Shown here: one piece after another, positions 1 to 28,245 of the stretch
Layout of the letters: every line of letters starts with the position of its first letter
How positions within the stretch are numbered: the stretch's first letter is position 1
From: a virus
Length of the DNA stretch: 28,245 nt
Reading direction: 5' to 3' (one strand)
Virus genome (UHGV): UHGV-0133447
Translations under genes and position numbers: made by a program
The notes under the pieces: model-generated
What the model saw: the letters and a program-made list of their open reading frames with translations, nothing else
The model's database searches: none
Told to the model about the DNA's origin: nothing

Positions 1-205
1 AAGTCGCGATGGTTTCGGATAACAGCCTTACACATGACCACACTGCCGATAACTGCAGGGCTTTATCAACCGTAACGGATTTGCCTGCTGCGGACTGCCC
101 ACCAGCATAAGCAGCCCATAATTCACCGTCGGTAAGTGAGATGGGTACGCCGAGCCACCGGCGAACGGCGCTTTTTATCCGGCCTGGCTTCTTCTCTTTA
201 TTCAT
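1..205 (-). CDS. Portal protein, HK97 family, N-terminal fragment (runs off the window)
   Basis: ATG at 205..203, 7 nt after the TerL stop. My translation is MNKEKKPGRIKSAVRRWLGVPISLTDGELWAAYAGGQSAAGKSVTVDKALQLSAVWSCVRLLSETIAT, which has the typical portal N-terminal motif (ALxLSAVxxCVRLLSETIA) and sits directly after TerL. Confidence 0.8.
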   Translation of the reverse strand, partial: MNKEKKPGRIKSAVRRWLGVPISLTDGELWAAYAGGQSAAGKSVTVDKALQLSAVWSCVRLLSETIAT

Positions 206-211
206 GGTGAC

Positions 212-1948
212 TCACACAATGATGGGATTACTGAAAAAGTCGTCGATATCGCCAGAATCATCCTCATAGCCTTCGGAGGCACCGATTGCCATAGCGCCCG
301 CTACAATGCCGTCGATACGCCCGGTACTTTTTTTCTTGGCAAAAATTCGGTTTTCTTTCTGATCAGCCTCCGTCACTGCTGAAGCCGCATTCCAGCGAAG
401 ACAAGGGTTCGTCCTGATGATAATGACACTGTCATCAAGCAACTCTTCAAACAATTCGATGGAGTGAGGCATCCACAGCCCGGAATCTTTCGCTTTGTAA
501 TACCCTTGCCCATGAGGGATTAACGGAACAGAAACAGATGCTTCCTCAAGCTCCGGCTCAAGATATTTAATGCGATACTGGTCGAAGGCGATGGCCTTGA
601 TATCAAACTTCTGAGTCAGATCTGCAATGCGCTGGGCAACAAAGCCGTATTTCACTGCTTTGCCAGGTGTGGTGTGGATGTGACCATCTCGCTCCCAGGC
701 GTCATAAGGTACCCGGTCCGTTTTGGCCCGTTCCAGTAACGTATCTTTCGGGGTCCAGAACTCCACCAGCAACTTACGTTGTTTTGGAAAAAACAACGCC
801 AGTGCCGTCAAATCACGCGATCCGGACAGGTCTAAACCGCCATAGCATTCCTCACCTTCCAGTTCATCTGGATCAAAGCTCTCCTCACAACCCATCCAGA
901 CATCACTGCTCATCCACGGATTAGCCGCGTCAACCCACTGACAGAAGTTAAGACGTCTGACGATGCTCTCTTTCGATGGCATCCCGCGGGCCTGAGTCAC
1001 CTGCTCACGAAGATAGCTTTCTTCAAAGGTGTGACCCAGCGAAGGGTTAGCTTTCTTCCAGCAGGACTCATCCTTGAAAGGATCGTCTCCTTCATCCAGA
1101 GAACAAATGAAGGCAAAAAAGCTGTCATCTTCTATCGAACCGGCAGAAACCTTTCGGCCGTATTCGTGATAGTCATAGCAGACACTCGTTTTATCGTGCC
1201 CACTGTTGGTGATCATGAAAATCAGCGCCTGCCGACGACCTTTGGTACCGGCACGCATCATTTCAACAACCTGATTGCTTTTATGCTCGTGAACTTCATC
1301 AATAAGAGCACAATGCGGTCGCGGGCCGGACTGCCCGTCATCTGAACTGATTGGACGAAAGAAGGAACCAGACTGAAGAAAAGCCAGGTTCCATTCCTTC
1401 CCGGCACCACCTGATTTCTGAATACGTGCGGAAAGAGCTGGAGACTGATCGACCATCGCCACCGCATCACGGAAAAGGACCATTGCCTGGTCTTTCTTCG
1501 TGGCAGCGGCATAAACTTCAGCGCGTGCTTCTTTATCCGCAGTGAGACAGTAAAGCCCTATACCCGCAGACAGAGGGGATTTACCGGATCCCTTCCCGGA
1601 CTCCACATAGACCATTCGGAACCGGCGAAAACCTCTGGCGTTTTTCCAGCCAAAAATCGAACCGACGATGAAGCACTGCCATGGCAGCAACACGAAAGGC
1701 TCGCCTTCGAAATCACCACCATTGAGCTTCAGAACTTTCGCAAAATAGTCAATCGAGCGTTGCGCCGCCTCAACATCCCAGTGCAGACCACGGGCATGAC
1801 ATGACTGCAGATCGTTGAGGTGGCGCTGGCATGAGTTACGTATGTCAGGACCAGCCAGTTCTTTGCCCGAGGTTACATCCATCGCATATTGGGTTGCTGG
1901 ATCAACCGAAGAACTTATCGAGCGTGTCCTCTTCGGGGTCTTCGCCAT
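212..1948 (-). CDS. terL: Terminase large subunit (Terminase_1 / HK97-like)
   Basis: 578-aa ORF. The N-terminus (QYAMDVTSGK...CQRHLNDL) and a Walker-A-like VESGKGSGKS are typical of this family. It lies between TerS and the portal. Confidence 0.93.
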   Translation of the reverse strand: MAKTPKRTRSISSSVDPATQYAMDVTSGKELAGPDIRNSCQRHLNDLQSCHARGLHWDVEAAQRSIDYFAKVLKLNGGDFEGEPFVLLPWQCFIVGSIFGWKNARGFRRFRMVYVESGKGSGKSPLSAGIGLYCLTADKEARAEVYAAATKKDQAMVLFRDAVAMVDQSPALSARIQKSGGAGKEWNLAFLQSGSFFRPISSDDGQSGPRPHCALIDEVHEHKSNQVVEMMRAGTKGRRQALIFMITNSGHDKTSVCYDYHEYGRKVSAGSIEDDSFFAFICSLDEGDDPFKDESCWKKANPSLGHTFEESYLREQVTQARGMPSKESIVRRLNFCQWVDAANPWMSSDVWMGCEESFDPDELEGEECYGGLDLSGSRDLTALALFFPKQRKLLVEFWTPKDTLLERAKTDRVPYDAWERDGHIHTTPGKAVKYGFVAQRIADLTQKFDIKAIAFDQYRIKYLEPELEEASVSVPLIPHGQGYYKAKDSGLWMPHSIELFEELLDDSVIIIRTNPCLRWNAASAVTEADQKENRIFAKKKSTGRIDGIVAGAMAIGASEGYEDDSGDIDDFFSNPIIV

Positions 1949-2366
1949 TCACTTTCACCTTCGTCCTTGCCGCTGGCGTCAGACCGAATTCAACCAGGTA
2001 ACTTTTAAAACGGCGGTCGGCATCGGCCAGCATCGAAACGGCCGGGTTAGCTTTGATAAGAAAACCACCCTCGGTCTGGACGGTATAGGTTCTTCCCTCT
2101 ACTGCGATAGTGTCGCGCAACTGAAGAATATCAGCGTAAATATCGCATAGCCGTTCAAGGGCTAAGGTGTCGGCAACCGTTAAAACCCCCATCCCGTCAA
2201 GGAGAACAGTCAACCTTCCCCAGGCGACCTTTCCCCAGTCGGTCAGGTGCGCCGGCGGGCTTGGAATTTCTCGCGCCGGAGTCGGTTCTTTATCGTTGAG
2301 TTTACGTTTGCCCGGGTTGCCGGAGACCACTTTGAGGTGGGTCGGTTTCGGGCGTCGTCCTGCCAT
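1902..2366 (-). CDS. terS: Terminase small subunit, P27 family
   Basis: 154 aa. MAGRRPKPTHLKVVSGNPGKRKLNDKEP... and the C-terminal EFGLTPAARTKV are hallmarks of P27-family TerS. It overlaps the terL start. Confidence 0.85.
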   Translation of the reverse strand: MAGRRPKPTHLKVVSGNPGKRKLNDKEPTPAREIPSPPAHLTDWGKVAWGRLTVLLDGMGVLTVADTLALERLCDIYADILQLRDTIAVEGRTYTVQTEGGFLIKANPAVSMLADADRRFKSYLVEFGLTPAARTKVKVNGEDPEEDTLDKFFG

Positions 2367-2483
2367 CGGAACCTCCCGGAAAAAAACTTTTCATTTCGCG
2401 GTTGTGCACAAAAAGGAGGGGCGGCGGTCATTTCGGGTCAGACTTCTGAACTTTTGACCCGCCCCTCCCCTATGGAATTGACG
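2367..2483. other. Candidate cos / terminase recognition region
   Basis: Intergenic segment between the HNH endonuclease and terS, which is where cos lies in HK97-like phages. It contains nested dyad symmetry. The location is inferred and the cleavage site is not identifiable by eye. Confidence 0.3.
2410..2468 (-). terminator. Nested hairpin followed by a T-run on the minus strand (intrinsic-terminator-like)
   Basis: GGAGGGGC (2415-2422) pairs with GCCCCTCC (2461-2468). The inner stem is GGGTCA (2435-2440) with TGACCC (2455-2460). The minus-strand reading is followed by TTTTT (rc of 2410-2414). Confidence 0.45.
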
Positions 2484-2825
2484 TCATCTGAACCAGTGAG
2501 AATTTGGATCAAGCGGAATACCGTTTTCATCGCAGCCGATTACGGTGCCGCGCTTCTCCATTCGCTGCTTCGTTGAGTCATGGTGCTGCTTACACAGCCC
2601 TTGCCAGTTCTTCCGGCTCCAGAAAAGCTTTTGCGCTTTCGCTATTGCCTGGCTGTCACCAGAGCGCAGAGCCTCTTTCAGTTTGTGCGGGATGATGTGG
2701 TCAACCACAGTGGCCGCTGTCACCCTGCCTTGCTCCTGGCACATGACGCATAAGGGGTGCGCACGAAGGAATATAAGGCGCTCACGGTCCCATTTGCTGC
2801 CGTATATGCGCGGTTCTTTGTTCAT
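2484..2825 (-). CDS. HNH endonuclease (terminase-associated, HK97 gp74-like position)
   Basis: 113 aa with CVMCQEQGR...VDHIIPH...LCKQHH, an HNH/zinc-finger motif. AAGGGG RBS. Confidence 0.9.
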   Translation of the reverse strand: MNKEPRIYGSKWDRERLIFLRAHPLCVMCQEQGRVTAATVVDHIIPHKLKEALRSGDSQAIAKAQKLFWSRKNWQGLCKQHHDSTKQRMEKRGTVIGCDENGIPLDPNSHWFR

Positions 2826-2880
2826 GTTATCGCCCCTTGAGCATTATCACAGGCACTCAGTGAATGCCTGCTGTAATGCC

Positions 2881-3126
2881 TTAGCTGGACTGTTCAGCGC
2901 TAGTATCGAATAGCGGCAGCGCTTCAGTTGCTTCCTGCACTGCTTTCATCGTCTTTGCCACCACTTCAGTCTCTGATGTGACACGGCTGTATTGCTGGAT
3001 GAATAACTGATACTTGAGCGTACTATCCTGAACAAATTCTACAGCGACCTTTGCAGCGGCAGTGTCTTAGTTCAGGGTGGAAAGTAGGTTAAGACGAATC
3101 TGCTGGGCGTCGGTGATTTCGACCAT
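2881..3126 (-). pseudogene. Small ORF interrupted by an in-frame TAA (possible pseudogene or readthrough)
   Basis: ATG at 3126, then 19 codons (MVEITDAQQIRLNLLSTLN), then TAA at 3069..3067. The same frame stays open for 61 more protein-like codons (DTAAAKVAVEFVQDSTLKYQLFIQQYSRVTSETEVVAKTMKAVQEATEALPLFDTSAEQSS) to TAA at 2883..2881. Confidence 0.35.
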
Positions 3127-3191
3127 GTCGTACCTCTATGCGATGTGGGGAGCATTATCGAAGCCATTCGGCAGAATGGCTCCTGTAATGC

Positions 3192-3392
3192 CTACTGTCG
3201 TTCCAGGTGTTCGTAACGTGAAATTGTCTTGCCGTTTGCGTTCATCACGTAGGCAATCTCTCCCTGCTTCAGGAATACGTTCTGGTCCATTCCAGACACC
3301 GCGATACTCTGCTGGTTGGGGTTGAAACCAACGCTCAGGCCACAATGGATTTCTTCGCCACCATCTGGTGACATCACTTTTACTGTTAACAT
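3192..3392 (-). CDS. Hypothetical small phage protein (66 aa)
   Basis: ORF with AGGAG 8 nt upstream of the ATG. In late-operon orientation. No family recognised. Confidence 0.6.
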   Translation of the reverse strand: MLTVKVMSPDGGEEIHCGLSVGFNPNQQSIAVSGMDQNVFLKQGEIAYVMNANGKTISRYEHLERQ

Positions 3393-3413
3393 GCTTCTTC
3401 TCCTGCTTCTGGT

Positions 3414-3439
3414 AATAAAAAGCCCCGCTATTGCGAGGC
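3414..3439 (-). terminator. Rho-independent terminator (minus strand)
   Basis: Minus-strand reading is GCCTCGC-AATA-GCGGGGC followed by TTTTTATT. Confidence 0.6.
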
Positions 3440-3527
3440 ATCACGATTAAAGGCTTCTACAGGGTGGCGGACAACATTTCTCCTCTATACTGTTAAATCG
3501 TCGAACTCAACAGAACAGGTAGAAAAT

Positions 3528-3812
3528 ATGATCGATCATTACTACGTAACTCACGCTCAAATCCTGGCGCTGAGAAACGTTGTTGCTTTTATCGTGCAAA
3601 CGATGCCCGAAGAACAAAAAGAAAATGTCCTTCAGGTTTTGAGAAAATTTGCTGAAATAGAATTAATGGATGGTATCGACACGCCGCCTACGAGTGATAT
3701 CACCCCGAAAACAGTTGAAAAGTTAAATAAAGCCTACAAGGCAGTCTTCAATGACATTATCGATCTTTCAACGCCTGGCAGGGAATCTGCTTCAGCAAGC
3801 TACCTGCAATAG
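3528..3812 (+). CDS. Hypothetical 94-aa protein, opposite-strand moron between the lysis and packaging modules
   Basis: ORF on the strand opposite to all neighbours. TATACT -10-like box at 3487-3492 and a hairpin downstream. No family recognised. Confidence 0.6.
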   Translation: MIDHYYVTHAQILALRNVVAFIVQTMPEEQKENVLQVLRKFAEIELMDGIDTPPTSDITPKTVEKLNKAYKAVFNDIIDLSTPGRESASASYLQ

Positions 3813-3834
3813 TTCTCGACCTTATCTCCATGAT

Positions 3835-3870
3835 GGCCAGAACGTTCTTGTCTGGCCCTTTCTCAAGTTT
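3835..3870 (+). terminator. Hairpin with interrupted T-tract after the 94-aa moron
   Basis: GGCCAGA (3835-3841) and TCTGGCC (3851-3857), followed by CTTTCTCAAGTTT. Confidence 0.4.
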
Positions 3871-3902
3871 GCTCAGTCGAAATTCAATATTCTTTGCCTT
3901 GA

Positions 3903-4133
3903 TCATCGCGTAACCCTGCCGGTTGGTTGCGGGCAGTTAGCCTGCACTGATTTGTTGTGCGCCAGAATGTCGCGCTTCGTCTGCTTATCCAGCACATCGA
4001 TATCGTGGTCAGTAAGGTAGATGATCCGCACCCAGCTGCACGCGGTATCAACCACCACCGGGGCGGGTAAACTTTTCGCGCAGCTCGCGATCAACATCGT
4101 CATCGCCCATACGCTTAACGCTCTCTTCAACAT
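3903..4133 (-). CDS. o-spanin (Rz1-like outer-membrane lipoprotein), overlapping the 3' end of the i-spanin gene
   Basis: Internal start MLKRALSVWAMTMLIASC... within the 129-aa ORF. It has a lipobox IASC, lies out of frame with the upstream spanin, and sits directly after the endolysin. Confidence 0.65.
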   Translation of the reverse strand: MLKRALSVWAMTMLIASCAKSLPAPVVVDTACSWVRIIYLTDHDIDVLDKQTKRDILAHNKSVQANCPQPTGRVTR

Positions 4134-4329
4134 CGCTGGCCCCTTTCGTGGCTTCTGCTTTACGTTCTGCCGCGGCGACGCTGGCGGCCGCCTTCTCTTC
4201 GGTGCGCTGCCGGCTGGCTTTCGCTTCTGCTTTACTGGTGCCTCGCGCATGGCCAATGCCGAACGCGCCAGCAATAGCGCCCAGAATGACAACCACCAGC
4301 CCCGCGATAGCTTCTATTCCCATGATCAT
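4048..4329 (-). CDS. i-spanin (Rz-like), N-terminal TM helix plus a charged periplasmic segment
   Basis: 93 aa. N-terminal hydrophobic IAGLVVVILGAIAGAFGI followed by a K/E/A-rich region. ATGA overlap with the endolysin stop. Confidence 0.6.
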   Translation of the reverse strand: MIMGIEAIAGLVVVILGAIAGAFGIGHARGTSKAEAKASRQRTEEKAAASVAAAERKAEATKGASDVEESVKRMGDDDVDRELREKFTRPGGG

Positions 4330-4955
4330 CCCACCAGTACCGATTTTGCTTTCAGGAATCGGGCGCGTCGGTCATCAATGCCGTTCTGCCCGCCGTTGAT
4401 AATCTGGGTCACGCGCACTAAATCTCCGTGGTATTTCAAACATCCGTTTGAGGTGTAAAACCAGGCTGCGCTGCGGGCCGCATTAATATATTTCTCCAAC
4501 AACTCAGGGTTGCTGACTAAATCCAGTTTCAGTGCATTACCGCACTTCATATAATTTTCGAGGAAGGTGATCCCGATAATTCCACGCCCGCGGTATTTCC
4601 AGCCATCGCCCGCAGCCTTATTGCCAAAACGATTGTTGTAGACGAGATTAGCGATCGCTCGTTGACGTTCGATCGGTAAAACCTTTTCGTAAGTTTTACG
4701 CCCCAGGGTGTTCGCCTGGTCCTGCGTGATGCGCTTTGCCTTCACAAAACCAGCCAGGCCGGCAACGCTATAGTTAAAACTTTCGACCATCTGGGTAAAT
4801 GACGTGCTTTCGTGTCCACACTGCGCTATGAACATCGCCTGATCGAGTGGAGCTGTAATGCCGAATTCTTTCATCGCAGCATCAATATGCGGAAACCAGC
4901 GCGCAGCTAACCCGGCGCTGATACCAGCCGCCCTTTGAAATTGTGATTGGTTCAT
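4326..4955 (-). CDS. Endolysin, glycoside hydrolase family 19 (chitinase-like)
   Basis: 209 aa with FIAQCGHESTSF and YRGRGIIGITFLENY, which are GH19 catalytic-region motifs. Sits after the holin genes. Confidence 0.92.
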   Translation of the reverse strand: MNQSQFQRAAGISAGLAARWFPHIDAAMKEFGITAPLDQAMFIAQCGHESTSFTQMVESFNYSVAGLAGFVKAKRITQDQANTLGRKTYEKVLPIERQRAIANLVYNNRFGNKAAGDGWKYRGRGIIGITFLENYMKCGNALKLDLVSNPELLEKYINAARSAAWFYTSNGCLKYHGDLVRVTQIINGGQNGIDDRRARFLKAKSVLVG

Positions 4956-5233
4956 CAGTGCCTCAGTGCATCAACCAGTCGCGCCACATTCCCCCTGAAC
5001 CAGAGAACCGCGCCGCAGATAAGAATGTTAGCCAGCACCACCAGCCAGTGGGATGACTCGTACAGGCCAAACAGGAAACGGAAAGGGATGCTGGCATAAA
5101 CCAGCACCATGAGATAAGCCAGAACGGATATGCCCGGACGGTGTCTCGCACTACCTCGTTGGTAGAACATCAATGCCAGCACAATGACGGCGCAAATGAC
5201 TGCATTGGCCAGCGCTGAAGGATCATTTACCAC
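4955..5233 (-). CDS. Holin/antiholin-like small membrane protein
   Basis: 92 aa with about 3 hydrophobic helices and a charged C-terminus. Immediately upstream of the endolysin. Confidence 0.6.
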   Translation of the reverse strand: MVNDPSALANAVICAVIVLALMFYQRGSARHRPGISVLAYLMVLVYASIPFRFLFGLYESSHWLVVLANILICGAVLWFRGNVARLVDALRH

Positions 5234-5612
5234 TTGAACCTCCTCCCCGGAACCGGGTCAGCATATTGAACAAGCTATTTAGATCCTGGCTGTTGAGAAA
5301 CGTCAGAACTTTGATGATAAGCGCTGATATTAATACGGCTCCCAACGCATCAAGCGGACGGTCGCTGTAGCCAGTCCAGCTTGAAAGCTTGGAACCCACC
5401 AGACCGGCGCCCAGAACACCAACAATGAATGACGTCATAAAGTATGCCACCAGCTTACCGCGCGATATGTTAGCTGCCGTGGCCACGTAAAAAACCGCCC
5501 CGGCGAACGCACCAAATACCACGCCGTAATCTATTCCGGTAGCCAGACCGAACATGCTAGCCCCCATCAGGCCGCCGGCCGCAACTGAAGTACCAGAGAC
5601 AGGATCGGACAT
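5223..5612 (-). CDS. Holin-like membrane protein
   Basis: 129 aa, multi-TM and Gly/Ala-rich. GAGGGGG RBS. First gene of the lysis cassette. Confidence 0.6.
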   Translation of the reverse strand: MSDPVSGTSVAAGGLMGASMFGLATGIDYGVVFGAFAGAVFYVATAANISRGKLVAYFMTSFIVGVLGAGLVGSKLSSWTGYSDRPLDALGAVLISALIIKVLTFLNSQDLNSLFNMLTRFRGGGSSGK

Positions 5613-5657
5613 TTAGCCCCCTCTATTGCTGTGGATCCTCTCAGAACGAGGGGAAAA

Positions 5658-5671
5658 TAGGATGGCCGCCA
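5658..5671. repeat. 14-bp direct repeat TAGGATGGCCGCCA (left copy) flanking a moron cassette
   Basis: Identical 14-mer at 5658-5671 and 6271-6284. Confidence 0.8.
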
Positions 5672-5854
5672 TGTGACAGCCACCAAAAATCACTGTAAAA
5701 ATATCAGGATTCACCACCCTCTCAGACGGATTTATTCTTCTTGTTCAGTCTCGTCCGCGTACGAAGCCAAGGATGTATCCAAGACCAAAACAAGAAAAAC
5801 CGAATCCCACCACGGGTAATACTGAATAAATAAAATCAGGCATAGGGAAATCTC

Positions 5855-6265
5855 ATGGAAATTATTTCAGTAATCGGAGTGATACTGACACTGCTAGGGC
5901 TCTTTATTCCGTCACTAATCAGTAACCATTCGTCACGTAAGGCAGAGTTCAGGAAGCATTCCGCACCACTGCTGGGAAAGTTGCTAAGCGAAATTGAGGC
6001 TATTGAAGGAGGCTCTTATCCATTCAGGCTTATCAGCGATGCTGATTTCAACCAGTTGCTACCTTACGCCCCGAGGCGCAGGAAAAACGCTCTCCTTGAT
6101 GCTTACACCAGTTATCTCGACGCTCATACGATGGCCACCACGAAGCACTGGCACGATGAACATCCATCCGATGGAATGCTATTTTTCCCGACGGGTTTCT
6201 CAGTCACTAATTCAGATGAGGTACTGAAGAAAATGCAACCTCTGAAAAAAGAACTCAGCAGATAG
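5855..6265 (+). CDS. Hypothetical N-terminally membrane-anchored protein (136 aa), opposite-strand moron
   Basis: ORF with an N-terminal TM (IISVIGVILTLLGLFIPSLI). Lies on the strand opposite to the late operon and is bracketed by the 14-bp direct repeat. Confidence 0.6.
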   Translation: MEIISVIGVILTLLGLFIPSLISNHSSRKAEFRKHSAPLLGKLLSEIEAIEGGSYPFRLISDADFNQLLPYAPRRRKNALLDAYTSYLDAHTMATTKHWHDEHPSDGMLFFPTGFSVTNSDEVLKKMQPLKKELSR

Positions 6266-6270
6266 TCCTT

Positions 6271-6284
6271 TAGGATGGCCGCCA
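6271..6284. repeat. 14-bp direct repeat TAGGATGGCCGCCA (right copy)
   Basis: Identical to 5658-5671. Starts 6 nt after the stop of the 136-aa ORF. Confidence 0.8.
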
Positions 6285-6330
6285 GATGGATTAACGACAA
6301 AGCACAGAGTGAATGATGCTCTGGTGGCAC

Positions 6331-6358
6331 AAATAAAAAAGCCATGCAAATGCATGGC
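6331..6358 (-). terminator. Rho-independent terminator (minus strand)
   Basis: GCCATGCA-AA-TGCATGGC (6341-6358). The minus-strand reading is followed by TTTTTTATTT. Confidence 0.65.
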
Positions 6359-6462
6359 CTTGTGGTTTGAATCCGTTATTTACAAAATGTATTCGAGACA
6401 GTATCTTTCGACTTCCGGACAAAAAAACATATACCGGGACAAAATCTAAATGTAACTGCCTT

Positions 6463-6493
6463 GCCTGCATGAAACCATGCGGGCTTTTTTTTT
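6463..6493 (+). terminator. Rho-independent terminator (plus strand)
   Basis: GCCTGCATG-AAAC-CATGCGGGC (one G.T pair) followed by T9 (6485-6493). Confidence 0.7.
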
Positions 6494-6495
6494 GG

Positions 6496-6522
6496 CCAAA
6501 GAAAAAGCCCACCGAAGTGGGC
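6496..6522 (-). terminator. Rho-independent terminator (minus strand), back-to-back with the plus-strand one
   Basis: Minus-strand reading is GCCCAC-TTCG-GTGGGC followed by TTTTTCTTT. Confidence 0.7.
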
Positions 6523-6549
6523 CTTACAGCTATCATCATTTTTTATTAG

Positions 6550-6662
6550 GTGTGGTGCCGGGTGCCTCCCGGTAAGTCGCCGCCAGTCCACAGACGACTC
6601 GCAATGCGCAAAAAAACATATCAGACTGGCAATGCCCCTCCGCATAGGGGGATTCACCACAC
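6550..6662. ncRNA. Cloverleaf-like multi-stem element of unknown function (strand undetermined)
   Basis: Outer stem GTGTGGTG (6550-6557) with CACCACAC (6655-6662). It encloses three nested hairpins: CCGGG-TGCCT-CCCGG, GCCAGTC...GACTGGC and CCCCT-CCGCAT-AGGGG. The ORFs on the track here look spurious. Confidence 0.35.
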
Positions 6663-6744
6663 GGATAATTTAGGATGTAGTCATAGGCGGCGTCAATAAC
6701 TGACACTCTGTCAAAGGCATCATTACGATGCCTTTTGCACAGTG

Positions 6745-6900
6745 CTAATCACTGGATCTAATAAGGGGCCAGAGCAAAGCGATTACCCCGGCTACCAGCA
6801 CGCCATCAGCCAGGATTGACATCATTTTGCTGGTGAAGTCGATAGCAACCACCAGAAACAAAAGCACCCCGGCTGCGGCCCAGCGAAGTTTACCGATCAC
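6745..6900 (-). CDS. Small two-TM membrane ORF (51 aa), translationally coupled to the TerB-domain gene
   Basis: Below the ORF-track cutoff. The GTG start overlaps the TerB stop (GTGA). Translation is (M)IGKLRWAAAGVLLFLVVAIDFTSKMMSILADGVLVAGVIALLWPLIRSSD. Hairpin at 6713-6735 downstream. Confidence 0.5.
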   Translation of the reverse strand: MIGKLRWAAAGVLLFLVVAIDFTSKMMSILADGVLVAGVIALLWPLIRSSD

Positions 6901-7322
6901 AGGTACTGGTCCAGAGGAAGTTGCAGAGCCTGGGCAATTTTCTTCAGCTGTTTCTCTTCTTCTTCCCCGATGCCGTCGTTATCAGCTACATCAAGACACA
7001 GGCAAAGAACATCGACAGCGTCATCCGTCCCGGCAACGTCAGCCAGTTCGCGCAACGCCTGAGCGTTGGCTGAACGTGGTGATGCTTCATAGCGAGCGCG
7101 AATATTCGAACTCATCTGGGCAATTTCACCAGCAAATGGCGCGAATGCCGGGAGGGCCGAAATAGTCTTCTCCAGCACTGCAATCTCTTTTGCATCGCAG
7201 GTACCATCGGCGTATGCAATCGAGTACGCTCCCCAGACCGTGGCTTCTACGGCATCGCGGTTTTCCATTTTTTTTACTTCAACAACGGCTTTACGGGCTT
7301 TCTTTTTAAAAATACCGAACAT
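6897..7322 (-). CDS. TerB-domain (tellurite-resistance TerB-like) protein
   Basis: Internal start MFGIFKKKARK... at 7322, preferred over 7403 because the upstream part is a stable hairpin. It has the TerB-like pattern AYADGTCDAKEIAVLEKTI ... LDVADNDGIGEEEEKQLKKIAQAL. Confidence 0.75.
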   Translation of the reverse strand: MFGIFKKKARKAVVEVKKMENRDAVEATVWGAYSIAYADGTCDAKEIAVLEKTISALPAFAPFAGEIAQMSSNIRARYEASPRSANAQALRELADVAGTDDAVDVLCLCLDVADNDGIGEEEEKQLKKIAQALQLPLDQYL

Positions 7323-7341
7323 AATTACGTCTCTCTTTAGT

Positions 7342-7403
7342 GGTGAGCCAACGCTCAGGGATGGTAACCACAAGGCGACGTAATACCGTCCCTCTTGGCT
7401 CAC
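7342..7403 (-). promoter_or_regulatory. Long imperfect stem-loop in the 5' leader of the TerB gene
   Basis: GGTGAGCCAA (7342-7351) pairs with TTGGCTCACC (7394-7403). An inner AGGGATGG/CCGTCCCT pairing ends about 20 nt upstream of the TerB start. Confidence 0.35.
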
Positions 7404-7453
7404 CCTGAAAAGTTGTGGTTTTGATTTTTCCGCCGAGCGAGGCGGCTATGAGC

Positions 7454-7954
7454 TTAAATAGATGAAAAATCACCATGGTACTGCCTGGAAGCAGCTACAT
7501 ACGCCCTGTGCGCTTCTTCTTTAGTGTGGAAGCGACCAAGTCGAATTTTTTTCTTTGCAATACTTATTTGCGCAATCCATTTTTTTCTATTGCGGGGGGA
7601 ATCGTTGAAATAGACCCCTTTAAGTCCAGCTGCGTTATTGCTGTGTATCCGTCGATTGCGAGTGTTCTGGTTTTGTGTGCAGAGCCTGAGATTTGTAATA
7701 CGGTTATTCAACTTGTCGCCATCAATATGATCAACAACAAGGGTTGACGGAATTTCACCGTATTTCAAGACCCAAATTATTCGGTGCACACGTATATTCT
7801 TTCCATTGAAGAATACCCTTAAATACCCAGTATCAGTCTTGACGCCAAGAGTGTCGCCAGGACTTTTACTCCCAAAAGGTGACTTGCAATAAAGGATGCC
7901 CGTAGTTTCATCGTATGAAAAAAAGTTCCTAACCGTTTCAAGAGATAGATTCAT
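7454..7954 (-). CDS. HNH homing-type endonuclease with AP2-like DNA-binding domain
   Basis: 166 aa. VDHIDGDKLNNRITNLRLCTQNQN is an HNH_3 motif. The C-terminal GVYF...KWIAQISIAKKKIRLGRFHTKEEAHRAY is AP2-like. AGGAG RBS. Confidence 0.85.
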   Translation of the reverse strand: MNLSLETVRNFFSYDETTGILYCKSPFGSKSPGDTLGVKTDTGYLRVFFNGKNIRVHRIIWVLKYGEIPSTLVVDHIDGDKLNNRITNLRLCTQNQNTRNRRIHSNNAAGLKGVYFNDSPRNRKKWIAQISIAKKKIRLGRFHTKEEAHRAYVAASRQYHGDFSSI

Positions 7955-8010
7955 GCCTACTCCTGGTATGGGTCCTGTGCTTAAATAACGCCGAGCGTGG
8001 CGCAGATACG

Positions 8011-8033
8011 AAAAAGGCCCGCGAATGCGAGCC
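8011..8033 (-). terminator. Rho-independent terminator (minus strand) ending the MTase-tRNA-ncRNA segment
   Basis: Minus-strand reading is GGCTCGC-ATTC-GCGGGCC followed by TTTTTCG. Confidence 0.65.
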
Positions 8034-8505
8034 TGATGGATCCGCTTACTGATACGGAGCGACCAACCTAAGTTGTCGCAGATTCAAATTGTGGCCCTGC
8101 CTTTAAGTCACTTTGCGCGCAGCTGGGACATGTAGTTTTCGCATCGTGATCGGGATTCGCTTCAGACGCTGGCCCCGCAGCCATTTAAGTGCCGGTTACG
8201 TTTATCCGGCGGCTTTCGCCCGGTTAAGCCCTAAGGTAAGGGATTTGGTTGTGACACCAGGCCGTTACGCCTGCTTACTTCCTGCCGCTCTGTTTTGGTA
8301 TTGGCCGCCAGTAACTGCGACTCAGCCGATTTACAGGTCTTTGCGTCGGCCGGCGCTGCAGCCCACTTGAGCACATCACAACGGAAAGAGCGCTTAGTGC
8401 ATTTAAGCCAAACCCCATGTAGGAAGCACTCTTACCTGTTGTGCGCTCCGTTTCGTGGAGCAGACGCCGCCGGAATCGCACCGGCAGAATCATCACATTG
8501 GTATA
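8034..8505 (-). ncRNA. Untranslated structured RNA downstream of tRNA-Thr, containing a paralog of the early-left RNA module
   Basis: No credible ORF; the track ORFs overlap each other and the tRNA. Contains a T-arm/acceptor-like fragment (8456-8485), a roughly 20-bp imperfect stem (8425-8445 with 8374-8394), the sense 21-nt motif AGCGCTCTTTCCGTTGTGATG and a closed module at 8248-8382. Confidence 0.45.
8374..8394 (-). repeat. 21-nt boxA-like motif, late-operon copy (AGCGCTCTTTCCGTTGTGATG on the minus strand)
   Basis: 18 of 21 positions identical to the copy at 21904-21924 (plus strand). Both copies are in the sense orientation of their own operon. Confidence 0.6.
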
Positions 8506-8581
8506 TGGTGCTGGTTGACGGAATCGAACCGCCGACATCCTGCTTACAAGGCAGGCGCTCTACCAGCTGAGCTAAACCAGC
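8506..8581 (-). tRNA. tRNA-Thr (anticodon UGU), CCA encoded
   Basis: The reverse complement folds as a canonical cloverleaf: GCTGGTT/AACCAGC acceptor, GCTC-AGCTGGTA-GAGC D arm, CCTGC-CTTGTAA-GCAGG anticodon arm, GGCGG-TTCGATT-CCGTC T arm, and ACCA 3' end. Confidence 0.93.
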
Positions 8582-9621
8582 AAATTACGCATTTCACTGA
8601 CCGTCTGTTCAAATCTCTCGGTTTCCAGTTCGACACCTAGTCCCCTTCGCCCGAGAAGAGCAGCCTGCTTGAGCGTTGAGCCTGATCCAAAAAAGAAATC
8701 AGCTACAACATCACCCGGGCGGCTACTCGCTGTGATTATCTGCTCCAGCATATCCGCAGGCTTTTCACATGGGTGTTTACCTGGATAAAACTGAACAGGC
8801 TTATGAGTCCAGACGTCGGTATATGGCACCGTGACCGATACGCTGAATGGTCGCCGTAAACGGTAATATTCCTGCTGGAGTTCAGAATATTTTCGGCTTA
8901 ACGATTGCCAGGTGCCGACAAGCTGGTGGTGAGGTTTTCCCAGTTCGTTGCGTGAGTGCTTATCCATGGCGATTGTTTGAAACAAAGCCTGCAACTTTAA
9001 ATAATCGGCTTCGTTCGGTAGCTGCCACTGACTAAGGCCAAACCAGTGGGAAACCATATTTTTCTTACCTGTGGCTTCTGCAATCTGAGCCGACGTCACG
9101 CCAAGAGATTCCCGTGCATCACGGAAGTAAGAAATTAAAGGCGTCATGACGTGTTGCTTTAACTCATTACACTTTGCGGCATATCCATCGTCTTTGGGCC
9201 TGTATGGCCCCTGATAATGGTCGGCAAAAATGATACGCTCAGTGGCCGGGAAATAAGCGCGTAAGCTCTCCTTATTGCAGCCGTTCCATCGCCCTGATGG
9301 CTTAGCCCAGATGATATGGTTGAGCAGGTTAAACCGCTCTCTCACCAACAGCTCAATATCCGCTGCCAGGCGGTGCCCACAGAACAGATACATGCTGCCG
9401 GCAGGTTTTAACACTCGCCAGAACTGTGCCAGACAGCTATCCAGCCAACGTAAATAGTCTTCGTCCCCCTTCCATTGGTTATCCCAGCCGTTTGGCTTCA
9501 CCTTAAAATAAGGCGGATCGGTAACAATAAGATCAATGGAGTTATCGGGTAGCGATGGGAGGTATTGCAGGCAATCAGCATTGATTAACTCAATACTGGA
9601 TATTTTTACAGTATTTTTCAT
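8572..9621 (-). CDS. DNA methyltransferase, beta-class N6A/N4C (DPPY motif)
   Basis: 349 aa. Motif IV IVTDPPYF is near the N-terminus and motif I DFFFGSGST near the C-terminus, which is the beta-class order. The target base cannot be told from sequence by eye. Confidence 0.9.
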   Translation of the reverse strand: MKNTVKISSIELINADCLQYLPSLPDNSIDLIVTDPPYFKVKPNGWDNQWKGDEDYLRWLDSCLAQFWRVLKPAGSMYLFCGHRLAADIELLVRERFNLLNHIIWAKPSGRWNGCNKESLRAYFPATERIIFADHYQGPYRPKDDGYAAKCNELKQHVMTPLISYFRDARESLGVTSAQIAEATGKKNMVSHWFGLSQWQLPNEADYLKLQALFQTIAMDKHSRNELGKPHHQLVGTWQSLSRKYSELQQEYYRLRRPFSVSVTVPYTDVWTHKPVQFYPGKHPCEKPADMLEQIITASSRPGDVVADFFFGSGSTLKQAALLGRRGLGVELETERFEQTVSEMRNLLV

Positions 9622-9770
9622 AGATCAGTAAGCGTAACTCTGATAGGCTCACTTTGCTTTTGCGCTAAAGCAGTGGGCCGTGGTTAGCTTGTGACCTGAA
9701 AGCATGAGCTGATGGCTGGCCGGGTGCTACAACACCCACCAGCCGCCCATTTTCACAGCAAAAGCCCCCA

Positions 9771-9992
9771 TTACTGGAGGCGCTTATAACATCCGAACTG
9801 ATAATCAGATAACCCCGCCATTACCAGCTGCGTAAGTATGAGCTGGCAGCGTTCGCGGCTCAGGTGAGTATTCTGAGCAATCTCCCCAGCCGTAGCCGGT
9901 TTGTCACTTAACTCATCAAAAACAGCCTTGGCTGTTTCCGTCATATCTTGCTGATTTAGCATGTCTTTTATCTCAAATAAGTGGTGTGACAT
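9771..9992 (-). CDS. Small hypothetical protein with wHTH-like segment, first ORF after the late promoter
   Basis: The track ORF 9771..10022 starts at a TTG. The ATG at 9992 (MSHHLFEIKD...) is more plausible. No family recognised. Confidence 0.5.
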   Translation of the reverse strand: MSHHLFEIKDMLNQQDMTETAKAVFDELSDKPATAGEIAQNTHLSRERCQLILTQLVMAGLSDYQFGCYKRLQ

Positions 9993-10063
9993 ACAGATAA
10001 CTCTGGTGACGGTATCCAGCAAGAACTAATTGAAAGAGAAGAAGATTTTATCGATTTTATCCC

Positions 10064-10090
10064 ATAAAAAAACCCGCTCGCTGGCGGGTT
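10064..10090 (-). terminator. Rho-independent terminator (tR'-like) just downstream of the Q gene and late promoter
   Basis: Minus-strand reading is AACCCGC-CAGCGA-GCGGGTT followed by TTTTTTTAT. The position matches lambdoid PR'-tR' architecture. Confidence 0.75.
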
Positions 10091-10104
10091 AATCAACGTT
10101 GAAC

Positions 10105-10156
10105 ATACAAAGCCCATCGTTATAAATAAAATTACACAAAAGCGGCAACTTTGCAA
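10105..10156 (-). promoter_or_regulatory. Candidate late promoter PR' / Q-utilisation region
   Basis: Minus strand has TTGCAA (10156-10151), a 16-nt spacer and TAATTT (10134-10129). It lies between the Q stop and the terminator. Assigned by position and hexamer similarity only. Confidence 0.4.
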
Positions 10157-10172
10157 GTAACGTGTCGCTAAA

Positions 10173-11003
10173 TTATGCGATATTTATCAAATCAGGCACC
10201 TTTGTCACACGTTTAAGCTGTGAGTCGGTATAACTCTCTTCCTCAAAGCATCTTGTAACCAGACTTTCATAGAAAGGTTTCCAGCTATATCGCCAGGTAC
10301 GTTCTGGCAGACCAGGCAGCTCAGAGAGCATACCCCTGTATGCATTCGAAGACTTAGGACGACTATAACCGCGGCCTTCACAACGTTTACACACTTTGTA
10401 GACAGGCACTCCCTGCAGCTCTGACTCTTTACGGTCCAGGGTTTTTCCCGTACCGCCACACTGGCATCGCTTGCTGATTTTCCCGGTGCCGCCACATTTG
10501 AAGCAAAGAACATGGTCAACCTCTTCCACCTGACGTTTTACTTCAAAATCCGAAGGTGACTGCCTGAGGTCTTTTGCCCATTGCGGTAATCTCATTGTGT
10601 AGTGGCTTTTTTCCACCATTGAGGTTTTTTTTATGAAGCCTGAACCAGAACACTTCCTGCAATCTACGCTGTCAGCTGCAGACGAGGCATAGTCGTTATA
10701 AGCGAACCGAGCTATTATCAGCATACACAGCGGGAACTTCTTCCCTGCTGCTTTTCTTATCGATCGAGGCGCTTTTGATTTTGCATATTCAGCCAACCAA
10801 CTGACGGATGCCTTTCTGTCGTGTTCGCTGATTCCAGCTTTACCCAAAAACATTGACAGGCCTATTCCTGCCTCTGCCTGTGTCATCCCCAGAGCCGCCA
10901 TTACATCTGTCACAGTAAGTTGCTCGCTGGCGGTTGCAAGACCGCTATCGGAAATATGCATTCCTTTGGGCGCAAAAAATTTGGGAATTGATTCAATATT
11001 CAT
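10173..11003 (-). CDS. Antitermination protein Q-like (Qin/QuuQ-type, with DnaJ-like CxxCxGxG zinc-finger repeats)
   Basis: MNIESIPKFFAPKG... N-terminus. Contains CRKCSGSG, CFKCGGTG, CQCGGTG and CKRCEGRG repeats. The ATG at 11003 has GGAG 8 nt upstream, whereas the track start at 11021 is a GTG. Sits upstream of the PR'/tR'-like elements. Confidence 0.7.
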   Translation of the reverse strand: MNIESIPKFFAPKGMHISDSGLATASEQLTVTDVMAALGMTQAEAGIGLSMFLGKAGISEHDRKASVSWLAEYAKSKAPRSIRKAAGKKFPLCMLIIARFAYNDYASSAADSVDCRKCSGSGFIKKTSMVEKSHYTMRLPQWAKDLRQSPSDFEVKRQVEEVDHVLCFKCGGTGKISKRCQCGGTGKTLDRKESELQGVPVYKVCKRCEGRGYSRPKSSNAYRGMLSELPGLPERTWRYSWKPFYESLVTRCFEEESYTDSQLKRVTKVPDLINIA

Positions 11004-11021
11004 GCTCAGTACTCCATACAC

Positions 11022-12077
11022 TCAAGCTTTTACAATGACGCCGATACCCATTACCCGATCCAGAAAACGAGCCCACAGCTCTAACTGAGTGCCATATTTC
11101 TTTTCGAACTCTGATGTATTGGCGTGTAATTCATCGTGATGCACTCTGCACAGTGGTATCACGAAGAGATCATGGGCCTTGGTGCCAGTTCCCCCCAGAC
11201 CATTCCCTATTATATGGTGTGGATCGTCTGAAGGTTGCCTACAGCATTCACATGGCTGAGTTTTAACCCAACGTGTGTAAACTTCGCAGGTCCAGCGCCG
11301 GCGCTTTGGGCGGCGCATAAATGATTCGGGGCTGTTCGGATCGACACTAAGCCTCAGAATGGGTTTACTTTCAATCTGAGGTTGCTCAATGAGTACACTG
11401 GCGTCCGCCAGGTCTATGCCCTCGACAAGATCCTGAAGGATTTCACCTGCAGCTAATGACGGGACAATATCGCTATCCTTATAAACGGACAGGAAAGGTT
11501 CCTCAGGCAGTCTTAAGGCCTGTTGCGCCATCGTCTCGGTTATTGCGTCAGCAATGCCGGATTTCACGGCCCACCAGCAGAGCTCCGCCATCGATAATTC
11601 GCGCTCCTTATTGTATCCAAGGCTGATCAACACCCTTTCAATCACCCACTGAACCAGATTCTGATAAGCCAGCTCTGACAACATTTCGGTGGTCTGCTCA
11701 CGTAATTCATTATCACAATGCCAGCAGACAACCATGGCGCCAGGCGGATGCCGCATAGTCACTAATTCATGGTGGTGATAGTGGGAATGCGGGTACTGGC
11801 ACTCTCTGACATGTCGTAGAAGCCAGGCCTCAAGAGCGTTAATTCCACCAGCTGCGTTAATAACCCTCTCATCCCTCATGAAAAAACGCAGAATGTCCAT
11901 TTCTGCAAGCGGCTGACGTGCATCGGCGATCCGCCCAGTGGGCAGTGTTTTCATCTTCTCTGGCTGGCGCTCTATCAGGACACGACCGCCGGTAAAGAGA
12001 GACATCAATTCGCGGCCTGGTTTAAAAAGAACAACGCCCAGGCGCGGAACAATTTCCGGAGTTAGCAATGCCCGCAC
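11022..12077 (-). CDS. DUF968-domain protein (YdfU-like)
   Basis: 351 aa. The C-terminus CECCRQPSDDPHHIIGNGLGGTGTKAHDLFVIPLCRVHHDELH is as I recall for the prophage YdfU family. GTG start with an AGGGGG RBS. Confidence 0.75.
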   Translation of the reverse strand: MRALLTPEIVPRLGVVLFKPGRELMSLFTGGRVLIERQPEKMKTLPTGRIADARQPLAEMDILRFFMRDERVINAAGGINALEAWLLRHVRECQYPHSHYHHHELVTMRHPPGAMVVCWHCDNELREQTTEMLSELAYQNLVQWVIERVLISLGYNKERELSMAELCWWAVKSGIADAITETMAQQALRLPEEPFLSVYKDSDIVPSLAAGEILQDLVEGIDLADASVLIEQPQIESKPILRLSVDPNSPESFMRRPKRRRWTCEVYTRWVKTQPCECCRQPSDDPHHIIGNGLGGTGTKAHDLFVIPLCRVHHDELHANTSEFEKKYGTQLELWARFLDRVMGIGVIVKA

Positions 12078-12085
12078 AATACCCC

Positions 12086-12616
12086 CTAAACAGTCAGATC
12101 TTTAAGCTTCTGCACGGCTTTTCCAACTTCAGCCATAGCATCTACGAACTCGTCAAACTTCCTGCTGGCCATTCCATATGCCTGGAGAATCTCCAACTTC
12201 AAGGGATCGAGCTGTTTCTTAATTTCTGCACGATCCCCGGCTTTTTTCTCCGCTTCCTCTGCCGCTTTGATCAAGGCGTCGGCCTGTTTACGTAATGCTT
12301 CCGGAGTTACTTCGAGCTGTTTATTCATTTTGCATTCCATCGTCGGCTGAGGAGGTCTCATTACAGGCGCCACAGATTTGTGACCATATTTAGGGTGGTG
12401 CAAGGTAGTAGACCTTCCATCATCTATCACGCAGAGCAGCCCGCTTTCCCGGATAATATCAATCAGAGTCTCTTTGTCTTTTCGATTGAGCCCGCTATAT
12501 GCCGCCACTTTGTGCGTCAGGTGGGTTAGCGTTGCGCCTTCTGGTTGCTTCTCTACAAAACGCTTTACCCTGGAGAGAACTGGTTGCAGGTGTGGAGGTG
12601 TCATTCTCATGTTCAC
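12086..12616 (-). CDS. Hypothetical protein (N-terminal wHTH-like, C-terminal coiled-coil)
   Basis: 176-aa ORF in operon orientation. The start is either the GTG at 12616 or the ATG at 12610, which has an AAGGGG RBS. Confidence 0.65.
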   Translation of the reverse strand: MNMRMTPPHLQPVLSRVKRFVEKQPEGATLTHLTHKVAAYSGLNRKDKETLIDIIRESGLLCVIDDGRSTTLHHPKYGHKSVAPVMRPPQPTMECKMNKQLEVTPEALRKQADALIKAAEEAEKKAGDRAEIKKQLDPLKLEILQAYGMASRKFDEFVDAMAEVGKAVQKLKDLTV

Positions 12617-12619
12617 CCC

Positions 12620-13450
12620 TTACTGCGTGACAACGCCAATGAGCTTTAAAAGCTCAGGAAATTTCGATTCGAAGAAGTGCGGTTGCGTCTCACGTGGATT
12701 TGCCGGGCTGGTGATGTTTTTACCGTACAGACAACCTTTTGCCGTAACAGACCAGAATCTTTTCACGCCATTGATACCCGTTCGGCTGCGGCGCTCCTTC
12801 TGCTCGACTATGCCGTGACCAGCCATAAGGTGATAAGCCTGGTTCGCGGTCATTCTGATGTTGTTAGCTTTAAGCAAAGCGCTAAGAGACAGCGTTGGTC
12901 TGCTGGAACCATCCTGCGCGCCAGCTGGTGCATCAATGGCATATGAAGGCATTAAATCAGGCAGCCCTGCTACCTGCTGAAGCTTCTGATATGCCCCGAG
13001 CTTTGACGAATTAGAGAGATTGAGCATTTTGGATGCAGATTCCAGGAGGATTATGCCAGCCTGAATGCGATCGGTATTGACGGTTGCAGCCCCAGCAGTG
13101 TGGAGCGCGTCAAACGTTCTGATGACCTTCAGATTAAAAACAGCGCTGATCCACATCGCGTAGGCATACACCAACTCACGGCAAACATAGGTACCTTGCT
13201 CATTTCCGCCGCGGATGACACTTACAGGTTCTGAAATATCCGAGTTGCTATTTTGCAACTCGCCTATCAATTGCGCAGTTTGTTCGTTACGGAGCCAGAA
13301 TGCAGGCTTATGGCGGTCAAGGGAGCCGGAAGCACGATGGAGATCGTTTAGGCAATAACGACCAAGGACATCACGACGAACAGAAATACCATCAATAACA
13401 AAAAAAGTGTGATTATTGGATGCAGCAGCACCCATGACGTGGTTAGTCAT
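12620..13450 (-). CDS. KilA-N domain protein / antirepressor-like
   Basis: FFVIDGISVRRDVLGRYCLNDLHRASG...KPAFWLRNEQT matches the KilA-N pattern. The ATG at 13450 has GGAG 8 nt upstream. The alternative ATG is at 13462. Confidence 0.8.
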   Translation of the reverse strand: MTNHVMGAAASNNHTFFVIDGISVRRDVLGRYCLNDLHRASGSLDRHKPAFWLRNEQTAQLIGELQNSNSDISEPVSVIRGGNEQGTYVCRELVYAYAMWISAVFNLKVIRTFDALHTAGAATVNTDRIQAGIILLESASKMLNLSNSSKLGAYQKLQQVAGLPDLMPSYAIDAPAGAQDGSSRPTLSLSALLKANNIRMTANQAYHLMAGHGIVEQKERRSRTGINGVKRFWSVTAKGCLYGKNITSPANPRETQPHFFESKFPELLKLIGVVTQ

Positions 13451-13538
13451 AGCTTTCTCCATACATTTTTATGTGACGAAGGGCCTGCACGCCCGTTTCG
13501 TTTGCACCCTTTGAGATTACTGGCAAGTTGCATAGACT

Positions 13539-13937
13539 TCAACCTACCACTGAACAAACATCCAGCGTTTTTTTATACGCCGATATGGTGATTTCTACCC
13601 GCCCGCCTTTAACATTCTCACCCCACTCTATAGCCATGCGCTTTACCTGGTTGTCGTCCTCCCAGATACCGGCATAAGTCAAAGCATCAAGAAGTGCCTT
13701 GTTGTAATTGTCCAGGTCACGCCGGCGATAGTCTGGCGGATAGAGAATAATTTCTACAGCTGCTGGCGCGGTAGATGGTTTTGGTATTGCACGCAGTTGC
13801 TCAATGATCGCTGAACGTACTGCATGTTTGAATTTACGGCCGGCTGCGCTGACAAGGTGTTTACCTTTTGCGGGCCCCTTATTTGGGGACCGCCAGTAGG
13901 TGTTCACGCTGGGTGGGAATGGAAGAATAAATTTCAT
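13539..13937 (-). CDS. rusA: Holliday junction resolvase RusA
   Basis: 132 aa. MKFILPFPPSVNTYWR... and DLDNYNKALLDALTYAGIWEDDNQV are canonical RusA motifs. Confidence 0.92.
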   Translation of the reverse strand: MKFILPFPPSVNTYWRSPNKGPAKGKHLVSAAGRKFKHAVRSAIIEQLRAIPKPSTAPAAVEIILYPPDYRRRDLDNYNKALLDALTYAGIWEDDNQVKRMAIEWGENVKGGRVEITISAYKKTLDVCSVVG

Positions 13938-14410
13938 TCTGCCTCCAGCACTATTTTCAACTCAAACGGAACATCTCCTCCGCAATAGCAGAGCGGGCCA
14001 AGGTCAGACATGAGGCTCCACAGGGTCATTGACGTATAGCCATTTTCGTCTGTTATCGGGGGCGAAAAGTCTCCGAAGATCGCCGGGTGCTGGATTCGAT
14101 TCTCTTCGTGCTGGCTTCTCAAGTAACTTAGAGCTTCGGCAGTAAGTTTCACTTTTACGATGCTGTTGAGATTGACCGATATTTCTCTGGCCAACAGCGA
14201 AGAGGTGATACTGATACCGCGAGAAACCCCGCGGGTAATCTTGATGGCCCCTTTTCTCTCCAGCGCCTTGAGGTGCGTTGCTGCTGCATTGGGGGACCGG
14301 CACCCCAGCATGCCGGTCAGTTCGTAAGTTGTAGGCGGAAAACCATGTTTACGCTGATATTCGATCAGGAGGTCAAGGACCTCCTGCTGCCTTAAGGTCA
14401 AGGAAGTCAT
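13934..14410 (-). CDS. LexA-type DNA-binding-domain protein lacking the S24 peptidase domain
   Basis: MTSLTLRQQEVLDLLIEYQRKHGFPPTTYELTGMLGCRSPNAAATHLKALERKGAIKITRGVSRGI resembles the LexA N-terminal wHTH. The roughly 85-aa C-terminus is unrelated to S24. ATGA overlap with the C5-MTase stop. Confidence 0.7.
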   Translation of the reverse strand: MTSLTLRQQEVLDLLIEYQRKHGFPPTTYELTGMLGCRSPNAAATHLKALERKGAIKITRGVSRGISITSSLLAREISVNLNSIVKVKLTAEALSYLRSQHEENRIQHPAIFGDFSPPITDENGYTSMTLWSLMSDLGPLCYCGGDVPFELKIVLEAE

Positions 14411-16389
14411 GCTGCCTGCTCCTCTCTGTTCACGCACATTTCGGGTAAGTTGGCGCGTACCAGCGCTTCGGCGAACGGCGGCGGGACGGCATTGCCACAG
14501 CGCGCGACCTGCTTATCTTTCGCGTATTTCACGCCGCGGTAATCCTGGTCAATGATGTACCACTCCGGAAAGCCCTGCGCCCGATAGAGCTCGTGCGGCT
14601 GCAGCATGCGCATGCCGATATCAACGATGCGGTAAGTCACTCCGCCGATTTCCACCAGCCCGGTGCATTCCTCTCCGCAGTATTCCTGCAGGAACGACAG
14701 CACCTGCTGCGCTCGCTCTTCGTCATAGTCCTCGACCGCCAGAGTCGTTTTAACCTCCCCTACATGCTGGCCACCGGCAGTGATAGTCGGCATCGGCTCG
14801 TCAGTTCGCTGGCCATCGCGGCAGGTTCCGCGCAGCTTAACCAGATGAGAAGCGACTAATGCATGGTGATCGACAGTCGTTACTGAATGCGCTGGCTCAT
14901 CCAGCCCCACGCCAGCGCCCTGATAATTCCCTCCGTAGTGTTTTGCCAGGAACGCACCAACTACAGCATGTTTCCCGCCACCAGCCACAACGGTGCCCAG
15001 CGGCTTATCCAGTCCTGGCACGCGAGGTGCCTGTCCTGGCCGTTCCCCGTATCCCATTTGAATGAGCGTCGGCACAACCAGCTGCGATTTACCTCCGCCG
15101 CCCGCGGTGATTGTTGCGCTAGGCTCATCCGCCCGGTGTCCGATGCTGGCGCCGAACTGCCGGGCGATAACCGGAGCGACGACACAGGCGCGCGATTCTT
15201 TCAGGATGGTGTGAGCGGGTTTATCGAGCGGGCGTGGTTTAGCCTGGTACTCGCTGCCGCCATTGCCAGCCAGGAACGGCGCCAGCTCTGCTTCAACAAT
15301 ACCCAGAGCGTGACCATTCCCGCCCGGGCGTTTTGCGGTACCGGCCGTCACCGTCGGCAACGGATCGGTGACTTCCTGCCCGGTAGCTCCAGTTCGGAAT
15401 TTTGTCAGATGAGGTACCGCAATTGCGTAGCCGTGGGTTTTCGTAATCGTCTGTAGCGGATCGTCCAGCGCCTGTCCCCGGAAACAGTCGTATTTGCCGC
15501 GTGTCGTTGTGTGATTGCACTTCACGATGAACGGCGAAGCGCTTTCGATAACAAAGCGCTGAATGCCGCGGGCAATCCGTTTTAGCGTATTCTCTGCCAG
15601 TGACTTTTTGCGACCGAAGATGCTCGGCGCGGGGATTGACCAGTCTATGCATTCCGCAGCTGTACGCCACGGCTCAAGCTGGCCCGCCAGCACGGCGGCA
15701 GACTTCGGATCCCCGTGCGTGGCTTCCGGCCAGACTATCAGTTTCCCGTCCCGGCGCATCACCATGAAGAACCGCTTACGGATGGTCGGCGCGCCATAAT
15801 CGCAGGCGCGCAGCTCGCGAAAATCGACGACATAACCCAGCCCGGCAATTAAGCGCTTGGCCTGCTCGCTATCCGGTGAAAACTCCAGAAACTCGCAACA
15901 CTCCACCAGTGCAGGATGATCTGCTGGAATACCGGTGGTAAGCATCCCGACAAATGCATTGAAAGTTTCACCGATGCGTGCCGGATCCGGTCGCATTTCT
16001 GCCGCGAGTAACGGACCCCACGTCTTAAACTCTTCGACGTTTTCCAGCATCATGACTCGCGGGCCAACATCCAGCGCCCAACGAATGACGATCCATGCCA
16101 GCCCTCGAATAGCTTTCTCTACTGGTTTAGCACCTTTCGCTTTAGAAAAGTGACGACAGTCAGGCGAGAACCATGCCAGGCCGACAGGCTTGCTACTGGT
16201 AGCGGCTAATGGGGATACATCAAACACACTTTCGCAATAGTGAAGCGTGTCGGGATGGTTAGTGCGGTGCATAGCAACGGCGTTAACATCGTGGTTAATA
16301 GCGATATCAACACTGCGCCCTATTGCCAGTTCAATACCTGTACTGGCTCCACCGCCGCCAGCGAAATTATCGACAATAATCTCACGCAT
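14407..16389 (-). CDS. DNA (cytosine-5) methyltransferase with greatly expanded, internally repeated target-recognition region
   Basis: Motif I DNFAGGGGAS, IV SPDCRHFS, VI MLENV, VIII TIRKRFF, IX LQPHELYRAQGFP and X GNAVPPP. About 375 aa lie between VIII and IX and contain about 7 D-[EDK]-P-x(2,3)-T-[IV] repeats. Confidence 0.92.
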   Translation of the reverse strand: MREIIVDNFAGGGGASTGIELAIGRSVDIAINHDVNAVAMHRTNHPDTLHYCESVFDVSPLAATSSKPVGLAWFSPDCRHFSKAKGAKPVEKAIRGLAWIVIRWALDVGPRVMMLENVEEFKTWGPLLAAEMRPDPARIGETFNAFVGMLTTGIPADHPALVECCEFLEFSPDSEQAKRLIAGLGYVVDFRELRACDYGAPTIRKRFFMVMRRDGKLIVWPEATHGDPKSAAVLAGQLEPWRTAAECIDWSIPAPSIFGRKKSLAENTLKRIARGIQRFVIESASPFIVKCNHTTTRGKYDCFRGQALDDPLQTITKTHGYAIAVPHLTKFRTGATGQEVTDPLPTVTAGTAKRPGGNGHALGIVEAELAPFLAGNGGSEYQAKPRPLDKPAHTILKESRACVVAPVIARQFGASIGHRADEPSATITAGGGGKSQLVVPTLIQMGYGERPGQAPRVPGLDKPLGTVVAGGGKHAVVGAFLAKHYGGNYQGAGVGLDEPAHSVTTVDHHALVASHLVKLRGTCRDGQRTDEPMPTITAGGQHVGEVKTTLAVEDYDEERAQQVLSFLQEYCGEECTGLVEIGGVTYRIVDIGMRMLQPHELYRAQGFPEWYIIDQDYRGVKYAKDKQVARCGNAVPPPFAEALVRANLPEMCVNREEQAA

Positions 16390-17335
16390 GAGCGGTCCCC
16401 CTCATGCTGCCGACCAGCCCACCAGCAACGGTGATGATTTCGCTGGTGGGCACGCGCTCCAGCCACAACTGGTTAATGTGGGCCTTCAGCTTGTTCTGCT
16501 GGGAGAACTCCAGATCCTCTGCGCCTTGTACCTGTCCAAAGACGAGTCCAACTTCCAGTGGCCAGATCCGGGATTCAGGCTCAGCCAATGATGCAACAGC
16601 ATCGGGGATGATCACTTCAGGAGACTGAACTGGCGAAACTGGTGACAGGAATTTTCCTGCAGCAAACTCAGCCAGCGCCATACTTGCGCGCCCTTTTGCT
16701 TCCAGCTCAACGCGATCGATATAGCTAAAATGTTCACCGCGCCAGGTCTTATCAAATACCGCAATGGCCCCGGCAAAGAATGCGCTGGTGGGCTTCTGCT
16801 TTTCGTCGGCCGGCACAAACCACGTTGGGAGATCGAATCCAATACGACCACGAATAAACATGATGTGATCGGCATATTCCGGCCACCATGTTTCACTTGT
16901 TGCTGACTTCACGAGGTAAATGTAACGACCACCCTTTTCACGCTGCTCGGCGGTATAGTTCATAATATGAGTCATGCCAGTGATGGCTTGTTTTTCATGG
17001 TACTGCGAACGGCTATACGGCGGATTAGCAAAGGCCGCTCCTCCGAGTTCTACCAAACGACCAGACCAGTCCTGCGTCAGCGCATTATCTTCAGCGGTAT
17101 ACCATGCCGGACATTTTGTATTGCTGTCGTCTGCAAACAGGTCCAGTACCAGCGGGCCAAACATAGCGTTAACGCCCCAGAACAGCAGATCAGGGGTACG
17201 CCATTGATCCCCGACTTCTTTTAAATAATGCGCACTACGCTGGCGCTGTTCCTCAAGTGCCAGGCAATAAGGGCTGACGGTTTTTGTTAAAGTTTGCTCT
17301 TCTGCGGTCATAGCTTCTTGTACTTCCTGACTCAT
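16382..17335 (-). CDS. Phage-type DNA N6-adenine methyltransferase (Dam, PF05869-like) with C-terminal extension
   Basis: WRTPDLLFWGVNAMFGPLVLDLFAD...FANPPYSRS matches the phage Dam family pattern as I recall it. Overlaps both neighbours. Confidence 0.85.
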   Translation of the reverse strand: MSQEVQEAMTAEEQTLTKTVSPYCLALEEQRQRSAHYLKEVGDQWRTPDLLFWGVNAMFGPLVLDLFADDSNTKCPAWYTAEDNALTQDWSGRLVELGGAAFANPPYSRSQYHEKQAITGMTHIMNYTAEQREKGGRYIYLVKSATSETWWPEYADHIMFIRGRIGFDLPTWFVPADEKQKPTSAFFAGAIAVFDKTWRGEHFSYIDRVELEAKGRASMALAEFAAGKFLSPVSPVQSPEVIIPDAVASLAEPESRIWPLEVGLVFGQVQGAEDLEFSQQNKLKAHINQLWLERVPTSEIITVAGGLVGSMRGTAHA

Positions 17336-17526
17336 AGTTTTCCCCTGCGCTGATCAGCATCAACAAGTGCTCTCAGTAACCAGTAACGGCGATCAAAGCT
17401 GAAAAGGTCATTTCTGAGGAGTGCATATTTTCTGCGAAAAATAACGTCGTGCTGCCACCAGTAACGCCAGTGATGCAAACGCATAAGGCGCCGGAGACTT
17501 ATCAAAATCTTCTTCAATCGGAGCAC
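17332..17526 (-). CDS. Small basic W/R-rich ORF (uncertain)
   Basis: Fills the gap between two genes and has an ATGA overlap with the Dam start. The start codon is uncertain (GTG at 17526 or ATG at 17484). Composition is unusual. Confidence 0.4.
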   Translation of the reverse strand: MLRLKKILISLRRLMRLHHWRYWWQHDVIFRRKYALLRNDLFSFDRRYWLLRALVDADQRRGKL

Positions 17527-17972
17527 AAGTCACCTCCGCAGTAATTTCCGGCCAGATAGCATGACCCGGCGGAATCATTCATGTTTCTGGCGTTTCGAAC
17601 AGAAGCATTCTTAAGACGCAGGTATCGCTCTCTTGCTTTAGCCGTACAGTTGCTGTCACAAAGTTGCTGCCATACCGTCGCCGCACGGCGGTAATAGCGT
17701 TTCTCTTCCAGCTTTTTGGCTGTCGCTTCAAGGGCGAGAATCTCCCCCGAAAGCCCACCTGGCAGGTACTCTTCAATATCAATGGATCCCGCTACGAAGT
17801 AGATAAACCCACCAGTAACTTCAACGCTGGCAAGTTCCCCGTCGTAGTAAAGGCGATGAACAGCGCTCTTCACTGTTACCGGTTTGGTTTCAGGAAATGC
17901 CGCAGTGATATCGCGCAGCATTTTGCCTGGATTCTTCTCAATAAATTCAAAGATCGACTTGGCTATGTTCAT
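17514..17972 (-). CDS. wHTH protein with PerC-like C-terminal motif
   Basis: 152 aa. LEEKRYYRRAATVWQQL resembles the PerC-family signature as I remember it. ATGA overlap with the replication gene. Confidence 0.5.
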   Translation of the reverse strand: MNIAKSIFEFIEKNPGKMLRDITAAFPETKPVTVKSAVHRLYYDGELASVEVTGGFIYFVAGSIDIEEYLPGGLSGEILALEATAKKLEEKRYYRRAATVWQQLCDSNCTAKARERYLRLKNASVRNARNMNDSAGSCYLAGNYCGGDLCSD

Positions 17973-18880
17973 CCCCGGAACCCCCGTGGAATCGTGGTTT
18001 GTACTGGACTAATTGAATTAACATCCCGCGGTCTGGTTTTGTCCCACGACTCCCTTGGCGGGCGGCCTTTAGCATCCCAGCGGATGGCGCTTTGCAGATA
18101 TCCCTCGAATTTTTTAGGGCCGAAAAGTGTCTCGGGTCGCATGTACTGGTATTGCTCGTCGTTGCCATGCCAGTGCTCATGCTTGACGTCGATTACCAGA
18201 TTCAAGTCGCTAACGGTATGACCTTCGCGGAGGCGGGCGCGAATGTTCTCCAGTGAGGTCTTAGATTTCTGGTAACGGGAACCGCTGACCAGATTCAGGT
18301 GTGCCAGAACTTCGATCGCGTTATCGGTAATAACAACTTCAGGATCCGGCTTATCGTCGGGTTCCGCAGGAGCCCGACAAGAAGGTTTTTTAGATGACGG
18401 ATCTAATGACGGATCTAATGACGGATCGCCTTCAACCATTGAGGGGTCCTCCCGCAATATTTGAGGGGGTACAGACCCATTATTTGAGGCATCAGAATTT
18501 GACCCCTCAAATTTTGAACCCTCAAATTCTGAGGCATCAAATTTTGATTGTTCACGTGGCGTTGCGTAGAAGATTTTTGCTTCAGCTGCTGCACGTTCAA
18601 GCATGTCCACATTGAGTTTATAAACGTTCGAATTATTCTTTCCACCCACGCGCCGTTCCTGCTTCTTCAGCCAGCCTTTAGCCTGAAGCTTTTTGATAGC
18701 GCTGCGGACAGTATTCTCGCTCTTGGCGCCGATCTGTCGCTGAATAGTGGTTACCGCTGGCCATGACACACCTTCGTCATTACTGAAATCTGCCAGGCGA
18801 GCCATGACCGCTATTTCTGAGATTATCAGCCCTTTGAAAGCGCATGCTTCCCATACGAGGCCGTGTAATTTACTGCTCAT
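17969..18880 (-). CDS. Replication initiation protein (lambda O-like role; N-terminal HTH, C-terminal phage conserved domain)
   Basis: 303 aa with an N-terminal wHTH (VSWPAVTTIQRQIGAKSENTVRSAIKKLQAKGWL). It has internal iteron-encoded repeats and a C-terminal LNLVSGSRYQKSKTSLENIRARL...RPETLFGPKKFEGYL domain typical of phage initiators. Confidence 0.8.
   Translation of the reverse strand: MSSKLHGLVWEACAFKGLIISEIAVMARLADFSNDEGVSWPAVTTIQRQIGAKSENTVRSAIKKLQAKGWLKKQERRVGGKNNSNVYKLNVDMLERAAAEAKIFYATPREQSKFDASEFEGSKFEGSNSDASNNGSVPPQILREDPSMVEGDPSLDPSLDPSSKKPSCRAPAEPDDKPDPEVVITDNAIEVLAHLNLVSGSRYQKSKTSLENIRARLREGHTVSDLNLVIDVKHEHWHGNDEQYQYMRPETLFGPKKFEGYLQSAIRWDAKGRPPRESWDKTRPRDVNSISPVQTTIPRGFRG
18394..18560. 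repeat. Origin-like iteron cluster inside the replication gene
   Basis: ATGACGGATCTA occurs 2.8 times (18394-18429). This is followed by TTGAGGGG/TTTGAGG motifs and inverted CCCCTCAAAT/CCCTCAAAT copies (18436-18545), which resemble lambda ori iteron cores (TCCCTCAAA). An AT-rich tract follows. Confidence 0.6.
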
Positions 18881-19049
18881 GGCTGCCCTCTACTTCCCTG
18901 AACTTGCGTTGAAACTGATCGAGTGGGCTAAAGCACTCGTGGGAATAGCCTTCCCGCAGGTAGATGACGCGACGTGTCTCAGGCTCCCAGCGGATAACTC
19001 TGACTGGATTGCCATAGTGGTCTTTGAACTTCCGGTTAACTTCTCGCAT
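18870..19049 (-). CDS. DUF4222-like small protein (59 aa; below the ORF-track cutoff)
   Basis: My translation is MREVNRKFKDHYGNPVRVIRWEPETRRVIYLREGYSHECFSPLDQFQRKFREVEGSHEQ. GGAGGG lies upstream. It overlaps the replication gene start by 11 nt and is far more protein-like than the overlapping 115-aa frame. Confidence 0.6.
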   Translation of the reverse strand: MREVNRKFKDHYGNPVRVIRWEPETRRVIYLREGYSHECFSPLDQFQRKFREVEGSHEQ

Positions 19050-19221
19050 AACGCTTTTGCCCTCCGGTTAAAGACCCCCACAACTCCGCGTGCCCGACTG
19101 TGGTTACACTCGACCCATTTACCGCATACCATGCGCTCATACCGAAACGACGAAACGCCCGGGATCGGGTACATCCGTAGTTGCGGTAATTGAAGATTTA
19201 CGATTAAATTGCTCATGCGGA

Positions 19222-19773
19222 TTATTTCTCCATACACAAAGATTTATTCGCCACGACGCCCGGAGCTGCACACTCGCGGGCGTCACTCTTTTCTGGCTGA
19301 CAAAAGACACGGAACAGTAACGTTAAATGTTCCTGCCATTTCGCCATCACCTGATAGCTGTTCTCCTCAATTTGCTCGCGTTCTGCCTGGTCAATTACCC
19401 CATCAGCTGTAGCTTTACGCAGGTACTGCGAGTGTTTTCCTATCCACTCAATGGACTCCATAAGACGCTGGTTAATATCTGCGTTGTCCACGTCTTCAAT
19501 ATCTGCCAACGGAACAAAAACGCCGTTCGAGTGACGCGCTATAGCATTGGCAATATGATTTGACCCACCAGCACGCTGCAGCACCATTGCCCAGCCGAGA
19601 GGGAAAATCTGATCACCATCGGCACGTAAACGGTTAAACAATGCGTTTTCAGTAACGCCCAGCCACTCCGCAGCTTCCACGTAACCACCGTCCAGTTCGG
19701 TGATAGTCTTTTTAATCGCGGCCACCAGCCACGCCGGTTGCTTCTCTACTTTCCATTCAGGTTCTATACCCAC
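19222..19773 (-). CDS. CII-like regulatory protein (CP76/YdaT-type)
   Basis: 183 aa with a GTG start and AGGAGG 7 nt upstream. HTH-like AAEWLGVTENALFNRLR. Sits directly after the cro-like gene. Confidence 0.7.
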   Translation of the reverse strand: MGIEPEWKVEKQPAWLVAAIKKTITELDGGYVEAAEWLGVTENALFNRLRADGDQIFPLGWAMVLQRAGGSNHIANAIARHSNGVFVPLADIEDVDNADINQRLMESIEWIGKHSQYLRKATADGVIDQAEREQIEENSYQVMAKWQEHLTLLFRVFCQPEKSDARECAAPGVVANKSLCMEK

Positions 19774-19817
19774 GGCTTACCTCCTACTTCTGTGGTTAAC
19801 GCTGCTAAAACCAAATG

Positions 19818-20018
19818 TTATTGTTTGGAATAGATATCTGGTCGGAGATCAAACTTGGTGATCGCACCGGATGTGCTTTTTTCCAGTTTTTTTGCCAGAT
19901 CAAATCCAGCTTTTTTGTAGCCGTTAAAAACTAAACGCAGATAACCGGGTGTAGAGCCAACGTTTGCAGCTAAATTGCTCTGTTGCTCTTTAGTTAATGA
20001 ATCCCAGAACTCTTTCAT
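19818..20018 (-). CDS. Cro/YdaS-like HTH repressor
   Basis: The ATG at 20018 (MKEFWDSLTKEQQSNLAANVGSTPGYLRLV...) is preceded by AGGAGG. Divergent from cI across an operator-rich region. Confidence 0.8.
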   Translation of the reverse strand: MKEFWDSLTKEQQSNLAANVGSTPGYLRLVFNGYKKAGFDLAKKLEKSTSGAITKFDLRPDIYSKQ

Positions 20019-20105
20019 ATATGTACCTCCTGTGTACATATTACACGAAAGAAATGAACCTTCAAGGTACTTGTACCTTGAAGGTACACACGGTTTAATT
20101 TCAAT
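20019..20105. promoter_or_regulatory. OR-like operator region with divergent PR / PRM candidates
   Basis: 15-bp operators of form GTACC-N5-GGTAC: GTACCTCCTGTGTAC 20023-37, GAACCTTCAAGGTAC 20056-70 and GTACCTTGAAGGTAC 20073-87. The latter two lie within a 26-bp perfect palindrome at 20059-84. PR candidate: TTGAAG (20065-60), 16 nt, TAATAT (20043-38). PRM candidate: TTGTAC 20071-76, 17 nt, TTTAAT 20094-99, which implies a near-leaderless cI mRNA. Confidence 0.6.
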
Positions 20106-20780
20106 ATGAAAACAATCCAGGAAATCAGGCGGTTAAACGCCAGAAAATTGCGTGATGGTGTTGGCGGTAATATTTACTTCGCCAATATGATTGATCGCGA
20201 GCCTACTCAAACCAGCCGGTTCATGGGAGATGGCGCCACTAAAAACATCGGCGATGCAATGGCAAGGCACATTGAAAAGTGTTTTGACTTACCTACTGGG
20301 TGGTTAGATCAGGAACATCAAACCACTAATGTTGCTAAAACGCCCGATGTCTCTGATACAAATAGAAATATCACCATGGTTCCGGTTATATCCTGGGTAC
20401 AAGCAGGAGCATGGACCGAAGTTGGCTATGCTGAGGTTGATTTGAATAGCACTGAAAACTATCCATGCCCTGTGCCTTGTGGGCCGATGACTTATATTCT
20501 TCGTGTTATTGGCGACTCAATGATCGACGAATATAGGCCCGGTGATATGATTTTTGTTGATCCCGAAGTTCCAGCAGTGCATGGAGATGATGTGATCGCC
20601 TTAATGCACGCTTCTGGTGAGACTACATTTAAACGGTTGATTGAAGATGCAGGACAACGCTATCTAAAAGCACTTAACTCAAATTGGCCAGAACCTTACA
20701 TCAAAATCAATGGTAATTGCTCTATCATTGGCACCGTAATTTTTTCCGGTAAACCAAGACGATACCGAACGAAAACATAA
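20106..20780 (+). CDS. cI: CI-type prophage repressor (HTH plus S24 LexA-like peptidase domain)
   Basis: 224 aa with an N-terminal HTH. VPVISWVQAGAW, GDSM and a C-terminal K-containing S24 fold pattern. Divergent from cro. Confidence 0.93.
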   Translation: MKTIQEIRRLNARKLRDGVGGNIYFANMIDREPTQTSRFMGDGATKNIGDAMARHIEKCFDLPTGWLDQEHQTTNVAKTPDVSDTNRNITMVPVISWVQAGAWTEVGYAEVDLNSTENYPCPVPCGPMTYILRVIGDSMIDEYRPGDMIFVDPEVPAVHGDDVIALMHASGETTFKRLIEDAGQRYLKALNSNWPEPYIKINGNCSIIGTVIFSGKPRRYRTKT

Positions 20781-20791
20781 CAAAGACTATT

Positions 20792-20818
20792 AAACCTGCT
20801 TCGGCGGGTTTTTTTACA
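20792..20818 (+). terminator. Rho-independent terminator after cI
   Basis: AACCTGC-TTCG-GCGGGTT followed by T-run 20809-20816. Confidence 0.8.
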
Positions 20819-20819
20819 C

Positions 20820-20862
20820 TTGACAATGTACCTCAACGGTACATAATGTACCTAAAAGAAAC
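20820..20862 (+). promoter_or_regulatory. PL-type early-left promoter with OL operator
   Basis: TTGACA 20820-25, a 16-17-nt spacer and CATAAT/ATAATG 20842-48. The spacer is itself the operator GTACCTCAACGGTAC (20828-42), the same consensus as OR. A half-site GTACC is at 20848-52. Confidence 0.7.
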
Positions 20863-20953
20863 AGCGAACAGGCAGGACGCCCACGAAGTAGCCGCCCGGG
20901 GCATATGAAGTCCGGGATGATTCGCTGACAGATAAACCAAATAGGAACAGATC

Positions 20954-21187
20954 ATGGCAAGCAAAGGCATTGAAAACCTTATCAAGGACGCATTGGCAAA
21001 CGGCTGTCATGTAGTCCGTAAAGCGCATCGCTTCGAGGTAAGCAAGAAAGGCCAAAAATCAATCACTCTTATTATTTGTGAAGATGGCACAGCTTACCGG
21101 GGAGATATTGACCTAACGATCGCCATAGCCATTCGCACTCAAAAAGAAATGCGCAGAATCCTCGGCCTGCCAGCCAAGGCAAGTTAA
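20954..21187 (+). CDS. Hypothetical 77-aa protein, first ORF of the early-left operon (N position, but no arginine-rich motif)
   Basis: ORF with an AGGAA RBS. No family recognised confidently. Confidence 0.6.
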   Translation: MASKGIENLIKDALANGCHVVRKAHRFEVSKKGQKSITLIICEDGTAYRGDIDLTIAIAIRTQKEMRRILGLPAKAS

Positions 21188-21629
21188 TTACCACAGGTGT
21201 CTTCGGGAGGGGTTGCGGAGCTGGATTGACCACCAGCAACAGAAACTCACCCGACATACAGCAGCCGTTTAGCCCACGGCGTCGGGGGTCCAGTAGACCT
21301 GGATTAATACTGTAGGGGTTGTGCCGGTTGGTCGCCGGCGCCCCGCCCGAAGATTCCTGATCGAACATGGCGAAAGCCGACAGCGTTGAAGGCGATTTTC
21401 TCGGTTTGCGCGCTAAACAATAGCGGGGGTGAAATCGGGGCGGAGAAGCAGAATCCGCGATGTCGGGACTTGATACTTCCGGCCAGACCAACAAGCCGAA
21501 TGATCGCGTAACGGTCCTTTGCATCTGCCCCGGCGAGGTGGCGCCGCCGGACCGGGGCAGATGAATCGTACACAACATGAAAGCGCATTCCATCTTCATC
21601 CGTCGTGGGGACTGGTTTGTAACTGAAGG

Positions 21630-21650
21630 AGTGCGCTTCCAGTTGTGAAC
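21630..21650 (+). repeat. 21-nt boxA-like motif, degenerate copy 0 (AGTGCGCTTCCAGTTGTGAAC)
   Basis: 14 of 19 core positions match copy 1. Lies 274 nt upstream of copy 1. Confidence 0.4.
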
Positions 21651-21903
21651 GGCAATATTCACGACCGTTGTATGGCACATGCAGCGTTAGCAGCCCGGAT
21701 GGTTCCCTTGAAGTTCCATGCGCTATCCGGACAACTGGAATGTGCAAGCCAAGTGTTTCAGGCACGACGTGCGCCCCACCAGCGCGGCGAAAAGGTGTGA
21801 CCCCCGGGAAGAGTCCGGGACACAACAGGAAAGAGTACTGAAGATGCCAGGAAACGCCCTACCGCCAGGCAGATAGACGGGTTATCCCGCAAGGGGTGGC
21901 GGC

Positions 21904-21924
21904 AGTGCTCTTACCGTTGTGGTG
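21904..21924 (+). repeat. 21-nt boxA-like motif, copy 1 (AGTGCTCTTACCGTTGTGGTG)
   Basis: Contains TGCTCTTA (compare lambda nut boxA CGCTCTTA and rrn boxA TGCTCTTTAACAA), followed by GT-rich GTTGTGGTG, which is also the 5' acceptor-like strand of module 1. Confidence 0.6.
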
Positions 21925-22042
21925 TAGCTCAAATGGATAGAGCGCCCCTTATGTGGGGAGTTGAGCACTAACCAATGTTCGCAACACAGGTTATCTCATG
22001 CGGCCGGCCGGACGTTATGCGGGTTCAAATCCCGTCACCACA
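21918..22042 (+). ncRNA. tRNA-like module 1 (canonical acceptor, D arm and T arm; non-canonical anticodon region with a 60-nt insertion)
   Basis: TGTGGTG (21918-24) pairs with CACCACA (22036-42). The D arm is TA-GCTC-AAATGGATA-GAGC and the T arm GCGGG-TTCAAAT-CCCGT (22019-35). The anticodon position has only CCCC-TTATGT-GGGG (a 6-nt loop) plus extra hairpins. No 3' CCA. Confidence 0.5.
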
Positions 22043-22081
22043 GCGCACAACGATGAGGGCATTGACGAGCAAGGCACAGAG

Positions 22082-22162
22082 TCTGGTTCGATTCCAGACG
22101 CCAGGATAGCTCTATATCTGGTGATGGGCAGGGAAAAGGTCCGTTCGATTCGGACACCGGCA
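22082..22162 (+). ncRNA. Two T-arm/acceptor-like minihelix fragments and a truncated tRNA-like unit
   Basis: TCTGG-TTCGATT-CCAGA (22082-98) and GTCCG-TTCGATT-CGGAC (22139-55) both have canonical T-loops. A D-arm-like TAGCTC lies at 22107-12. No complete cloverleaf can be drawn. Confidence 0.45.
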
Positions 22163-22182
22163 GTGCTCTCTTCGTTGTGGTA
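22162..22182 (+). repeat. 21-nt boxA-like motif, copy 2 (AGTGCTCTCTTCGTTGTGGTA)
   Basis: Shares GGCAGTGCTCT...CGTTGTGGT with copy 1. GTTGTGG (22174-80) pairs with CCACAAC (22287-93) after hairpin GGTGG-AGGCA-CCACC. Confidence 0.55.
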
Positions 22183-22320
22183 ATTGCGGCTATGCGCACG
22201 TGACGAGCCAACCCGTTCATGGAATGCGTTTCCGGGCAGTGTACGTCGCCGGTTATGGCTTAACCCGGCAGGTGGAGGCACCACCGCCACAACCTAGTTA
22301 ACTGTGCTGTGTGTAGTCTT

Positions 22321-22390
22321 GGCGGTTATCCAGTTTTCCACTATCCAAAGGAGGAAGAGGATAACGTTCTGATGGATAACCGCCCTTTTT
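22321..22390 (+). terminator. Long-loop hairpin plus T-tract (terminator/attenuator-like) inside the untranslated region
   Basis: GGCGGTTATCCA (22321-32) pairs with TGGATAACCGCC (22373-84), followed by CTTTTT (22385-90). The 40-nt loop contains AAGGAGGAAGAGGA and the ATG at 22372. Confidence 0.4.
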
Positions 22391-22533
22391 ACACAATACA
22401 AAAGAGCATCACCGGGCGACGGGCTCATTACCCAATCCACCCGGGCGGCGTCCTAACCGCAGGTGCTCTTCTGTGTTGTGTACGGAGAAATTCCCGGCGG
22501 TGGCAGCCGCCTTTCGAGAGGGTAAAACCATGA
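22372..22533 (+). CDS. Possible 53-aa leader ORF (uncertain), stop overlapping the next gene start (ATGA)
   Basis: MDNRPFYTIQKSITGRRAHYPIHPGG... with GAGGA about 10 nt upstream. It lies entirely over strongly paired RNA, so coding is doubtful. Confidence 0.25.
   Translation: MDNRPFYTIQKSITGRRAHYPIHPGGVLTAGALLCCVRRNSRRWQPPFERVKP
22462..22482 (+). repeat. 21-nt boxA-like motif, copy 3 (GGTGCTCTTCTGTGTTGTGTA), 3' arm of a roughly 21-bp stem
   Basis: Pairs with TACACAATACAAAAGAGCATC (22390-22410), with 18 Watson-Crick pairs, 2 G.U pairs and 1 mismatch. Lies 48 nt upstream of the next gene start. Confidence 0.55.
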
Positions 22534-22901
22534 GTAATGATCGCATGACAGTAGTGCCCGATTTCCTGGGTGAACTGGACGCCGGCGTATTCATGAACAA
22601 GATTGCGGCGGCTCTTAATACCACCGCGCTCGGCGTTCTGAACAACGGCAACAAAGGCAAGGTTGTCCTCACCTTTGATTTTGAGCGTATGGGCAACTCT
22701 GTTGAAGAGAAGCGCGTCAAGATTAAGCACAAGCTGAACTACAGCACCCCAACTCCCCGCGGCAAAGCGTCGGAGGAGGACACCACCGAAACACCAATGT
22801 GGGTTAACAAAGGTGGCAAGCTCACAATCCTGCAGGAGGATCAGGGGCAACTCTTCGGTATCACCGGCGCGGTGGACGGAAAGCTTAAAGCGGCTCAGTG
22901 A
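22530..22901 (+). CDS. Hypothetical early protein (YfdP-like position upstream of YfdQ/YfdR homologs)
   Basis: The ATG at 22530 with a GAGAGGG RBS is preferred over the track start at 22473. 123 aa. Family not recognised with certainty. Confidence 0.7.
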   Translation: MSNDRMTVVPDFLGELDAGVFMNKIAAALNTTALGVLNNGNKGKVVLTFDFERMGNSVEEKRVKIKHKLNYSTPTPRGKASEEDTTETPMWVNKGGKLTILQEDQGQLFGITGAVDGKLKAAQ

Positions 22902-22957
22902 ACCGCACGTACAAATTCACTGATACCACTTCGCTAATCAGTTAATAAGGAATTTTT

Positions 22958-23785
22958 ATGTCTCAGTTAGACAGCGGTACTTTTCAGCAGGTTAAAGATC
23001 TGGTGCTTTCCGGTTATCACCTGAACGATATCCCCGGCCTGGCCTGTCCGACCGCCCTGCTACCGCAGAATACCAGCATTGAAAGCCTGGAGCGTTTTGC
23101 TCTTGAGCGTTTCCGTTTCCGCGGTGCAATGGACACGACTAGCATTGATGATTTCGTTCGCTATTCTGTCGCTTATGCCCTGGAAGAAGAAAAAGCACGT
23201 TGCTTTATTGATGCCGATAACATGCTGGCTCGTTCTATCTTCAACATCGGTACGCTGGATAATCCCGGCCACGCTGATAACGTCGCCTCGATCAAGCTAA
23301 AGAAAACAGCGCCCTTCCGCGCGTTACTGGCGATCAACGGCGATCACCTTAATCAGAAGCAAATCGCCGAATGGCTTGAAGACTGGAGCGACTATCTCAC
23401 TGCGTTCGATGCTGACGGTAACACGATGAAAATCGCCCAGGCCGCTCAGGCAGTTCGCCGCGTCACCATCCAGCAAACTAATGCCTCCGACCATGAAGAT
23501 GGTGATTTCAGTGGCAAAAAATCGCTGATGCAGAGTATTGAAGCCAGCAGTAAAGAGGTTATGCCGGTAGCGTTTGAGTTTAAGTGTGTACCCTATGAAG
23601 GCTTGGGCGAACGTCGTTTCAGTCTGCGCAACAGTCTGCTGAAAAGTAATGACCCGGTATTCGTCCTGCGTATCGTCCAGTTGGAAGCCCAGGAAGAAGC
23701 GATCGCCAATGAGTTCCGTGATCTGCTGGTTGGCAAGTTCGCCGGCAAGCCGGTAGAAACCTTTATCGGCAACTTCAAGGCCTGA
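22958..23785 (+). CDS. yfdQ: DUF2303 family protein (YfdQ-like)
   Basis: 275 aa. The overall sequence and the context next to an HD-domain YfdR-like gene match my memory of CPS-53 yfdQ. Confidence 0.8.
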   Translation: MSQLDSGTFQQVKDLVLSGYHLNDIPGLACPTALLPQNTSIESLERFALERFRFRGAMDTTSIDDFVRYSVAYALEEEKARCFIDADNMLARSIFNIGTLDNPGHADNVASIKLKKTAPFRALLAINGDHLNQKQIAEWLEDWSDYLTAFDADGNTMKIAQAAQAVRRVTIQQTNASDHEDGDFSGKKSLMQSIEASSKEVMPVAFEFKCVPYEGLGERRFSLRNSLLKSNDPVFVLRIVQLEAQEEAIANEFRDLLVGKFAGKPVETFIGNFKA

Positions 23786-23797
23786 TTGCTCTCCATT

Positions 23798-23825
23798 AAA
23801 TCCCCGTCGTTGCGGGGATTTATTA
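23798..23825 (+). terminator. Hairpin with T-rich tail between the yfdQ-like and yfdR-like genes
   Basis: AAATCCCCG-TCGTTG-CGGGGATTT followed by ATTAAAG. Confidence 0.5.
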
Positions 23826-23917
23826 AAGCGTAATCCTGCAATTAATCGCCACCTGGCGAGGGATTCCTACACCCAAAAATCAGCGCTGTGCAGAGCGCAA
23901 TTAAATGGAGAAATACG

Positions 23918-24445
23918 ATGAGCTTTATTCAAACGTTCACAGGCAAGCACTTTAACTATCTCGATATCCAGCTGGATGCCATTGAGATCGAAGATATCGC
24001 TAACGCACTCTCGAATATTTGCCGCTTTGCTGGCCATCTTCCGGAGTTCTACAGCGTCGGTCAGCACAGCGTGTTAACCAGTCACCTGGTACCACAGGAG
24101 TTTGCACTTGAAGCACTGCTGCACGATGCCGCAGAGGCTTATTTGCAGGATATTCCAGCACCGCTTAAACGCCTGCTCCCGGACTACCGCGCCATTGAGG
24201 ATCGGGTTGATGCTGCTATCCGTCAAAAATTTGGCCTGCCATCTGAGCAGCACCCGACCGTGAAGTATGCCGACCTTGTGATGCTGGCCAGCGAACGTCG
24301 CGACTTTGAAATCGACGACGGCACCCACTGGCCGATGCTCGAAGGCATTATTCCTACCGACCAATTTGTGATTAATCCCGTCCGACCTGGTCAGTCTTAC
24401 GGCATGTTTATGAACCGCTTTAACCAACTGATGGAGCGGCGCTAA
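23918..24445 (+). CDS. yfdR: HD-domain 5'-deoxynucleotidase (YfdR-like)
   Basis: The ATG at 23918 (MSFIQTFTGKHFNYLD...) has a GGAG RBS. Contains the HD motif LLHDAAEAYLQDIPAPLKRLLPDY. Confidence 0.85.
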   Translation: MSFIQTFTGKHFNYLDIQLDAIEIEDIANALSNICRFAGHLPEFYSVGQHSVLTSHLVPQEFALEALLHDAAEAYLQDIPAPLKRLLPDYRAIEDRVDAAIRQKFGLPSEQHPTVKYADLVMLASERRDFEIDDGTHWPMLEGIIPTDQFVINPVRPGQSYGMFMNRFNQLMERR

Positions 24446-24645
24446 TGGCACATGTGAAAGTGAAAGAATTGGTTGCTGCAGCATACGCTGCAGCACCTGA
24501 CCTACCACCAGCAGCAGCACAATTAATGCAAGACATAGCGTCAAGGCTGGATGTGACCTTTGTCGCCCTTACAGAGGCAATGGACCAGAACACCGCTATG
24601 GCCGCGATGATAGCGAACCTGAGCGAGGAAAACAGAAATGGCTAA
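24445..24645 (+). CDS. Hypothetical 66-aa protein
   Basis: Start overlaps the upstream stop (TAATG) and the stop overlaps the next start. Ala-rich. Confidence 0.55.
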   Translation: MAHVKVKELVAAAYAAAPDLPPAAAQLMQDIASRLDVTFVALTEAMDQNTAMAAMIANLSEENRNG

Positions 24646-25426
24646 AAACTCGATCGATGCTTATGGCGCCAGCGGCAAGACAAACGTTCTGATGTTCGAG
24701 CCGAAAAATCTGCATATTGTCACTGACAAGGCTCACCCGCTTTACGATGAGCGTATTCACTTACCTCTCAGTGAGGCAATGGTGCTGAACATCATGGATC
24801 AAGGTGTTCTGGAGCCGATTATTGTGTGGAAAGACCCGGAAACGGGGCTGTCCTGTGTGGTCGATGGCCGTCAGCGTGTCCGCCATACCCTGGAAGCTAA
24901 CAGGCGTCTGGCAAAAGAGGGAAAAACCCCACTGCTGGTTCCGGCTGTCACTAAACGCGGTTCTGCTGTTCGTATGGCGCAGGCAATGGTCAGCGCAAAC
25001 GAAATCCGCCAGGCCGATACACCGCTGGGCCGAGCCAAAAAGATGGCTGATGCACTGGAGCGCGGGCATGACGAGGAAGACCTCGCGCTGATGTTCGGCG
25101 TCAGCGTCCCCACTGTACGCGCTACGCTATCCCTTCTGGATGCCACTCAGGCAGTCAAAGACGCGGTAGAGTCCGGCACAGTAACAGTTACCCAGGCACG
25201 TCAACTGGCATCACTAAAACCCGAAGAACAGCGGGAAAAGGTAGCCGAAATCGAAGCGGCGACCGCTGGCACTACTGGTCATGAAAAAGCGCGTCGTCAG
25301 CGCCAGGTTCTCGGCGATAAGAAACCGCGCCTTAAAACTCGCAAAGAAATCACTAAAGCCCTCGAAGCTGCCAGCGGTGAATACGCTGATGCTCTCCGCT
25401 GGGTACTTGGGGAGGTAACATTATGA
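24638..25426 (+). CDS. ParB/Srx N-terminal-domain protein with HTH
   Basis: 262 aa. EPIIVWKD...VVDGRQRVRH is a ParB-box-like motif, and EEDLALMFGVSVPTVRATLSLL is an HTH. Confidence 0.85.
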   Translation: MAKNSIDAYGASGKTNVLMFEPKNLHIVTDKAHPLYDERIHLPLSEAMVLNIMDQGVLEPIIVWKDPETGLSCVVDGRQRVRHTLEANRRLAKEGKTPLLVPAVTKRGSAVRMAQAMVSANEIRQADTPLGRAKKMADALERGHDEEDLALMFGVSVPTVRATLSLLDATQAVKDAVESGTVTVTQARQLASLKPEEQREKVAEIEAATAGTTGHEKARRQRQVLGDKKPRLKTRKEITKALEAASGEYADALRWVLGEVTL

Positions 25427-26499
25427 GTAAAGTAGGAGATCATTTCTTTGAGTTTCCTGCATCACGTGGAACTCAGGGCGTTTCAATCGTCCTGATGCTG
25501 AGTGTTCCTGCACGGACCCTTACGCGAGTTCTCGCCAGCGATAATTACGGGGACACTCTTGAACGCTCGCAGCGAGAACTGAACCCAGCCAGGGCGAAAA
25601 AGTTTTATCAGTATCTTGTTGAAGCATACGAAAACAAAGAGCCATTTATCATTCCACCGCTGGTAGGTAACTGCGATTCGTATGTTGAATTCGAAGAGTT
25701 CGGAAACACTAATGTCGGGGTGGCCCGATTCCCAATGGATGCAGAGATTAAATTGTTTGATGGTCAGCATCGCGCAGCAGGTATTGCGGAATATTGTCGC
25801 ACCATTGATGAACCGATCCATGTCCCGATGATGCTTACTCTCCAGTTGCCACTGAAAACGCGGCAGCAGTTTTTCTCGGACATTAACAACAATGTTTCGA
25901 AGCCATCTGCGGCAATCAACATGGCCTATAACGGGCGCGATAAGAACGCGCAGGTGATGGTCAGCTTTATCAGTTCACACGACGTCTTTTCTGAAGTCAC
26001 CGATTTTGAGCATAACGTCGTTCCCGCGAAAAACGATAAGTGGGTGAGCTTCAAGGCCCTTAGTGATGCCACAGCAAAATTTTCAGGTTCCTGCTCGCAG
26101 GATGATCTTGAAGGATTATGGAATGCGTGGCTTATGCTGACAGGTTTAGATGATATTCGCCGCGGTACGAATCAAGCCGAATATAAACGCGAGTATATCC
26201 AGTTCCATGCCGTGATGATTAATGCCTTCGGTTACGCAGTGCAGCGGCTAAGCGAAGGCCGGGGAGTTCGTGGGGTCACGCTGATGATTGAGGATCTGGT
26301 AATGAATACCGGCATTGCCGATCGTGAAGATTTCTTTCTTATTTCATCATGGGTCGGAATTTGCGCCAGCTGTGAGAAAGCTAGGCCAACGGTCATTGCG
26401 AATGTATCCGCTCAAAAGGCTGCAGCATCACGCCTGATGGATGCCATCGTGAATAAAAGCTTGTCTGTTAGTCGCGGTAAGGAGGCCAGCCATGACTGA
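25423..26499 (+). CDS. DGQHR-domain protein (DndB-like)
   Basis: 358 aa with a literal FDGQHR motif (KLFDGQHRAAGI) and FFSDINNNVSKPS downstream, as in the DndB/DGQHR family. ATGA overlap with the ParB-like gene. Confidence 0.85.
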   Translation: MSKVGDHFFEFPASRGTQGVSIVLMLSVPARTLTRVLASDNYGDTLERSQRELNPARAKKFYQYLVEAYENKEPFIIPPLVGNCDSYVEFEEFGNTNVGVARFPMDAEIKLFDGQHRAAGIAEYCRTIDEPIHVPMMLTLQLPLKTRQQFFSDINNNVSKPSAAINMAYNGRDKNAQVMVSFISSHDVFSEVTDFEHNVVPAKNDKWVSFKALSDATAKFSGSCSQDDLEGLWNAWLMLTGLDDIRRGTNQAEYKREYIQFHAVMINAFGYAVQRLSEGRGVRGVTLMIEDLVMNTGIADREDFFLISSWVGICASCEKARPTVIANVSAQKAAASRLMDAIVNKSLSVSRGKEASHD

Positions 26500-27073
26500 G
26501 GCTGAATTAGCGCTTGAACGAGCAAAAAAGCTGGCGTTCTTAATGACAGAGCGTTTCAGTATGAACCCCATTAGCGCCAAACTGCTTAATGAAGCATGGC
26601 GTCTTGCATTCCCTGACGAAGTTGCAGTGGCCAGGCGCATGAGGGCGCTGGTAGAGGCGCTGGAGAAGGCGCAGACCAAAAACGCACTCGTTGCCGGCGG
26701 CATTGAGGCTACAGCAAAGCTACATGAGCGCATCGCCGAGCTGGAAGAAGCAGAGCAAAAACTCTGTGCCGCTAACGTGACGCTTGATGCTCGCGCGGAA
26801 TTGGCTGAGCGCCGGTTGGCAGAGATGGAGTCCCGTACCGTCACCATTGAGCCATTCCGCTCGTTTGTCACTGATGCCGACTTAGCAGCGCTCCACCGCT
26901 TCGCCGAATGCTGTGATGACCCTGAATCTGGCGGTCACGATTTGGAACAAGAGCAGGTAAGGCGGCTTGAGGCAATCGGAGCATTGCAGCGTTCGGGGCG
27001 AATTAGCTACATCACGAGCTTTGGTGATGTCCTGATTTCGATTACCGCTGGCATCAAGTGGGAGGCTAAGTGA
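26492..27073 (+). CDS. Coiled-coil protein (possibly Ead/Ea22-like)
   Basis: 193 aa with a central heptad-like A/E/L-rich region. Coupled on both sides. The family call is weak. Confidence 0.55.
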   Translation: MTEAELALERAKKLAFLMTERFSMNPISAKLLNEAWRLAFPDEVAVARRMRALVEALEKAQTKNALVAGGIEATAKLHERIAELEEAEQKLCAANVTLDARAELAERRLAEMESRTVTIEPFRSFVTDADLAALHRFAECCDDPESGGHDLEQEQVRRLEAIGALQRSGRISYITSFGDVLISITAGIKWEAK

Positions 27074-27249
27074 TGGCAGAACGCTGGAAAATTTATCTCA
27101 CTATCGCATTCATCGCCCTTGGCGCTACACCGATAAGCATGGTAGCTGCAAAGATTTATGTACCCTCATGGGCGCTTATTTGCGGGCACTGTGGCGCGAT
27201 AATAGCCGGATTTATTTGTGCAGAATTAGGAAGGGGAGCCGACCAATGA
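27073..27249 (+). CDS. Small two-TM membrane ORF (58 aa; below the ORF-track cutoff)
   Basis: MAERWKIYLTIAFIALGATPISMVAAKIYVPSWALICGHCGAIIAGFICAELGRGADQ. The ATG overlaps the upstream TGA and the stop overlaps the next ATG. Confidence 0.5.
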   Translation: MAERWKIYLTIAFIALGATPISMVAAKIYVPSWALICGHCGAIIAGFICAELGRGADQ

Positions 27250-28154
27250 CCAGCAAAATATCCATAACCGACGAGCGACTTGCATCAATCCAGGCGACAA
27301 CAGTCGGGGTAAAACAGCGCGGGGCAATGCCGCGTGGTTTTTCAAAGTATCTTGTTGAAAACCTGGCCGCAATACTGGCAGAGCTACAGGAACGTCGCAA
27401 TGCCGCAAAAGGTCTTGACCTGGCGGGCTGGCAATTCAAATCAGTAAACGGTGACTGGTTGGGCCTAATTGACGAACACGGAAAGAATCAGGCCTTTCGT
27501 GAGGGTTGCGAAGTTCGCGAGGTTTTCGCTATGGCCGATGGCGTCAATGAACGCGACCAGGTACGCCGCGAGCACGCCGAGTGGTCACAGGCTACATTCG
27601 GCAATGTTGGTCCGGTTGGCCCATTGAAGCACCTGAGCAAAGAAGCGCTGGAAGCTGCTGCCGAGCCTGGCGACCTGTCGGAGTTTGCTGATATGCAGTT
27701 CCTGCTTTGGGACGCCCAGCGCCGGGCTGGTATCACTGATGATCAGATTACCCAGGCGATGATCGAGAAACTGGCGGTGAACAAACAGCGCGAATGGCCT
27801 GAGCCGAAAGACGGTGAGCCACGGTTGCACATTAAAGATCAGCCATCGGCGGTAGGGCCAGTAACAGACGCTATGGCTTACGCATTCCATCATGCGCTAA
27901 CCGATGGTCCCCTGGGTGATGACGATGTGGAGGATATTAAGATCGGATTGAGAGCAGCTTTCGCTAATGTAACCACCTATCAGCCATTACCAGTAGTGCT
28001 GAAAGAGCATCAAATCCGCGAACTAGTCAATAAACTGCGTGATATAGCTATTGAATATCACGGTACACAACAATTGCGTGAGCATATTGCTTGTGTTGTC
28101 CGCGCCGCTATGATCGCGGTCGCACAACCAGCGCCAAAAAGCGAAGTGAATTAG
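27246..28154 (+). CDS. DUF550-containing protein (MazG-like nucleotide pyrophosphohydrolase fold)
   Basis: The ATG at 27246 (MTSKISITDERL...) is coupled to the preceding ORF. The central segment EHAEWSQATFGNVGPVGPLKHLSKEALEAAAEPGDLSEFADMQFLLWDAQRRAGI matches the DUF550 pattern. Confidence 0.78.
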   Translation: MTSKISITDERLASIQATTVGVKQRGAMPRGFSKYLVENLAAILAELQERRNAAKGLDLAGWQFKSVNGDWLGLIDEHGKNQAFREGCEVREVFAMADGVNERDQVRREHAEWSQATFGNVGPVGPLKHLSKEALEAAAEPGDLSEFADMQFLLWDAQRRAGITDDQITQAMIEKLAVNKQREWPEPKDGEPRLHIKDQPSAVGPVTDAMAYAFHHALTDGPLGDDDVEDIKIGLRAAFANVTTYQPLPVVLKEHQIRELVNKLRDIAIEYHGTQQLREHIACVVRAAMIAVAQPAPKSEVN

Positions 28155-28197
28155 TAATATTCCCCGGGTGCAGCCGGGCTGTATGGAGATCCTGTCA

Positions 28198-28245
28198 TGG
28201 CAAAACTTATGAAAGCGAGTCAATGGGGAAAACGCGAATTTACCA
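28198..28245 (+). CDS. Start of a further early-operon ORF (runs off the window)
   Basis: ATG with GGAG about 10 nt upstream (MAKLMKASQWGKREFT...). Too short to classify. Confidence 0.35.

Follow-up and report, generated by a model that had tools for sequence, protein, structure and literature searches.

A probable Klebsiella prophage version of a known convergent small-RNA arrangement: STnc100 facing a candidate short RNA upstream of the lysis genes

The gene-poor stretch just upstream of the lysis genes in virus genome UHGV-0133447 is likely the Klebsiella-prophage version of a known phage arrangement, in which the small RNA (sRNA) STnc100 faces a second, unannotated short candidate RNA. 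Coordinates refer to the window, the whole 28,245-nt stretch of DNA that was analysed. The main element is already catalogued and the architecture already published, and no new kind of system is revealed; the novelty lies in the host range, in a candidate RNA new to the anti-sRNA slot, in the delimitation of the cassette, and in the complementarity between the two members. A first-pass annotation made from the letters alone had listed convergent terminators, a candidate sRNA and a cloverleaf-like element at 6285-6744, and all of its features were found, with coordinates agreeing within about 3 nt. Its reading of the convergent terminators as signs of small-RNA genes was borne out; AgvB and AsxR hold this position in Escherichia coli prophages.

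The whole window is a lambdoid prophage, and every database phage that matches the region is a Klebsiella phage. Genes on the minus strand are ordered Q antiterminator (10173-11021), methylase (8572-9621), tRNA-Thr (8506-8581, called by ARAGORN), HNH-AP2 (7454-7954), TerB-like moron gene (6897-7403), TciB-like moron gene (6745-6900), the RNA pair or dyad (~6330-6700), holins (4955-5612) and GH19 endolysin (4326-4955). A small ORF (9771-10022) lies between Q and the methylase. The terminase is located at 212-2366, RusA, KilA-N, methylases, replication genes and CII at 12620-19773, and a CI-type repressor at 20106-20780. The gene-poor stretch itself spans 6266-6744 and is bounded by the stop codons of a plus-strand ORF (5855-6265) and of the minus-strand TciB-like gene.

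The first-pass annotation had proposed an Rfam search and a conservation and covariation analysis as checks, and both gave positive results for the cloverleaf-like element. Scanning the whole window with cmscan returned one strong non-tRNA match, STnc100 (RF02076), on the minus strand at 6691-6494, covering the full model (1-206) and scoring 100.7 bits where the gathering score is 47 (E 4e-21). Its transcript probably spans ~6660 to ~6497. Closing stem, hairpins and minus-strand terminator each align to a counterpart in the family consensus, so a single gene accounts for both the cloverleaf and one of the facing terminators. The cloverleaf-like fold at 6550-6662 is thus present, but it is the body of the minus-strand sRNA and not a separate element; likewise, the minus-strand terminator placed at 6496-6522 is there but is not independent of the cloverleaf, being STnc100's own terminator and aligning to the terminal hairpin of the model. 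The locus combines a score above the gathering threshold with a covarying closing stem and a location in the late region, as expected of a family member. Outside Klebsiella, distant-mode blastn searches of phages and E. coli genomes matched the conserved STnc100 ends only.

Folding and covariation place the STnc100 core at 6550-6662 on the minus strand, with an 8-bp closing stem (6662-6655 paired with 6557-6550), hairpin 1 (6652-6634), a variable region (~6633-6600), hairpin 3 (~6600-6575) and the invariant hairpin CCGGGAGGCACCCGG (6572-6558). As the first-pass annotation had described, an outer 8-bp stem around several hairpins forms on either strand when folded (minus strand -47.8 kcal/mol, z -2.8; plus strand -41.9 kcal/mol, z -2.8). 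Relatives were gathered from IMG/VR by the invariant 20-mer CCGGGAGGCACCCGGCACCA, and 46 diverse representatives of 126 distinct sequences were aligned; the invariance of helix 5 and of part of helix 1 is a consequence of retrieving by this 20-nt motif. RNAalifold recovered the closing stem, hairpin 1, a hairpin of variable sequence and the invariant hairpin. The stems were kept across the 46 relatives, with 96.1% of cells paired and changes on both sides in 10 of 23 pairs (74 cells). Not one of 500 shuffles reached any of five measures, and sliding the partners by 1-3 columns gave 45-56% pairing. Conserved U-G and G-U pairs, present in 45/46 and 27/46 sequences, become mismatches if read on the other strand; they fit the minus strand only and so fix the orientation of the core.

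A promoter scan identified a sigma-70 promoter for STnc100 at 6667-6696 on the minus strand (-35 TTGACG 6696-6691, 18-nt spacer, -10 TAAATT 6672-6667). Upstream of GGUGAAUCC the relatives are unrelated in sequence, yet TTGAC or TTGAA, a spacer of 16-18 nt and a TAAATT-like hexamer recur at a fixed offset. With a strict scan, 50 of 113 distinct upstream sequences had such a promoter at the same offset from GGTGAAT, its -10 ending at the identical position; shuffled controls had none. The promoter puts the predicted start at ~6660 and hence the RNA length at ~160 nt. This start agrees with the closing stem, whose first pair to covary, G-C in 29 sequences and A-U in 14, lies at 6660. Because promoter and terminator are its own and conserved, STnc100 is predicted to be made as a separate, discrete RNA in this prophage. 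The promoter was absent from the first-pass list of features.

The three intrinsic terminators listed in the first-pass annotation were also recovered by a terminator scan. On the plus strand, the T9 terminator (6463-6493) consists of a stem-loop of 9 pairs (6463-6484) followed by nine T at 6485-6493. On the minus strand, T1 (6495-6525) has a stem-loop of 9 pairs (6525-6504) and a U-rich tail, and T2 (6328-6361), the second late-strand terminator, has a stem-loop of 10 pairs (6361-6338) followed by UUUUUUAUUU. T9 and T1 face each other, 3' end to 3' end, and T9 is specific to the plus strand because its stem has a U-G pair and the T-run is on the plus side. Terminator-like sites numbered 5 in 5800-7300 versus 1.9 +/- 1.7 in shuffles, with the three strong ones inside 200 nt. 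Promoter-like sites were not enriched in the same scan (3 found, 1.9 +/- 1.4 expected).

The T9 terminator would end the candidate plus-strand RNA (6414-6493), which was placed in the anti-sRNA slot, convergent with STnc100, by its fold, terminator and position. It is predicted to begin with a hairpin (6414-6418 paired with 6434-6438) that closes a 15-nt A-rich loop, followed by an A/U-rich single strand (6439-6462), and its fold has an energy of -21 kcal/mol (z -3.1). The sigma70-like promoter reported upstream (6379-6407: TTTACA 6379-84, 17-nt spacer, TATCTT 6402-07; start ~6414) is present at that place, at only 9/12 matches to consensus. Since promoter-like sites are not enriched in the region, the match proves nothing alone. 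Neither hexamer is touched by variants among 47 distinct relatives, which is not significant, as ~2 hits are expected. The length of ~80 nt is predicted from this sole promoter-like site; with its 5' end uncertain, the RNA may measure no more than ~50 nt. The cassette is so uniform (~98.5% identity) that covariation is uninformative for the plus-strand promoter and 5' hairpin, and comparison of the relatives does not place the 5' end.

The first-pass proposal of an RNA of roughly 80 nt ending at T9 was a reasonable one in view of the AgvB/AsxR slot and the terminator, but the candidate matches neither of these Rfam models nor their ~42-nt conserved 3' region: no AgvB or AsxR match was obtained at E <= 10 on 5700-7000 or on a 136-nt query (6365-6500). 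Under relaxed Rfam settings on these two intervals, Leu_leader (27.9 bits, minus strand), L10_leader (22.6 bits), MicC, CyaR and others appeared below threshold and were rejected as terminator-driven chance matches. An nhmmer search of 227 fetched loci with 6331-6462 turned up only copies that were nearly identical, and no diverged relative beside other STnc100 variants. A model of 11 E. coli-type partners had its best match in the window at exactly 6434-6491 on the plus strand, a weak match (13.9 bits, E 0.28). The T9 terminator pattern was found in 108 IMG/VR contigs, with the surrounding sequence almost invariant. A plus-strand ORF to the left of T9, homologous to 5855-6265, occurs at 14 of 109 related loci; in most related loci the opposite-strand holin gene follows directly, as in Klebsiella phage ST974-OXA48phi18.2. 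Because the other 95 of the 109 loci have no plus-strand ORF on the left, T9 has nothing obvious to end there but a transcript born in the cassette. On balance, we consider that the plus-strand candidate is probably a real sRNA, in which case a known slot would be filled by a new sequence family.

The dyad lies in a cassette of ~340 bp (~6330-6670), copies of which (median identity 98.5%) occur in 108 viral contigs whose flanks differ and are mosaic. Its edges were defined by blastn of 6000-7000 against all fetched loci, taking the homology block containing 6400; this block starts at ~6330 in 92/108 loci and ends at ~6660-6670 in 91/108. The unit thus runs from T2, which is the left edge of the conserved cassette, to the -10 and start of STnc100, and it moves as one unit with sharp mosaic edges. 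Conservation of the ~100 nt from T2 to T9 equals that of STnc100. Scanning of genome collections placed the cassette in Klebsiella grimontii, Klebsiella michiganensis and a Raoultella species. It was also found on a 377-bp contig of low coverage with the label Halomonas, a probable contaminant; a match in a Nitrosopumilales MAG was rejected as an unrelated chance match.

Automated annotation would have the region encode small proteins, and ORFs of 46-94 aa are indeed found on both strands. Over the homologous block, the record for Klebsiella phage ST974-OXA48phi18.2 (MK448237) annotates hypothetical coding sequences QBP28630.1 and QBP28629.1. The ORFs noted in the first pass (6291-6539, 6376-6660 and 6367-6549) exist and, as stated there, overlap one another and the terminators; they are spurious. 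They lie across a known, curated RNA gene family and across homopolymer runs of varying length among relatives. Length variants in the A-run and T-run among near-identical relatives shift the frame of, and so break, every ORF, and a Pfam search with the overlapping ORFs gave no match at E <= 1 except one at chance level; the region is therefore non-coding. The conservation is explained by base-pair covariation, and a protein-coding reading is extremely improbable. The RNA reading corrects the hypothetical-protein annotations in deposited phage genomes.

The following working model is proposed. The promoter at 6696-6667 would drive the ~160-nt STnc100 RNA on the late-gene strand, the ends of which would form a closed multi-hairpin core with invariant sequence around a variable middle, followed by an A/U-rich linker and T1. 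The partner, ~50-80 nt long, would probably start from a promoter near 6379-6407 and stop at T9, and T2 would close the cassette on the late strand. In the lysogen, by analogy with the E. coli members, both RNAs may target host or phage transcripts in trans with the help of Hfq. A constitutive promoter pointed at the holin and endolysin genes must be stopped in a lysogen, and we propose that T1, T2 and the opposing transcription unit form the block that keeps the STnc100 promoter from reading into them. Q-modified polymerase of lambdoid phages ignores intrinsic terminators. During lytic growth, such polymerase coming from the late promoter would run through the entire unit, and the late transcript would be antisense to the partner RNA.

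A different reading of the same layout makes STnc100 the sole RNA gene, with T9 and T2 as insulators in both directions between cargo and lysis genes and no stable plus-strand sRNA; at this locus T9 would additionally serve as mRNA terminator for the plus-strand ORF 5855-6265, whose nearest hairpin (6341-6358) is a poor plus-strand terminator. The background-level plus-strand promoter and the missing Rfam match for 6365-6500 are consistent with it. So is the distribution of the partner: a convergent terminator within 200 nt was found at 68 of 151 distinct STnc100 loci and, by the criteria used, at none of the other 83, so a partner is not obligatory. Against this stand the 95 related loci at which T9 has no plus-strand ORF to its left, the conservation of the ~100 nt from T2 to T9 at the level of STnc100, and the occupancy of this slot in E. 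coli prophages by the experimentally mapped primary transcripts AgvB and AsxR. We regard insulation without a plus-strand sRNA as rather unlikely. The conserved core could instead act in cis on the late transcript, which must carry the element in lytic growth, or as a tRNA-like mimic, in either case as a scaffold binding a protein or enzyme (e.g. a site of processing, or a ligand of RNA polymerase or of the ribosome). Its topology is cloverleaf-like: a closing stem of 6-8 bp is followed by two unpaired bases, an arm, a variable region and finally a 5-bp arm with no gap before the closing stem's 3' strand; moreover, the loop sequences are invariant in the 46 relatives, beyond what pairing alone requires. 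Neither ARAGORN nor the Rfam tRNA and tmRNA models call it, however, and tRNA or tmRNA identity was rejected for 6550-6662: ARAGORN reports only tRNA-Thr 8506-8581, and the Rfam tRNA matches are at 8509-8581 and 21918-22043. The conserved promoter and terminator of its own point to a separate RNA, and the E. coli member is an Hfq-bound sRNA visible on northern blots (PMC7873438). A cis-acting or tRNA-mimicking role is accordingly very unlikely. The dyad of STnc100 with a short convergent sRNA is the likely reading.

The two members of this dyad are complementary to each other. The first-pass annotation had reported that a 12-mer, AAAAAAACATAT, occurs twice, and the window does hold exactly two copies (6421-32 and 6610-21), a number reached in 0 of 100 shuffles; that it makes the two RNAs complementary was not recognised there. 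The repeat is really the 13-mer CAAAAAAACATAT (6420-32 and 6609-21). Both copies are on the plus strand, so RNAs from opposite strands are complementary loop to loop: CAAAAAAACAUAU in the hairpin loop of the candidate RNA (6420-6432, plus strand) matches AUAUGUUUUUUUG in the unpaired variable loop of STnc100 (6621-6609, minus strand). Apart from the trivial antisense strand, the rest of the window offers neither RNA any further complementarity of at least 11 nt.

Pairing between these loops, by which the two RNAs would regulate each other through titration or destabilisation of one of them, is a further explanation; the dyad would then be a self-contained unit of sRNA and anti-sRNA. The match is perfect over 13 nt and joins loop to loop in both predicted folds; a complementary run of at least 13 nt arose in 7 of 20,000 dinucleotide shuffles (P ~3.5e-4), in a test made after the repeat had already been noticed. 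Perfect 13-nt complementarity is kept at 59 of 103 related loci. The window-type STnc100 loop is present at 86/103 loci in a gapped analysis, T-run indels distorting an ungapped comparison. Against mutual regulation, the homopolymer lengths of the two loops vary independently (6/7, 8/7, 7/6), and at the 103 loci single substitutions were uncompensated and no compensatory changes between the loops were seen. At 17/103 loci the same plus-strand unit lies beside STnc100 variants that offer just 7-8 nt of complementarity, the duplex is A/U-rich and weak, and partner complementarity was rejected as a general property of dyads, E. coli-type pairs being at background (5-6 nt). The independent loop variation, the mismatched variants and the background level in E. 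coli dyads make mutual pairing a lead and not a finding, and we hold it to be unlikely. Slightly less probable again is the specific form in which the Klebsiella/Raoultella dyad is self-regulating, with the plus-strand anti-sRNA targeting its own neighbour and its A-rich loop kissing the U-rich loop of STnc100 over the 13 nt. If true, self-regulation would be a reason for the two RNAs to travel as one cassette, where the E. coli literature calls the reason unclear.

In at least eight Sakai prophages, convergent pairs of Hfq-bound sRNAs have been described where morons are inserted, 3' of PR' (Tree 2014, PMC4104026). The pairs sit between moron coding sequences and lysis genes, EcOnc02 (AsxR) and EcOnc27 being downstream of stx2B, and the 51-60-nt members AgvB and AsxR are sponges of core sRNAs (PMC4104026). 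EcOnc27/sRNA103 overlaps the Rfam STnc100 annotation (PMC12711010). A review terms the pairs "dyads" and calls the reason for the arrangement unclear (PMC7873438). Architecture and genomic position are the same here as in the dyads of Sakai Sp3, 4, 5, 9, 10, 11, 15 and 17. To our knowledge, Hfq-bound sRNA dyads beside phage lysis genes have so far been described in pathogenic E. coli only, and a Klebsiella RIL-seq paper makes no mention of a prophage dyad.

Compared with STnc100/EcOnc27/sRNA103, which is related to PasD of EPEC, the minus-strand RNA described here has the same closing stem and the invariant motifs UGGUGAAUCCCCC...GGGGC and ACCGGGAGGCACCCGGCACCA. Common to both are their own promoter and terminator and a location on the late strand, after the moron and before the lysis genes. 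The host range differs, being Klebsiella/Raoultella and not Escherichia, Shigella or Salmonella, as do the central region, which is U-rich here, and the cargo, which is TerB/TciB-like and not stx2.

The candidate occupies the same slot as AgvB (RF02702) and AsxR (RF02703), convergent with STnc100, terminator to terminator, with a second late-strand terminator beyond. It is likewise short, and the long U tail and a CCUUGCC motif that leads into the terminator stem are also shared. It differs in matching neither Rfam model, with weak similarity to the model of E. coli-type partners, in its predicted length (~80 nt from the predicted promoter versus 51-60 nt for those primary transcripts, which have a variable 5' seed) and in having a predicted 5' hairpin, and it lacks the GcvB-mimic motif CACAACA. 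AgvB acts against GcvB and AsxR against FnrS, so that host regulation is re-wired. Two E. coli-type loci (L096 and L113) show the same order of late-strand terminator, convergent terminator and STnc100 terminator, and in L113, from IMG/VR, an Rfam AgvB match (966-1027, plus strand) abuts STnc100 (1028-1222, minus strand) back to back.

Lambda 6S RNA and StxS are likewise short, terminated late-strand RNAs of lambdoid phages with terminators read through by Q-modified polymerase. They start at PR' directly after Q and carry the Q-utilisation site, whereas STnc100 here is ~3.5 kb and six genes downstream of Q (end 10173) and has its own promoter. A short late transcript of the PR'-tR' type was rejected for this locus, where the small ORF 9771-10022, the methylase, tRNA-Thr and three more genes intervene after Q.

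To the Sakai-type dyads, the present locus adds a shared three-terminator layout, the mobility of a ~340-bp cassette and, in this lineage, a 13-nt complementarity between the members. The arrangement is extended beyond Escherichia to more than 100 viral contigs and to genomes of K. grimontii, K. michiganensis and Raoultella, and the partner of STnc100 provides a concrete, unannotated candidate regulator for Klebsiella lysogens.

Between the holin genes and the sRNA cassette (minus-strand STnc100 and a convergent plus-strand candidate sRNA), there is an inserted plus-strand ORF encoding 136 aa (window 5855-6265), which runs opposite in sense to the late operon. Its product has a hydrophobic N-terminus and is without a Pfam or PHROG match. 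From its distribution, the ORF looks like a recent moron (prophage cargo gene) because only 14 of the 109 related loci checked contain it. A tRNA-Thr (UGU) gene at 8506-8581 (-) separates the morons from the Q/methylase genes, and related loci of both Klebsiella and the E. coli type have this same tRNA at the equivalent position.

In the early-left region, adjoining the CI repressor gene, a tRNA-like sequence (21918-22043, +) scores 40 bits with the Rfam tRNA model (threshold 29). Its acceptor, D and T arms are all intact, it carries approximately 68 additional bases 3' of the anticodon arm, and ARAGORN made no tRNA call for this interval. A second T-arm-like motif, GGTTCGATTCC, lies downstream (22075-22100). 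At 24638-26499 (+), the early-left operon also codes for two proteins adjoining DUF2303, one of the ParB-HTH type and one DndB-like (PF14072, E 6e-43); a connection with DNA modification or with anti-defence is possible.

Database records of the cassette include two hypothetical proteins annotated in GenBank, QBP28630.1 and QBP28629.1 (MK448237.1, 2882-3259 and 3322-3462 of our locus L001), which span the homologous cassette of Klebsiella phage ST974-OXA48phi18.2 and are probably mis-annotations. The Klebsiella prophage cassette also has a near-identical copy on a 377-bp contig labelled Halomonas elongata (NZ_JAJQTQ010000128.1, coverage 0.73), which most likely represents contamination of that assembly. 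STnc100 is found in tandem in some viral contigs: one (L010, 2265-3380) holds four Rfam matches inside 1.1 kb, and another (L173, 976-2100) holds two, one on each side of a tRNA.

The convergent slot, which faces STnc100 terminator to terminator, is occupied in E. coli-type loci by a second, well-conserved family (L096 1430-1498, +, and about 12 other loci) consisting of GCUGAAAUAUUACUUCACGUUUUGUUGUUUAUUCCUUGCC and a terminator. No Rfam family matched it at threshold; it may correspond to PasA/PasC.

Follow-up and report, generated by a model that had tools for sequence, protein, structure and literature searches.

A coupled tciA-tciB gene pair behind a conserved structured leader RNA in the late region of a Klebsiella-type lambdoid prophage

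What is the role of a stand-alone TerB-domain gene that is coupled to a very small membrane-protein gene, preceded by a long folded leader, and placed among the accessory genes of a lambdoid phage? This question is raised by a locus in the virus genome UHGV-0133447 (28,245 nucleotides, referred to here as the window), a Klebsiella-type lambdoid prophage in which all the features of the locus are on the minus strand between Q and the holins (Table 1). An earlier note on this DNA had placed the genes in the Q-to-lysis zone, which the profile matches for Q and the holins bear out, and had regarded the pair as a candidate lysogenic-conversion or exclusion module.

Table 1. Positions of the features of the locus in the window.
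Feature	Position	Strand	Basis
Q antiterminator gene	10173-11021	minus	PHROG 127, 317 bits
Putative late promoter (TTGCAA; TAATTT)	10156-10151; 10134-10129	minus	sequence reading, analogy with UMNK88 layout
Candidate tR' terminator	10089-10065	minus	sequence reading, analogy with UMNK88 layout
Intrinsic terminator	8034-8015	minus	terminator scan
Truncated leader copy (P1 and A-like segment), runs into HNH start	8013-7913	minus	CM R1, 33.1 bits, E ~5e-6
HNH-AP2 homing-endonuclease gene, directly 5' of leader	7454-7954	minus	Pfam HNH_3 (74 bits) and AP2; PHROG 99
Class I structured leader RNA (~125 nt), from P1 to the base before the ATG	7323-7446	minus	covariance model, 77 distinct relatives
P1 hairpin, CCGCC/GGCGG	7430-7445	minus	covariation
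P1 loop UCGCUC, pairs with internal bulge (kiss)	7440-7435	minus	covariation
Strand A (AACCACAA), 5' partner in apical-loop pseudoknot	7413-7420	minus	covariation
Anti-SD CUUUU, foot of long hairpin	7408-7412	minus	MFE folds
Long hairpin, already described in the earlier note (P2 arms 7404-7395 and 7351-7342)	7342-7404	minus	folding, covariation
P3, within long hairpin	~7392-7386/7364-7358	minus	
Strand A', in long hairpin	7373-7366	minus	
Kiss bulge GAGCG, in long hairpin	7356-7352	minus	
Shine-Dalgarno region of tciA (AAAGAGAG)	7331-7338	minus	position relative to ATG 7322
tciA, 141-aa cytoplasmic TerB-fold protein	6897-7322 (stop 6897-6899)	minus	Pfam, PHROG, phage P1 identity, 2JXU profile, AF2
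tciB, 51-aa two-TM DUF3927 protein	6745-6900	minus	Pfam, PHROG, phage P1 TciB homology; GTG start over tciA stop
Hairpin directly after tciB stop (arms 18 nt, 83% complementary, no clear U tract)	6704-6744	minus	repeat search
Holins	5223-5612 and 4955-5233		profile matches

The TerB-fold gene and its small membrane partner

The product of the first gene is 84% identical to TciA of phage P1 across all 141 residues. It matched the Pfam TerB family (PF05099) at 30 bits (cut-off 24.4) over residues 15-57 only, and PHROG 632 at 216 bits. A PDB search with the single sequence returned only weak EF-hand noise and a family profile was required; the profile of 72 TciA family members matched the TerB structure 2JXU over its full length, positions 8-143, with E = 5.6e-27. 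The AF2 model (pLDDT 93.7) is all-helical with seven helices, and its top Foldseek match was the TerB-clan structure 2H5N (probability 1.00, TM 0.52, E = 0.02). The subfamily is compact, with only 183 representative clusters at E <= 1e-3, and has two conserved acidic DG-x5-E motifs with conserved positions at G40/E46 and G117/E122. Judged by these profiles and the predicted fold, TciA is a TerB-family protein with an all-helical fold, in agreement with the original assignment of the gene. A GTG at 7403 was ruled out as the tciA start, as the resulting N-terminal extension is unconserved and contains in-frame stops in relatives. The ATG at 7322 is the start in all relatives (MFG.../MLG...), and an in-frame stop is located 14 codons upstream of it in 45 of the 77 distinct leaders.

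The tciB GTG at 6900 overlaps the tciA stop as GTGA, and this overlap is kept in 136 of 139 related units. TciB matched Pfam DUF3927 (PF13064) at 51.7 bits (cut-off 25) and PHROG 1470 at 79.8 bits. Residues ~5-21 and ~26-46 form two hydrophobic segments, in line with the two that had been described for this coupled 51-codon ORF, and a C-terminal WP(L/V)xK motif is conserved across genera, with WPLxK as the form in the window. Because both ends of TciB carry positive charges, its termini are probably cytoplasmic. The small gene had been presented as overlooked, but RefSeq already calls it a 'DUF3927 family protein'. A hairpin like the one that follows the tciB stop in the window is also present in E. 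coli UMNK88.

The pairing of the two genes is widespread. In the 80 nearest IMG/VR loci tciB directly follows tciA in every case, and the small ORF was found beside TerB homologues down to approximately 35-40% identity in phages of Escherichia, Klebsiella, Salmonella, Erwinia, Pantoea and Pseudomonas. A lack of the small ORF next to TerB homologues had been named as grounds for giving up the proposal, and the partner was instead found across these six phage host genera. The pair was also found in JLK-2012, Erwinia jumbo phages, Pseudomonas phiK7B1, Pantoea LIET2 and the N4-like FSL SP-076. In the related units dN/dS was 0.014 for tciA, where synonymous sites are saturated, and 0.09 for tciB. 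The tciAB genes are conserved, coupled and under strong purifying selection.

By homology the pair is that of phage P1 (PHROG 632 and 1470), which is already annotated and not new; the names tciA-tciB(-tciC) reportedly come from the annotation of phage P1 by Lobocka and co-workers in 2004. In phage P1 too, TciB is a DUF3927 homologue of this length class with a two-TM layout, tciA precedes tciB, and the stop of the first gene adjoins or overlaps the start of the second. Both phage P1 and the window have tRNA genes and a DNA methyltransferase gene nearby. Phage P1 differs in having tciC, which encodes a 35-aa single-TM peptide and is without an equivalent downstream of tciB in the window; a 34-aa ORF in LMessi is unrelated to tciC. 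The tciA, tciB and tciC genes of phage P1 were non-essential by CRISPRi (PMC10695390).

TciA resembles the TerB protein of the Ter operon (terZABCDE; K. pneumoniae, 2JXU) in fold, length and paired DG...E motifs, and both have a membrane-protein partner that is encoded adjacently, which is TerC in the Ter operon. In a Vibrio N4-like phage, TerB genes flank a TerC/Alx gene on both sides (TerB-TerC-TerB). However, TerC is a multi-pass protein whereas the partner in the window is a 51-aa DUF3927 hairpin, and the genes for TerC, TerD, TerE, TerZ and TerA are all absent from the window. A TerB domain is also found in Shango and Bunzi, which are believed to act at the membrane or to monitor it, but a Shango system requires both a helicase and an ATPase as partners and Bunzi has a TM-fused TerB protein, none of which is present in the window. 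The pair in the window differs from both in being phage-borne, in what reads as a lytic-phase operon. PADLOC gave no match for either protein, and NCBIfam gave nothing useful for TciA or TciB. Because the partner genes are absent, the locus is neither a Shango system nor a Ter operon, and the suggested affiliation with Ter or Shango was set aside.

The leader RNA

The leader is a conserved, pseudoknotted multi-helix RNA of approximately 125 nt ahead of tciAB. It consists of seven helices, which are P1, the foot, P2, P3 and P4 of a long hairpin, and two long-range pairings, one between the P1 loop and an internal bulge and the other between the upstream strand A and the apical loop. The stem-loop that had been described at 7342-7403 is real as the long hairpin, but is only a part of this larger structure, which extends from 7446 to 7323. 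The long hairpin ends 19 nt upstream of the ATG, and the fold of its region had z = -2.9 compared with shuffles. It was rejected as an intrinsic terminator, as it is followed by ACUAAAGAGAG and has no U tract, and is absent from the terminator scan. The leader was likewise rejected as a PasA/PasC sRNA or a short P_R' transcript, which sit elsewhere and end in terminators.

The foot helix joins the Shine-Dalgarno region to an invariant CUUU. In the MFE folds of 9 of 11 leaders (the window, two Erwinia leaders, pPE4, three class II leaders and, in part, the L044 type are among the nine), AAGG or AAAG is paired with the CUUU foot strand. In the window, the predicted partner of CUUUU is the AAAG within the ribosome-binding site, and in the Erwinia, pPE4 and class II leaders CCUU or UCUU is predicted to pair with AAGG. 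The mean predicted unpaired probability of the Shine-Dalgarno region was 0.22 in the window and 0.2-0.5 across the folded leaders, values that are not near zero.

The covariance model (CM R1) matched the window at 100.8 bits (E ~1e-24). Among the 77 distinct relatives 95.9% of the cells were paired, compared with 35-48% in slid controls, and changes on both sides were observed in 20 of 44 pairs. There were 99 double-change cells compared with 10.2 +/- 2.9 in shuffles, and this number was reached in none of 500 shuffles. Compensatory pairs, one or more per helix, occur in all seven helices, and the three long-range helices were absent from the model that was used to build the alignment. With compensatory changes this far above the controls, the leader is a conserved structured RNA.

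The variants found in the individual helices are consistent with one another. P1 occurs as GCGCC/GGCGC, GCGUC/GACGC, CCGCC/GGCGG, ACAUC/GAUGU and CUGUC/GACAG, and the kiss as CGCUC/GAGCG, CGCCC/GGGCG, CGCAC/GUGCG, CGUAC/GUACG, CGCAU/AUGCG and GGCUC/GAGCC. The A:A' pairing occurs as CCACAGAG/CUCUGUGG, CCAUGGAG/CUCCAUGG, CCGCAGA/UCUGCGG, CCGUAGAG/CUCUACGG and AACCACAA/UUGUGGUU, and in class II, the sister class, as GAAAGU/ACUUUC and CGAUAA/UUAUCG. The ends of P2 and P3 also covary, with P3 being irregular among subtypes (84% paired). In the foot helix 96.8% of the cells are paired; because this helix is mostly invariant or wobble with one double change, covariation lends it weak support. Independent covariation was seen in class II and in the Erwinia, JLK-2012 and pPE4 leaders.

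Several controls bear on these results. The leader model gave zero false matches over 717 kb of unrelated DNA. A pattern scan of genome contigs was too loose, with nearly all of the 120 stretches it returned being random matches in GC-rich genomes, and 2 of 100 of its loci were true leaders when re-searched with the model. RNAalifold was uninformative on the MAFFT alignment because of register shifts in that alignment, and was replaced by the covariance-model alignment with explicit pair counts. A search of Rfam 15 with positions 7250-7500 of the window gave no match at E <= 10. With the UMNK88 region (L002 7870-8200) it gave sub-threshold matches only, all ending at or before 8015, and these cover the P_R'-tR' stretch and the first bases beyond it rather than the leader body. 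No published account of the leader was found in a literature text search with its core sequences and for a TerB-linked RNA motif.

The proposal that an 11-nt inverted repeat brackets a block of approximately 1 kb did not hold up. The second arm of the repeat is located at 7366-7376 and not at 7361-7371, a shift of 5 nt, with the distal arm at 6357-6367. The window contains 19 inverted 11-mer pairs at distances of 200-1100 nt, compared with 7.0 +/- 3.4 in Markov-1 simulations, so a single such pair is unremarkable. The distal arm falls in a terminator hairpin (6361-6338) within a block that UMNK88 and phage LMessi lack between tciB and the holin; their homology to the window ends before the block. 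For the proximal arm, a conserved partner that covaries with it lies in strand A, only approximately 45 nt upstream. A perfect 14-nt match between the leader (7359-7346) and the tciA coding region (7071-7058) was also rejected as a pairing; the synonymous sites of relatives vary and the match is lost, so it is lineage-specific or due to chance.

Context and timing of expression

The pair is on the late strand, with Q and terminators upstream of it, and its neighbours in the window are the HNH endonuclease gene, an sRNA, an orphan ORF and the holins. The orphan 136-aa ORF (5855-6265) had no match in Pfam, PHROG, PADLOC, NCBIfam or a phage tblastn search. A terminator, and not an HNH gene, immediately precedes the leader in most relatives; in the window a truncated leader copy follows the terminator, and its alignment row has only P1 and A. 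The order in UMNK88 is Q, P_R', tR', leader and tciA, and in relatives the leader begins right after tR', the late terminator that follows Q.

The genes were proposed to be a moron that is expressed from the prophage and provides phage exclusion, defence, or tellurite or colicin resistance in the lysogen. Their location in the Q-to-lysis accessory zone, the occurrence of TerB domains in the Ter, Shango and Bunzi systems, and the terminators that flank the block are all in keeping with such a role. Against it, a minus-strand scan of the stretch from the HNH gene to tciA (7323-7460) detected no sigma-70-like promoter, although a consensus scan is weak evidence, and the leader of relatives lies right next to tR' on the transcript that depends on Q. 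The phage P1 copies lie in the C1-repressed ban operon without a structured leader, whereas those in the window lie in a Q-dependent late region behind the leader, and homologous pairs are found in strictly virulent N4-like and jumbo phages. The absence of a PADLOC model match, and of TerC, TerD, TerE, TerZ and the Shango helicase and ATPase in the neighbourhood, speaks against it as well. Taken as a reading of gene order and sequence signals, the context argues against a conversion moron expressed in the lysogen, which we regard as quite improbable, and points to a role in lytic growth.

The explanation that best joins these data, to which we assign a probability of approximately 0.6, is that tciAB is a lytic-phase pair with a leader that occludes its ribosome-binding site and a TciA that is tethered to the membrane at the envelope. 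The genes would be expressed during lytic growth from antiterminated read-through transcripts, on which the folded leader would occlude the ribosome-binding site and keep tciA translation low or gated until it is released by some signal, such as a ligand, temperature, RNase processing or transcription kinetics. TciB would then tether TciA to the inner membrane face, and a contact between the two is suggested by their coupling, their co-occurrence and a single fused TerB-DUF3927 protein (P0215), which could be an assembly error. Membrane association of TerB has been reported, according to literature cited in 10.1101/2022.05.11.491447. The TciA-TciB complex may work like the TerB membrane arm of Ter systems. 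In the infected cell it may keep the state of the envelope or of cations stable, or keep watch on it, as a protection against, for example, colicins, superinfection or lysis that comes too early. On this view the complex would have no part in lysogenic conversion.

Possible roles of the leader family

The leader is not confined to tciAB, and accessory genes of many enterobacterial phages have it in front of them. Class II leaders are located ahead of other cargo genes in phi80, HK639 and HK620, and the cargo genes behind the family include tciA, N15 gp59-like, rha, glycosyltransferase and solute-binding protein genes. The range of the two classes covers lambdoid phages (phi80, HK639, HK620 and mEp phages), many prophages and Erwinia jumbo phages, with leaders also found in pPE4. 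In 77-90% of contexts a terminator immediately precedes the leader; a tRNA can also take that place. Since tciAB also occurs without a structured leader, in phage P1 and N4-like phages, and the leader precedes unrelated genes, the leader is uninformative on the function of TciAB.

Judging from the predicted pairing at the ribosome-binding site, the role of the leader is probably translational control. The leader shares three features with leaders that sequester a Shine-Dalgarno sequence (preQ1-III-type riboswitches, fourU/ROSE thermometers): the base of a hairpin is formed by the Shine-Dalgarno sequence and a strand rich in U, the hairpin loop is paired with a strand from outside the hairpin, and the element lies in cis immediately ahead of the start codon. 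The phage leader differs from these in its extra loop-bulge kiss, in having no Rfam similarity and in its unrelated downstream genes. We tentatively suggest, at slightly less than even odds, that the leader and class II form an undescribed family of cis-acting phage RNAs that gates the translation of cargo genes after terminators and tRNAs. Members of this family, of approximately 110-135 nt, would use the kiss and the pseudoknot between the 5' strand and the apical loop to lock a hairpin whose foot masks the ribosome-binding site. Their mode of action may be that of a riboswitch or ribozyme, or they may sense antiterminated transcription.

Other roles for the leader were weighed against translational control. 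It is conceivable, but on present analysis unlikely, that the leader is an active device. It could be a riboswitch that responds to an ion or small molecule, or else a ribozyme whose self-cleavage would cut the late polycistronic RNA just behind a terminator or tRNA. In its compact multi-helix fold, which has two tertiary pairings that covary, the leader is reminiscent of aptamers and small ribozymes, the joining segments (CUUUCRG and a GUGAGCC/GGCUCAC core) are invariant, and the position directly after terminators or tRNAs would suit such a device. The leader is also kept from lambdoid prophages to Erwinia jumbo phages despite their differing transcription machinery, which points to an RNA-autonomous function. 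However, no ligand, cleavage site or similarity to Rfam riboswitches or ribozymes was found, and functionally unrelated downstream genes are unusual for a metabolite riboswitch. An equally unlikely role for the leader would be mainly that of an RNase III/RNase E processing and mRNA-stabilising site, of which the R sites of phage T7 and the lambda N leader are classical examples, and which would separate cargo cistrons from the RNA upstream and activate or protect them. The long imperfect helix formed by the foot, P2 and P3 (about 20 bp with internal loops), the location at terminator or tRNA-cistron boundaries in long late transcripts, and P1 near the would-be 5' end would all fit this role, but an RNase III site needs neither of the covarying long-range pairings.

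A further explanation is that the leader is conserved mainly as DNA, as a linker for the recombination of cargo cassettes and a target for homing elements, with the RNA structure being incidental. One leader family is found beside many different cargo genes at differing genome positions, the HNH homing-endonuclease gene interrupts or abuts the leader in the window, and the IS110-family element ISEc20 abuts truncated leaders in the PPompW and Stx2a prophages. A precedent is provided by the PeSL cassettes of T4-type phages, in which conserved intergenic stem-loop modules flank variable accessory genes and may mediate shuffling (PMC2839356, Arbiol et al. 2010). The PeSL cassettes differ in combining an early promoter with a simple stem-loop, whereas the leader described here has no recognisable promoter, follows a terminator, and folds into a complex covarying structure of which the ribosome-binding site is a part. 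We consider conservation at the DNA level very unlikely, as compensatory changes maintain all seven helices, including those between segments 50-90 nt apart, as the abundant G-U pairs of the gene strand would be A-C mismatches on the opposite strand, and as the element includes a ribosome-binding site. A role in recombination could coexist with an RNA role of the leader.

The gene pair by itself is a re-discovery, and the survey sharpens the old question of the role of tciAB, in that TciA is nearly invariant and keeps its coupling to a very small membrane protein whether the phage is temperate, plasmid-like, virulent or jumbo, and across several genera. Because the contexts point to a lytic role and not to lysogenic conversion, the choice of sensible assays changes. 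The leader is the part that is worth following, with its well-supported and complex fold, its lack of an Rfam match and the many accessory genes attached to it, and it is present in the classic model phages phi80, HK620 and HK639, where genetics is easy. If the leader controls the translation of cargo genes on antiterminated transcripts, this would explain how lambdoid phages hold inserted and possibly toxic genes in silence until the late phase. If this is true, the leader would represent a new class of RNA regulator and a portable expression-control part for phage biology.

The tciA-tciB pair and its genomic setting

The product of the TerB-fold gene tciA gave a partial match to Pfam TerB (30 bits), matched PHROG 632 ('tellurite resistance') at 216 bits, and was 84% identical to phage P1 TciA over its full length. 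A profile of 72 family members matched the K. pneumoniae TerB structure 2JXU across the whole length (E = 5.6e-27), and the AlphaFold model (pLDDT 93.7) was all-helical, with the TerB-clan protein 2H5N as the top PDB match. Pfam, PHROG and the 2JXU profile therefore agree with the earlier note that this is a TerB-domain gene. An ORF from GTG 7403 is present on the minus strand; however, every relative begins at the equivalent of ATG 7322, and an in-frame stop lies 14 codons 5′ of this ATG in 45 of 77 distinct upstream sequences, so that GTG 7403 was rejected as the start.

The product of the downstream ORF, tciB, matched Pfam DUF3927 (51.7 bits) and PHROG 1470 ('TciB-like'), and was approximately 45% identical to phage P1 TciB across 31 residues. 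RefSeq already lists a 'DUF3927 family protein' beside a 'tellurite resistance TerB family protein' in E. coli prophages. Judged by these sequence matches, the pair is phage P1 tciA/tciB, which is real and already known; the 51-codon ORF thought to have been missed is already annotated, and the pair has no claim to novelty. Phage P1 has a third gene, tciC, whereas the window does not. CRISPRi showed tciA, tciB and tciC to be non-essential for phage P1 plaque formation (PMC10695390), and a literature search found no experimental test of tciAB function.

The proposed co-occurrence of TerB with the small membrane ORF was borne out. In all 80 of the nearest IMG/VR loci carrying tciA, tciB was found immediately 3′ of it, with an identical GTGA overlap in 136 of 139 units with intact frames. 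The median dN/dS was 0.014 for tciA (dS ~1.5, saturated) and 0.09 for tciB. A small two-TM ORF also follows TerB homologues of only 35-40% identity in lambdoid JLK-2012, Erwinia jumbo, Pseudomonas phiK7B1, Pantoea LIET2 and N4-like Salmonella phages; these ORFs share a ...DG...WP(L/V)xK pattern, and several pass the DUF3927 threshold. Such conservation indicates that the pairing is real and strongly selected. A TerB-DUF3927 fusion (P0215) is weak evidence, being one database protein from a single assembly, and phage 434 carries TciB without TerB.

Several further arrangements were observed. In three otherwise near-identical nearest relatives of the window (L011, L014, L090), tciB is frameshifted after codon 25, while tciA is 100% identical to that of the window. 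The Vibrio N4-like phage BUCT194 (L328, 1-1881) carries TerB, TerC/Alx and TerB genes consecutively, a row that ties the TerB genes of phages to a membrane transporter of the TerC type. In Erwinia phage Asesino (L449, 1375-1820), terB and the small ORF are followed by a gene encoding a TAXI/NMT1-like periplasmic solute-binding protein, and a similar gene lies directly 3′ of a class I leader (the RNA described below) in locus L160 (4879 onward), which lacks tciAB; these arrangements may reflect a larger module or a tciAB deletion. Finally, tRNA genes adjoin tciAB in very different phages: the window, phage P1 (L003; Asn and Thr upstream, Ile downstream), JLK-2012 (L325; Asn, Thr, Gly), the Erwinia jumbo phages (L326, L449, L450; Trp and Cys upstream, with more downstream in ChrisDB) and phiK7B1.

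Features of the window and class II leaders in other genomes
Feature	Coordinates	Strand	Remarks
Q-like antiterminator gene	10173-11021	-	PHROG 127, 317 bits
Promoter-like site, then terminator	10089-10065 (terminator)	-	3′ of Q gene
Small ORF			between terminator 10089-10065 and methyltransferase gene, in transcription order
DNA methyltransferase gene	8572-9621		upstream of tciAB
tRNA-Thr	8506-8581		~1.2 kb upstream of tciAB
Stretch of ~470 nt	8035-8505	-	between tRNA-Thr and terminator; no convincing ORF, no Rfam match
Terminator	8034-8015	-	
HNH-AP2 endonuclease gene	7454-7954	-	
TerB ORF, frame from GTG	GTG 7403 to stop 6897	-	
tciA	ATG 7322 to stop 6897	-	conserved start; 141 aa, N-terminus MFGIFKKK
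tciB	GTG 6900 to 6745	-	51 codons; GTGA overlap with tciA stop
STnc100-family sRNA	6691-6494	-	Rfam 100.7 bits; just 3′ of tciB; ends in terminator 6525-6504
Further terminators, two holins, GH19 endolysin			downstream of tciAB
Orphan 136-aa ORF	5855-6265	+	opposite late genes; hydrophobic N-terminus; adjoins terminators
Class II, phi80 (L448)	897-1045 and 2491-2622		before rha and before N15 gp59-like ORF
Class II, HK639 (L447)	2493-2619		3′ of major tail gene's terminator
Class II, L050	5735-5866		

The closest DNA relatives of the window are Klebsiella prophages and phages. The earlier note placed tciAB among lysogenic-conversion or exclusion morons, a reading that we consider improbable. 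A scan of the window's leader found no promoter-like site. E. coli UMNK88 has, in this order, the Q stop, a promoter (TTGACT-17-TATGCT), a terminator, the leader, tciA, tciB and the holins, and in phage P1 tciAB lies within the C1-repressed ban operon. Homologous pairs occur in N4-like and jumbo phages, which have no lysogeny. PADLOC returned no match for either protein, and the partner genes that define Ter operons and Shango are absent from the locus. The moron reading is therefore unsupported, and the context argues for a lytic-phase function. A better candidate for a lysogen-expressed moron is the orphan ORF, which had no match in Pfam, PHROG, PADLOC or NCBIfam, nor by tblastn in 50,697 phage records.

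Two other features of the window were recorded. A 2026 preprint grouped STnc100 with the prophage sRNA PasD and named TerB as one of the genes conserved next to PasA and PasC. A 126-nt Rfam tRNA-model match (40 bits; 21918-22043, plus strand), at which ARAGORN makes no call, may represent either a tRNA interrupted by an insertion or what is left of an attachment site close to the prophage end.

An 11-nt inverted repeat had been proposed to bracket the block of approximately 1 kb. The sequence GCCTTGTGGTT lies at 6357-6367, and its reverse complement is located at 7366-7376 rather than 7361-7371. The window contains 19 inverted 11-mer pairs 200-1100 nt apart, compared to 7.0 ± 3.4 under a first-order Markov model. 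The distal arm lies inside a terminator hairpin, within a block that UMNK88 and LMessi lack in the interval from tciB to the holin; their homology to the window ends before this block is reached. The proximal arm has a better, conserved partner close by, strand A of the leader. For these reasons the pair was put down to chance, and the bracket is unsupported.

A conserved structured leader upstream of tciA

Of the 80 nearest loci, 75 conserve approximately 125 nt 5′ of the ATG. A leader pattern scan across the comparison loci gave 199 matches; when the exceptions were read, nearly all preceded tciA or a divergent TerB allele, two matches preceded other secreted proteins, and a few were due to chance. 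On the gene strand, this class I leader starts with helix P1, a 5-bp hairpin with the loop (A/U)CGCUC, followed by strand A and an invariant CUUUCAG before a long hairpin. The long hairpin consists of a foot helix at its base (CUUU with AAAG/AAAGG of the ribosome-binding site), P2 (GGGUGAGCCA/UGGCUCACCC), a 3′-side bulge UGAGCG, P3, usually a small hairpin P4, and an apical loop that contains A′. Two long-range pairings cross it, namely A:A′ and the "kiss" between the P1 loop and the bulge. The stem-loop of approximately 60 nt in the earlier note is present, but it is part of this larger multi-helix RNA.

A covariance model built from the nested helices alone found the leader in JLK-2012 (136 bits), 5′ of a TciA that is only 39% identical, in 'Actinobacillus' phage pPE4 (140 bits) and in three Erwinia jumbo phages (49-53 bits, E ~1e-12); its only two hits in 717 kb of unrelated DNA were both true leaders. 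All variants were complementary in helix P1 (GCGCC/GGCGC, GCGUC/GACGC, CCGCC/GGCGG, ACAUC/GAUGU, CUGUC/GACAG), in A:A′ (CCACAGAG/CUCUGUGG, CCAUGGAG/CUCCAUGG, CCGCAGA/UCUGCGG, CCGUAGAG/CUCUACGG, AACCACAA/UUGUGGUU) and in the kiss (CGCUC/GAGCG, CGCCC/GGGCG, GGCUC/GAGCC). In 89 related sequences, with the alignment fitted to the nested helices, 95.9% of cells were paired versus 35-48% with slid partners, and 20 of 44 pairs had double-sided changes. There were 99 double-changed cells versus 10.2 ± 2.9 in shuffles, none of 500 reaching that number. All seven helices contained one or more compensatory pairs; P3 is irregular, and little variation was seen in the foot helix. The gene strand has many G-U pairs, and the folded molecule is therefore the sense RNA.

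Rfam 15 gave no match to the window's leader at E ≤ 10, and in the UMNK88 region only sub-threshold matches to the P_R′-tR′ stretch and the first bases 3′ of tR′. The leader appears to be an undescribed structured RNA family. A perfect 14-nt complementarity between the bulge and P2 3′ arm (7346-7359) and the tciA coding region (7058-7071) was rejected as a conserved pairing because only the window's closest clade has the match, with no covariation elsewhere.

Class II leaders, cargo and insertions

A sister element, class II, came to light through lower-scoring model hits at a second site in the same prophages, and a pattern scan found more than 100 distinct variants of it. It has the same layout: helix P1 GCGC/GCGC, A, CUUUCAG, P2 GUGAGCCUG/CAGGCUCAC, bulge, P3, CUAAAAGGAAA and AUG. 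Further covariation was observed in the kiss (CGCAC/GUGCG, CGUAC/GUACG, CGCAU/AUGCG), A:A′ (GAAAGU/ACUUUC, GAGAG/CUCUC, CGAUAA/UUAUCG) and P3 (CG, GC, UG, UA). Besides phi80 and HK639, class II was found in HK620, HK106, mEp phages and others, and in more than 100 IMG/VR loci. The downstream protein belongs to the N15 gp59-like family in 60 of 97 cases; among the remainder are an HNH enzyme, small proteins and proteins resembling glycosyltransferases.

A hairpin resembling an intrinsic terminator, with a T run, directly precedes the leader in 90% of contexts for class I and 77% for class II, class II usually starting within a few nucleotides of the U tract; a tRNA gene stands there instead in JLK-2012 and the Erwinia phages. 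The tciAB genes of phage P1 and the N4-like phages have no leader of this family. Since leaders also precede other cargo, the element is, from its distribution, a module that accompanies cargo genes located after a terminator or tRNA, and is not tciA-specific.

Insertions were seen at the leader. At 7454-8034 on the minus strand of the window, the HNH-AP2 gene lies between a truncated leader copy (helix P1 and an A-like segment, 3′ of terminator 8034-8015) and the complete leader; of the class I types, the leader variant next to this insertion diverges most (~100 versus ~180 bits). This resembles the outcome of homing into the conserved leader DNA, accompanied by co-conversion. In PPompW and Stx2a-converting prophages, the match to the class I leader is confined to its first ~48 nt (helix P1 and A) and abuts an annotated IS110-family ISEc20, which suggests that ISEc20 inserts into the leader.

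A possible translational gate

Minimum free energy folds were computed for 11 leaders, one of which was unscorable. In the folds of the window, pPE4, two Erwinia and three class II leaders, the CUUU strand at the base of P2 is base-paired with the Shine-Dalgarno (SD) core; the pairing is partial in the L044-type leader, and the JLK-2012 SD pairs with a downstream U run instead. Predicted SD unpaired probabilities in the folded leaders were 0.2-0.5. Because of this pairing, and because A:A′ and the kiss could lock the SD-occluded state, we favour the leader as a translational gate on read-through late transcripts. It may instead be a riboswitch, a ribozyme, an RNase III site or a kinetic sensor of the antiterminated polymerase.

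For the proteins, the coupling and co-occurrence of the genes, the positive-inside ends of TciB, the basic, amphipathic N-terminus of TciA, and the membrane association of TerB, reported in work cited in 10.1101/2022.05.11.491447, suggest a role for TciB as the inner-membrane anchor of TciA. Such a complex would resemble the TerB-TerC arm of Ter systems, and may influence the infected cell's envelope or cation state. The remaining interest of the locus lies in the leader RNA rather than in the gene pair.

What the first reader, a model, noticed from the sequence alone, without database searches (positions are those of the whole stretch)
14740..15468. C5 cytosine methyltransferase with about seven tandem TRD-like repeats (candidate multispecific enzyme)
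Between motifs VIII and IX lie about 375 aa, against roughly 80-100 in monospecific enzymes as I recall. This region contains seven repeats of a D-[EDK]-P-x(2,3)-T-[IV]-(T/L/V) core, each followed by a hydrophobic strand. The repeats are DDPLQTITKTHGYAIAVPHL, TDPLPTVTAG...ALGIV, LDKPAHTILKESRACVVAPVI, ADEPSATITAGGGGKSQLVVPTLI, LDKPLGTVVAGGGKHAVVGAFL, LDEPAHSVTTVDHHALVASHL and TDEPMPTITAGGQHVGEV. Bacillus phage multispecific MTases (SPR, phi3T, rho11s) are known to carry several tandem TRDs, each recognising a different site. An enterobacterial prophage enzyme with this many modules would give very broad self-protection against restriction.
Basis: partly seen in the sequence, partly recalled or inferred. 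Interest (0 to 1): 0.6.

Follow-up and report, generated by a model that had tools for sequence, protein, structure and literature searches.

The report
Phage cytosine methyltransferase with seven recognition-like repeats
A Klebsiella prophage gene encodes a DNA cytosine-5 methyltransferase whose DNA-recognition region is expanded into seven tandem ~35-residue modules; they resemble the swappable target-recognition domains of the classic multispecific Bacillus-phage enzymes, and the gene belongs to a very large, apparently uncharacterised family with 3 to 13 such modules.

Summary
The ORF at 14407..16389 (-) encodes a 660-aa C5-cytosine DNA methyltransferase. It has 395 aa between motifs VIII and IX, and that stretch holds seven tandem units of 27-48 aa built on a D-x-P-x-x-T-[IV]-T core. 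The regex gives 6 hits against 0.0015 expected, and a unit HMM finds all seven.

The multispecific reading is plausible but unproven. In its favour:
- Unit size, spacing and core motif match the TRDs of SPR, phi3T, rho11s and H2.
- Variable-region length follows the same rule: about 95 + 39 aa per unit here, about 88 + 48 aa per TRD in Bacillus.
- Relatives gain, lose and swap whole units in register.
- Every unit is as conserved as the catalytic domain.
- The best BLASTP match to the rho11s enzyme is unit 6 against its terminal TRD.

Against it:
- Unit-to-TRD homology is statistically weak.
- Two AlphaFold runs left the unit region below pLDDT 50.
- Three unit types (B, C, A) are near-universal, and the smallest members still have three units. 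Some units may therefore be scaffold, so seven specificities is unlikely.

The family is very large: 3,065 clusters at 50% identity and 117 phage records. I found no description of it. Verdict: a new variant of a known kind, of moderate to high interest. A methylome experiment would decide it.

The parts
14407..16389 (-). ORF of the C5-cytosine DNA methyltransferase (660 aa plus stop codon)
   Evidence: ORF list; Pfam PF00145 E=7.8e-19; phrog_23072 and phrog_116 'DNA methyltransferase'; Foldseek matches to solved C5 MTases
15754..16389 (-). N-terminal catalytic part, aa 1-212: motif I FAGGGG (16348-16365), catalytic loop SPDC (16156-16167), ENV (16036-16044), motif VIII GAPTIRKR (15772-15795)
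   Evidence: Alignment to 3g7u and DNMT1; AF2 pLDDT mostly above 85; family-wide invariant columns
15478..15753 (-). Constant linker, aa 213-304, between motif VIII and the first unit; it corresponds to the ~95-aa intercept of the length rule
   Evidence: Conserved across the family; regression intercept 95 aa
15382..15477 (-). Unit 1, aa 305-336, core DDPLQTIT, type Q
   Evidence: Unit HMM; type clustering
15238..15381 (-). Unit 2, aa 337-384, core TDPLPTVT with a longer Gly-rich loop, type l; absent from Citrobacter phage phiNP
15142..15237 (-). Unit 3, aa 385-416, core DKPAHTIL, a rare type
15022..15141 (-). Unit 4, aa 417-456, core DEPSATITAGGGG, type V; its tail PTLIQMGYGERPGQAPR is conserved across the family
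14914..15021 (-). Unit 5, aa 457-492, core DKPLGTVVAGGGK, the near-universal type B; deleted exactly in P0117 and in phiNP
   Evidence: 70% of 271 family proteins carry a copy at least 60% identical; deletions seen
14815..14913 (-). Unit 6, aa 493-525, core DEPAHSVTTVDHH, type O; gives the best BLASTP match to the terminal TRD of the rho11s enzyme
14734..14814 (-). Unit 7, aa 526-552, core DEPMPTITAGGQH, resembles the near-universal type C
14665..14733 (-). Segment of aa 553-575 (EDYDEERAQQVLSFLQEYCGEEC) that occupies the place of the recognition core of the family's terminal unit A
   Evidence: Alignment of the C-terminal junction; present in 119 of 121 close sequences, the window protein included
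14410..14664 (-). C-terminal catalytic part, aa 576-660: motif IX RMLQPHELYRAQGFP (14566-14610) and motif X GNAVPPP (14476-14496)
   Evidence: Alignment to DNMT1, MET1 and 3g7u; AF2 pLDDT about 87-95 for aa 601-650
16382..17335 (-). Upstream neighbour overlapping by 8 nt: a Dam-family N6-adenine DNA methyltransferase (317 aa). With the C5 gene it forms a two-enzyme methylation module
   Evidence: Pfam PF05869 E=1.1e-42; phrog_111; the same pairing in phiNP, F116 and phiC725A

Best explanation
This is an orphan, prophage-encoded DNA cytosine-5 methyltransferase. No restriction gene lies beside it; it sits in the early/replication region next to a Dam-type adenine methyltransferase. Its single catalytic domain is interrupted, between motifs VIII and IX, by an array of seven TRD-core-like modules. 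The most likely mechanism is the one established for the Bacillus phage enzymes SPR, phi3T, rho11s and H2: one catalytic core serves several alternative recognition modules, and each module presents its own Gly-rich recognition loops to the major groove. The enzyme would then methylate several different short sequences and protect replicating phage DNA from several host restriction systems at once. Whole modules are gained, lost and recombined in register between relatives, which would re-assort specificities. Shown here: the enzyme class, the repeat array, its modular evolution, and purifying selection on every unit. Inferred: that units bind DNA, and that different units specify different targets. 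I expect fewer than seven specificities, because some unit types (B and C, and A in other members) look like constant framework.
For: C5 MTase identity. Seven significant units. The experimentally defined multispecific enzymes carry one similar core per TRD, for example GLSPTLTTMGGGHREPKIAV against ADEPSATITAGGGGKSQLVV here. SPR, the 'triple specificity' enzyme (title cited in PMC8936443), has 3 cores, phi3T has 2, and rho11s and H2 have 4, spaced 30-48 aa against 32-47 aa here. Length rule: VIII-to-IX distance = 95.2 + 39.3 x units (r = 0.93, n = 349) against 88.5 + 48.1 x cores in Bacillus. Modular evolution: the 695-aa Klebsiella forms have an extra unit, in two versions, between units 6 and 7; P0117 lacks unit 5; phiNP lacks units 2 and 5; every junction is in register. 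There are 232 distinct unit-type architectures among 271 proteins, for example GEJBKDCA, GEBKDCA, GJBKDCA and PNLBIHCA. Homologue lengths form a ladder with steps of about 35 aa. Every unit is 0.89-0.99 identical across 120 close cluster representatives, against 0.91 for the catalytic domain. The best BLASTP HSP between the window enzyme and the rho11s enzyme is unit 6 against the terminal TRD: 42% identity over 24 aa, pairwise E = 0.005. hhalign puts the unit and Bacillus TRD cores in register. A monospecific enzyme has one such core, DKPSPTITT, just before motif IX. Context: the gene is flanked by phage replication and regulatory genes and a Dam gene, with no endonuclease partner.
Against: Unit-to-TRD homology is not statistically secure: the unit HMM scores 0-3 bits on the Bacillus enzymes, hhalign probability is 14%, and the unit-A profile scores about 4 bits. 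Profile searches of PDB sequences align only the catalytic motifs. AlphaFold2 gave pLDDT below 50 for the whole unit region, both for the window protein and for a minimal three-unit relative with a collinear alignment, so nothing shows that a unit folds as a TRD. Types B, C and A are near-universal, and the smallest members still have X-C-A. That fits a framework of several units forming one recognition domain. The catalytic loop is P-D-C rather than the canonical P-C. I found no methylation data for any family member.
Confidence: 0.5

Rival explanations
1. One extended recognition domain. The units are hairpin-like repeats that pack together into a single enlarged DNA-binding surface. The enzyme then has one target, or a short or relaxed one (a frequent-methylating cytosine counterpart of non-specific phage adenine MTases such as M.EcoGII). 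Adding or removing units tunes affinity, footprint or processivity and does not add discrete specificities.
For: Types B, C and A are near-universal and the minimal members keep three units, X-C-A. The unit 4-5 linker PTLIQTGYGERxGQAPR is at least 90% conserved across the family, which looks structural. At 27-48 aa (family mean about 39) the units are at or below the small end of the TRD sizes I recall from the literature. From my memory of M.HhaI, a canonical TRD uses two Gly-rich loops, which could correspond to two adjacent units.
Against: Whole units are freely lost, gained and replaced between close relatives while the rest stays conserved. The core of unit A is replaced in the entire Klebsiella clade. 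AlphaFold finds no compact fold even with a collinear alignment. Head positions differ sharply between unit types but are conserved within a type, as expected for distinct readers.
Confidence: 0.3
2. Only one unit, or one pair of units, is the working TRD. The others are non-recognition modules: a spacer, an oligomerisation or partner-binding surface, or retained 'pseudo-TRDs' of the kind reported for Bacillus phage enzymes.
For: From memory, inactive pseudo-domains are documented in the Bacillus phage enzymes, where rho11s and H2 have more cores than known specificities (core counts). There is no experimental evidence of multispecificity for this family.
Against: All seven units are at least as conserved as the catalytic domain, so they are not decaying. 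The conserved core residues (P, T, the Gly-rich loop) are kept in every unit.
Confidence: 0.13
3. The protein is not an ordinary DNA 5-methylcytosine writer. It might be catalytically impaired, act on another substrate, or transfer a different group, as in the recently solved DNA cytosine C5-carboxymethyltransferase.
For: The catalytic loop reads S-P-D-C rather than the near-invariant P-C. 8yf3, a C5-carboxymethyltransferase, is among the structural and sequence matches.
Against: All other catalytic motifs are intact: FxGxG, ENV, R-x-R, and motifs IX and X. SPDC is invariant in at least 420 family proteins, so it is a functional family signature and not decay. No cofactor-synthesis gene lies nearby. 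The best matches are ordinary DNA MTases.
Confidence: 0.07

Closest known systems
Multispecific C5-cytosine DNA methyltransferases of temperate Bacillus phages (M.SPRI, M.Phi3TI, M.Rho11sI, M.H2I; also M.BssHII and M.BceSV)
   Same: One catalytic core. An enlarged variable region between motifs VIII and IX made of tandem modules of about 30-50 aa, each with a P/S-x-T-[ILV]-T...G-G core. A phage or prophage origin with no partner endonuclease. Relatives that differ by whole modules. The same linear relation between region length and module number.
   Different: The catalytic core belongs to a different subfamily: BLASTP against the rho11s enzyme finds only short motif-level matches, and the catalytic loop is SPDC against SPCQ/FPCP. 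There are many more modules: 7 here, 8 in most close relatives and up to 13 in the family, against 2-4. Three module types are near-universal. The hosts are mainly Gram-negative. Module-level homology is not demonstrable and there are no functional data.
Monospecific bacterial C5 MTases (M.HhaI, M.HaeIII, Dcm; the prophage CP-933R enzyme 3g7u)
   Same: The same fold and motif order. A single D-K-P-x-P-T-I-T-type core immediately before motif IX in many of them.
   Different: Their variable region is about 100-130 aa with one core. Here it is 395 aa with seven cores, and the core in the canonical position next to motif IX has been replaced.
Non-specific or frequent-methylating phage adenine MTases (M.EcoGII, Hia5 and the like)
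   Same: Orphan, phage-encoded enzymes presumed to give broad protection against restriction (PMC3526280; PMC3299994, listed).
   Different: A different enzyme class (N6-adenine) with no repeat array. Broad protection comes from relaxed specificity, not from multiple recognition modules.

Membership tests
C5-cytosine DNA methyltransferase (Pfam PF00145) | Score above the Pfam gathering threshold, and the conserved fold of the catalytic domain | tested here: met
   68.7 bits against a cut-off of 22; Foldseek probability 1.00 to 3g7u, DNMT1, MET1, M.HaeIII and M.HhaI
C5-cytosine DNA methyltransferase (Pfam PF00145) | Motif I FxGxG, motif VI ENV, motif VIII R-x-R, motif IX R-x-L-x-x-x-E, motif X GN(A/S)V, in the canonical order | tested here: met
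   FAGGGG aa 9-14, ENV aa 116-118, TIRKR aa 202-206, RMLQPHE aa 594-600, GNAV aa 632-635
C5-cytosine DNA methyltransferase (Pfam PF00145) | Motif IV Pro-Cys dipeptide carrying the catalytic cysteine | tested here: inconclusive
   The Cys is present (C78) but is preceded by Asp. S-P-D-C is invariant in at least 420 family proteins, where the Bacillus enzymes have SPCQ/FPCP.
Multispecific C5 MTases of the Bacillus phage type | A single catalytic core with an enlarged variable region between motifs VIII and IX | tested here: met
   395 aa here, against 191-284 aa in phi3T, SPR, rho11s and H2, and 127 aa in a monospecific enzyme
Multispecific C5 MTases of the Bacillus phage type | Several contiguous, non-overlapping TRDs of roughly 40-50 aa, each with a conserved T-[LIV] core | tested here: met
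   Seven units of 27-48 aa with a P-x-x-T-[IV] core. Core spacing is 32-47 aa, against 30-48 aa in the Bacillus enzymes, with 39 against 48 aa per module. This is met at the level of motif and architecture only.
Multispecific C5 MTases of the Bacillus phage type | Modules are homologous to TRDs of known enzymes | tested here: inconclusive
   BLASTP of unit 6 against the rho11s terminal TRD: 42% over 24 aa, pairwise E = 0.005. hhalign puts the cores in register but with probability 14%. HMM scores are 0-4 bits. There are no PDB hits.
Multispecific C5 MTases of the Bacillus phage type | Relatives differ by the presence, absence or exchange of whole modules | tested here: met
Multispecific C5 MTases of the Bacillus phage type | Each TRD independently confers one target specificity: several unrelated motifs are methylated, and deleting one TRD removes one motif | not testable with these tools
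   This needs methylome mapping of the expressed enzyme and of unit-deletion variants. No published data were found.
Multispecific C5 MTases of the Bacillus phage type | Catalytic core closely related to the SPbeta-group enzymes | tested here: not met
   BLASTP against the rho11s enzyme gives only short motif-level HSPs. tblastn with the SPR N-terminal domain and with the window protein recovers differently composed sets of phage records: the first mainly Streptococcus and Bacillus, the second mainly Pseudomonas and Vibrio.
Type II restriction-modification system methyltransferase | An adjacent cognate restriction endonuclease gene | tested here: not met
   The neighbours are Dam, a LexA-like wHTH protein, RusA, an anti-repressor-like regulator, and replication and CII/CI-like genes. 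The only nuclease is a phage HNH (phrog_96) about 2.3 kb away.

The most novel reading that the evidence does not exclude
This gene represents a very large, overlooked family of phage and prophage C5 methyltransferases (3,065 clusters at 50% identity, in Proteobacteria, Firmicutes and Verrucomicrobia and in phages of cyanobacteria and haloarchaea). In this reading 3 to 13 miniature recognition cassettes of about 35 aa are strung on one catalytic core. Each variable cassette reads a different short DNA sequence, and in-register recombination between cassettes re-assorts specificities. That would be a natural, hot-swappable multi-target epigenetic writer with far more specificities per enzyme than the 2-5 known from Bacillus phages.
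Probability: 0.35. Interest if true: 0.8.

Novelty: new variant of a known kind. Interest (0 to 1): 0.6.

Why it matters
Multispecific m5C methyltransferases are a textbook curiosity, and in the literature I could search they are known only from a handful of Bacillus phages and prophages. If this family works the same way, several things follow:
- The strategy would be widespread among phages of Gram-negative pathogens (Klebsiella, E. coli, Citrobacter, Pseudomonas, Vibrio, Burkholderia).
- Each enzyme could defeat many restriction systems at once, which matters for phage therapy host range and for prophage-driven changes of bacterial methylomes.
- m5C is poorly detected by routine SMRT methylome surveys, which would explain why the family went unnoticed.
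- The natural series of variants differing by single ~35-aa units offers a ready-made map of recognition code to sequence, and a scaffold for engineering programmable cytosine methyltransferases.
- It would also give a tractable system for a question still open for the multispecific enzymes: how one catalytic domain works with alternative recognition modules.

Tried and rejected
1. AlphaFold2 on the window protein with a 90-sequence family alignment. The core was confident but the unit region was below pLDDT 50.
2. AlphaFold2 on a minimal three-unit relative (P0391) with a collinear 97-sequence alignment, to remove repeat-register ambiguity. The result was the same.
4. A unit profile against PDB sequences, and a full-length minimal-member profile against the PDB. 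No TRD-level alignment came out. There was one non-significant look-alike in 3g7u (ESWRTIKKDRKGGFY).
5. The unit HMM against the Bacillus enzymes, hhalign of units against Bacillus TRDs, and a unit-A-to-motif-IX profile. Cores aligned in register but with insignificant scores. My regex for building the unit-A profile caught only 10 sequences, so that profile was thin.
6. DNA-level repeats: none. A recent tandem duplication or slippage is rejected.
7. Six literature searches and targeted reading. No description or methylome of this family was found. The two key Trautner-lab papers (PMC450048, PMC1171429) are not held, so TRD sizes and pseudo-TRDs are quoted from memory.
8. The idea that the enzyme is part of an R-M system is rejected on gene context.
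9. The idea that some units are decaying pseudo-modules is rejected for the Klebsiella clade on conservation.
Full report
**What is there.**

The finding lies inside a 660-aa ORF on the minus strand, 14407..16389.

The protein is a C5-cytosine DNA methyltransferase:
- Pfam PF00145 at E = 7.8e-19, and PHROG families annotated as DNA methyltransferase.
- Motif-level alignment to the prophage CP-933R enzyme 3g7u and to DNMT1/MET1.
- A confidently modelled catalytic core that Foldseek matches to 3g7u, DNMT1, MET1, M.HaeIII and M.HhaI.

The window is a Klebsiella prophage. The gene is 96% identical at DNA level to Klebsiella phage Kp4866-6, and the close protein homologues come from Klebsiella and Raoultella.

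The expectation from 20,000 shuffles is 0.0015. A seventh variant copy reads TDPLPTVT.
- The seven units align to one pattern: a Gly/Gln-containing lead-in, D-x-P-x-x-T-[IV]-T, a Gly-rich loop of variable length, then a hydrophobic strand h-x-h-V-x-x-x-L and another Gly-rich turn.
- A unit HMM iterated on 271 relatives recovers exactly seven units, with E-values from 1.5e-14 to 4.7e-6.
- The units are only 21-52% identical to each other and leave no trace at DNA level. They are ancient duplications.
- Motif VIII to motif IX spans 395 aa. This compares with 127 aa in a monospecific enzyme whose sequence is printed in PMC11954522 and 191-284 aa in the classic multispecific enzymes.

**It is one member of a very large family.**

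- An exhaustive search with the insert alone found 3,065 clusters at 50% identity, 549 of them at E ≤ 1e-30, with lengths from about 350 to 1,200 aa.
- Members occur in Burkholderia, Bordetella, Herbaspirillum, Dickeya, Sodalis, Paenibacillus, Brevibacillus, Cohnella and Terrimicrobium.
- They are also in 117 phage records, including Pseudomonas F116, Pectobacterium ZF40, Citrobacter phiNP, Rhodobacter RcapNL, and Vibrio, Aeromonas, Nostoc and Halobacterium phages.
- All are annotated only as "DNA cytosine methyltransferase".
- Unit counts range from 3 to 13. The variable region grows linearly with unit number: VIII-to-IX distance = 95.2 + 39.3 × units (r = 0.93, n = 349).
- Among Vibrio-type homologues the lengths form a ladder of roughly 462-475, 498-513 and 530-553 aa, for 3, 4 and 5 units.

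**Units behave as modules.**

Among Klebsiella homologues at 84-98% identity:
- Most (111 of 120) have eight units. The extra unit sits between units 6 and 7 and comes in two different versions.
- P0117 lacks exactly unit 5.

Citrobacter phiNP Met, at 65% identity, lacks units 2 and 5.

Every junction is in register, within the conserved hydrophobic strand. That indicates recombination between neighbouring units.

I clustered 2,111 units into types. This gave 232 different architectures among 271 proteins. Examples are GEJBKDCA, GEBKDCA, GJBKDCA, GEJnTKDCA, PNLBIHCA and QMJBUaHCA, which differ by single-unit presence, absence or exchange.

Across the Klebsiella clade every unit is at least as conserved as the catalytic domain (0.89-0.99 against 0.91). 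None looks like a decaying pseudo-module.

**Comparison with the real multispecific enzymes.**

I fetched the original records for SPR, rho11s, H2 and phi3T and translated them.

- Each TRD has a core of the same kind, for example GLSPTLTTMGGGHREPKIAV, GIATTLTSQSVGG and DEPAFTVNTIDRHGVA.
- SPR, the "triple specificity" enzyme (title cited in PMC8936443), has three cores. phi3T has two, and rho11s and H2 have four. The cores are spaced 30-48 aa apart, against 32-47 aa in the window protein.
- Their variable region obeys nearly the same rule as this family: 88.5 + 48.1 × cores.
- In a BLASTP of the window protein against the rho11s enzyme, the top-scoring segment is not a catalytic motif. It is unit 6 (DEPAHSVTTVDHHALVASHLVKLR) against the terminal TRD (DEPAFTVNTIDRHGVAIGEYPKYR), at 42% identity and pairwise E = 0.005.
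- hhalign of a unit profile against the Bacillus TRDs puts the cores in register.
- The family's terminal unit A aligns in register with the terminal Bacillus TRD and with the single DKPSPTITT core of a monospecific enzyme. In each case the core lies just upstream of motif IX.

1. The unit-to-TRD similarities are short and statistically weak: 0-4 bits for HMMs and 14% hhalign probability. Profile searches of PDB sequences align only the catalytic blocks.
2. AlphaFold2 left the whole unit region below pLDDT 50 in the window protein. It did so again in a minimal three-unit relative, for which I built a collinear alignment specifically to avoid repeat-register noise.
3. Three unit types are near-universal:
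 - A is terminal, EPLHTVTTKDRFGLVTV, directly before IVDIGMRML.
 - C is penultimate.
 - B is in the middle and is preceded by the conserved PTLIQTGYGERxGQAPR.

 The smallest members still have X-C-A. Some units may therefore be a constant framework rather than independent readers. From my memory of M.HhaI, a canonical TRD uses two Gly-rich loops (residues 233-240 and 250-257), so a functional reader could span two adjacent units.
4. I found no methylation data for any member. The accessible literature lists multispecific m5C enzymes only for Bacillus phages and prophages: SPR, phi3T, rho11s, H2, BssHII and M.BceSV.

**Peculiarities of this gene.**

- The recognition core of unit A is replaced in the window protein by an unrelated, equal-length acidic segment, EDYDEERAQQVLSFLQEYCGEEC (aa 553-575). 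The same replacement is found in 118 of the 120 close homologues, while the following strand and motif IX are retained. The unit that sits in the canonical TRD position is therefore dispensable in this clade, which itself argues for modularity.
- The catalytic loop is S-P-D-C-[KR]-H-F-S-K-A-K-G throughout the family, in place of the canonical P-C.

**Context and likely function.**

- The gene overlaps, by 8 nt, the end of an upstream Dam-family N6-adenine methyltransferase gene (Pfam PF05869, E = 1e-42).
- Downstream come a LexA-type wHTH protein, RusA, an anti-repressor-like regulator and an HNH endonuclease. Upstream are replication-initiator, CII-like and CI-like genes.
- There is no cognate endonuclease, so this is an orphan phage methyltransferase.
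- The pairing of an adenine MTase with the multi-unit C5 MTase recurs in phiNP, F116 and phiC725A.

The most economical reading is an anti-restriction methylation module. It would be expressed with the early or replication genes and would pre-methylate progeny DNA at many sites.

**Verdict.**

- Observation: confirmed.
- Interpretation: partly supported.
- Confidence that the enzyme is multispecific through different units: about 0.5.
- One extended recognition domain with a single or relaxed specificity: about 0.3.
- Mostly non-recognition units: about 0.13.
- Not an ordinary 5mC writer: about 0.07.
- Seven independent specificities is unlikely.

The architecture is a new variant of a known kind, and the family is large and apparently uncharacterised. 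A single methylome experiment on the cloned gene and its natural unit-deletion variants would be decisive.

Noticed in passing
window 16156-16167 (aa 75-78): The catalytic loop reads S-P-D-C rather than the near-invariant Pro-Cys of C5 MTases. SPDC[KR]HFSKAKG is conserved in at least 420 family proteins, while the Bacillus enzymes have SPCQ/FPCP. Whether the inserted Asp changes the chemistry or the geometry of the loop is unknown.
   Followed up: partly
window 14665-14733 (aa 553-575): The core of the family's terminal unit A, which sits in the canonical TRD position next to motif IX, is replaced in the window protein and 118 of its 120 close homologues by an unrelated acidic segment of equal length that is predicted to be partly helical. 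It is the least conserved part of the protein (identity 0.82).
   Followed up: partly
window 16382-17335 (-): The adjacent Dam-family adenine MTase (317 aa) has about 100 extra C-terminal residues beyond the Pfam Dam domain (aa 36-216). It also matches a PHROG annotated as PAPS reductase (profile positions 280-490 of 495), which suggests that PAPS-reductase-Dam fusions exist in other phages.
   Followed up: no
window 13934-14437 (-) and 14407-16389 (-): phrog_29443 (273 positions) matches the N-terminal 155 aa of the C5 MTase with its first half, and aa 39-167 of the downstream LexA-wHTH protein with its second half. This implies that some phages carry a deletion fusing the two genes and removing most of the MTase. 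Enterobacteria phage mEp237 keeps only the last ~119 codons of the MTase (H76).
   Followed up: no
window 14001-16000: The MTase gene has a higher G+C content (0.565-0.596) than its surroundings (about 0.49-0.53). This could reflect its Gly/Ala/Pro-rich repeats or a foreign origin.
   Followed up: no
L008 (Pseudomonas phage F116, NC_006552 5409-7991): F116 carries three methyltransferase genes in a row: F116p11 (DNA MTase), F116p10 (an 8-unit C5 MTase of this family, 687 aa) and F116p09 (a class I SAM-dependent MTase). This is a larger methylation cassette than the one in the window.
   Followed up: no
window 11022-12077 (-): A phage HNH endonuclease (phrog_96, E = 1e-150) lies about 2.3 kb downstream of the MTase. 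It is not adjacent and is of the common phage HNH type, so I did not treat it as a restriction partner.
   Followed up: no
Family-wide (alignment A3; window aa 439-456): The linker before unit 5, PTLIQ(T/M)GYGERxGQAPR, is at least 90% conserved across phyla, more so than most unit cores. This suggests a specific structural or catalytic-domain-docking role that no explanation here accounts for.
   Followed up: partly

Follow-up and report, generated by a model that had tools for sequence, protein, structure and literature searches.

The tRNA gene cluster of phage T4 contains stable RNAs that are not tRNAs, species 1 and species 2, and an engineered 'tRNA scaffold' is used to express recombinant RNA. 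Organelles have tRNA punctuation and tRNA-like 't-elements' (PMC1920247). Common to these cases is a tRNA-shaped fold that acts as a processing or stability signal on a non-decoding RNA. Closer to the present locus is the E. coli DicF small RNA, whose 190-nt species depends on RNase III and whose 53-nt species depends on RNase E, with no internal promoter found (PMC10448788); in the papers used here the Qin stretch from ydfC through dicF to dicB is presented as the precursor of DicF, not as an array of tRNA-shaped modules and hairpins. PasD of EPEC is bound by Hfq and has many mRNA partners by RIL-seq (bioRxiv 10.64898/2026.05.13.724894). For sRNA-17 of E. coli K1 RS218 and UTI89, a 193-nt RNA mapped by RACE and Northern blotting, the authors describe a stand-alone gene with its own ArcA-controlled promoter and not a processing product; yfdP rises when sRNA-17 is deleted (PMC7719688), an effect of which the inserted resistance cassette could be the cause.

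We analyzed a stretch of viral DNA of 28,245 nt, here called the window. Positions 21188-22529 probably form the untranslated front of the early-left operon of a Klebsiella prophage of the SfV/ST64B/mEp460 type, built as a cassette array of structured RNAs. The 1.3-kb gap behind the repressor-controlled early promoter is a real non-coding string of tRNA-shaped modules with long hairpins between them and, judging from its parts and their arrangement, appears to be related, in expanded form, to the DicF small-RNA locus of E. coli. The array runs from a 167-nt element through a 210-nt segment, three tRNA-shaped modules, a DicF-like terminator and a final hairpin to a yfdP-like gene (Table 1). As in phage tRNA clusters, real tRNAs and tRNA-shaped modules share one array type. 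In contrast to those clusters, the t-elements and the tRNA scaffold, the chassis in the window forms a conserved sequence family of its own whose hexamers are invariant, covarying RNase III-type hairpins are added, the array sits in the repressor-controlled operon of a temperate phage, and processing by RNase P is putative.

Table 1. Features of the array, its surroundings and its late-region relatives in the window
Feature	Position	Strand	Description
STnc100 family member	6494-6691	-	RF02076, 100.7 bits (gathering 47); same chassis with its own terminator
Paralogous late-region mini-array	8248-8581	-	tRNA-Thr(TGT) 8581-8506, T-arm remnant and CACAAC 8443-8438, hairpin, module 8382-8248
CI gene	20106-20780		S24/HTH CI-type; Peptidase_S24, phrog_4; followed by its own terminator
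Early-left (PL-type) promoter	20820-20847	+	TTGACA-16-CATAAT; overlaps GTACC...GGTAC operator-like repeats
Conserved 65-nt leader	20861-20925	+	Predicted transcript 5' end; outer stem GCGAA/TTCGC, inner hairpin CCCGG...CCGGG
77-aa ORF	20954-21187	+	phrog_12911, E=1e-36; cargo gene between leader and RNA array
Conserved multi-helix RNA element, 150-167 nt	21193-21359	+	Closed by UCUUCGGG-A-GGGG / CCCC-G-CCCGAAGA
Unclassified 210-nt segment	21360-21570	+	Ends in 21-bp-arm hairpin 21522-21563; inverted repeat I6
Hairpin H-a	21571-21647	+	CACAAC-AUG-AAAGCGCAUUCC ... GGAGUGCGCUU-CCA-GUUGUG; -32.3 kcal/mol, z -4.6
Module B	21642-21826	+	24-nt 'empty' mini-hairpin GUUGUGAA...UUCACGAC (21642-21665), module from about 21666
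Hairpin H-b	21821-21921	+	CACAAC-AGG-AAAGAGUACUG ... CAGUGCUCUU-ACC-GUUGUG; -40.5 kcal/mol, z -3.65
Module C, tRNA-like RNA	21916-22051	+	Acceptor stem 21918-24/22036-42, D arm, T arm (CGGGUUCAAAUCCCG)
Hairpin H-c	22046-22179	+	-57.2 kcal/mol, z -4.9; about 81% identical in Stx2a phages
Module D, cloverleaf-like RNA	22174-22293	+	P1 GUUGUGG(U)/(G)CCACAAC; fold z -3.5
DicF-like 3' part	22294-22389	+	Single-stranded stretch (..UGCUGUGUGUAGUCUU), long hairpin GGCGGUUAUCCA.../...UGGAUAACCGCC, CUUUUU; intrinsic terminator
Final hairpin H-d	22390-22482	+	UACACAAU-ACAAAAGAGCAUCACC ... GCAGGUGCUCUUCUGU-GUUGUGUA; -44.8 kcal/mol, z -6.7
5' UTR of yfdP-like gene	22483-22529	+	Small hairpin (CGGCGGUGGCAGCCGCC), GAGGG ribosome-binding site
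yfdP-like gene	ATG at 22530	+	phrog_204

Likeness to Qin dicBF, STnc100/PasD and sRNA-17

An earlier note on this DNA had recognised no named RNA family in the stretch. That statement does not hold: Rfam STnc100/PasD and sRNA-17 have the same chassis, the terminator is DicF-like, and the layout is that of E. coli Qin dicBF. Like the window, Qin has a repressor gene, a repressor-controlled promoter, small ORFs and a long untranslated stretch before the next genes, and its parts come in the same order, namely hairpin, module, DicF, STnc100-like module and dicB. The Qin hairpin (CAUAAC...GUUGUG, subtype AAAGCGCA/UGCGCUU) precedes a GUUGUGG... module, and H-a is of the same subtype as this hairpin upstream of DicF. 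The window differs from Qin in having three modules and the 167-nt element and no recognisable DicF; its downstream genes are yfdP, yfdQ and yfdR, in contrast to dicB. Measured from the 3' end of DicF, a length of 190 nt reaches upstream to about L277:1446, a site within the 3' arm of the Qin hairpin homologous to those here. The 190-nt size is a gel estimate, and the cleavage site in Qin is placed by length.

The terminator of the window (hairpin 22322-22389 plus U-run) has a fold z of -3.0. On the DicF model RF00039, 22308-22385 scored 16.5 bits (E=2.1), below the gathering score of 48, whereas K-12 DicF scored 76.7 bits with the same tool. By position and form this segment nevertheless fits DicF, being a terminator-ended RNA in a repressor-controlled prophage operon with a GUUGUG module and an RNase III-type hairpin before it, and the two have in common the stretch UUGGCGGU(A/U)AUC(C)AGUUUU ... 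(A/G)CCGCCCUUUUU.

The likeness to STnc100/PasD consists of a closing helix of 8-9 bp (GUGUGGUG/CACCACAC), a hairpin a few nt past its 5' strand, and a 5-bp hairpin with an AGGCA loop that abuts the 3' strand and is followed by a terminator. Two differences stand against it: the modules of the window array lie below the model threshold, and STnc100/PasD are single late-region genes (Q / stx / lysis), whereas the window modules form an array behind an early promoter. Module D with the terminator has the full STnc100 architecture (8-9-bp closing helix, 5' hairpin, AGGCA-loop hairpin, downstream terminator), and a comparison of GGUGG-AGGCA-CCACC in module D with CCGGG-AGGCA-CCCGG in STnc100 revealed a fully compensated stem and an identical loop. 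A search of 20800-22600 with RF02076 (gathering 47 bits) gave no match at E up to 10. The same model matched the sRNA-17 locus of mEp460 (36.3 bits, E=1.8e-4), a module of ST64B (35.1 bits) and the Qin module after dicF (34.1 bits, E=1e-5). The Rfam scan of the region did yield a named link, to tRNA for module C; module D and the terminator stayed below the STnc100 and DicF thresholds.

As seen in the mEp460 homolog, sRNA-17 corresponds to the last module and the DicF-like terminator, immediately upstream of the final hairpin and yfdP. Its 5' end is the first G of GTTGTG and its 3' end the U-run of the terminator; its build (start GUUGUGGUGAAUGCG, module end CACCACAAC, stop at the U-run) is that of module D plus terminator. 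Full-length BLAST identity, by which its authors define sRNA-17, is not seen in 22174-22389. The first 30 nt or so, the geometry of the 3' hairpin and parts of the terminator align between sRNA-17 and 22174-22389, and the interiors are unrelated; the 3' hairpin reads CCGG-AGAUCAGCA-CCGG in sRNA-17 and CCGGG-AGGCA-CCCGG in mEp460, versus GGUGG-AGGCA-CCACC in the window. On the basis of shared ends, position and architecture, 22174-22389 is the predicted counterpart of sRNA-17. In the late region, the minus-strand paralog that the earlier note had described (GTTGTGA...TCACAAC) was confirmed at 8382-8248.

Early promoter, leader and coding potential

Between 20700 and 22700 we found one promoter-like site, at 20820-20847, with 11/12 positions matched. 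It is of the sigma-70 type and lies after the S24/HTH CI-type repressor gene, in agreement with the earlier placement of the array behind a CI-controlled early promoter. The 65-nt leader that follows lies outside 21188-22529, yet it forms the fixed 5' anchor of the array. It is 85-100% identical in 93 loci and 45 phage records, is kept even with a different repressor and promoter (locus L001), and its inner stem covaries (CCGGT/ACCGG, CCCCA/TGGGG, CCGAT/ATCGG, CCCGA/TCGGG, CCCGT/ACGGG). The slot of the 77-aa ORF holds other content or nothing in related phages, and a different insert in Kp4866-6.

The array itself had been suggested to act in cis as a processive antitermination leader in place of an N protein. 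An N-like gene is missing from the interval that separates the promoter from yfdP, and the intrinsic terminator must be passed to reach yfdP, which agrees with such a role. Even so, we consider it highly improbable because close relatives have gained, lost and reshuffled the array: it comprises 0 to about 5 modules, and parts of it are swapped for protein genes while the downstream operon is kept. The invariant part is the leader, upstream of the array, and this is the better candidate for antitermination. The leader lies at the position of an HK022-type put RNA and is itself structured and highly conserved. It has no clear similarity to HK022 putL, and its matches to the HK022 PL-nun region are only 7-8 nt long, at chance level.

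Within 21188-21997 there is no plus-strand ORF of at least 60 aa, as had been claimed, and the ORFs inside the array gave no family match in Pfam or PHROGs. The GC content of 21188-22529 is 56.6% compared with 51.0% for the whole window, and the count of 37 G+C among the 60 positions of 21301-21360 was reproduced. Variants of the modules measure 179/180/182/183/184/185 nt and 120/121/122/128/132/135 nt, with indels that are not multiples of three, and nothing is annotated by PGAP in the equivalent gaps of E. coli, which span 780-960 nt. These comparisons indicate that the array is non-coding. The longest ORFs of the stretch are two minus-strand frames, 21072-21680 (202 aa) and 21304-21825 (173 aa), and it is extremely improbable that either or both encode proteins: no Pfam or PHROGs family matches them, they overlap mutually, and they are R/P/G/S-rich, as GC-rich non-coding DNA would give. 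Moreover, their homologous segments differ by 1-2-nt indels, and the frames span cassette junctions that are missing in relatives. The earlier description of the stretch as untranslated, modular and structured is supported.

Modules, hairpins and the 167-nt element

The hexamers GTTGTG and CACAAC alternate strictly, nine times within 1.2 kb. GTTGTG starts at 21318, 21642, 21916, 22174 and 22475, and CACAAC at 21571, 21821, 22046 and 22288, with a degenerate CACAAT at 22392. The window contains 24 hexamer matches, compared with 14.0 +/- 3.2 in shuffled sequences, none of 100 of which reached 24. A coordinate check placed the repeats where they had been reported apart from one shift, the CACAAC given as 21820-25 being one nt off; the hairpins 21522-63, CCCGG-GAAGAGT-CCGGG and GGTGG-AGGCA-CCACC were all found. 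The hexamers have two alternative partners, one in the same module and one on the other side of a hairpin.

The modules have a common plan: an acceptor-like closing helix, GUUGUG(GUG)/(CAC)CACAAC, a D-arm-like hairpin after the 5' strand and a T-arm-like hairpin abutting the 3' strand; the interior, at the site of the anticodon arm, is variable cargo. Among 101 distinct modules, P1 has 8-9 bp in 71, and a hairpin of at least 4 bp abuts the 3' strand in 70%, versus 19% at random interior positions. Position 7 of the closing helix is paired in 18 of 28 module types, compared with 10.6 expected, and 0 of 2000 shuffles reached 18, although these sequences are related. The change of the seventh pair from G:C to A:T, which had been called compensatory, fits this covariation.

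Module B ends in the hairpin CCCGG-GAAGAGU-CCGGG, which abuts ACACAAC. Its fold z is only -1.3; its 11 variants (179-185 nt) have inner hairpins with compensating changes, copies 87.5% identical occur in other Klebsiella phages, and a relative is found in phage LASTA. The unit earlier drawn from 21642 to 21820 has its hexamers and terminal hairpin in place, but its GTTGTG belongs to the mini-hairpin, after which the module starts. Similarly, for the unit drawn between 21916 and 22046, what had been offered as an alternative register proved to close the tRNA-like unit, and CACAAC at 22046 is left over rather than closing.

Module C (21918-22043) scored 40.0 bits on the Rfam tRNA model RF00005 (gathering score 29, E=1.6e-6 to 2.5e-5), with acceptor, D and T arms aligned and a 68-nt insert needed. 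It folds with a 4-bp anticodon-like stem, a 6-nt loop and an extra arm of about 55 nt with two extra hairpins, and no CCA is encoded after the acceptor stem (CACCACAG-CGCACAAC). ARAGORN, run over the window, called only tRNA-Thr 8506-8581 and not module C. With no canonical anticodon arm, an oversized insert and no ARAGORN call, module C was rejected as a tRNA gene and filed as tRNA-like. Real tRNAs occupy the same array slots in relatives, starting at GT|TGTGG (L053, 52.8 bits; L163, 68.6 bits), and together with the score of module C this bears out the tRNA-likeness noticed earlier.

In module D the D-arm-like hairpin is followed by a long arm whose tip varies, one further hairpin and, abutting P1, the T-arm-like GGUGG-AGGCA-CCACC. 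Its consensus has 29 pairs, 5 of them changed on both sides among related sequences. Phage LASTA, which is unrelated, has the same array type with a tRNA-Arg inside, and carries a 93.5% identical copy of module D 3 nt before it.

The earlier description took the helices closing the modules as the main architecture. Our analysis revealed the strongest co-evolution elsewhere, in the hairpins of about 20 bp formed between a module's CACAAC and the GTTGTG of the module after it; these best-supported helices were absent from that description. H-a to H-d have one shape (6 + 2 + 10-11 bp; z -3.65 to -6.7), and H-d is the sole hairpin common to every array, minimal loci included. With the invariant hexamers removed, cognate hairpin arms pair at -20.1 kcal/mol versus -13.7 for non-cognate arms (n=44, P about 1e-13, a value that overstates independence as the sequences are related), whereas for the two arms that flank a single module the value is -12.4 kcal/mol. 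All four hairpins are predicted to form a near-continuous helix of about two turns (about 20 bp), as in RNase III substrates. Within the loop of H-c are two T-arm-like hairpins (22082-22098 and 22139-22155) that resemble remnants of tRNAs.

Upstream of the modules, 21193-21359 is a separate, covarying structured element of 167 nt (MFE -79.2 kcal/mol, z -3.3). It is matched by 31 related array segments, and the Rfam scan returned no family match for it. In an alignment of 12 sequences, 97.1% of cells pair; shuffles give 92.5%, and sliding the partners gives no more than 51%. Both sides have changed in nine pairs versus 4.5 expected (0 of 500 shuffles), with independence overstated by the relatedness of the sequences. 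The first unit proposed earlier (21318-23/21571-76) was rejected: the GTTGTG at 21318 sits inside this element, and in homologs its position reads GTTGTA, GTTGCC or GGCCGC. The segment that follows is found in close relatives only, and its fold z is only -1.8.

Cassette turnover, processing and function

Across 93 related loci, 438-1867 nt separate the start of the leader from yfdP, and whole cassettes are gained or lost; there are 86 distinct versions with 0 to about 5 GTTGTG/CACAAC pairs. Kp4866-6, 99% identical, is without exactly 21827-22051, the module C cassette, and the junction lies in the CACAAC repeat. The hexamers and hairpin arms may serve as short homologies for the exchange of whole cassettes, which would make the array hypervariable. 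An alternative is that the inverted repeats act mainly on DNA, as cassette-mobilising recombination sites of an integron-attC-like or MITE-like kind, with RNA structure secondary. The cassette-precise indels with junctions in CACAAC agree with this, as do the presence of the same modules in the early operon, the late region and a lytic-type phage, and hairpin ends resembling RYYYAAC...GTTRRRY. We consider it very unlikely, since the arms covary for pairing instead of keeping a protein-binding sequence, all hexamer and hairpin copies are oriented with transcription, and the Qin hairpin is an RNase III substrate at the RNA level (PMC10448788). Furthermore, ACACAAC and GTTGTGG are each off the attC consensus at one or two positions, no integron integrase was found among the ORFs scanned near the array, and the observed crossover maps to CACAAC rather than to G|TT in the 3' box as oriented here.

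That content varies between close relatives would also agree with a tRNA gene cluster in decay, itself functionless and a filler between promoter and yfdP, to which the T-arm-like hairpins in H-c could belong as tRNA remnants, along with the tRNA-like module rejected by ARAGORN. This reading is distinctly improbable: hairpins and modules are kept, with compensating changes, across genera and unrelated phage types, and members of this kind of array are expressed as discrete RNAs (PMC7719688, PMC10448788). Part of the region is matched in 2870 of 5426 complete E. coli genomes, in about half of which, by this measure, the array type appears to lie unannotated.

By analogy with Qin, the best reading of the array is a polycistronic precursor that would be cut into stable small RNAs. 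From its anatomy, the early-left promoter should give one long transcript once CI repression is lifted, and low-level transcription from it is possible in lysogens. RNase III, which acts at the homologous Qin dicBF, would cut the inter-module hairpins; RNase E, as at DicF, and/or RNase P, as the tRNA shape suggests, would then trim the base of the acceptor-like helix to leave stable small RNAs. The last module would end at the intrinsic terminator as an RNA of about 215 nt (22174-22389), the counterpart of the 193-nt sRNA-17, and the terminator would gate read-through into yfdP, yfdQ and yfdR. As with DicF and PasD, the released RNAs would most likely act in trans as Hfq-associated base-pairing regulators, and their specificity would reside in the cargo and in the single-stranded 3' portion.

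The modules may instead be mimics of tRNA or rRNA, made soon after induction as decoys or substrates to divert defence nucleases or to titrate RNA-binding proteins of the host. A decoy was the leading idea of the earlier note and is here widened to rRNA; an RNA scaffold was another possible role named there. The modules are tRNA-shaped, real tRNAs occupy the same slots, and the array lies in the first transcript made on derepression; still, we regard this role as unlikely. Module C is a poor copy of any particular tRNA because of its 6-nt anticodon-like loop and lack of CCA, the cargo of the window modules gave no match to the E. coli rrn operon, and DicF, PasD (with targets from Hfq RIL-seq) and sRNA-17 are described as base-pairing or regulatory sRNAs. 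What keeps the decoy reading alive is that in other phages the same chassis carries a mimic of a 16S rRNA helix. This is a sense copy of helix 11 in which pairing is kept through UA-to-AU swaps; in L209 and L226 it matches the Rfam SSU model at positions 237-283 (E=1.8e-5 and 8.5e-7), and L256 carries a copy of the helix in a different chassis variant.

A non-coding array behind the early promoter

The array between the CI gene and the yfdP-like gene (21188-22529, plus strand) is real and not an artefact, and it represents an extended and hitherto unrecognised form of the prophage small-RNA locus of the DicF, STnc100 and sRNA-17 type. All sequence facts of the earlier note were recovered, exactly or within one base, and an ORF scan confirmed that the plus strand of 21188-21997 lacks ORFs of at least 60 aa. 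The window has 24 copies of GTTGTG or its complement, compared with 14.0 +/- 3.2 in shuffled sequences (none of 100 shuffles reached 24), and from 21318 to 22480 nine hexamers alternate strictly between GTTGTG and CACAAC on the plus strand. No ORF inside the array matched Pfam or PHROGs. This includes the two overlapping minus-strand ORFs, which were rejected as genes because they lack such a match and show non-triplet indels between homologs. The flanking ORFs with profile matches are a 77-aa ORF (phrog_12911), the yfdP-like gene (phrog_204), CI (Peptidase_S24) and a Cro-like gene. The sole promoter-like site in a scan of 20700-22700 was TTGACA-16-CATAAT at 20820-20847, directly after the CI gene. 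Searched with Rfam at permissive thresholds, 20800-22600 gave tRNA only, besides chance-level matches to mir-1246 and DicF.

The predicted transcript begins with a 65-nt leader that shows 85-100% conservation across 93 loci and 45 phage records, also among those with another repressor and promoter. Its inner hairpin covaries (CCCGG/CCGGG, CCGGT/ACCGG, CCCCA/TGGGG, CCGAT/ATCGG) and the remainder is invariant in sequence. The leader is a candidate cis-acting element, e.g., a put-like antiterminator; a comparison with HK022 putL gave no clear similarity. The array itself had been suggested as an antitermination leader, which is unlikely, the invariant leader upstream being the better candidate for such a role.

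Directly 3' of the leader, most relatives carry a homolog of the multi-helix element listed in the table. The window copy folds at -79.2 kcal/mol (z -3.3) and is matched by 31 related array segments; it had no match in Rfam. In a 12-sequence alignment, 97.1% of cells pair, whereas shuffles reach 92.5% and slid partners no more than 51%; nine pairs have both partners altered, where 4.5 were expected (0 of 500 shuffles). The closing stem, UCUUCGGG-A-GGGG / CCCC-G-CCCGAAGA, is invariant. The first unit proposed in the earlier note, closed by 21318/21571, was rejected because its GTTGTG at 21318 belongs to this element and is not conserved in the homologs.

Features of the window and of the E. coli K-12 Qin prophage (L277, NC_000913 1647800-1650300)
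Feature	Position	Strand	Remarks
65-nt leader	20861-20925	+	begins at predicted transcript start
150-167-nt multi-helix RNA element	21193-21359	+	separate structured element, strong covariation
Second small array beside tRNA-Thr(TGT)	8581-8248, onward to 8000	-	in window, same module type
Full STnc100 (RF02076)	6494-6691	-	100.7 bits; late region; chassis common to array modules
Qin hairpin CAUAAC-GCG-AAAGCGCAUGG ... CCGUGCGCUU-CCG-GUUGUG	L277:1374-1457		subtype and fold as window hairpin H-a (21571-21647)
Qin GUUGUGGCAACCCGCG... module (GUUGUGG...)	L277:1452-1565		conserved, inside 190-nt DicF precursor; no RefSeq annotation
Qin STnc100-like module	L277:1647-1787		between dicF and dicB; 34.1 bits, E=1e-5; no RefSeq annotation

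Inter-module hairpins and tRNA-like modules

The arm 3' of each CACAAC is of the type nnG-AAAGnGCA and the arm 5' of each GTTGTG of the type UGCnCUU-nCn; these arms pair across the spacer to form hairpins of about 20 bp between the modules, which the earlier note had missed. The four hairpins of the window have a common 6 + 2 + 10-11-bp fold (z -3.65 to -6.7), and copies with different yet matching arms exist (AAGGGCA/UGCCCUU, AAGCGCA/UGCGCUU, GAGAACACUGG/CCAGUGUUCUC, GGCCUACUCACUC/GAGUGAGUAGACC). The MAFFT alignment of the arms mixes bulged and unbulged registers and was left out of the pair counts. When the invariant hexamers were omitted, pairing energy was -20.1 kcal/mol for cognate arms, -13.7 for non-cognate arms and -12.4 for the two flanks of one module. 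Since cognate arms pair best, the co-evolving helix is the inter-module hairpin, and an extension of the module-closing helix into the flanks was rejected. A minor rival explanation reads the repeats at the DNA level, as integron attC sites or a MITE; however, they depart from the attC consensus and their arms covary.

Each module consists of a chassis, i.e., the closing helix with D-like and T-like hairpins, and a variable interior, the cargo. The hexamers close the modules together with one to four additional pairs, giving a closing helix of 8-9 bp in 71 of 101 distinct modules. In 70% of the modules a hairpin of at least 4 bp abuts the 3' strand of this helix, compared with 19% at random interior positions, and a hairpin lies 1-4 nt past the 5' strand in 70%. 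The seventh closing pair, for which a compensatory change had been described, covaries across modules. The consensus of module D (22174-22293) resembles a cloverleaf, shows compensating changes and includes a long arm with a variable tip. Module C (21918-22043) scores 40 bits on the Rfam tRNA model with a 68-nt insert, is not called by ARAGORN, and contains an anticodon-like loop of 6 nt as well as two additional hairpins; it is tRNA-like and not a tRNA gene. The loop of the hairpin that follows it (H-c, 22046-22179) contains two T-arm-like remnants. The T4 species 1 and 2 RNAs are an analogue of these tRNA-like modules.

Among the relatives, real tRNAs located in module slots begin at GT|TGTGG, with 68.6 bits in one collected locus (L163) and further cases of tRNA-Arg and tRNA-Asn. 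Another such tRNA occupies a module slot of a Phytobacter prophage (L053) at about 1187-1260 (52.8 bits). ARAGORN, applied to 86 array versions, found tRNA genes in two only, L053 and L055, and reads this tRNA as tRNA-Ile, its anticodon being the unusual AAT. Klebsiella phage LASTA, which is unrelated, carries an array of the same type downstream of its lysis genes, in the order module B relative, hairpin, tRNA-like module, hairpin, a 93.5% identical module D and tRNA-Arg(tct), the latter located 3 nt after the module D copy and followed by another hairpin and a DicF-like terminator. Within the window, the minus-strand array continues from tRNA-Thr(TGT) with a T-arm remnant, CACAAC, a covarying hairpin and a module GUUGUGA...UCACAAC (8382-8248); beyond 8248 there is further structured sequence, with a terminator near 8010-8040.

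Named relatives and processing at the DicF locus

The earlier account of a non-coding, modular and tRNA-like array holds, apart from its first unit and its statement that no named RNA family was recognised: STnc100, sRNA-17 and DicF-type loci are named relatives. The STnc100 model and the array modules have the same chassis. Below its threshold, this model matches the module plus terminator of mEp460 (36.3 bits, E=1.8e-4) and a module of ST64B (35.1 bits). The mEp460 module-plus-terminator RNA is a homolog of sRNA-17 of E. coli K1, which has 193 nt by RACE and Northern blot and the deletion of which raises yfdP about 95-fold (PMC7719688). As rebuilt from the supplementary alignment of that study, the 193-nt sRNA-17 starts at the first G of GTTGTGGTGAATGCGC, passes ...CACCACAAC and stops at the U-run of a DicF-like terminator. 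The stretch 22174-22389 resembles sRNA-17 in position and build but differs in the interior. Inspection by eye of the consensus sequence for the 3' arm of the hairpin upstream of the sRNA-17-type module showed no promoter-like hexamer. Since neither this arm nor the inside of the window's array has a promoter-like site, we infer from sequence that the sRNA-17-type 5' end is a processing product; the authors of the sRNA-17 study proposed an ArcA-controlled promoter (PMC7719688). Two other candidates were rejected as array loci, svsR being located at the 3' end of cI (PMC12803456) and HnrS among late genes (PMC13502914).

In the Qin prophage, the order between ydfC and dicB is hairpin, module, DicF (76.7 bits) and STnc100-like module. 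As summarised in PMC10448788, citing Faubladier 1990, the 190-nt DicF species is RNase III-dependent, the 53-nt species is RNase E-dependent and an internal promoter was not found. A length of 190 nt, measured from the 3' end of DicF, places the other end at about L277:1446, in the 3' arm of the hairpin and about 12 nt from its base. Given the RNase III dependence, this length shows that such hairpins are cut by RNase III in the homolog, and by analogy we infer the same cutting for the window hairpins.

As the most probable mechanism, we propose that, once CI repression is lifted, a single transcript would start from the promoter at 20820-20847. RNase III would open the inter-module hairpins, RNase E and/or RNase P would trim the pieces to the base of the acceptor-like helices, and stable tRNA-shaped RNAs would build up. 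The last RNA would end at the terminator at 22389, which would also restrict entry into yfdP, yfdQ and yfdR. Judged by DicF and PasD, the products probably act as regulators in association with Hfq, and the conserved hexamers and arm cores would also serve as short homologies for cassette exchange.

Cassette variation and module cargo

With the yfdP-like protein as query, 145 loci were retrieved from genomes and viral contigs. The distance from leader start to yfdP ATG ranged between 438 and 1867 nt in the 93 loci with the 65-nt leader, with 86 distinct versions and 0 to about 5 hexamer pairs. The shortest versions consist of the leader, an element of about 150 nt, a single terminator-ended piece, a single CACAAC...GTTGTG hairpin and the ribosome-binding site of yfdP, and the longer ones add extra cassettes to this layout. 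Klebsiella phage Kp4866-6 (L001), which is 98-100% identical over the aligned parts, lacks exactly 21827-22051, i.e., the tRNA-like module and the hairpin upstream of it, and the deletion junction falls in the CACAAC repeat. In the same phage, a different AT-rich insert (L001 3066-3693), bounded at ACACAAC, replaces 20926-21569, where the window has the 77-aa ORF, the 167-nt element and a 210-nt segment. A minus-strand ORF in this insert encodes, judged by its translation, an apparently hydrophobic, moron-like protein.

The array type is also present in Stx2a phages, SfV, ST64B and Klebsiella phages, and a CI-to-yfdP gap of 780-960 nt with no annotation inside occurs in E. coli prophages, Stx2a phages and ST64B. 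Of 5426 complete E. coli genomes, 2870 have a match to part of the region; beneath most of the matches listed there is no annotation. Upstream of its immunity region, ST64B carries matches to C4 antisense RNA (79.7 bits) and isrK (64.3 bits) at L003 245-433, minus strand. A 331-nt module of a Chania MAG (L023, segment position 379) has an apparent small ORF (ATGAAACCAACAGCACTG...) inside the GTTGTG...CACAAC frame, so that some cassettes may not be RNA alone.

A viral-contig scan for GTGCTCTTNNNGTTGTGG gave at least 120 matches. Among the 120 matches listed, yfdP was downstream in only 7, tRNA genes lay within 1.2 kb on the same strand in 14, and the modules after the motif formed about 37 clusters. 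The commonest design among these listed matches is a constant GTTGTGGTGAATGCGCAGGCTGATGCGC, 40-150 nt of unrelated sequence and AAGCCGGAGATCAGCACCGGCCACCACAAC; on sequence grounds, this is a fixed chassis with hypervariable cargo. In three viral contigs (L209, L226 and, with a different chassis variant, L256), the cargo of an sRNA-17-type module copies 16S rRNA helix 11 in the sense orientation, and its pairing is kept through compensated stem changes and UA-to-AU swaps. Rfam SSU models match the cargo of L209:4600-4646 and L226:1953-1999 at positions 237-283 (E=1.8e-5 and 8.5e-7). The cargo of the window modules gave no match to an E. coli rrn operon. Because of the three helix 11 cargos, a mimic or decoy role is kept as one that the chassis family at large may have; it is not established at the window locus.

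As a whole, the reading of these loci as a natural tRNA scaffold, in which a shared chassis carries cargo in arrays with some decoy or sponge function, is possible but somewhat doubtful. Such a scaffold would be used by temperate and some lytic enterobacterial phages, and its fixed chassis, acceptor / D-like / T-like in build and bounded by invariant GUUGUG/CACAAC, would stabilise and correctly excise the hypervariable cargo. Carriers and real tRNAs would be strung in recombining cassette arrays with RNase III hairpins between them, and one system would comprise the DicF-locus modules, STnc100, PasD and sRNA-17. Some cargos would mimic host RNAs, as with helix 11 in L209, L226 and L256, and part of the system would act as decoys or protein sponges and not as base-pairing regulators. 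Until now, DicF, STnc100, PasD and sRNA-17 have been studied as separate sRNA genes. If one tRNA-derived chassis and one processing grammar hold true, annotation pipelines could detect hundreds of new phage sRNAs by chassis and not by sequence. A shared chassis would also mean that the 190-nt "DicF precursor" holds a second conserved RNA worth study, that the variable interiors can be read as an inventory of host targets and of host molecules imitated by prophages, a ribosomal RNA helix included, and that the engineered tRNA scaffold has a natural precedent.

In one viral contig (L200:384-430), a sub-threshold match to hammerhead type I (28.7 bits, gathering score 34, E=0.005), which may be due to chance, is located some 130 nt upstream of the junction between a hairpin and a module.

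Follow-up and report, generated by a model that had tools for sequence, protein, structure and literature searches.

A tRNA-shaped RNA with a conserved insert in place of the anticodon arm in the early-left leader of a lambdoid prophage

Introduction

Phage tRNAs are now viewed, in part, as countermeasures against tRNA-cleaving defences. The body of a tRNA can also serve other ends: in the synthetic "tRNA scaffold" RNAs of Ponchon and Dardel, a foreign RNA reportedly replaces the anticodon arm, and the chimera is processed and stabilised in Escherichia coli like a tRNA. The stable RNAs C and D of phage T4 (species 1 and 2) are said to be about 120-140 nt long, to lie in the T4 tRNA cluster and to be co-transcribed and processed with the tRNAs, with a function that is unknown. 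RNase P reportedly matures the C4 antisense RNA of P1 and P7 (RF01695), whose hairpin loops are its acting parts. Antisense RNAs typically have long, bulged stems with a U-turn loop at the top, and tRNA-like processing signals occur elsewhere, as in plant mitochondrial t-elements and mascRNA. YrlA, a non-coding RNA, imitates tRNA in its D arm, T arm and acceptor, and tRNA enzymes modify it (Chen et al., 2014, PMC4201824); some of its members are cleaved by RNase P and receive CCA (PMC4201824). YrlA is circularly permuted (T-AS-D), in such a way that its ends lie at the anticodon side and form a Ro/Rsr-binding stem, its "acceptor" is a closed stem-loop, and it is encoded next to rsr (PMC4201824). 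In E. coli K1, the 193-nt sRNA-17 has been mapped by RACE and Northern blot, and its deletion raises yfdP about 95-fold (PMC7719688).

Here we describe a tRNA-shaped RNA encoded in UHGV virus genome UHGV-0133447, whose 28,245 nucleotides constitute the analysed stretch, hereafter the window. The window derives from a lambdoid prophage whose nearest relative is a Klebsiella phage. The RNA belongs to a previously undescribed family (literature searches gave no description of it), which is almost certainly a family of functional structured RNAs. On balance we lean slightly towards the view that it is a non-decoding RNA built on a natural tRNA scaffold.

The early-left leader and its units

An untranslated leader of ~1.3 kb separates the putative early-left promoter from the first early-left genes, which are yfdP/Q/R-like; cI-like and ParB-like genes are also found around it. 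The candidate promoter lies directly 3' of the cI-like repressor gene (20106-20780) and its terminator (~20795-20815) and is overlapped by operator-like repeats, and E. coli IAI39 carries near-identical promoter and operator sequence at the same place. No N-like gene was found in the leader, and the likely start of the yfdP-like gene is the ATG at 22527. An ORF at 21072-21680 on the minus strand is probably spurious and has no family match. The leader consists of a series of structured RNA units, parted by similar hairpins of ~20 bp, as follows:

20820-20847, plus strand: candidate early-left (pL-like) promoter, TTGACA-16-CATAAT, 11 of 12 consensus positions
21567-21651, plus strand: spacer hairpin S1, 5' strand CACAAC..GAAAGCGCA, 3' strand UGCGCUUCC..GUUGUG; MFE -37.2 kcal/mol, z -4.9
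21821-21921, plus strand: spacer hairpin S2, stem of ~20 bp, z -2.9
21827-22045, plus strand: optional cassette (S2 and the tRNA-like RNA), exactly absent from two relatives, with the junction inside a repeated CACAAC
21916-22045, plus strand: tRNA-like RNA, member of the new family (covariance model R1, 146 bits)
22046-22179, plus strand: S3 domain, 134 nt, in which a 22-bp stem (22046-67/22158-79) encloses three hairpins
22174-22293, plus strand: structured module closed by GUUGUGG/CCACAAC, the next unit after S3
22303-22390, plus strand: sRNA-like segment following that module and ending in a terminator hairpin and a U run
22390-22482, plus strand: spacer hairpin S4, just 5' of the yfdP-like gene, z -5.5

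The spacer hairpins follow the pattern CACAAC..GAAAGNGCA / UGCNCUU..GUUGUG over ~20 bp, are highly stable (z -2.9 to -5.5), and carry a boxA-like UGCUCUU on the 3' strand in every case. The last six nucleotides of S2 (GUUGUG, 21916-21921) double as the outer 5' acceptor strand of the tRNA-like element.

The cassette has been gained or lost cleanly. In the Klebsiella phage Kp4866-6, which is 98-99.6% identical on both sides, 21570-21826 is joined to 22046-22900 with a 6-nt overlap, and the same cassette-less junction is found in an E. coli F5 prophage. These phages keep the same downstream genes; being dispensable, the cassette could be nearly neutral cargo. An analogy with integron attC sites, to which CACAAC / GUUGUG bears some resemblance (RYYYAAC / GTTRRRY), was rejected for want of an integron integrase and because the indel junction falls in CACAAC and not at G/TT.

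In several relatives, adjacent units on the same strand hold genuine tRNAs. A tRNA-Arg(UCU) lies 70-75 nt downstream of the tRNA-like element in three loci (L018, L024 and L036), in the first of which a hairpin the same as S1 parts the two, and Ile2/Met-CAU tRNAs are found in P1/D6-like elements. A P1/D6-like plasmid bears the same system of RNA units; in the P1-like elements the tRNA-like RNA sits in a tRNA cluster and not behind a repressor-controlled promoter. Canonical tRNAs at the very position of the element, which the preliminary description of this DNA had named as a sign of decay, were not seen in relatives: their intact tRNAs are in adjoining units, with the tRNA-like element unchanged in form beside them.

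The tRNA body

The Rfam tRNA model (RF00005) matches positions 21918-22043 of the plus strand with 40.0 bits against a gathering score of 29 (E 2.5e-5, whole window); all three arms are aligned, and 68 nt replace 15 model positions of the anticodon arm. The single-sequence MFE structure gives the same fold (z -1.97), and folding of the whole 941-nt leader recovers it (z -4.8). The tRNA-like fold first proposed by eye for this place is thus borne out, and its components can all be read in the sequence: an acceptor stem UGUGGUG/CACCACA (21918-24/22036-42), extendable to 9 bp (21916-24/22036-44); a D arm GCUC-AAAUGGAUA-GAGC with its GG (21927-43); a T arm with the TTCAAAT loop; and a hairpin of 4 bp and 6 nt at the anticodon site. 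U8 and A9 are present, position 26 is a G, and the 3' end reads G-CGC, so that CCA is not encoded. The covarying stem is of 9 bp, and with leader and trailer fully paired the RNA would presumably be cut less well by RNase P than a standard pre-tRNA. The T arm is the following:

22019-22035, plus strand: T arm GCGGG-UUCAAAU-CCCGU, matched by the Rfam tRNA model, 100% of cells paired, compensatory changes in three pairs

ARAGORN, one of the checks suggested earlier, rejected the tRNA-like element and called in the window only the tRNA-Thr at 8506-8581 (minus strand); among 40-odd family copies tested, comprising the window and homologous loci, it made no call. At gathering thresholds, only the generic tRNA model of Rfam matched the tRNA-like region of the window. 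A scan of 20700-22600 with E up to 10 gave no YrlA, C4, tmRNA or put-like match; in this interval the generic tRNA model was the sole one to clear E 0.9, and matches to DicF, isrK and rsmX were weak and sub-threshold.

The insert in place of the anticodon arm

The 68-nt insert has three parts, namely a short hairpin at the anticodon-stem site, a long bulged arm and a short GGCC hairpin:

21945-21958, plus strand: Px hairpin CCCC-UUAUGU-GGGG, right after G26, where the anticodon stem should start
21962-21998, plus strand: long bulged arm, with H4 (UGAG/CUCA), H5 (UAACC/GGUUA), A.A and A.C mismatches and then 2 bp
21978-21984, plus strand: apical 7-nt anticodon-like loop UUCGCAA, U33 and A37 in register
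22000-22015, plus strand: H6 hairpin with GGCC loop and CCGGCCGG core, resembling the variable arm of a class II tRNA

The Px stem has 4 bp in the window and 5 bp in most relatives, with a loop of 4-6 nt; compensatory changes occur in three of its pairs, and all four loop columns are variable, which indicates that the loop is free to vary. The long arm has a length fixed across the family, bar one 1-nt deletion. H5 shows compensatory changes in four pairs, and H4 is still conserved in two scans that placed no constraint on it. In H6, pair 93/98 is C-G or U-A, in a ratio of 22 to 20. A kissing dimer through H6, prompted by the 8-nt palindromes CCGGCCGG, CUGGCCAG and CCAGCUGG, was dropped, since the sequence of L045 (CUGGCUAG) breaks the central palindrome.

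A 7-nt loop with U33 and A37 in register means that an anticodon-like loop does exist, moved to the tip of an arm of ~13 layers. It reads UUCGCAA in the window and NUCAUAA in most relatives. U33, C34, A37 and A38 are invariant, while positions 35-36 are AU in about five-sixths of the members and GC in the rest, other triplets being absent (loops listed for 29 to 34 distinct sequences; nine later members are all NUCAUAA). The initial view that decoding features had been lost is an oversimplification: an anticodon-like loop is conserved at the tip of the long arm, as CAU or CGC only. To our knowledge, no enterobacterial tRNA anticodon matches the CGC variant of the window, which makes mimicry of one particular tRNA less likely.

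Comparison with described RNAs

With canonical tRNAs, and class II tRNAs in particular, the phage RNA shares the acceptor stem, U8, a D arm with G18G19, a T arm of the type UUCRAnU, the A15/U48 pair, a hairpin (H6) at the site of the variable arm and a 7-nt loop with U33 and A37. It differs in its length (126-130 nt versus about 73-93 nt), in its covarying acceptor stem of 9 bp (9/5) and in the lack of an encoded CCA. Moreover, where a tRNA has a 5-bp anticodon stem with a 7-nt loop after position 26, the phage RNA has a hairpin of 4-5 bp with a tetraloop-type loop of 4-6 nt, and its anticodon-like loop stands on a separate, extra arm.

The arrangement of a payload in the place of the anticodon arm, with the acceptor, D and T arms intact, is that of the synthetic tRNA scaffold. 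This is an analogy of function and not a family relationship: the scaffold is engineered, whereas the phage RNA, known here from sequence, is natural, conserved and phage-borne. YrlA is likewise a non-coding RNA with tRNA-like D arm, T arm and acceptor; however, the phage RNA runs from the acceptor 5' strand through the D arm, insert and T arm to the acceptor 3' strand and has its ends at the acceptor. No YrlA match was obtained in 20700-22600, and no rsr was found among the neighbouring genes. tmRNA lacks a D stem, has G3-U70 and extends a long P2 helix to a tag reading frame, while the phage RNA has a covarying D stem, no G3-U70 and a loop-capped long arm; no tmRNA model match was found in the tRNA-like region. 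C4 is also a small RNA of temperate enterobacterial phages and phage-plasmids with a long terminal closing stem, but it is without a D/T-arm elbow and has known targets (the a/b sites upstream of ant), and its model has no match in the window. The T4 RNAs C and D are, by description, alike in size and in the company of phage tRNAs; T4, unlike the phages considered here, is virulent.

Homologues and selection

The family comprises 43 distinct homologues from six or more genera, in prophages of Klebsiella and Raoultella, in phage-plasmids of Enterobacter, Citrobacter, Serratia and E. coli and in Cronobacter phage JK004, and all seven helices are kept in them. In the alignment A8, which covers the 43 distinct sequences and was fitted to the structure of model R1, 96.0% of cells are paired, versus 37-49% in slid controls; compensatory changes occur in 20 of 40 pairs, and none of 500 shuffles reaches the observed values. 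The MAFFT alignment A2 also gives 96.0% of cells paired, with compensatory changes in 12 pairs. Covariation in A8 affects acceptor stem, D arm and T arm alike. The L044/L047 lineage has a wholly different acceptor sequence (UGGGUACCG/CGGUGCCCA in L044, where the stem is fully replaced) and a changed D stem (GUUC/GAAC), with all pairing intact, and in L085 the acceptor is compensated as GAUGUG/CACAUC.

The nucleotides of the tertiary contacts are also kept (U8, A14, G18G19, U54-U55-C56-R57-A58 and A15/U48). The junctions AGU/AGG, UAUCUCAUGCGG and GACGUUAU are near-invariant, also in scans that did not fix them, while free variation is seen in the Px loop and in parts of the D loop; members were gathered with exact-match patterns, only partly controlled by scans free of those constraints, and the invariance of the pattern segments is inflated for this reason. 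The mean column identity of 87% points to a young family, in which conservation stems partly from recent ancestry. A search of one genome per species returned three matches, of which only that in a Raoultella ornithinolytica prophage was real; L040 and L042 were chance matches. L046 and L050 were discarded as one and the same chance match in a coding region.

These alignments indicate that purifying selection maintains the element as a structured RNA. Lesions are not scattered, and the insert is the best conserved part of the RNA. The early argument against random decay is strengthened accordingly. A decaying tRNA pseudogene or a chance resemblance, with which the negative ARAGORN result, the missing CCA and the dispensability of the cassette would agree, is already refuted by the conservation and covariation in A2 and A8, and the E-value of the Rfam match also speaks against it.

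The S3 domain and the downstream units

The unit that follows the cassette contains two T-loops, on stems of 6 and 5 bp:

22081-22099, plus strand: first hairpin of S3, T-loop 22087-93, 6-bp stem
22101-22121, plus strand: second hairpin of S3, sequence free
22139-22155, plus strand: third hairpin of S3, T-loop 22144-50, 5-bp stem

Both T-loops had been noticed in the preliminary description, which placed each on 5 bp and read them as orphan T-arm/acceptor minihelices. They belong instead to an autonomous conserved domain as two of its three hairpins, and the supposed acceptor-like 3' strands are, after 22155, the 3' strand of the 22-bp stem and, after 22099, the 5' strand of the next hairpin. 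Across seven sequences, 90.1% of the cells of S3 are paired, versus 38-55% in slid controls, with compensatory changes in 9 of 39 pairs; its MFE z is -4.6. The domain lies upstream of the tRNA-like element in L018 and occurs without it in IAI39 and in Stx2a phages. An alternative MFE pairing of the first hairpin is not conserved in homologues, whereas the T-arm pairing is.

A further T-arm-like hairpin, correctly reported to lie downstream of the genuine tRNA-Thr, belongs to the late region, where RNA units are delimited by the same kind of hairpin as in the early leader:

8469-8485, minus strand: T-arm-like hairpin GCCGG-UGCGAUU-CCGGC, 20 nt downstream of the genuine tRNA-Thr(UGU) (8506-8581), its loop differing from a T-loop at a single position
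8377-8444, minus strand: S-type spacer hairpin after this T-arm-like hairpin

The two units at 22174-22390 occupy the place that sRNA-17, published for E. coli K1 RS218, has in its own leader (PMC7719688), a place worked out via E. coli IAI39; the likeness of this region to DicF is weak, at 16.5 bits where the gathering score is 48. When the published mapping is placed on the leader, the 5' end of sRNA-17 is GUUGUGG, straight after the S3 equivalent, and its 3' end is the leader terminator (PMC7719688). It shows transcription of a leader of the same repressor-to-yfdP type, and sRNA-17 starts at a GUUGUG unit border after S3; however, it represents another unit (the second module and the terminator-ended sRNA), and the prophages that bear it, with RS218-type leaders, are without the tRNA-like cassette.

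Possible function of the tRNA-like RNA

The following course of events is proposed. The leader would be cut at the spacer hairpins, which are candidate RNase III sites, and/or by RNase P, to release the tRNA-like unit. Enzymes of tRNA end-processing and modification would accept the excised unit, which would accumulate as a result as a stable RNA of ~130 nt. The one indirect support for this course comes from a related leader, in which the 5' end of sRNA-17 falls at a unit border (PMC7719688). The 68-nt payload would be the working part. That the tRNA body acts as its scaffold is probable, by analogy with the engineered chimeras, and that the RNA does not decode is very probable. In the most speculative step, the payload or the elbow might bind and titrate a tRNA-recognising factor of the host or of a rival, such as a defence nuclease that targets tRNA or a toxin that modifies it; such a decoy role is possible but doubtful. 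An accessory role is favoured, since the cassette is optional and presumably expressed early.

A bolder version, which we consider rather unlikely, would see a mobile system of RNA-gene cassettes in temperate enterobacterial phages and phage-plasmids, with the tRNA-shaped RNA as a dedicated anti-defence decoy. Hairpin-delimited units (tRNAs, the tRNA-scaffolded RNA, the double-T-loop domain, sRNAs and possibly tmRNA-like pieces) would be swapped among early leaders, late leaders and plasmid prophages, and the decoy, keeping elbow and acceptor, would present its anticodon-like loop to a tRNA-targeting nuclease or toxin while being unusable in translation.

It is unlikely that the RNA is instead a C4-like antisense or kissing-loop regulator on a tRNA-like body, matured by RNase P or RNase III, whose apical U-turn loop pairs with a phage or host RNA. 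The bulged arm with its YUNR-type 7-nt loop (UUCG, UUCA, CUCA) and invariant U33 would suit such a role, the existence of just two loop versions would fit co-evolution with a target, the family occurs in both lambdoid and P1/D6-like elements, and a related Stx phage locus has a C4 match and an isrK match. Against this, no site complementary to the apical loop beyond chance was found in the 28-kb window (its 7-nt seed being too short for a reliable target search), inspection of alignments A4 and A8 revealed no column within the RNA or its flanks that co-varies with the CAU/CGC switch, and C4 of Rfam does not match the element.

Less probable still is a purely cis-acting punctuation, in which the tRNA-like fold directs cleavage of the leader by RNase P/Z and thereby frees or stabilises the RNAs next to it or the mRNA downstream, while the RNA that is cut out has no function of its own. 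The place of the element within an array of processed units and the 5' end of sRNA-17 at a unit border are consistent with this. An acceptor and a T arm would suffice for such a signal, however, and the fixed-length 68-nt payload, its covarying helices and the near-invariant junctions would be left unexplained; moreover, the spacer hairpins already punctuate the leader, and two relatives, one of them near-identical, manage without the cassette.

A genuine decoding tRNA with an odd insertion, of the Met/Ile2 type (CAU) in most members and reading Ala codons (CGC) in the window, is very unlikely. The family copy of E. coli CH468 is a 129-nt tRNA-Met in the PGAP annotation, the tRNA body is complete, U33 and A37 are in the loop, and genuine CAU tRNAs adjoin it in P1-like elements. 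But the loop stands on an arm of ~13 layers and not on a 5-bp stem, by our own estimates ~8-9 helical layers, or ~25 A, too far from the elbow for codon reading, and a second hairpin takes the anticodon-stem site; ARAGORN is negative throughout, and CCA is not encoded. The G3-U70 pair is the alanine identity pair, which the CGC form would require, and it is absent from the sequence. We know of no bacterial splicing system able to remove such tRNA inserts.

Very slight too is the likelihood of a feature acting at the level of DNA or transcription, be it a recombination or attachment site of the cassette or a put-like or boxA-like antitermination RNA that modifies RNA polymerase or Nus factors and so lets a leader without N be read through. 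Such a role could be read from the want of an N-like gene, the boxA-like segments, the gain and loss at the repeated CACAAC and the terminator before yfdP (window; PMC7719688). Compensatory changes nevertheless favour RNA pairing over a DNA site, cassette-less phages keep the same downstream genes, and the P1-like copies do not follow a repressor-controlled promoter. The boxA-like segments are buried in stable 20-bp stems whose partner strand is transcribed first, for which reason boxA/Nus antitermination is kept only as a minor alternative.

Implications

Gaps behind phage repressor genes that look long and "empty" can be packed with RNA genes, here spacer hairpins, a double-T-loop domain and a unit of the sRNA-17 type. 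Annotation pipelines miss genes such as that of the tRNA-like RNA or call them tRNA-Met, and a covariance model is therefore worth adding to RNA family databases. If the preferred reading is true, a conserved non-decoding phage RNA with a tRNA body would offer a clean test of phage tRNA mimics as decoys or scaffolds, and the question can be put to the test directly, since nature provides two nearly identical phages of which one has the cassette and the other lacks it. The family would then be a natural counterpart of the tRNA-scaffold trick used for recombinant RNA expression.

Genomic setting

The window is a lambdoid prophage, and its closest relative is Klebsiella phage Kp4866-6 (99% identity). 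The features of the repressor side and of the early-left leader are:

up to the cII-like gene, - strand: replication genes, Q-type antiterminator, DNA methyltransferase and other late-side genes
19222-19773: cII-like gene, end point of this minus-strand run
20106-20780, + strand: cI/LexA-type repressor gene, with a terminator directly after it
20820 and 20847: near-consensus promoter (TTGACA/CATAAT), amid operator-like repeats
20954-21187, + strand: 77-aa ORF, phrog_12911 (annotated as of unknown function), the first past the promoter
21567-21651: spacer hairpin S1
21650-21819: conserved ~170-nt unit flanked by S1 and S2, with 81-99% identity across many loci
21821-21921: spacer hairpin S2, whose final GUUGUG doubles as the outer strand of the tRNA-like RNA's acceptor stem
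21916-22045, + strand: tRNA-like RNA
22046-22179: S3 domain
22174-22293: structured module closed by GUUGUGG/CCACAAC
22303-22390: sRNA-like segment ended by a terminator
22390-22482: spacer hairpin S4
from ~22527: yfdP/yfdQ/yfdR-like gene set, the next convincing genes after the 77-aa ORF

No credible ORF was found in the ~1.3 kb between the 77-aa ORF and the yfdP-like set (21190-22526). A 202-aa minus-strand ORF (21072-21680) was rejected as probably spurious, since it has no family match and its composition is odd. Loci L018 and L044 contain no ORF of at least 70 aa at the place of the 77-aa ORF. The repressor-to-yfdP gap is likewise unannotated in the E. coli relatives (IAI39, Stx2a phages).

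A tRNA body with a replaced anticodon arm

The Rfam tRNA model matches 21918-22043 (+) with 40 bits (E 2.5e-5), aligning the acceptor, D and T arms, while 68 nt replace the anticodon arm. Folded on its own, the sequence forms the acceptor stem and the D and T arms. Between the two arms stand three hairpins: one with a CCCC/GGGG stem, a long one with bulges and a short GGCC one. The same fold is recovered when the entire 941-nt leader is folded (z -4.8). The preliminary description had denied this element a usable anticodon arm; it had overlooked the 7-nt loop UUCGCAA (21978-84) tipping the long hairpin, with U and A where U33 and A37 belong. ARAGORN, proposed there as a check, called only a tRNA-Thr (8506-8581, -) in the window and nothing at this locus.

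Family members were found by BLAST in the P1/D6-like phage-plasmid unnamed5 of E. coli CH468, insert included, and, unannotated, in Cronobacter phage JK004. The CH468 copy (L004 4003-4131) is labeled by RefSeq/PGAP as a 129-nt tRNA-Met; all other database copies examined are unannotated. The family is young and was gathered by patterns: these were scanned against IMG/VR, JGI metagenomes and one genome per species, and covariance model R1 was then applied, for a yield of 53 copies (43 distinct sequences). Further hosts are five plasmids of 47-99 kb (Enterobacter, Citrobacter, Serratia) and one Raoultella prophage. Among 5,426 complete E. coli genomes, a single one carries the RNA. BLAST of the query matched 137 E. 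coli records, most of which, 55989 included, rest on a 38-nt stretch that takes in the S2 3' strand and the start of the tRNA-like element.

Selection on the RNA structure

A tRNA body in which a fixed payload (the Px hairpin, the long bulged arm H4/H5 and the GGCC hairpin H6) replaces the anticodon arm is shown to be under selection. In a MAFFT alignment, compensatory changes mark 12 pairs, and the paired share of cells is 96.0%. In the model-based alignment of the 43 distinct sequences, which is fitted to the model's own structure, 96.0% of cells are paired versus 37-49% with slid partners, 20 of 40 pairs are compensated, and none of 500 shuffles reached the observed values. A decaying tRNA, which the preliminary description had thought the poorer fit but could not exclude by eye, is thus refuted. 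Double changes occur in all helices except H4, whose variation is one G-U wobble in L085. For instance, in L044 and L047 all pairing is kept although the acceptor sequence (UGGGUACCG/CGGUGCCCA) is unrelated and the D stem reads GUUC/GAAC, and the acceptor of L085 is GAUGUG/CACAUC; the acceptor stem with covariation has 9 bp.

The Px loop varies at all four columns, so sites free of constraint have had long enough to diverge; the junction strings are nearly invariant. Because these strings had been part of the search patterns, rescans were done with them left free, and in nine more members H4 and its flanks are conserved except for AGG in place of AGU and for single changes in L085. The apical loop is NUCAUAA in about five-sixths of the distinct sequences and UUCGCAA in the remainder, the window included; no triplet other than CAU and CGC occurs among them. 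The H6 core (22000-22015 and homologues) is in nearly all members an 8-nt palindrome, CCGGCCGG, CUGGCCAG or CCAGCUGG (L013/L084), broken in L045 (CUGGCUAG) and L082 (CUGGCCGG).

S3 and the leader units

The T-loops at 22087-93 and 22144-50 lie where they had first been located, as does the T-arm-like hairpin at 8469-8485 (-). The first two had been read as orphan acceptor/T minihelices; they are instead two of the three hairpins of a single conserved domain, S3 (homologues at 78-99% identity), and therefore not remnants of broken tRNAs. A 22-bp stem (22046-67/22158-79) surrounds the three hairpins, of which the first and third have T-loop sequences and the second preserves its pairing although its sequences are unrelated. 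Across only seven sequences, 90% of cells are paired, where slid partners give 38-55%; compensation is seen in 9 of 39 pairs. S3 lies 5' of the tRNA-like RNA in L018 and 3' of it in the window; IAI39, Stx2a phages and the E. coli F5 prophage have S3 but no tRNA-like RNA. S3 is an autonomous domain.

Spacer hairpins alternate with units along the leader. S1-S4 share one stem design (CACAAC..GAAAGNGCA paired with UGCNCUU..GUUGUG) and form much more stable folds than their shuffled versions (z -2.9 to -5.5). Every 3' strand carries a boxA-like UGCUCUU/UGCGCUU (21906-21913, 22164-22170, 22465-22471, 21632-21638); the leader of the window has no N-like gene. The ~170-nt unit has no Rfam match and is partly present in the IAI39 leader. 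The sRNA-like segment at the end of 22174-22390 contains a single-stranded stretch, GCUGUGUGUAGUCUU, recurring in L004, L012, L013, L030 and L044, and weakly resembles DicF (16.5 bits). In related loci the neighboring unit is a genuine tRNA: Arg-UCU (L018, L024, L036) or Ile2/Met-CAU (P1/D6-like elements).

The same hairpin type lies 3' of tRNA-Thr in the late region (8377-8444). Past this tRNA (8247-8444, -) come a T-arm-like hairpin, a small hairpin and the spacer hairpin, and beyond it a ~135-nt unit closed by GUUGUGA/UCACAAC, with a D-arm-like 5' part (UGCUCAAGUGGGCUGCAGC), no T arm and no model match. At 6494-6691 (-), with the Q-type antiterminator side to one side and the lysis genes to the other, the prophage sRNA STnc100 is matched over its full length (100.7 bits); a 2026 preprint links STnc100 to the PasD sRNAs.

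Spacer hairpins also structure the Q-to-holin leader of E. coli 55989 (L048, NC_011748.1). One unit there (~2318-2376) has a tmRNA-tag-like frame, GCA AAC GAU GAU GUU GUU CUG AUG GCG GCG UAA UAG (ANDDVVLMAA), and matches tmRNA_permuted with 26 bits (E 0.003). The next (2523-2653) is a second type of tRNA-like RNA of 131 nt, ending GCCGG-UUCGAUU-CCGGC (R1 31 bits; tmRNA 3' end E 5e-6).

An optional cassette, and transcription of related leaders

Kp4866-6, 98-99.6% identical on either side, lacks exactly 21827-22045 (S2 plus the tRNA-like RNA), and so does the F5 prophage; the junction falls within the repeated CACAAC. The RNA is therefore accessory and not an essential cis element. An element acting at the transcription or DNA level is one of the less likely rival readings. 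Leader units behave as exchangeable cassettes whose order varies among phages.

In E. coli K1 RS218, the 193-nt sRNA-17, starting GTTGTGGTGAATGCGCAGGC, was mapped by RACE and Northern blot, and its deletion raised yfdP ~95-fold (PMC7719688), which fits loss of the leader terminator. In IAI39 its start is the first base past the S3 equivalent, with the leader terminator 193 nt on; window 22174-22390 is its positional equivalent. Leaders of this type, in strains without the tRNA-like cassette, are therefore transcribed, with RNA 5' ends at unit borders. Pure processing punctuation is another rival.

Function and relation to known RNAs

A real though odd tRNA is also a rival. Decoding is unlikely because the place of the anticodon stem is taken by a different hairpin, the loop tips a ~13-layer arm and not a 5-bp stem, and neither CCA nor the alanine identity pair is present; a canonical tRNA also differs in anticodon arm and length. 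A C4-like antisense regulator is a further rival, and the RNA does not qualify as a C4 RNA, nor as the tRNA-like domain of tmRNA; it lacks both the permuted topology and the rsr linkage of YrlA. No Rfam 15 family is specific to it, and no description turned up in the literature searched.

The tRNA body may be a scaffold by which the RNA is excised, matured at its ends, modified and stabilized, a use that engineered tRNA-scaffold RNAs reportedly share, and the payload would be the active part. The CAU-type apical hairpin (GG-NUCAUAA-CC) presumably resembles the anticodon stem-loop of initiator tRNA. Every functional step beyond structure and selection is one that we infer. The favored, speculative reading is a decoy or sponge for a tRNA-recognizing host or rival factor, because the RNA is dispensable, tRNA-shaped and probably early-expressed. 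We rate it as a tRNA-derived non-coding RNA whose architecture is distinctive and whose modular context is unusual.

Follow-up and report, generated by a model that had tools for sequence, protein, structure and literature searches.

Among described proteins, DndB (DptB; TIGR03233/PF14072) is one of the closest to the second of two adjacent genes that we analysed in a 28,245-nucleotide stretch of the virus genome UHGV-0133447 (the window). The product of this gene, hereafter the DGQHR protein, shares with DndB the Pfam family, the DGQHR, QR and FxxxN motifs, a ParB/Srx-like N-terminal fold joined to a helical C-terminal half and, likely, NTP-modulated DNA binding. However, identity to DndB is only about 26% (26% with Salmonella DndB), the protein reaches 100 bits against the DndB equivalog model TIGR03233, for which the cut-off is 328 bits, and no dndCDE, dndA or dndFGH genes were seen beside DGQHR at any locus inspected, whether of phages, genomes or plasmids. 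DndB sits in a chromosomal defence island, whereas the DGQHR protein is encoded in early-entry regions of phages and plasmids. A homologous ParB/Srx NTPase module is also found in the DUF262 N-domains of GmrSD, BrxU, SspE and DndI, nucleases of the type IV or phosphorothioate (PT)-sensing kind. These domains have a DGQQR/DGQHR arginine motif, a QR pair and FxxxN, and GmrSD-N is among the BFVD matches of the DGQHR protein. Unlike the nucleases, the DGQHR protein has no DUF1524/HNH domain (Pfam finds DndB only, at residues 11–277) and corresponds to a sensor/NTPase module with no effector; a Foldseek match to SspE was non-significant (E = 3.2).

The first gene encodes an orphan ParB-like protein that can be compared with HerB (YfjB) from the leading region of the F plasmid. 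HerB is likewise an orphan ParB-like protein, is induced on plasmid entry and was shown to bind both CTP and sites on the chromosome (PMC13370423). [quoted passage not shown] HerB, however, is 652 aa long and forms a V-shaped dimer with the extra domains D3 and D4, whereas the phage protein has equivalents of D1–D2 only and so, judged by architecture and not by sequence comparison, falls outside the HerB family (at least 80% coverage of D1–D4 including the D4 dimerisation core). The N-domain and HTH also align to those of Spo0J and Noc, which together with KorB represent the ParB CTPase clamps; unlike these clamps, the phage protein has neither ParA, nor a detected parS, nor a canonical C-terminal domain. 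Finally, ParB-domain/DNA-methyltransferase fusions, DpdB and IbrB-type ParB proteins of DNA-modification systems are ParB/Srx-fold proteins that are linked genetically, on mobile elements, to DNA-modifying enzymes. Both gene families studied here recur beside MT-A70, Dam, C5 and Mom-like genes elsewhere, but the window contains no fusion or adjacent modification enzyme, and the link is seen in relatives only.

An initial annotation had placed the two genes in a lambdoid early-left operon, among host-takeover-type genes that include an HD nucleotidase and a MazG-like DUF550 gene. This location, on the pL side of a lambdoid prophage, is supported by cI-like and CII-like genes and by a pL-like promoter (Table 1), and both neighbours were found around the pair, the order being a YfdQ/DUF2303 gene, an HD YfdR-like nucleotidase, the two ORFs and a DUF550 dATP/dGTP pyrophosphohydrolase. 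The pL-like promoter is the presumed origin of an early transcript that would span both genes, and the promoter scan found no further promoter-like sites on the + strand from 20847 to 28245; early expression from pL is thus proposed from gene order and the consensus scan. Both ORFs lie where they had been annotated and share the ATGA at 25423–25426, with good Shine-Dalgarno sequences at 24624 (GAGGAA) and 25409 (GGAGG), respectively. Since all gene junctions from 24445 to 27249 overlap by 1–8 nt each, this overlap is not special to the pair. Dnd, Ssp and Dpd partner genes had been described as absent from the window, and a Pfam scan of 30 long ORFs, selected from the 65 that reach 90 aa or more (scanned genes overlap many of the others), likewise detected no dnd, ssp, dpd or parA gene; ParA was also lacking in related loci.

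Table 1. Positions of the genes, motifs and other features discussed in the text, numbered from the first nucleotide of the window
Feature	Position	Strand	Basis or remark
CII-like gene	19222-19773	-	
S24 cI-like repressor	20106-20780		
pL-like promoter, TTGACA-16-CATAAT, with operator-like repeats (D18)	20820..20847	+	promoter scan, 11/12 match
Orphan ParB-like gene, 262 aa: ParB/Srx N-domain, ParB-type HTH, short basic C-terminal tail	24638..25426	+	
ParB Box II equivalent, D76-G-R-Q-R-V-R82	24863..24883	+	HMMER alignment to 1vz0
ParB-type helix-turn-helix, residues 128-204	25019..25249	+	PF17762, 45.4 bits, cut-off 22.6
Mosaic junction with ATGA stop/start overlap	25415..25426		L080/L081 homology ends at 25415; L009 homology begins at 25421
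DGQHR-domain (DndB-family) gene, 358 aa: N-terminal ParB/Srx-like NTPase fold, helical C-terminal half	25423..26499	+	
QR motif of DGQHR/DUF262 NTPase domains, R48-S-Q-R-E52	25564..25578	+	invariant in phage and plasmid homologues
Signature motif, D113-G-Q-H-R117	25759..25773	+	literal in sequence; D113, G114, Q115, H116 invariant in alignments A1-A3
FxxxN motif of DGQHR/DUF262 domains, F150-F-S-D-I-N-N-N157	25870..25893	+	F151, D153, I154, N155 invariant in phage and plasmid homologues
Further motif, D194-F-E-H-N198	26002..26016	+	D, E, N invariant in alignments A1 and A3

The domain assignments of the initial annotation, a ParB N-domain with an HTH followed by a DGQHR/DndB-family protein with the literal motif, both of the ParB/Srx fold, proved correct. 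The ParB-like protein matches phrog_1033 ('ParB-like partition protein', 1e-74) and, as its only Pfam domain, HTH_ParB (9.7e-12), and residues 47–240 align to Spo0J (1vz0) and Noc (7ng0) in the PDB with E about 5e-6. Compared with the GERRxRA of Spo0J Box II, G77 and R80 are retained but GERR has become GRQR (E to R, R to Q); Box III, which in the alignment to 1vz0 reads ANEIR where the consensus is ENxxR, keeps N and R and has lost E. Because both boxes deviate from the CTPase consensus, nucleotide binding by this protein is uncertain. None of the features of a canonical partition ParB (score, ParA, ParA motif, C-terminal domain, parS) was found: TIGR00180 gives 31.7 bits, under its cut-off of 58.45, and the NCBIfam ParB models that match, including the Noc model, all do so below cut-off; the ParA-binding motif (L/F/I)G(K/R)G(L/F/I) is absent from the sequence, as is a canonical C-terminal dimerisation domain, and scans for direct and inverted repeats from 20700 to 28245 revealed no parS-like palindrome or repeat array near the genes. 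PADLOC returned no match for the protein. A CTP-switch DNA clamp, which had been among the suggested functions of the pair, is a plausible idea that concerns the ParB-like protein alone. Window-type ParB proteins were restricted to phages.

For the DGQHR protein, scores were above cut-off with Pfam DndB (PF14072; 5.8e-43, 147.7 bits, cut-off 29.1) and with NCBIfam TIGR03187 (DGQHR; 193.7 bits, cut-off 58.85), and phrog_7901 was matched at 5e-193; PADLOC gave its generic DndB model only (1e-34). The N-terminal domain is structurally similar to the ParB/Srx fold, and the BFVD fold matches comprise DndB-like, GmrSD-N and AIPR proteins. The QR, DGQHR and FxxxN motifs, as defined previously (PMC4619093), are present in the forms RSQRE, DGQHR and FxDIN and are kept across 46 close and 9 distant homologues; RSQRE, DGQH, RQ and FxDIN are invariant from phage through plasmid homologues. 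The three motifs, which have been proposed to make up the NTP-binding site, are intact in the DGQHR protein, and both ATP and GTP are ligands of a DndB-like protein from bacteria (PMC12704722). The DGQHR motif is the equivalent of ParB GxxR and of DUF262 DGQQR. Searches of Pfam, PHROG and the PDB showed no homology to ArdA, ArdB/KlcA, ArdR or Ocr. An HEPN domain, as claimed for the DndB C-terminus, would have an Rx4-6H motif and a four-helix fold; in the C-terminal half of the DGQHR protein the candidate Rx5H motif is not conserved, and an HEPN RNase reading was not favoured.

Co-inheritance of the two genes as a functional pair found no support, since breakpoints fall at gene borders and ParB is missing from distant DGQHR clades. 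In blastn comparisons, two loci (L080 and L081) match the window at 95.5% nucleotide identity over 22402 to 25415 only, an upstream mosaic block of which the ParB-like gene is part, and another (L009) matches 25421–26499 only. The proposed co-conservation was observed inside the clade of at least 87% DGQHR identity, where DGQHR is preceded by a ParB-like gene in 48 of the 51 informative loci, but not in more distant clades. Within the close clade, moreover, these upstream ParB proteins are of two types with no BLASTP relation (E = 0.41), and the DGQHR proteins beside them are still 96% identical. ParB was found in 1 of the 31 loci of the 70–74% identity clade, beside DGQHR in 1/12 species-representative genomes (the scan of genome contigs gave only 12 loci, which limits how broad the survey is phylogenetically) and at none of seven places for P0105, P0108 and P0113; it is absent from the region in the complete phage SPN1S and from all DGQHR plasmids inspected. 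Starting from ParB, a DGQHR gene is present in 21 of the 80 closest loci, and IMG/VR contains 411 ParB loci versus 60 DGQHR loci. The same slot behind ParB is occupied elsewhere by a 135-aa coiled-coil protein, MT-A70 or Dam. When distinct gene contexts are counted, a ParB-like gene from one of two lineages adjoins DGQHR in about half; this adjacency is above chance expectation, and some functional relationship is therefore conceivable. Judged from these genomic comparisons, the DGQHR gene behaves as a single-gene exchangeable module, and the two genes are exchanged separately as parts of a mosaic operon; probably, therefore, they do not make up a dedicated two-gene system. Adjacency, overlap and a common fold group, which it is tempting to over-read, would here reflect two mosaic-operon modules.

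DGQHR homologues with about 40% identity were found on 1056 plasmids, 878 of them conjugative and pOXA-48-type IncL/M plasmids included, counts that are dominated by a single, pOXA-48-like IncL/M backbone. Anti-restriction genes are annotated in three of the five plasmid contexts inspected, with ssb, radC or DUF4942 alongside, and none of the five contains dndCDE. ArdB, ArdR and KlcA-type genes and ssb are tied to the DGQHR family by genomic neighbourhood only. In E. coli prophages, the gene order is cI-RexAB-KilR-Gam-DUF1317-DGQHR. Anti-defence genes are known to be enriched in leading regions (PMC11541004), and the supplement of Samuel et al. 2024 has a DGQHR family of 7 members only. Literature searches yielded no paper on the ParB-like/DGQHR pair and none on leading-region DGQHR genes; the occurrence of DGQHR on the 1056 plasmids and its anti-restriction neighbours are new in this analysis.

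The reading that we prefer, with a probability of roughly 0.5, is that both genes are independent early-entry genes of the ParB/Srx fold and that DGQHR is a candidate NTP-dependent establishment or counter-defence factor. As accessory genes, the two would reside in the delayed-early (pL) operon of the phage. The orphan ParB-like protein, with a putative NTP-binding ParB/Srx N-domain, an HTH and no ParA partner, would most likely be a regulator that binds or clamps phage or host DNA in an NTP-gated fashion, much like KorB and HerB. The DGQHR protein would represent a subfamily that mobile elements encode in parts presumably expressed first after DNA entry; in phages these are early operons with gam, kil, recT and methyltransferases nearby, and in conjugative plasmids they are gene arrays. 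It would most likely bind DNA in an NTP-dependent manner and aid establishment of the incoming genome, its most probable role being counter-defence tied to restriction or DNA modification. Of the functions suggested initially, a PT-specific role found no support, whereas anti-defence or establishment gains contextual support from the plasmids with anti-restriction genes. Gene identities, motif conservation, the fold, the mosaic independence of the two genes and their genomic contexts are observed here, whereas NTP binding, DNA binding, early expression and the establishment or anti-defence role are proposals. Guilt by association is weak evidence for the role of either protein.

Adjacency with the ATGA overlap, the fold common to both proteins and the presence of two ParB lineages just upstream of DGQHR (in the 48/51 close-clade loci and in L056 and L072) would also fit an obligate module, in which the ParB HTH provides sequence-specific loading on DNA and DGQHR joins via the ParB/Srx N-domains to give a heterotypic NTP-gated clamp on phage DNA. 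We consider this unlikely given the recombination breakpoints at the gene border, the 96% identical DGQHR proteins beside ParB proteins that have no detectable similarity, the small ORFs that separate ParB from DGQHR in many loci, the lack of ParB in most other DGQHR contexts and the lack of DGQHR in most ParB loci. Another possibility, to which we give limited but real weight, is that DGQHR and, separately, the ParB-like protein target or regulate DNA methyltransferases, so that the phage genome is modified fast after entry. Such an accessory would parallel DndB-DndCDE, DpdB-DpdA and the ParB-methyltransferase fusions, for which enrichment in prophages has been described (PMC12704722). In SPN1S-type phages, translational coupling links DGQHR to an MT-A70 methylase. 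In 11/31 loci of the 70–74% clade, MT-A70 is at most about 1 kb downstream of DGQHR, a C5 methylase adjoins it in Vibrio phage Va_PF430-3_p42 and in locus L038, and phage KB12-38 has a PAPS reductase and a C5 methylase near the gene. For the window-type ParB, MT-A70 or Dam follows in some loci, and a Mom-like gene and a DNA methyltransferase precede it in Burkholderia phage phi1026b. The window phage itself has three methyltransferases, but these are 8–16 kb from the pair and in another operon; many DGQHR loci, moreover, are without a nearby methylase, and methylases are common anyway in such accessory regions, the DGQHR-methylase link being a matter of loci counts with no enrichment statistic.

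A role of the prophage gene in defence or abortive infection against other phages, with an AIPR/AbiU1/COG1479-like ParB-fold sensor joined to an HEPN-type effector half, seems improbable to us. It would agree with the view of DndB as a ParB-like plus HEPN-domain protein related to Abi systems (Makarova et al.; PMC3632139), with the single-gene mobile-cassette behaviour of DGQHR, with the PADLOC match and with the AIPR protein among the BFVD fold matches. The family relationship also invites the proposal of a phosphorothioate-specific tool, a DndB mimic or antagonist that would repress or derepress host dndBCDE or mask PT-dependent restriction; DndB itself represses dnd under modulation by ATP (PMC4507180; Xia 2019). 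The homology to DndB is nevertheless far below the equivalog cut-off, and dndCDE was not found in any of roughly 250 loci, phage or plasmid. Dnd systems are rare in Enterobacterales, and the DGQHR family seems too widespread among mobile elements of this order, so that a Dnd-specific tool is very unlikely; on the preferred reading, the DGQHR protein would not be a phosphorothioation regulator. Plain partition of a plasmid-like prophage state by the ParB-like protein, which PHROG and NCBIfam both name a partition protein, we regard as extremely improbable, as ParA was found neither in the window nor in related loci, the relatives are integrated prophages with integrases at tRNA sites, and the protein has the low TIGR00180 score and lacks the LG[KR]GL motif, dimerisation domain and parS-like palindrome described above.

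Returning to the preferred reading of DGQHR as an establishment or counter-defence factor, we suggest, as a tentative extension, that stand-alone DGQHR proteins might make up an unrecognised, widespread establishment or anti-restriction class, encoded by early operons of phages and by over 1000 plasmids, among them the pOXA-48 carbapenemase backbone. In a concrete version, these nuclease-less relatives of DUF262 sensors could act as NTP-dependent decoys or shields for self-methylated incoming DNA, which would explain the recurrent linkage to orphan methyltransferases. If true, this would be a new anti-defence protein class built on the ParB/Srx NTPase fold and common to temperate phages and clinically important conjugative plasmids (IncL/M pOXA-48 and IncN-type regions). 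The 262-aa orphan, for its part, is a minimal counterpart, carried by a phage, of KorB-type regulators and of HerB, which was described recently, and it lends itself to tests of NTP-gated DNA clamps beyond partition.

The plasmid arrangements differ in their detail. On the IncL/M plasmid p142_B, DGQHR points towards oriT in the same orientation as RadC/JAB, DUF4942, Hha, an antirestriction gene and ssb, and in an IncN-like block, ardB-ardR is found directly downstream of DGQHR. RadC, an N6 methyltransferase and an antirestriction gene lie near DGQHR on a MOBF plasmid, as do RadC and DUF4942 on a Vibrio plasmid. Many pOXA-48-like plasmids have a copy of the gene that IS1 has disrupted, indicating that DGQHR is dispensable there.

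The ParB-like gene (ORF1) and the DGQHR gene (ORF2) lie exactly where the initial annotation had placed them, and the ATGA at 25423–25426 is common to the end of ORF1 and the start of ORF2. Since every junction from 24445 to 27249 overlaps by 1–8 nt, this arrangement is not peculiar to the pair. The window is a lambdoid prophage in which a pL-like promoter is followed by a plus-strand chain comprising, in order, phrog_204, YfdQ/DUF2303, an HD YfdR-like nucleotidase, a 66-aa ORF, the ParB-like gene, the DGQHR gene, a 193-aa coiled-coil ORF, a 59-aa membrane ORF and DUF550; both genes of interest would be expressed from this promoter. The minus strand carries the terminase, lysis, Q, replication and three DNA methyltransferase genes. 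The phage DNA is probably heavily methylated, a point of weight should the early genes act in restriction or anti-restriction. When 30 long ORFs chosen across the window were scanned with Pfam, no parA was detected and, as the initial annotation had noted, no dnd, ssp or dpd partner genes.

Coordinates of the two ORFs and of other features of the window
Feature	Position	Strand	Remarks
ORF1, ParB-like	24638-25426	+	262 aa; good ribosome-binding site precedes
ORF2, DGQHR	25423-26499	+	358 aa; good ribosome-binding site precedes
S24 repressor	20106-20780		
CII-like gene			strand opposite to S24 repressor
pL-like promoter	20820-20847		strong; operator-like repeats
YfdQ (DUF2303) homologue	22958-23785	+	counterpart in E. 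coli CPS-53 prophage
YfdR (HD protein) homologue	23888-24445	+	counterpart in E. coli CPS-53 prophage
Region without convincing gene	about 21190-22470		~1.3 kb, right after pL-like promoter
202-aa ORF	21072-21680	-	no match in Pfam or PHROG
tRNA-like element	21918-22043	+	Rfam tRNA 40 bits (gathering score 29)
24-nt direct repeat	21900-21923; 22158-22181		flanks tRNA-like element
Three methyltransferase ORFs (N6_N4, 660-aa C5-cytosine, Dam-like)	8572-9621; 14407-16389; 16382-17335	-	
STnc100, HNH-AP2 ORF and tRNA-Thr, as one set	6494-6691; 7454-7954; 8506-8581	-	late/nin side

We assessed the proposed coupling of the two genes in DGQHR loci drawn from IMG/VR, GenBank phages, complete E. coli genomes, GTDB species representatives and a contig index, whose neighbours were screened with an iterated ParB profile. 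Where the DGQHR protein is at least 87% identical to that of the window, 48 of the 51 informative loci have a ParB-like gene immediately upstream. This gene is of two types, the window type and one of 271–323 aa that also matches HTH_ParB, and BLASTP does not relate them (E = 0.41), though the neighbouring DGQHR proteins are 96% identical. In more distant clades the association is lost: ParB occurs in 1/31 loci of the clade with 70–74% identity and in 1/12 species-representative genomes with DGQHR, and it is absent from the DGQHR region of phage SPN1S and from all contexts of three more distant DGQHR proteins, P0105 (gene order cI-RexA-RexB-KilR-Gam-DUF1317-DGQHR), P0108 and P0113. IMG/VR holds 411 loci for the window-type ParB versus 60 for DGQHR. 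DGQHR follows in only 21 of the 80 closest window-type ParB loci; elsewhere this variable cargo position is taken by MT-A70, Dam, a 135-aa coiled-coil ORF or further genes. L080 and L081, the nearest relatives that lack DGQHR, have the 135-aa ORF directly after ParB (5783–6190).

The limits of homology fall at the gene borders. L080 and L081 match the window at 95.5% DNA identity over 22402–25415 and diverge ~10 nt short of the stop codon of ParB, and another locus, L009, is 91.6% identical over 25421–26499, precisely the DGQHR ORF, with no match upstream. Judging from these limits, the DGQHR gene forms a mosaic module by itself, and ParB is part of the block upstream. What stands of the coupled pair is thus a frequent neighbourhood in one Klebsiella/Escherichia prophage group; comparison of the loci argues against a conserved two-gene system, and an obligate ParB–DGQHR complex is unlikely. 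Since two ParB lineages recur beside DGQHR in about half of the distinct contexts, a looser functional relationship may exist.

Both genes are new members of named but uncharacterised families. ORF1 matches Pfam HTH_ParB (9.7e-12) and phrog_1033 (1e-74), and its residues 47–240, spanning the N-terminal ParB/Srx domain and the HTH, align to the crystal structures of Spo0J and Noc. Box II retains G77 and R80 (GRQR for GERR), and Box III retains N and R (AN for EN). phrog_1033 is named 'ParB-like partition protein', but a partition function is most improbable: for ORF1 we found no ParA, ParA-binding motif, recognisable C-terminal dimerisation domain or detectable parS. The window-type ParB is confined to phages (67 records, 31 of them Burkholderia phages at 51% identity), the seven 'plasmid' matches being Klebsiella prophage-like records. 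In Burkholderia phage phi1026b (2255–4822), the homologue (51%) comes straight after the genes for a Mom-like DNA-modification protein and a 433-aa DNA methyltransferase, in an operon that begins with a CII-like gene and continues into replication genes. Among described proteins, the nearest functional counterpart is HerB/YfjB, encoded in the F leading region. This orphan ParB-like protein is induced on entry, binds both CTP and the chromosome, and reprograms transcription (PMC13370423). HerB has D3–D4 domains, whereas ORF1 lacks them, and membership of that family was rejected.

ORF2 matches Pfam DndB at 5.8e-43, scores 193.7 bits on the NCBIfam DGQHR domain model, whose cut-off is 58.85, and contains the literal D113-G-Q-H-R117, so that the domains read from the sequence in the initial annotation hold for both proteins. 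Assignment to DndB proper was rejected (100 bits against an equivalog cut-off of 328). Homologues from phages and plasmids, some as low as 31% in identity, share invariant RSQRE (48–52), DGQH (113–116), RQ (147–148), FxDIN (151–155), D194/E196/N198 and S209/K211. Since RSQRE, DGQH and FxDIN match the QR, DGQQR and FxxxN motifs of DUF262-type domains, for which NTP binding is predicted (PMC4619093), these residues support an intact predicted nucleotide-binding site. A bacterial DndB-like protein binds ATP and GTP (PMC12704722).

The most informative result is the distribution of the DGQHR family on plasmids. Using tblastn, homologues of ~40% identity and 87–94% coverage were found on 1056 plasmids, of which 878 are predicted to be conjugative. 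Five contexts were inspected, and annotated anti-restriction genes are present in three. On IncL/M p142_B (pOXA-48 backbone type), the DGQHR gene belongs to an array that also holds JAB/RadC, an HTH gene, DUF4942, Hha, DUF1380, an antirestriction gene and ssb. The array is co-oriented towards oriT/mobA-traI, and by position and orientation looks like a leading region, oriT being unannotated in the record. An IncN-like block has the DGQHR gene between mucAB and ardB-ardR-ccgD-ccgC, and on a MOBF Enterobacter plasmid it lies near RadC, an N6 methylase and an antirestriction gene. The neighbours are RadC and DUF4942 on a Vibrio plasmid, and SprT-like, RdgC and C5 methylase genes on a Pseudomonas element. 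Many 63.5-kb pOXA-48-type IncL plasmids carry a DGQHR gene split by IS1 (H80–H96, e.g. NZ_CP068321.1 30197–32007), and the gene is intact in other matches (H74–H79); the split genes are natural knock-outs in which its role is directly testable. We found no description in the searchable literature of a Dnd-independent mobile-element DGQHR subfamily in the first-expressed regions of phages and plasmids, the variant aspect of these genes. Plasmid leading regions are enriched in anti-defence genes (PMC11541004); the survey that reports this does not discuss DGQHR genes, its supplement giving only a 7-member DGQHR family.

The best-supported reading, at a probability of about 0.5, is that of two independent early-entry genes. 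In it, the ParB-like protein would regulate by NTP-gated binding or clamping of DNA, and the DGQHR protein would be an NTP-dependent, DNA-associated factor aiding establishment of the incoming genome, most probably through counter-defence tied to restriction or modification. The analysis establishes the identities, motifs, fold and genomic contexts of the genes and their independence within the mosaic, whereas nucleotide and DNA binding, pL-driven expression and the biological role are inferences. Overlapping with this reading is a methyltransferase-accessory role, a less likely alternative. Phage DGQHR relatives recurrently adjoin DNA-modification genes; in 11 of 31 loci, MT-A70 follows downstream within ~1 kb. 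In SPN1S-type phages it overlaps the DGQHR stop codon, as in Salmonella phage SPN1S itself (L063; DGQHR 5001/5073–6068, 197-aa MT-A70 adenine methyltransferase 6065–6658; 4-nt overlap) and likewise in L050–52, L078 and L207–L213. C5 methylases lie beside DGQHR in Vibrio phage Va_PF430-3_p42 and L038, and phage KB12-38 has a C5 methylase together with a PAPS reductase near the gene. A Dnd-specific tool, as the DndB match might suggest, is very unlikely: dndCDE is missing from every DGQHR locus inspected, including all five plasmid contexts. A HEPN domain has been ascribed to DndB (PMC3632139), and the window protein contains R256-x5-H262; this motif is not conserved in the family, and the protein matched no HEPN structure. 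A prophage defence or Abi gene is improbable. Returning to the two early-entry genes, DGQHR proteins could conceivably be a class of anti-restriction or establishment factors that has gone unrecognised, perhaps as decoys of DUF262-type nucleases, though we consider this doubtful.

Several further features of the window were observed. Overexpression of the CPS-53 yfd cluster inhibits E. coli chromosomal replication initiation, and YfdR binds DnaA (PMC4776307). Several long inverted repeats lie in the stretch without a convincing gene, whose product may be an RNA and not a protein. The tRNA-like element, not called by ARAGORN, has intact acceptor, D and T arms, and 68 nt replace the 15-nt anticodon arm. 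The late/nin side has a match to the Rfam STnc100 sRNA (100.7 bits), an ORF resembling HNH-AP2 homing endonucleases and, abutting the N6_N4 methylase gene, a gene for tRNA-Thr.
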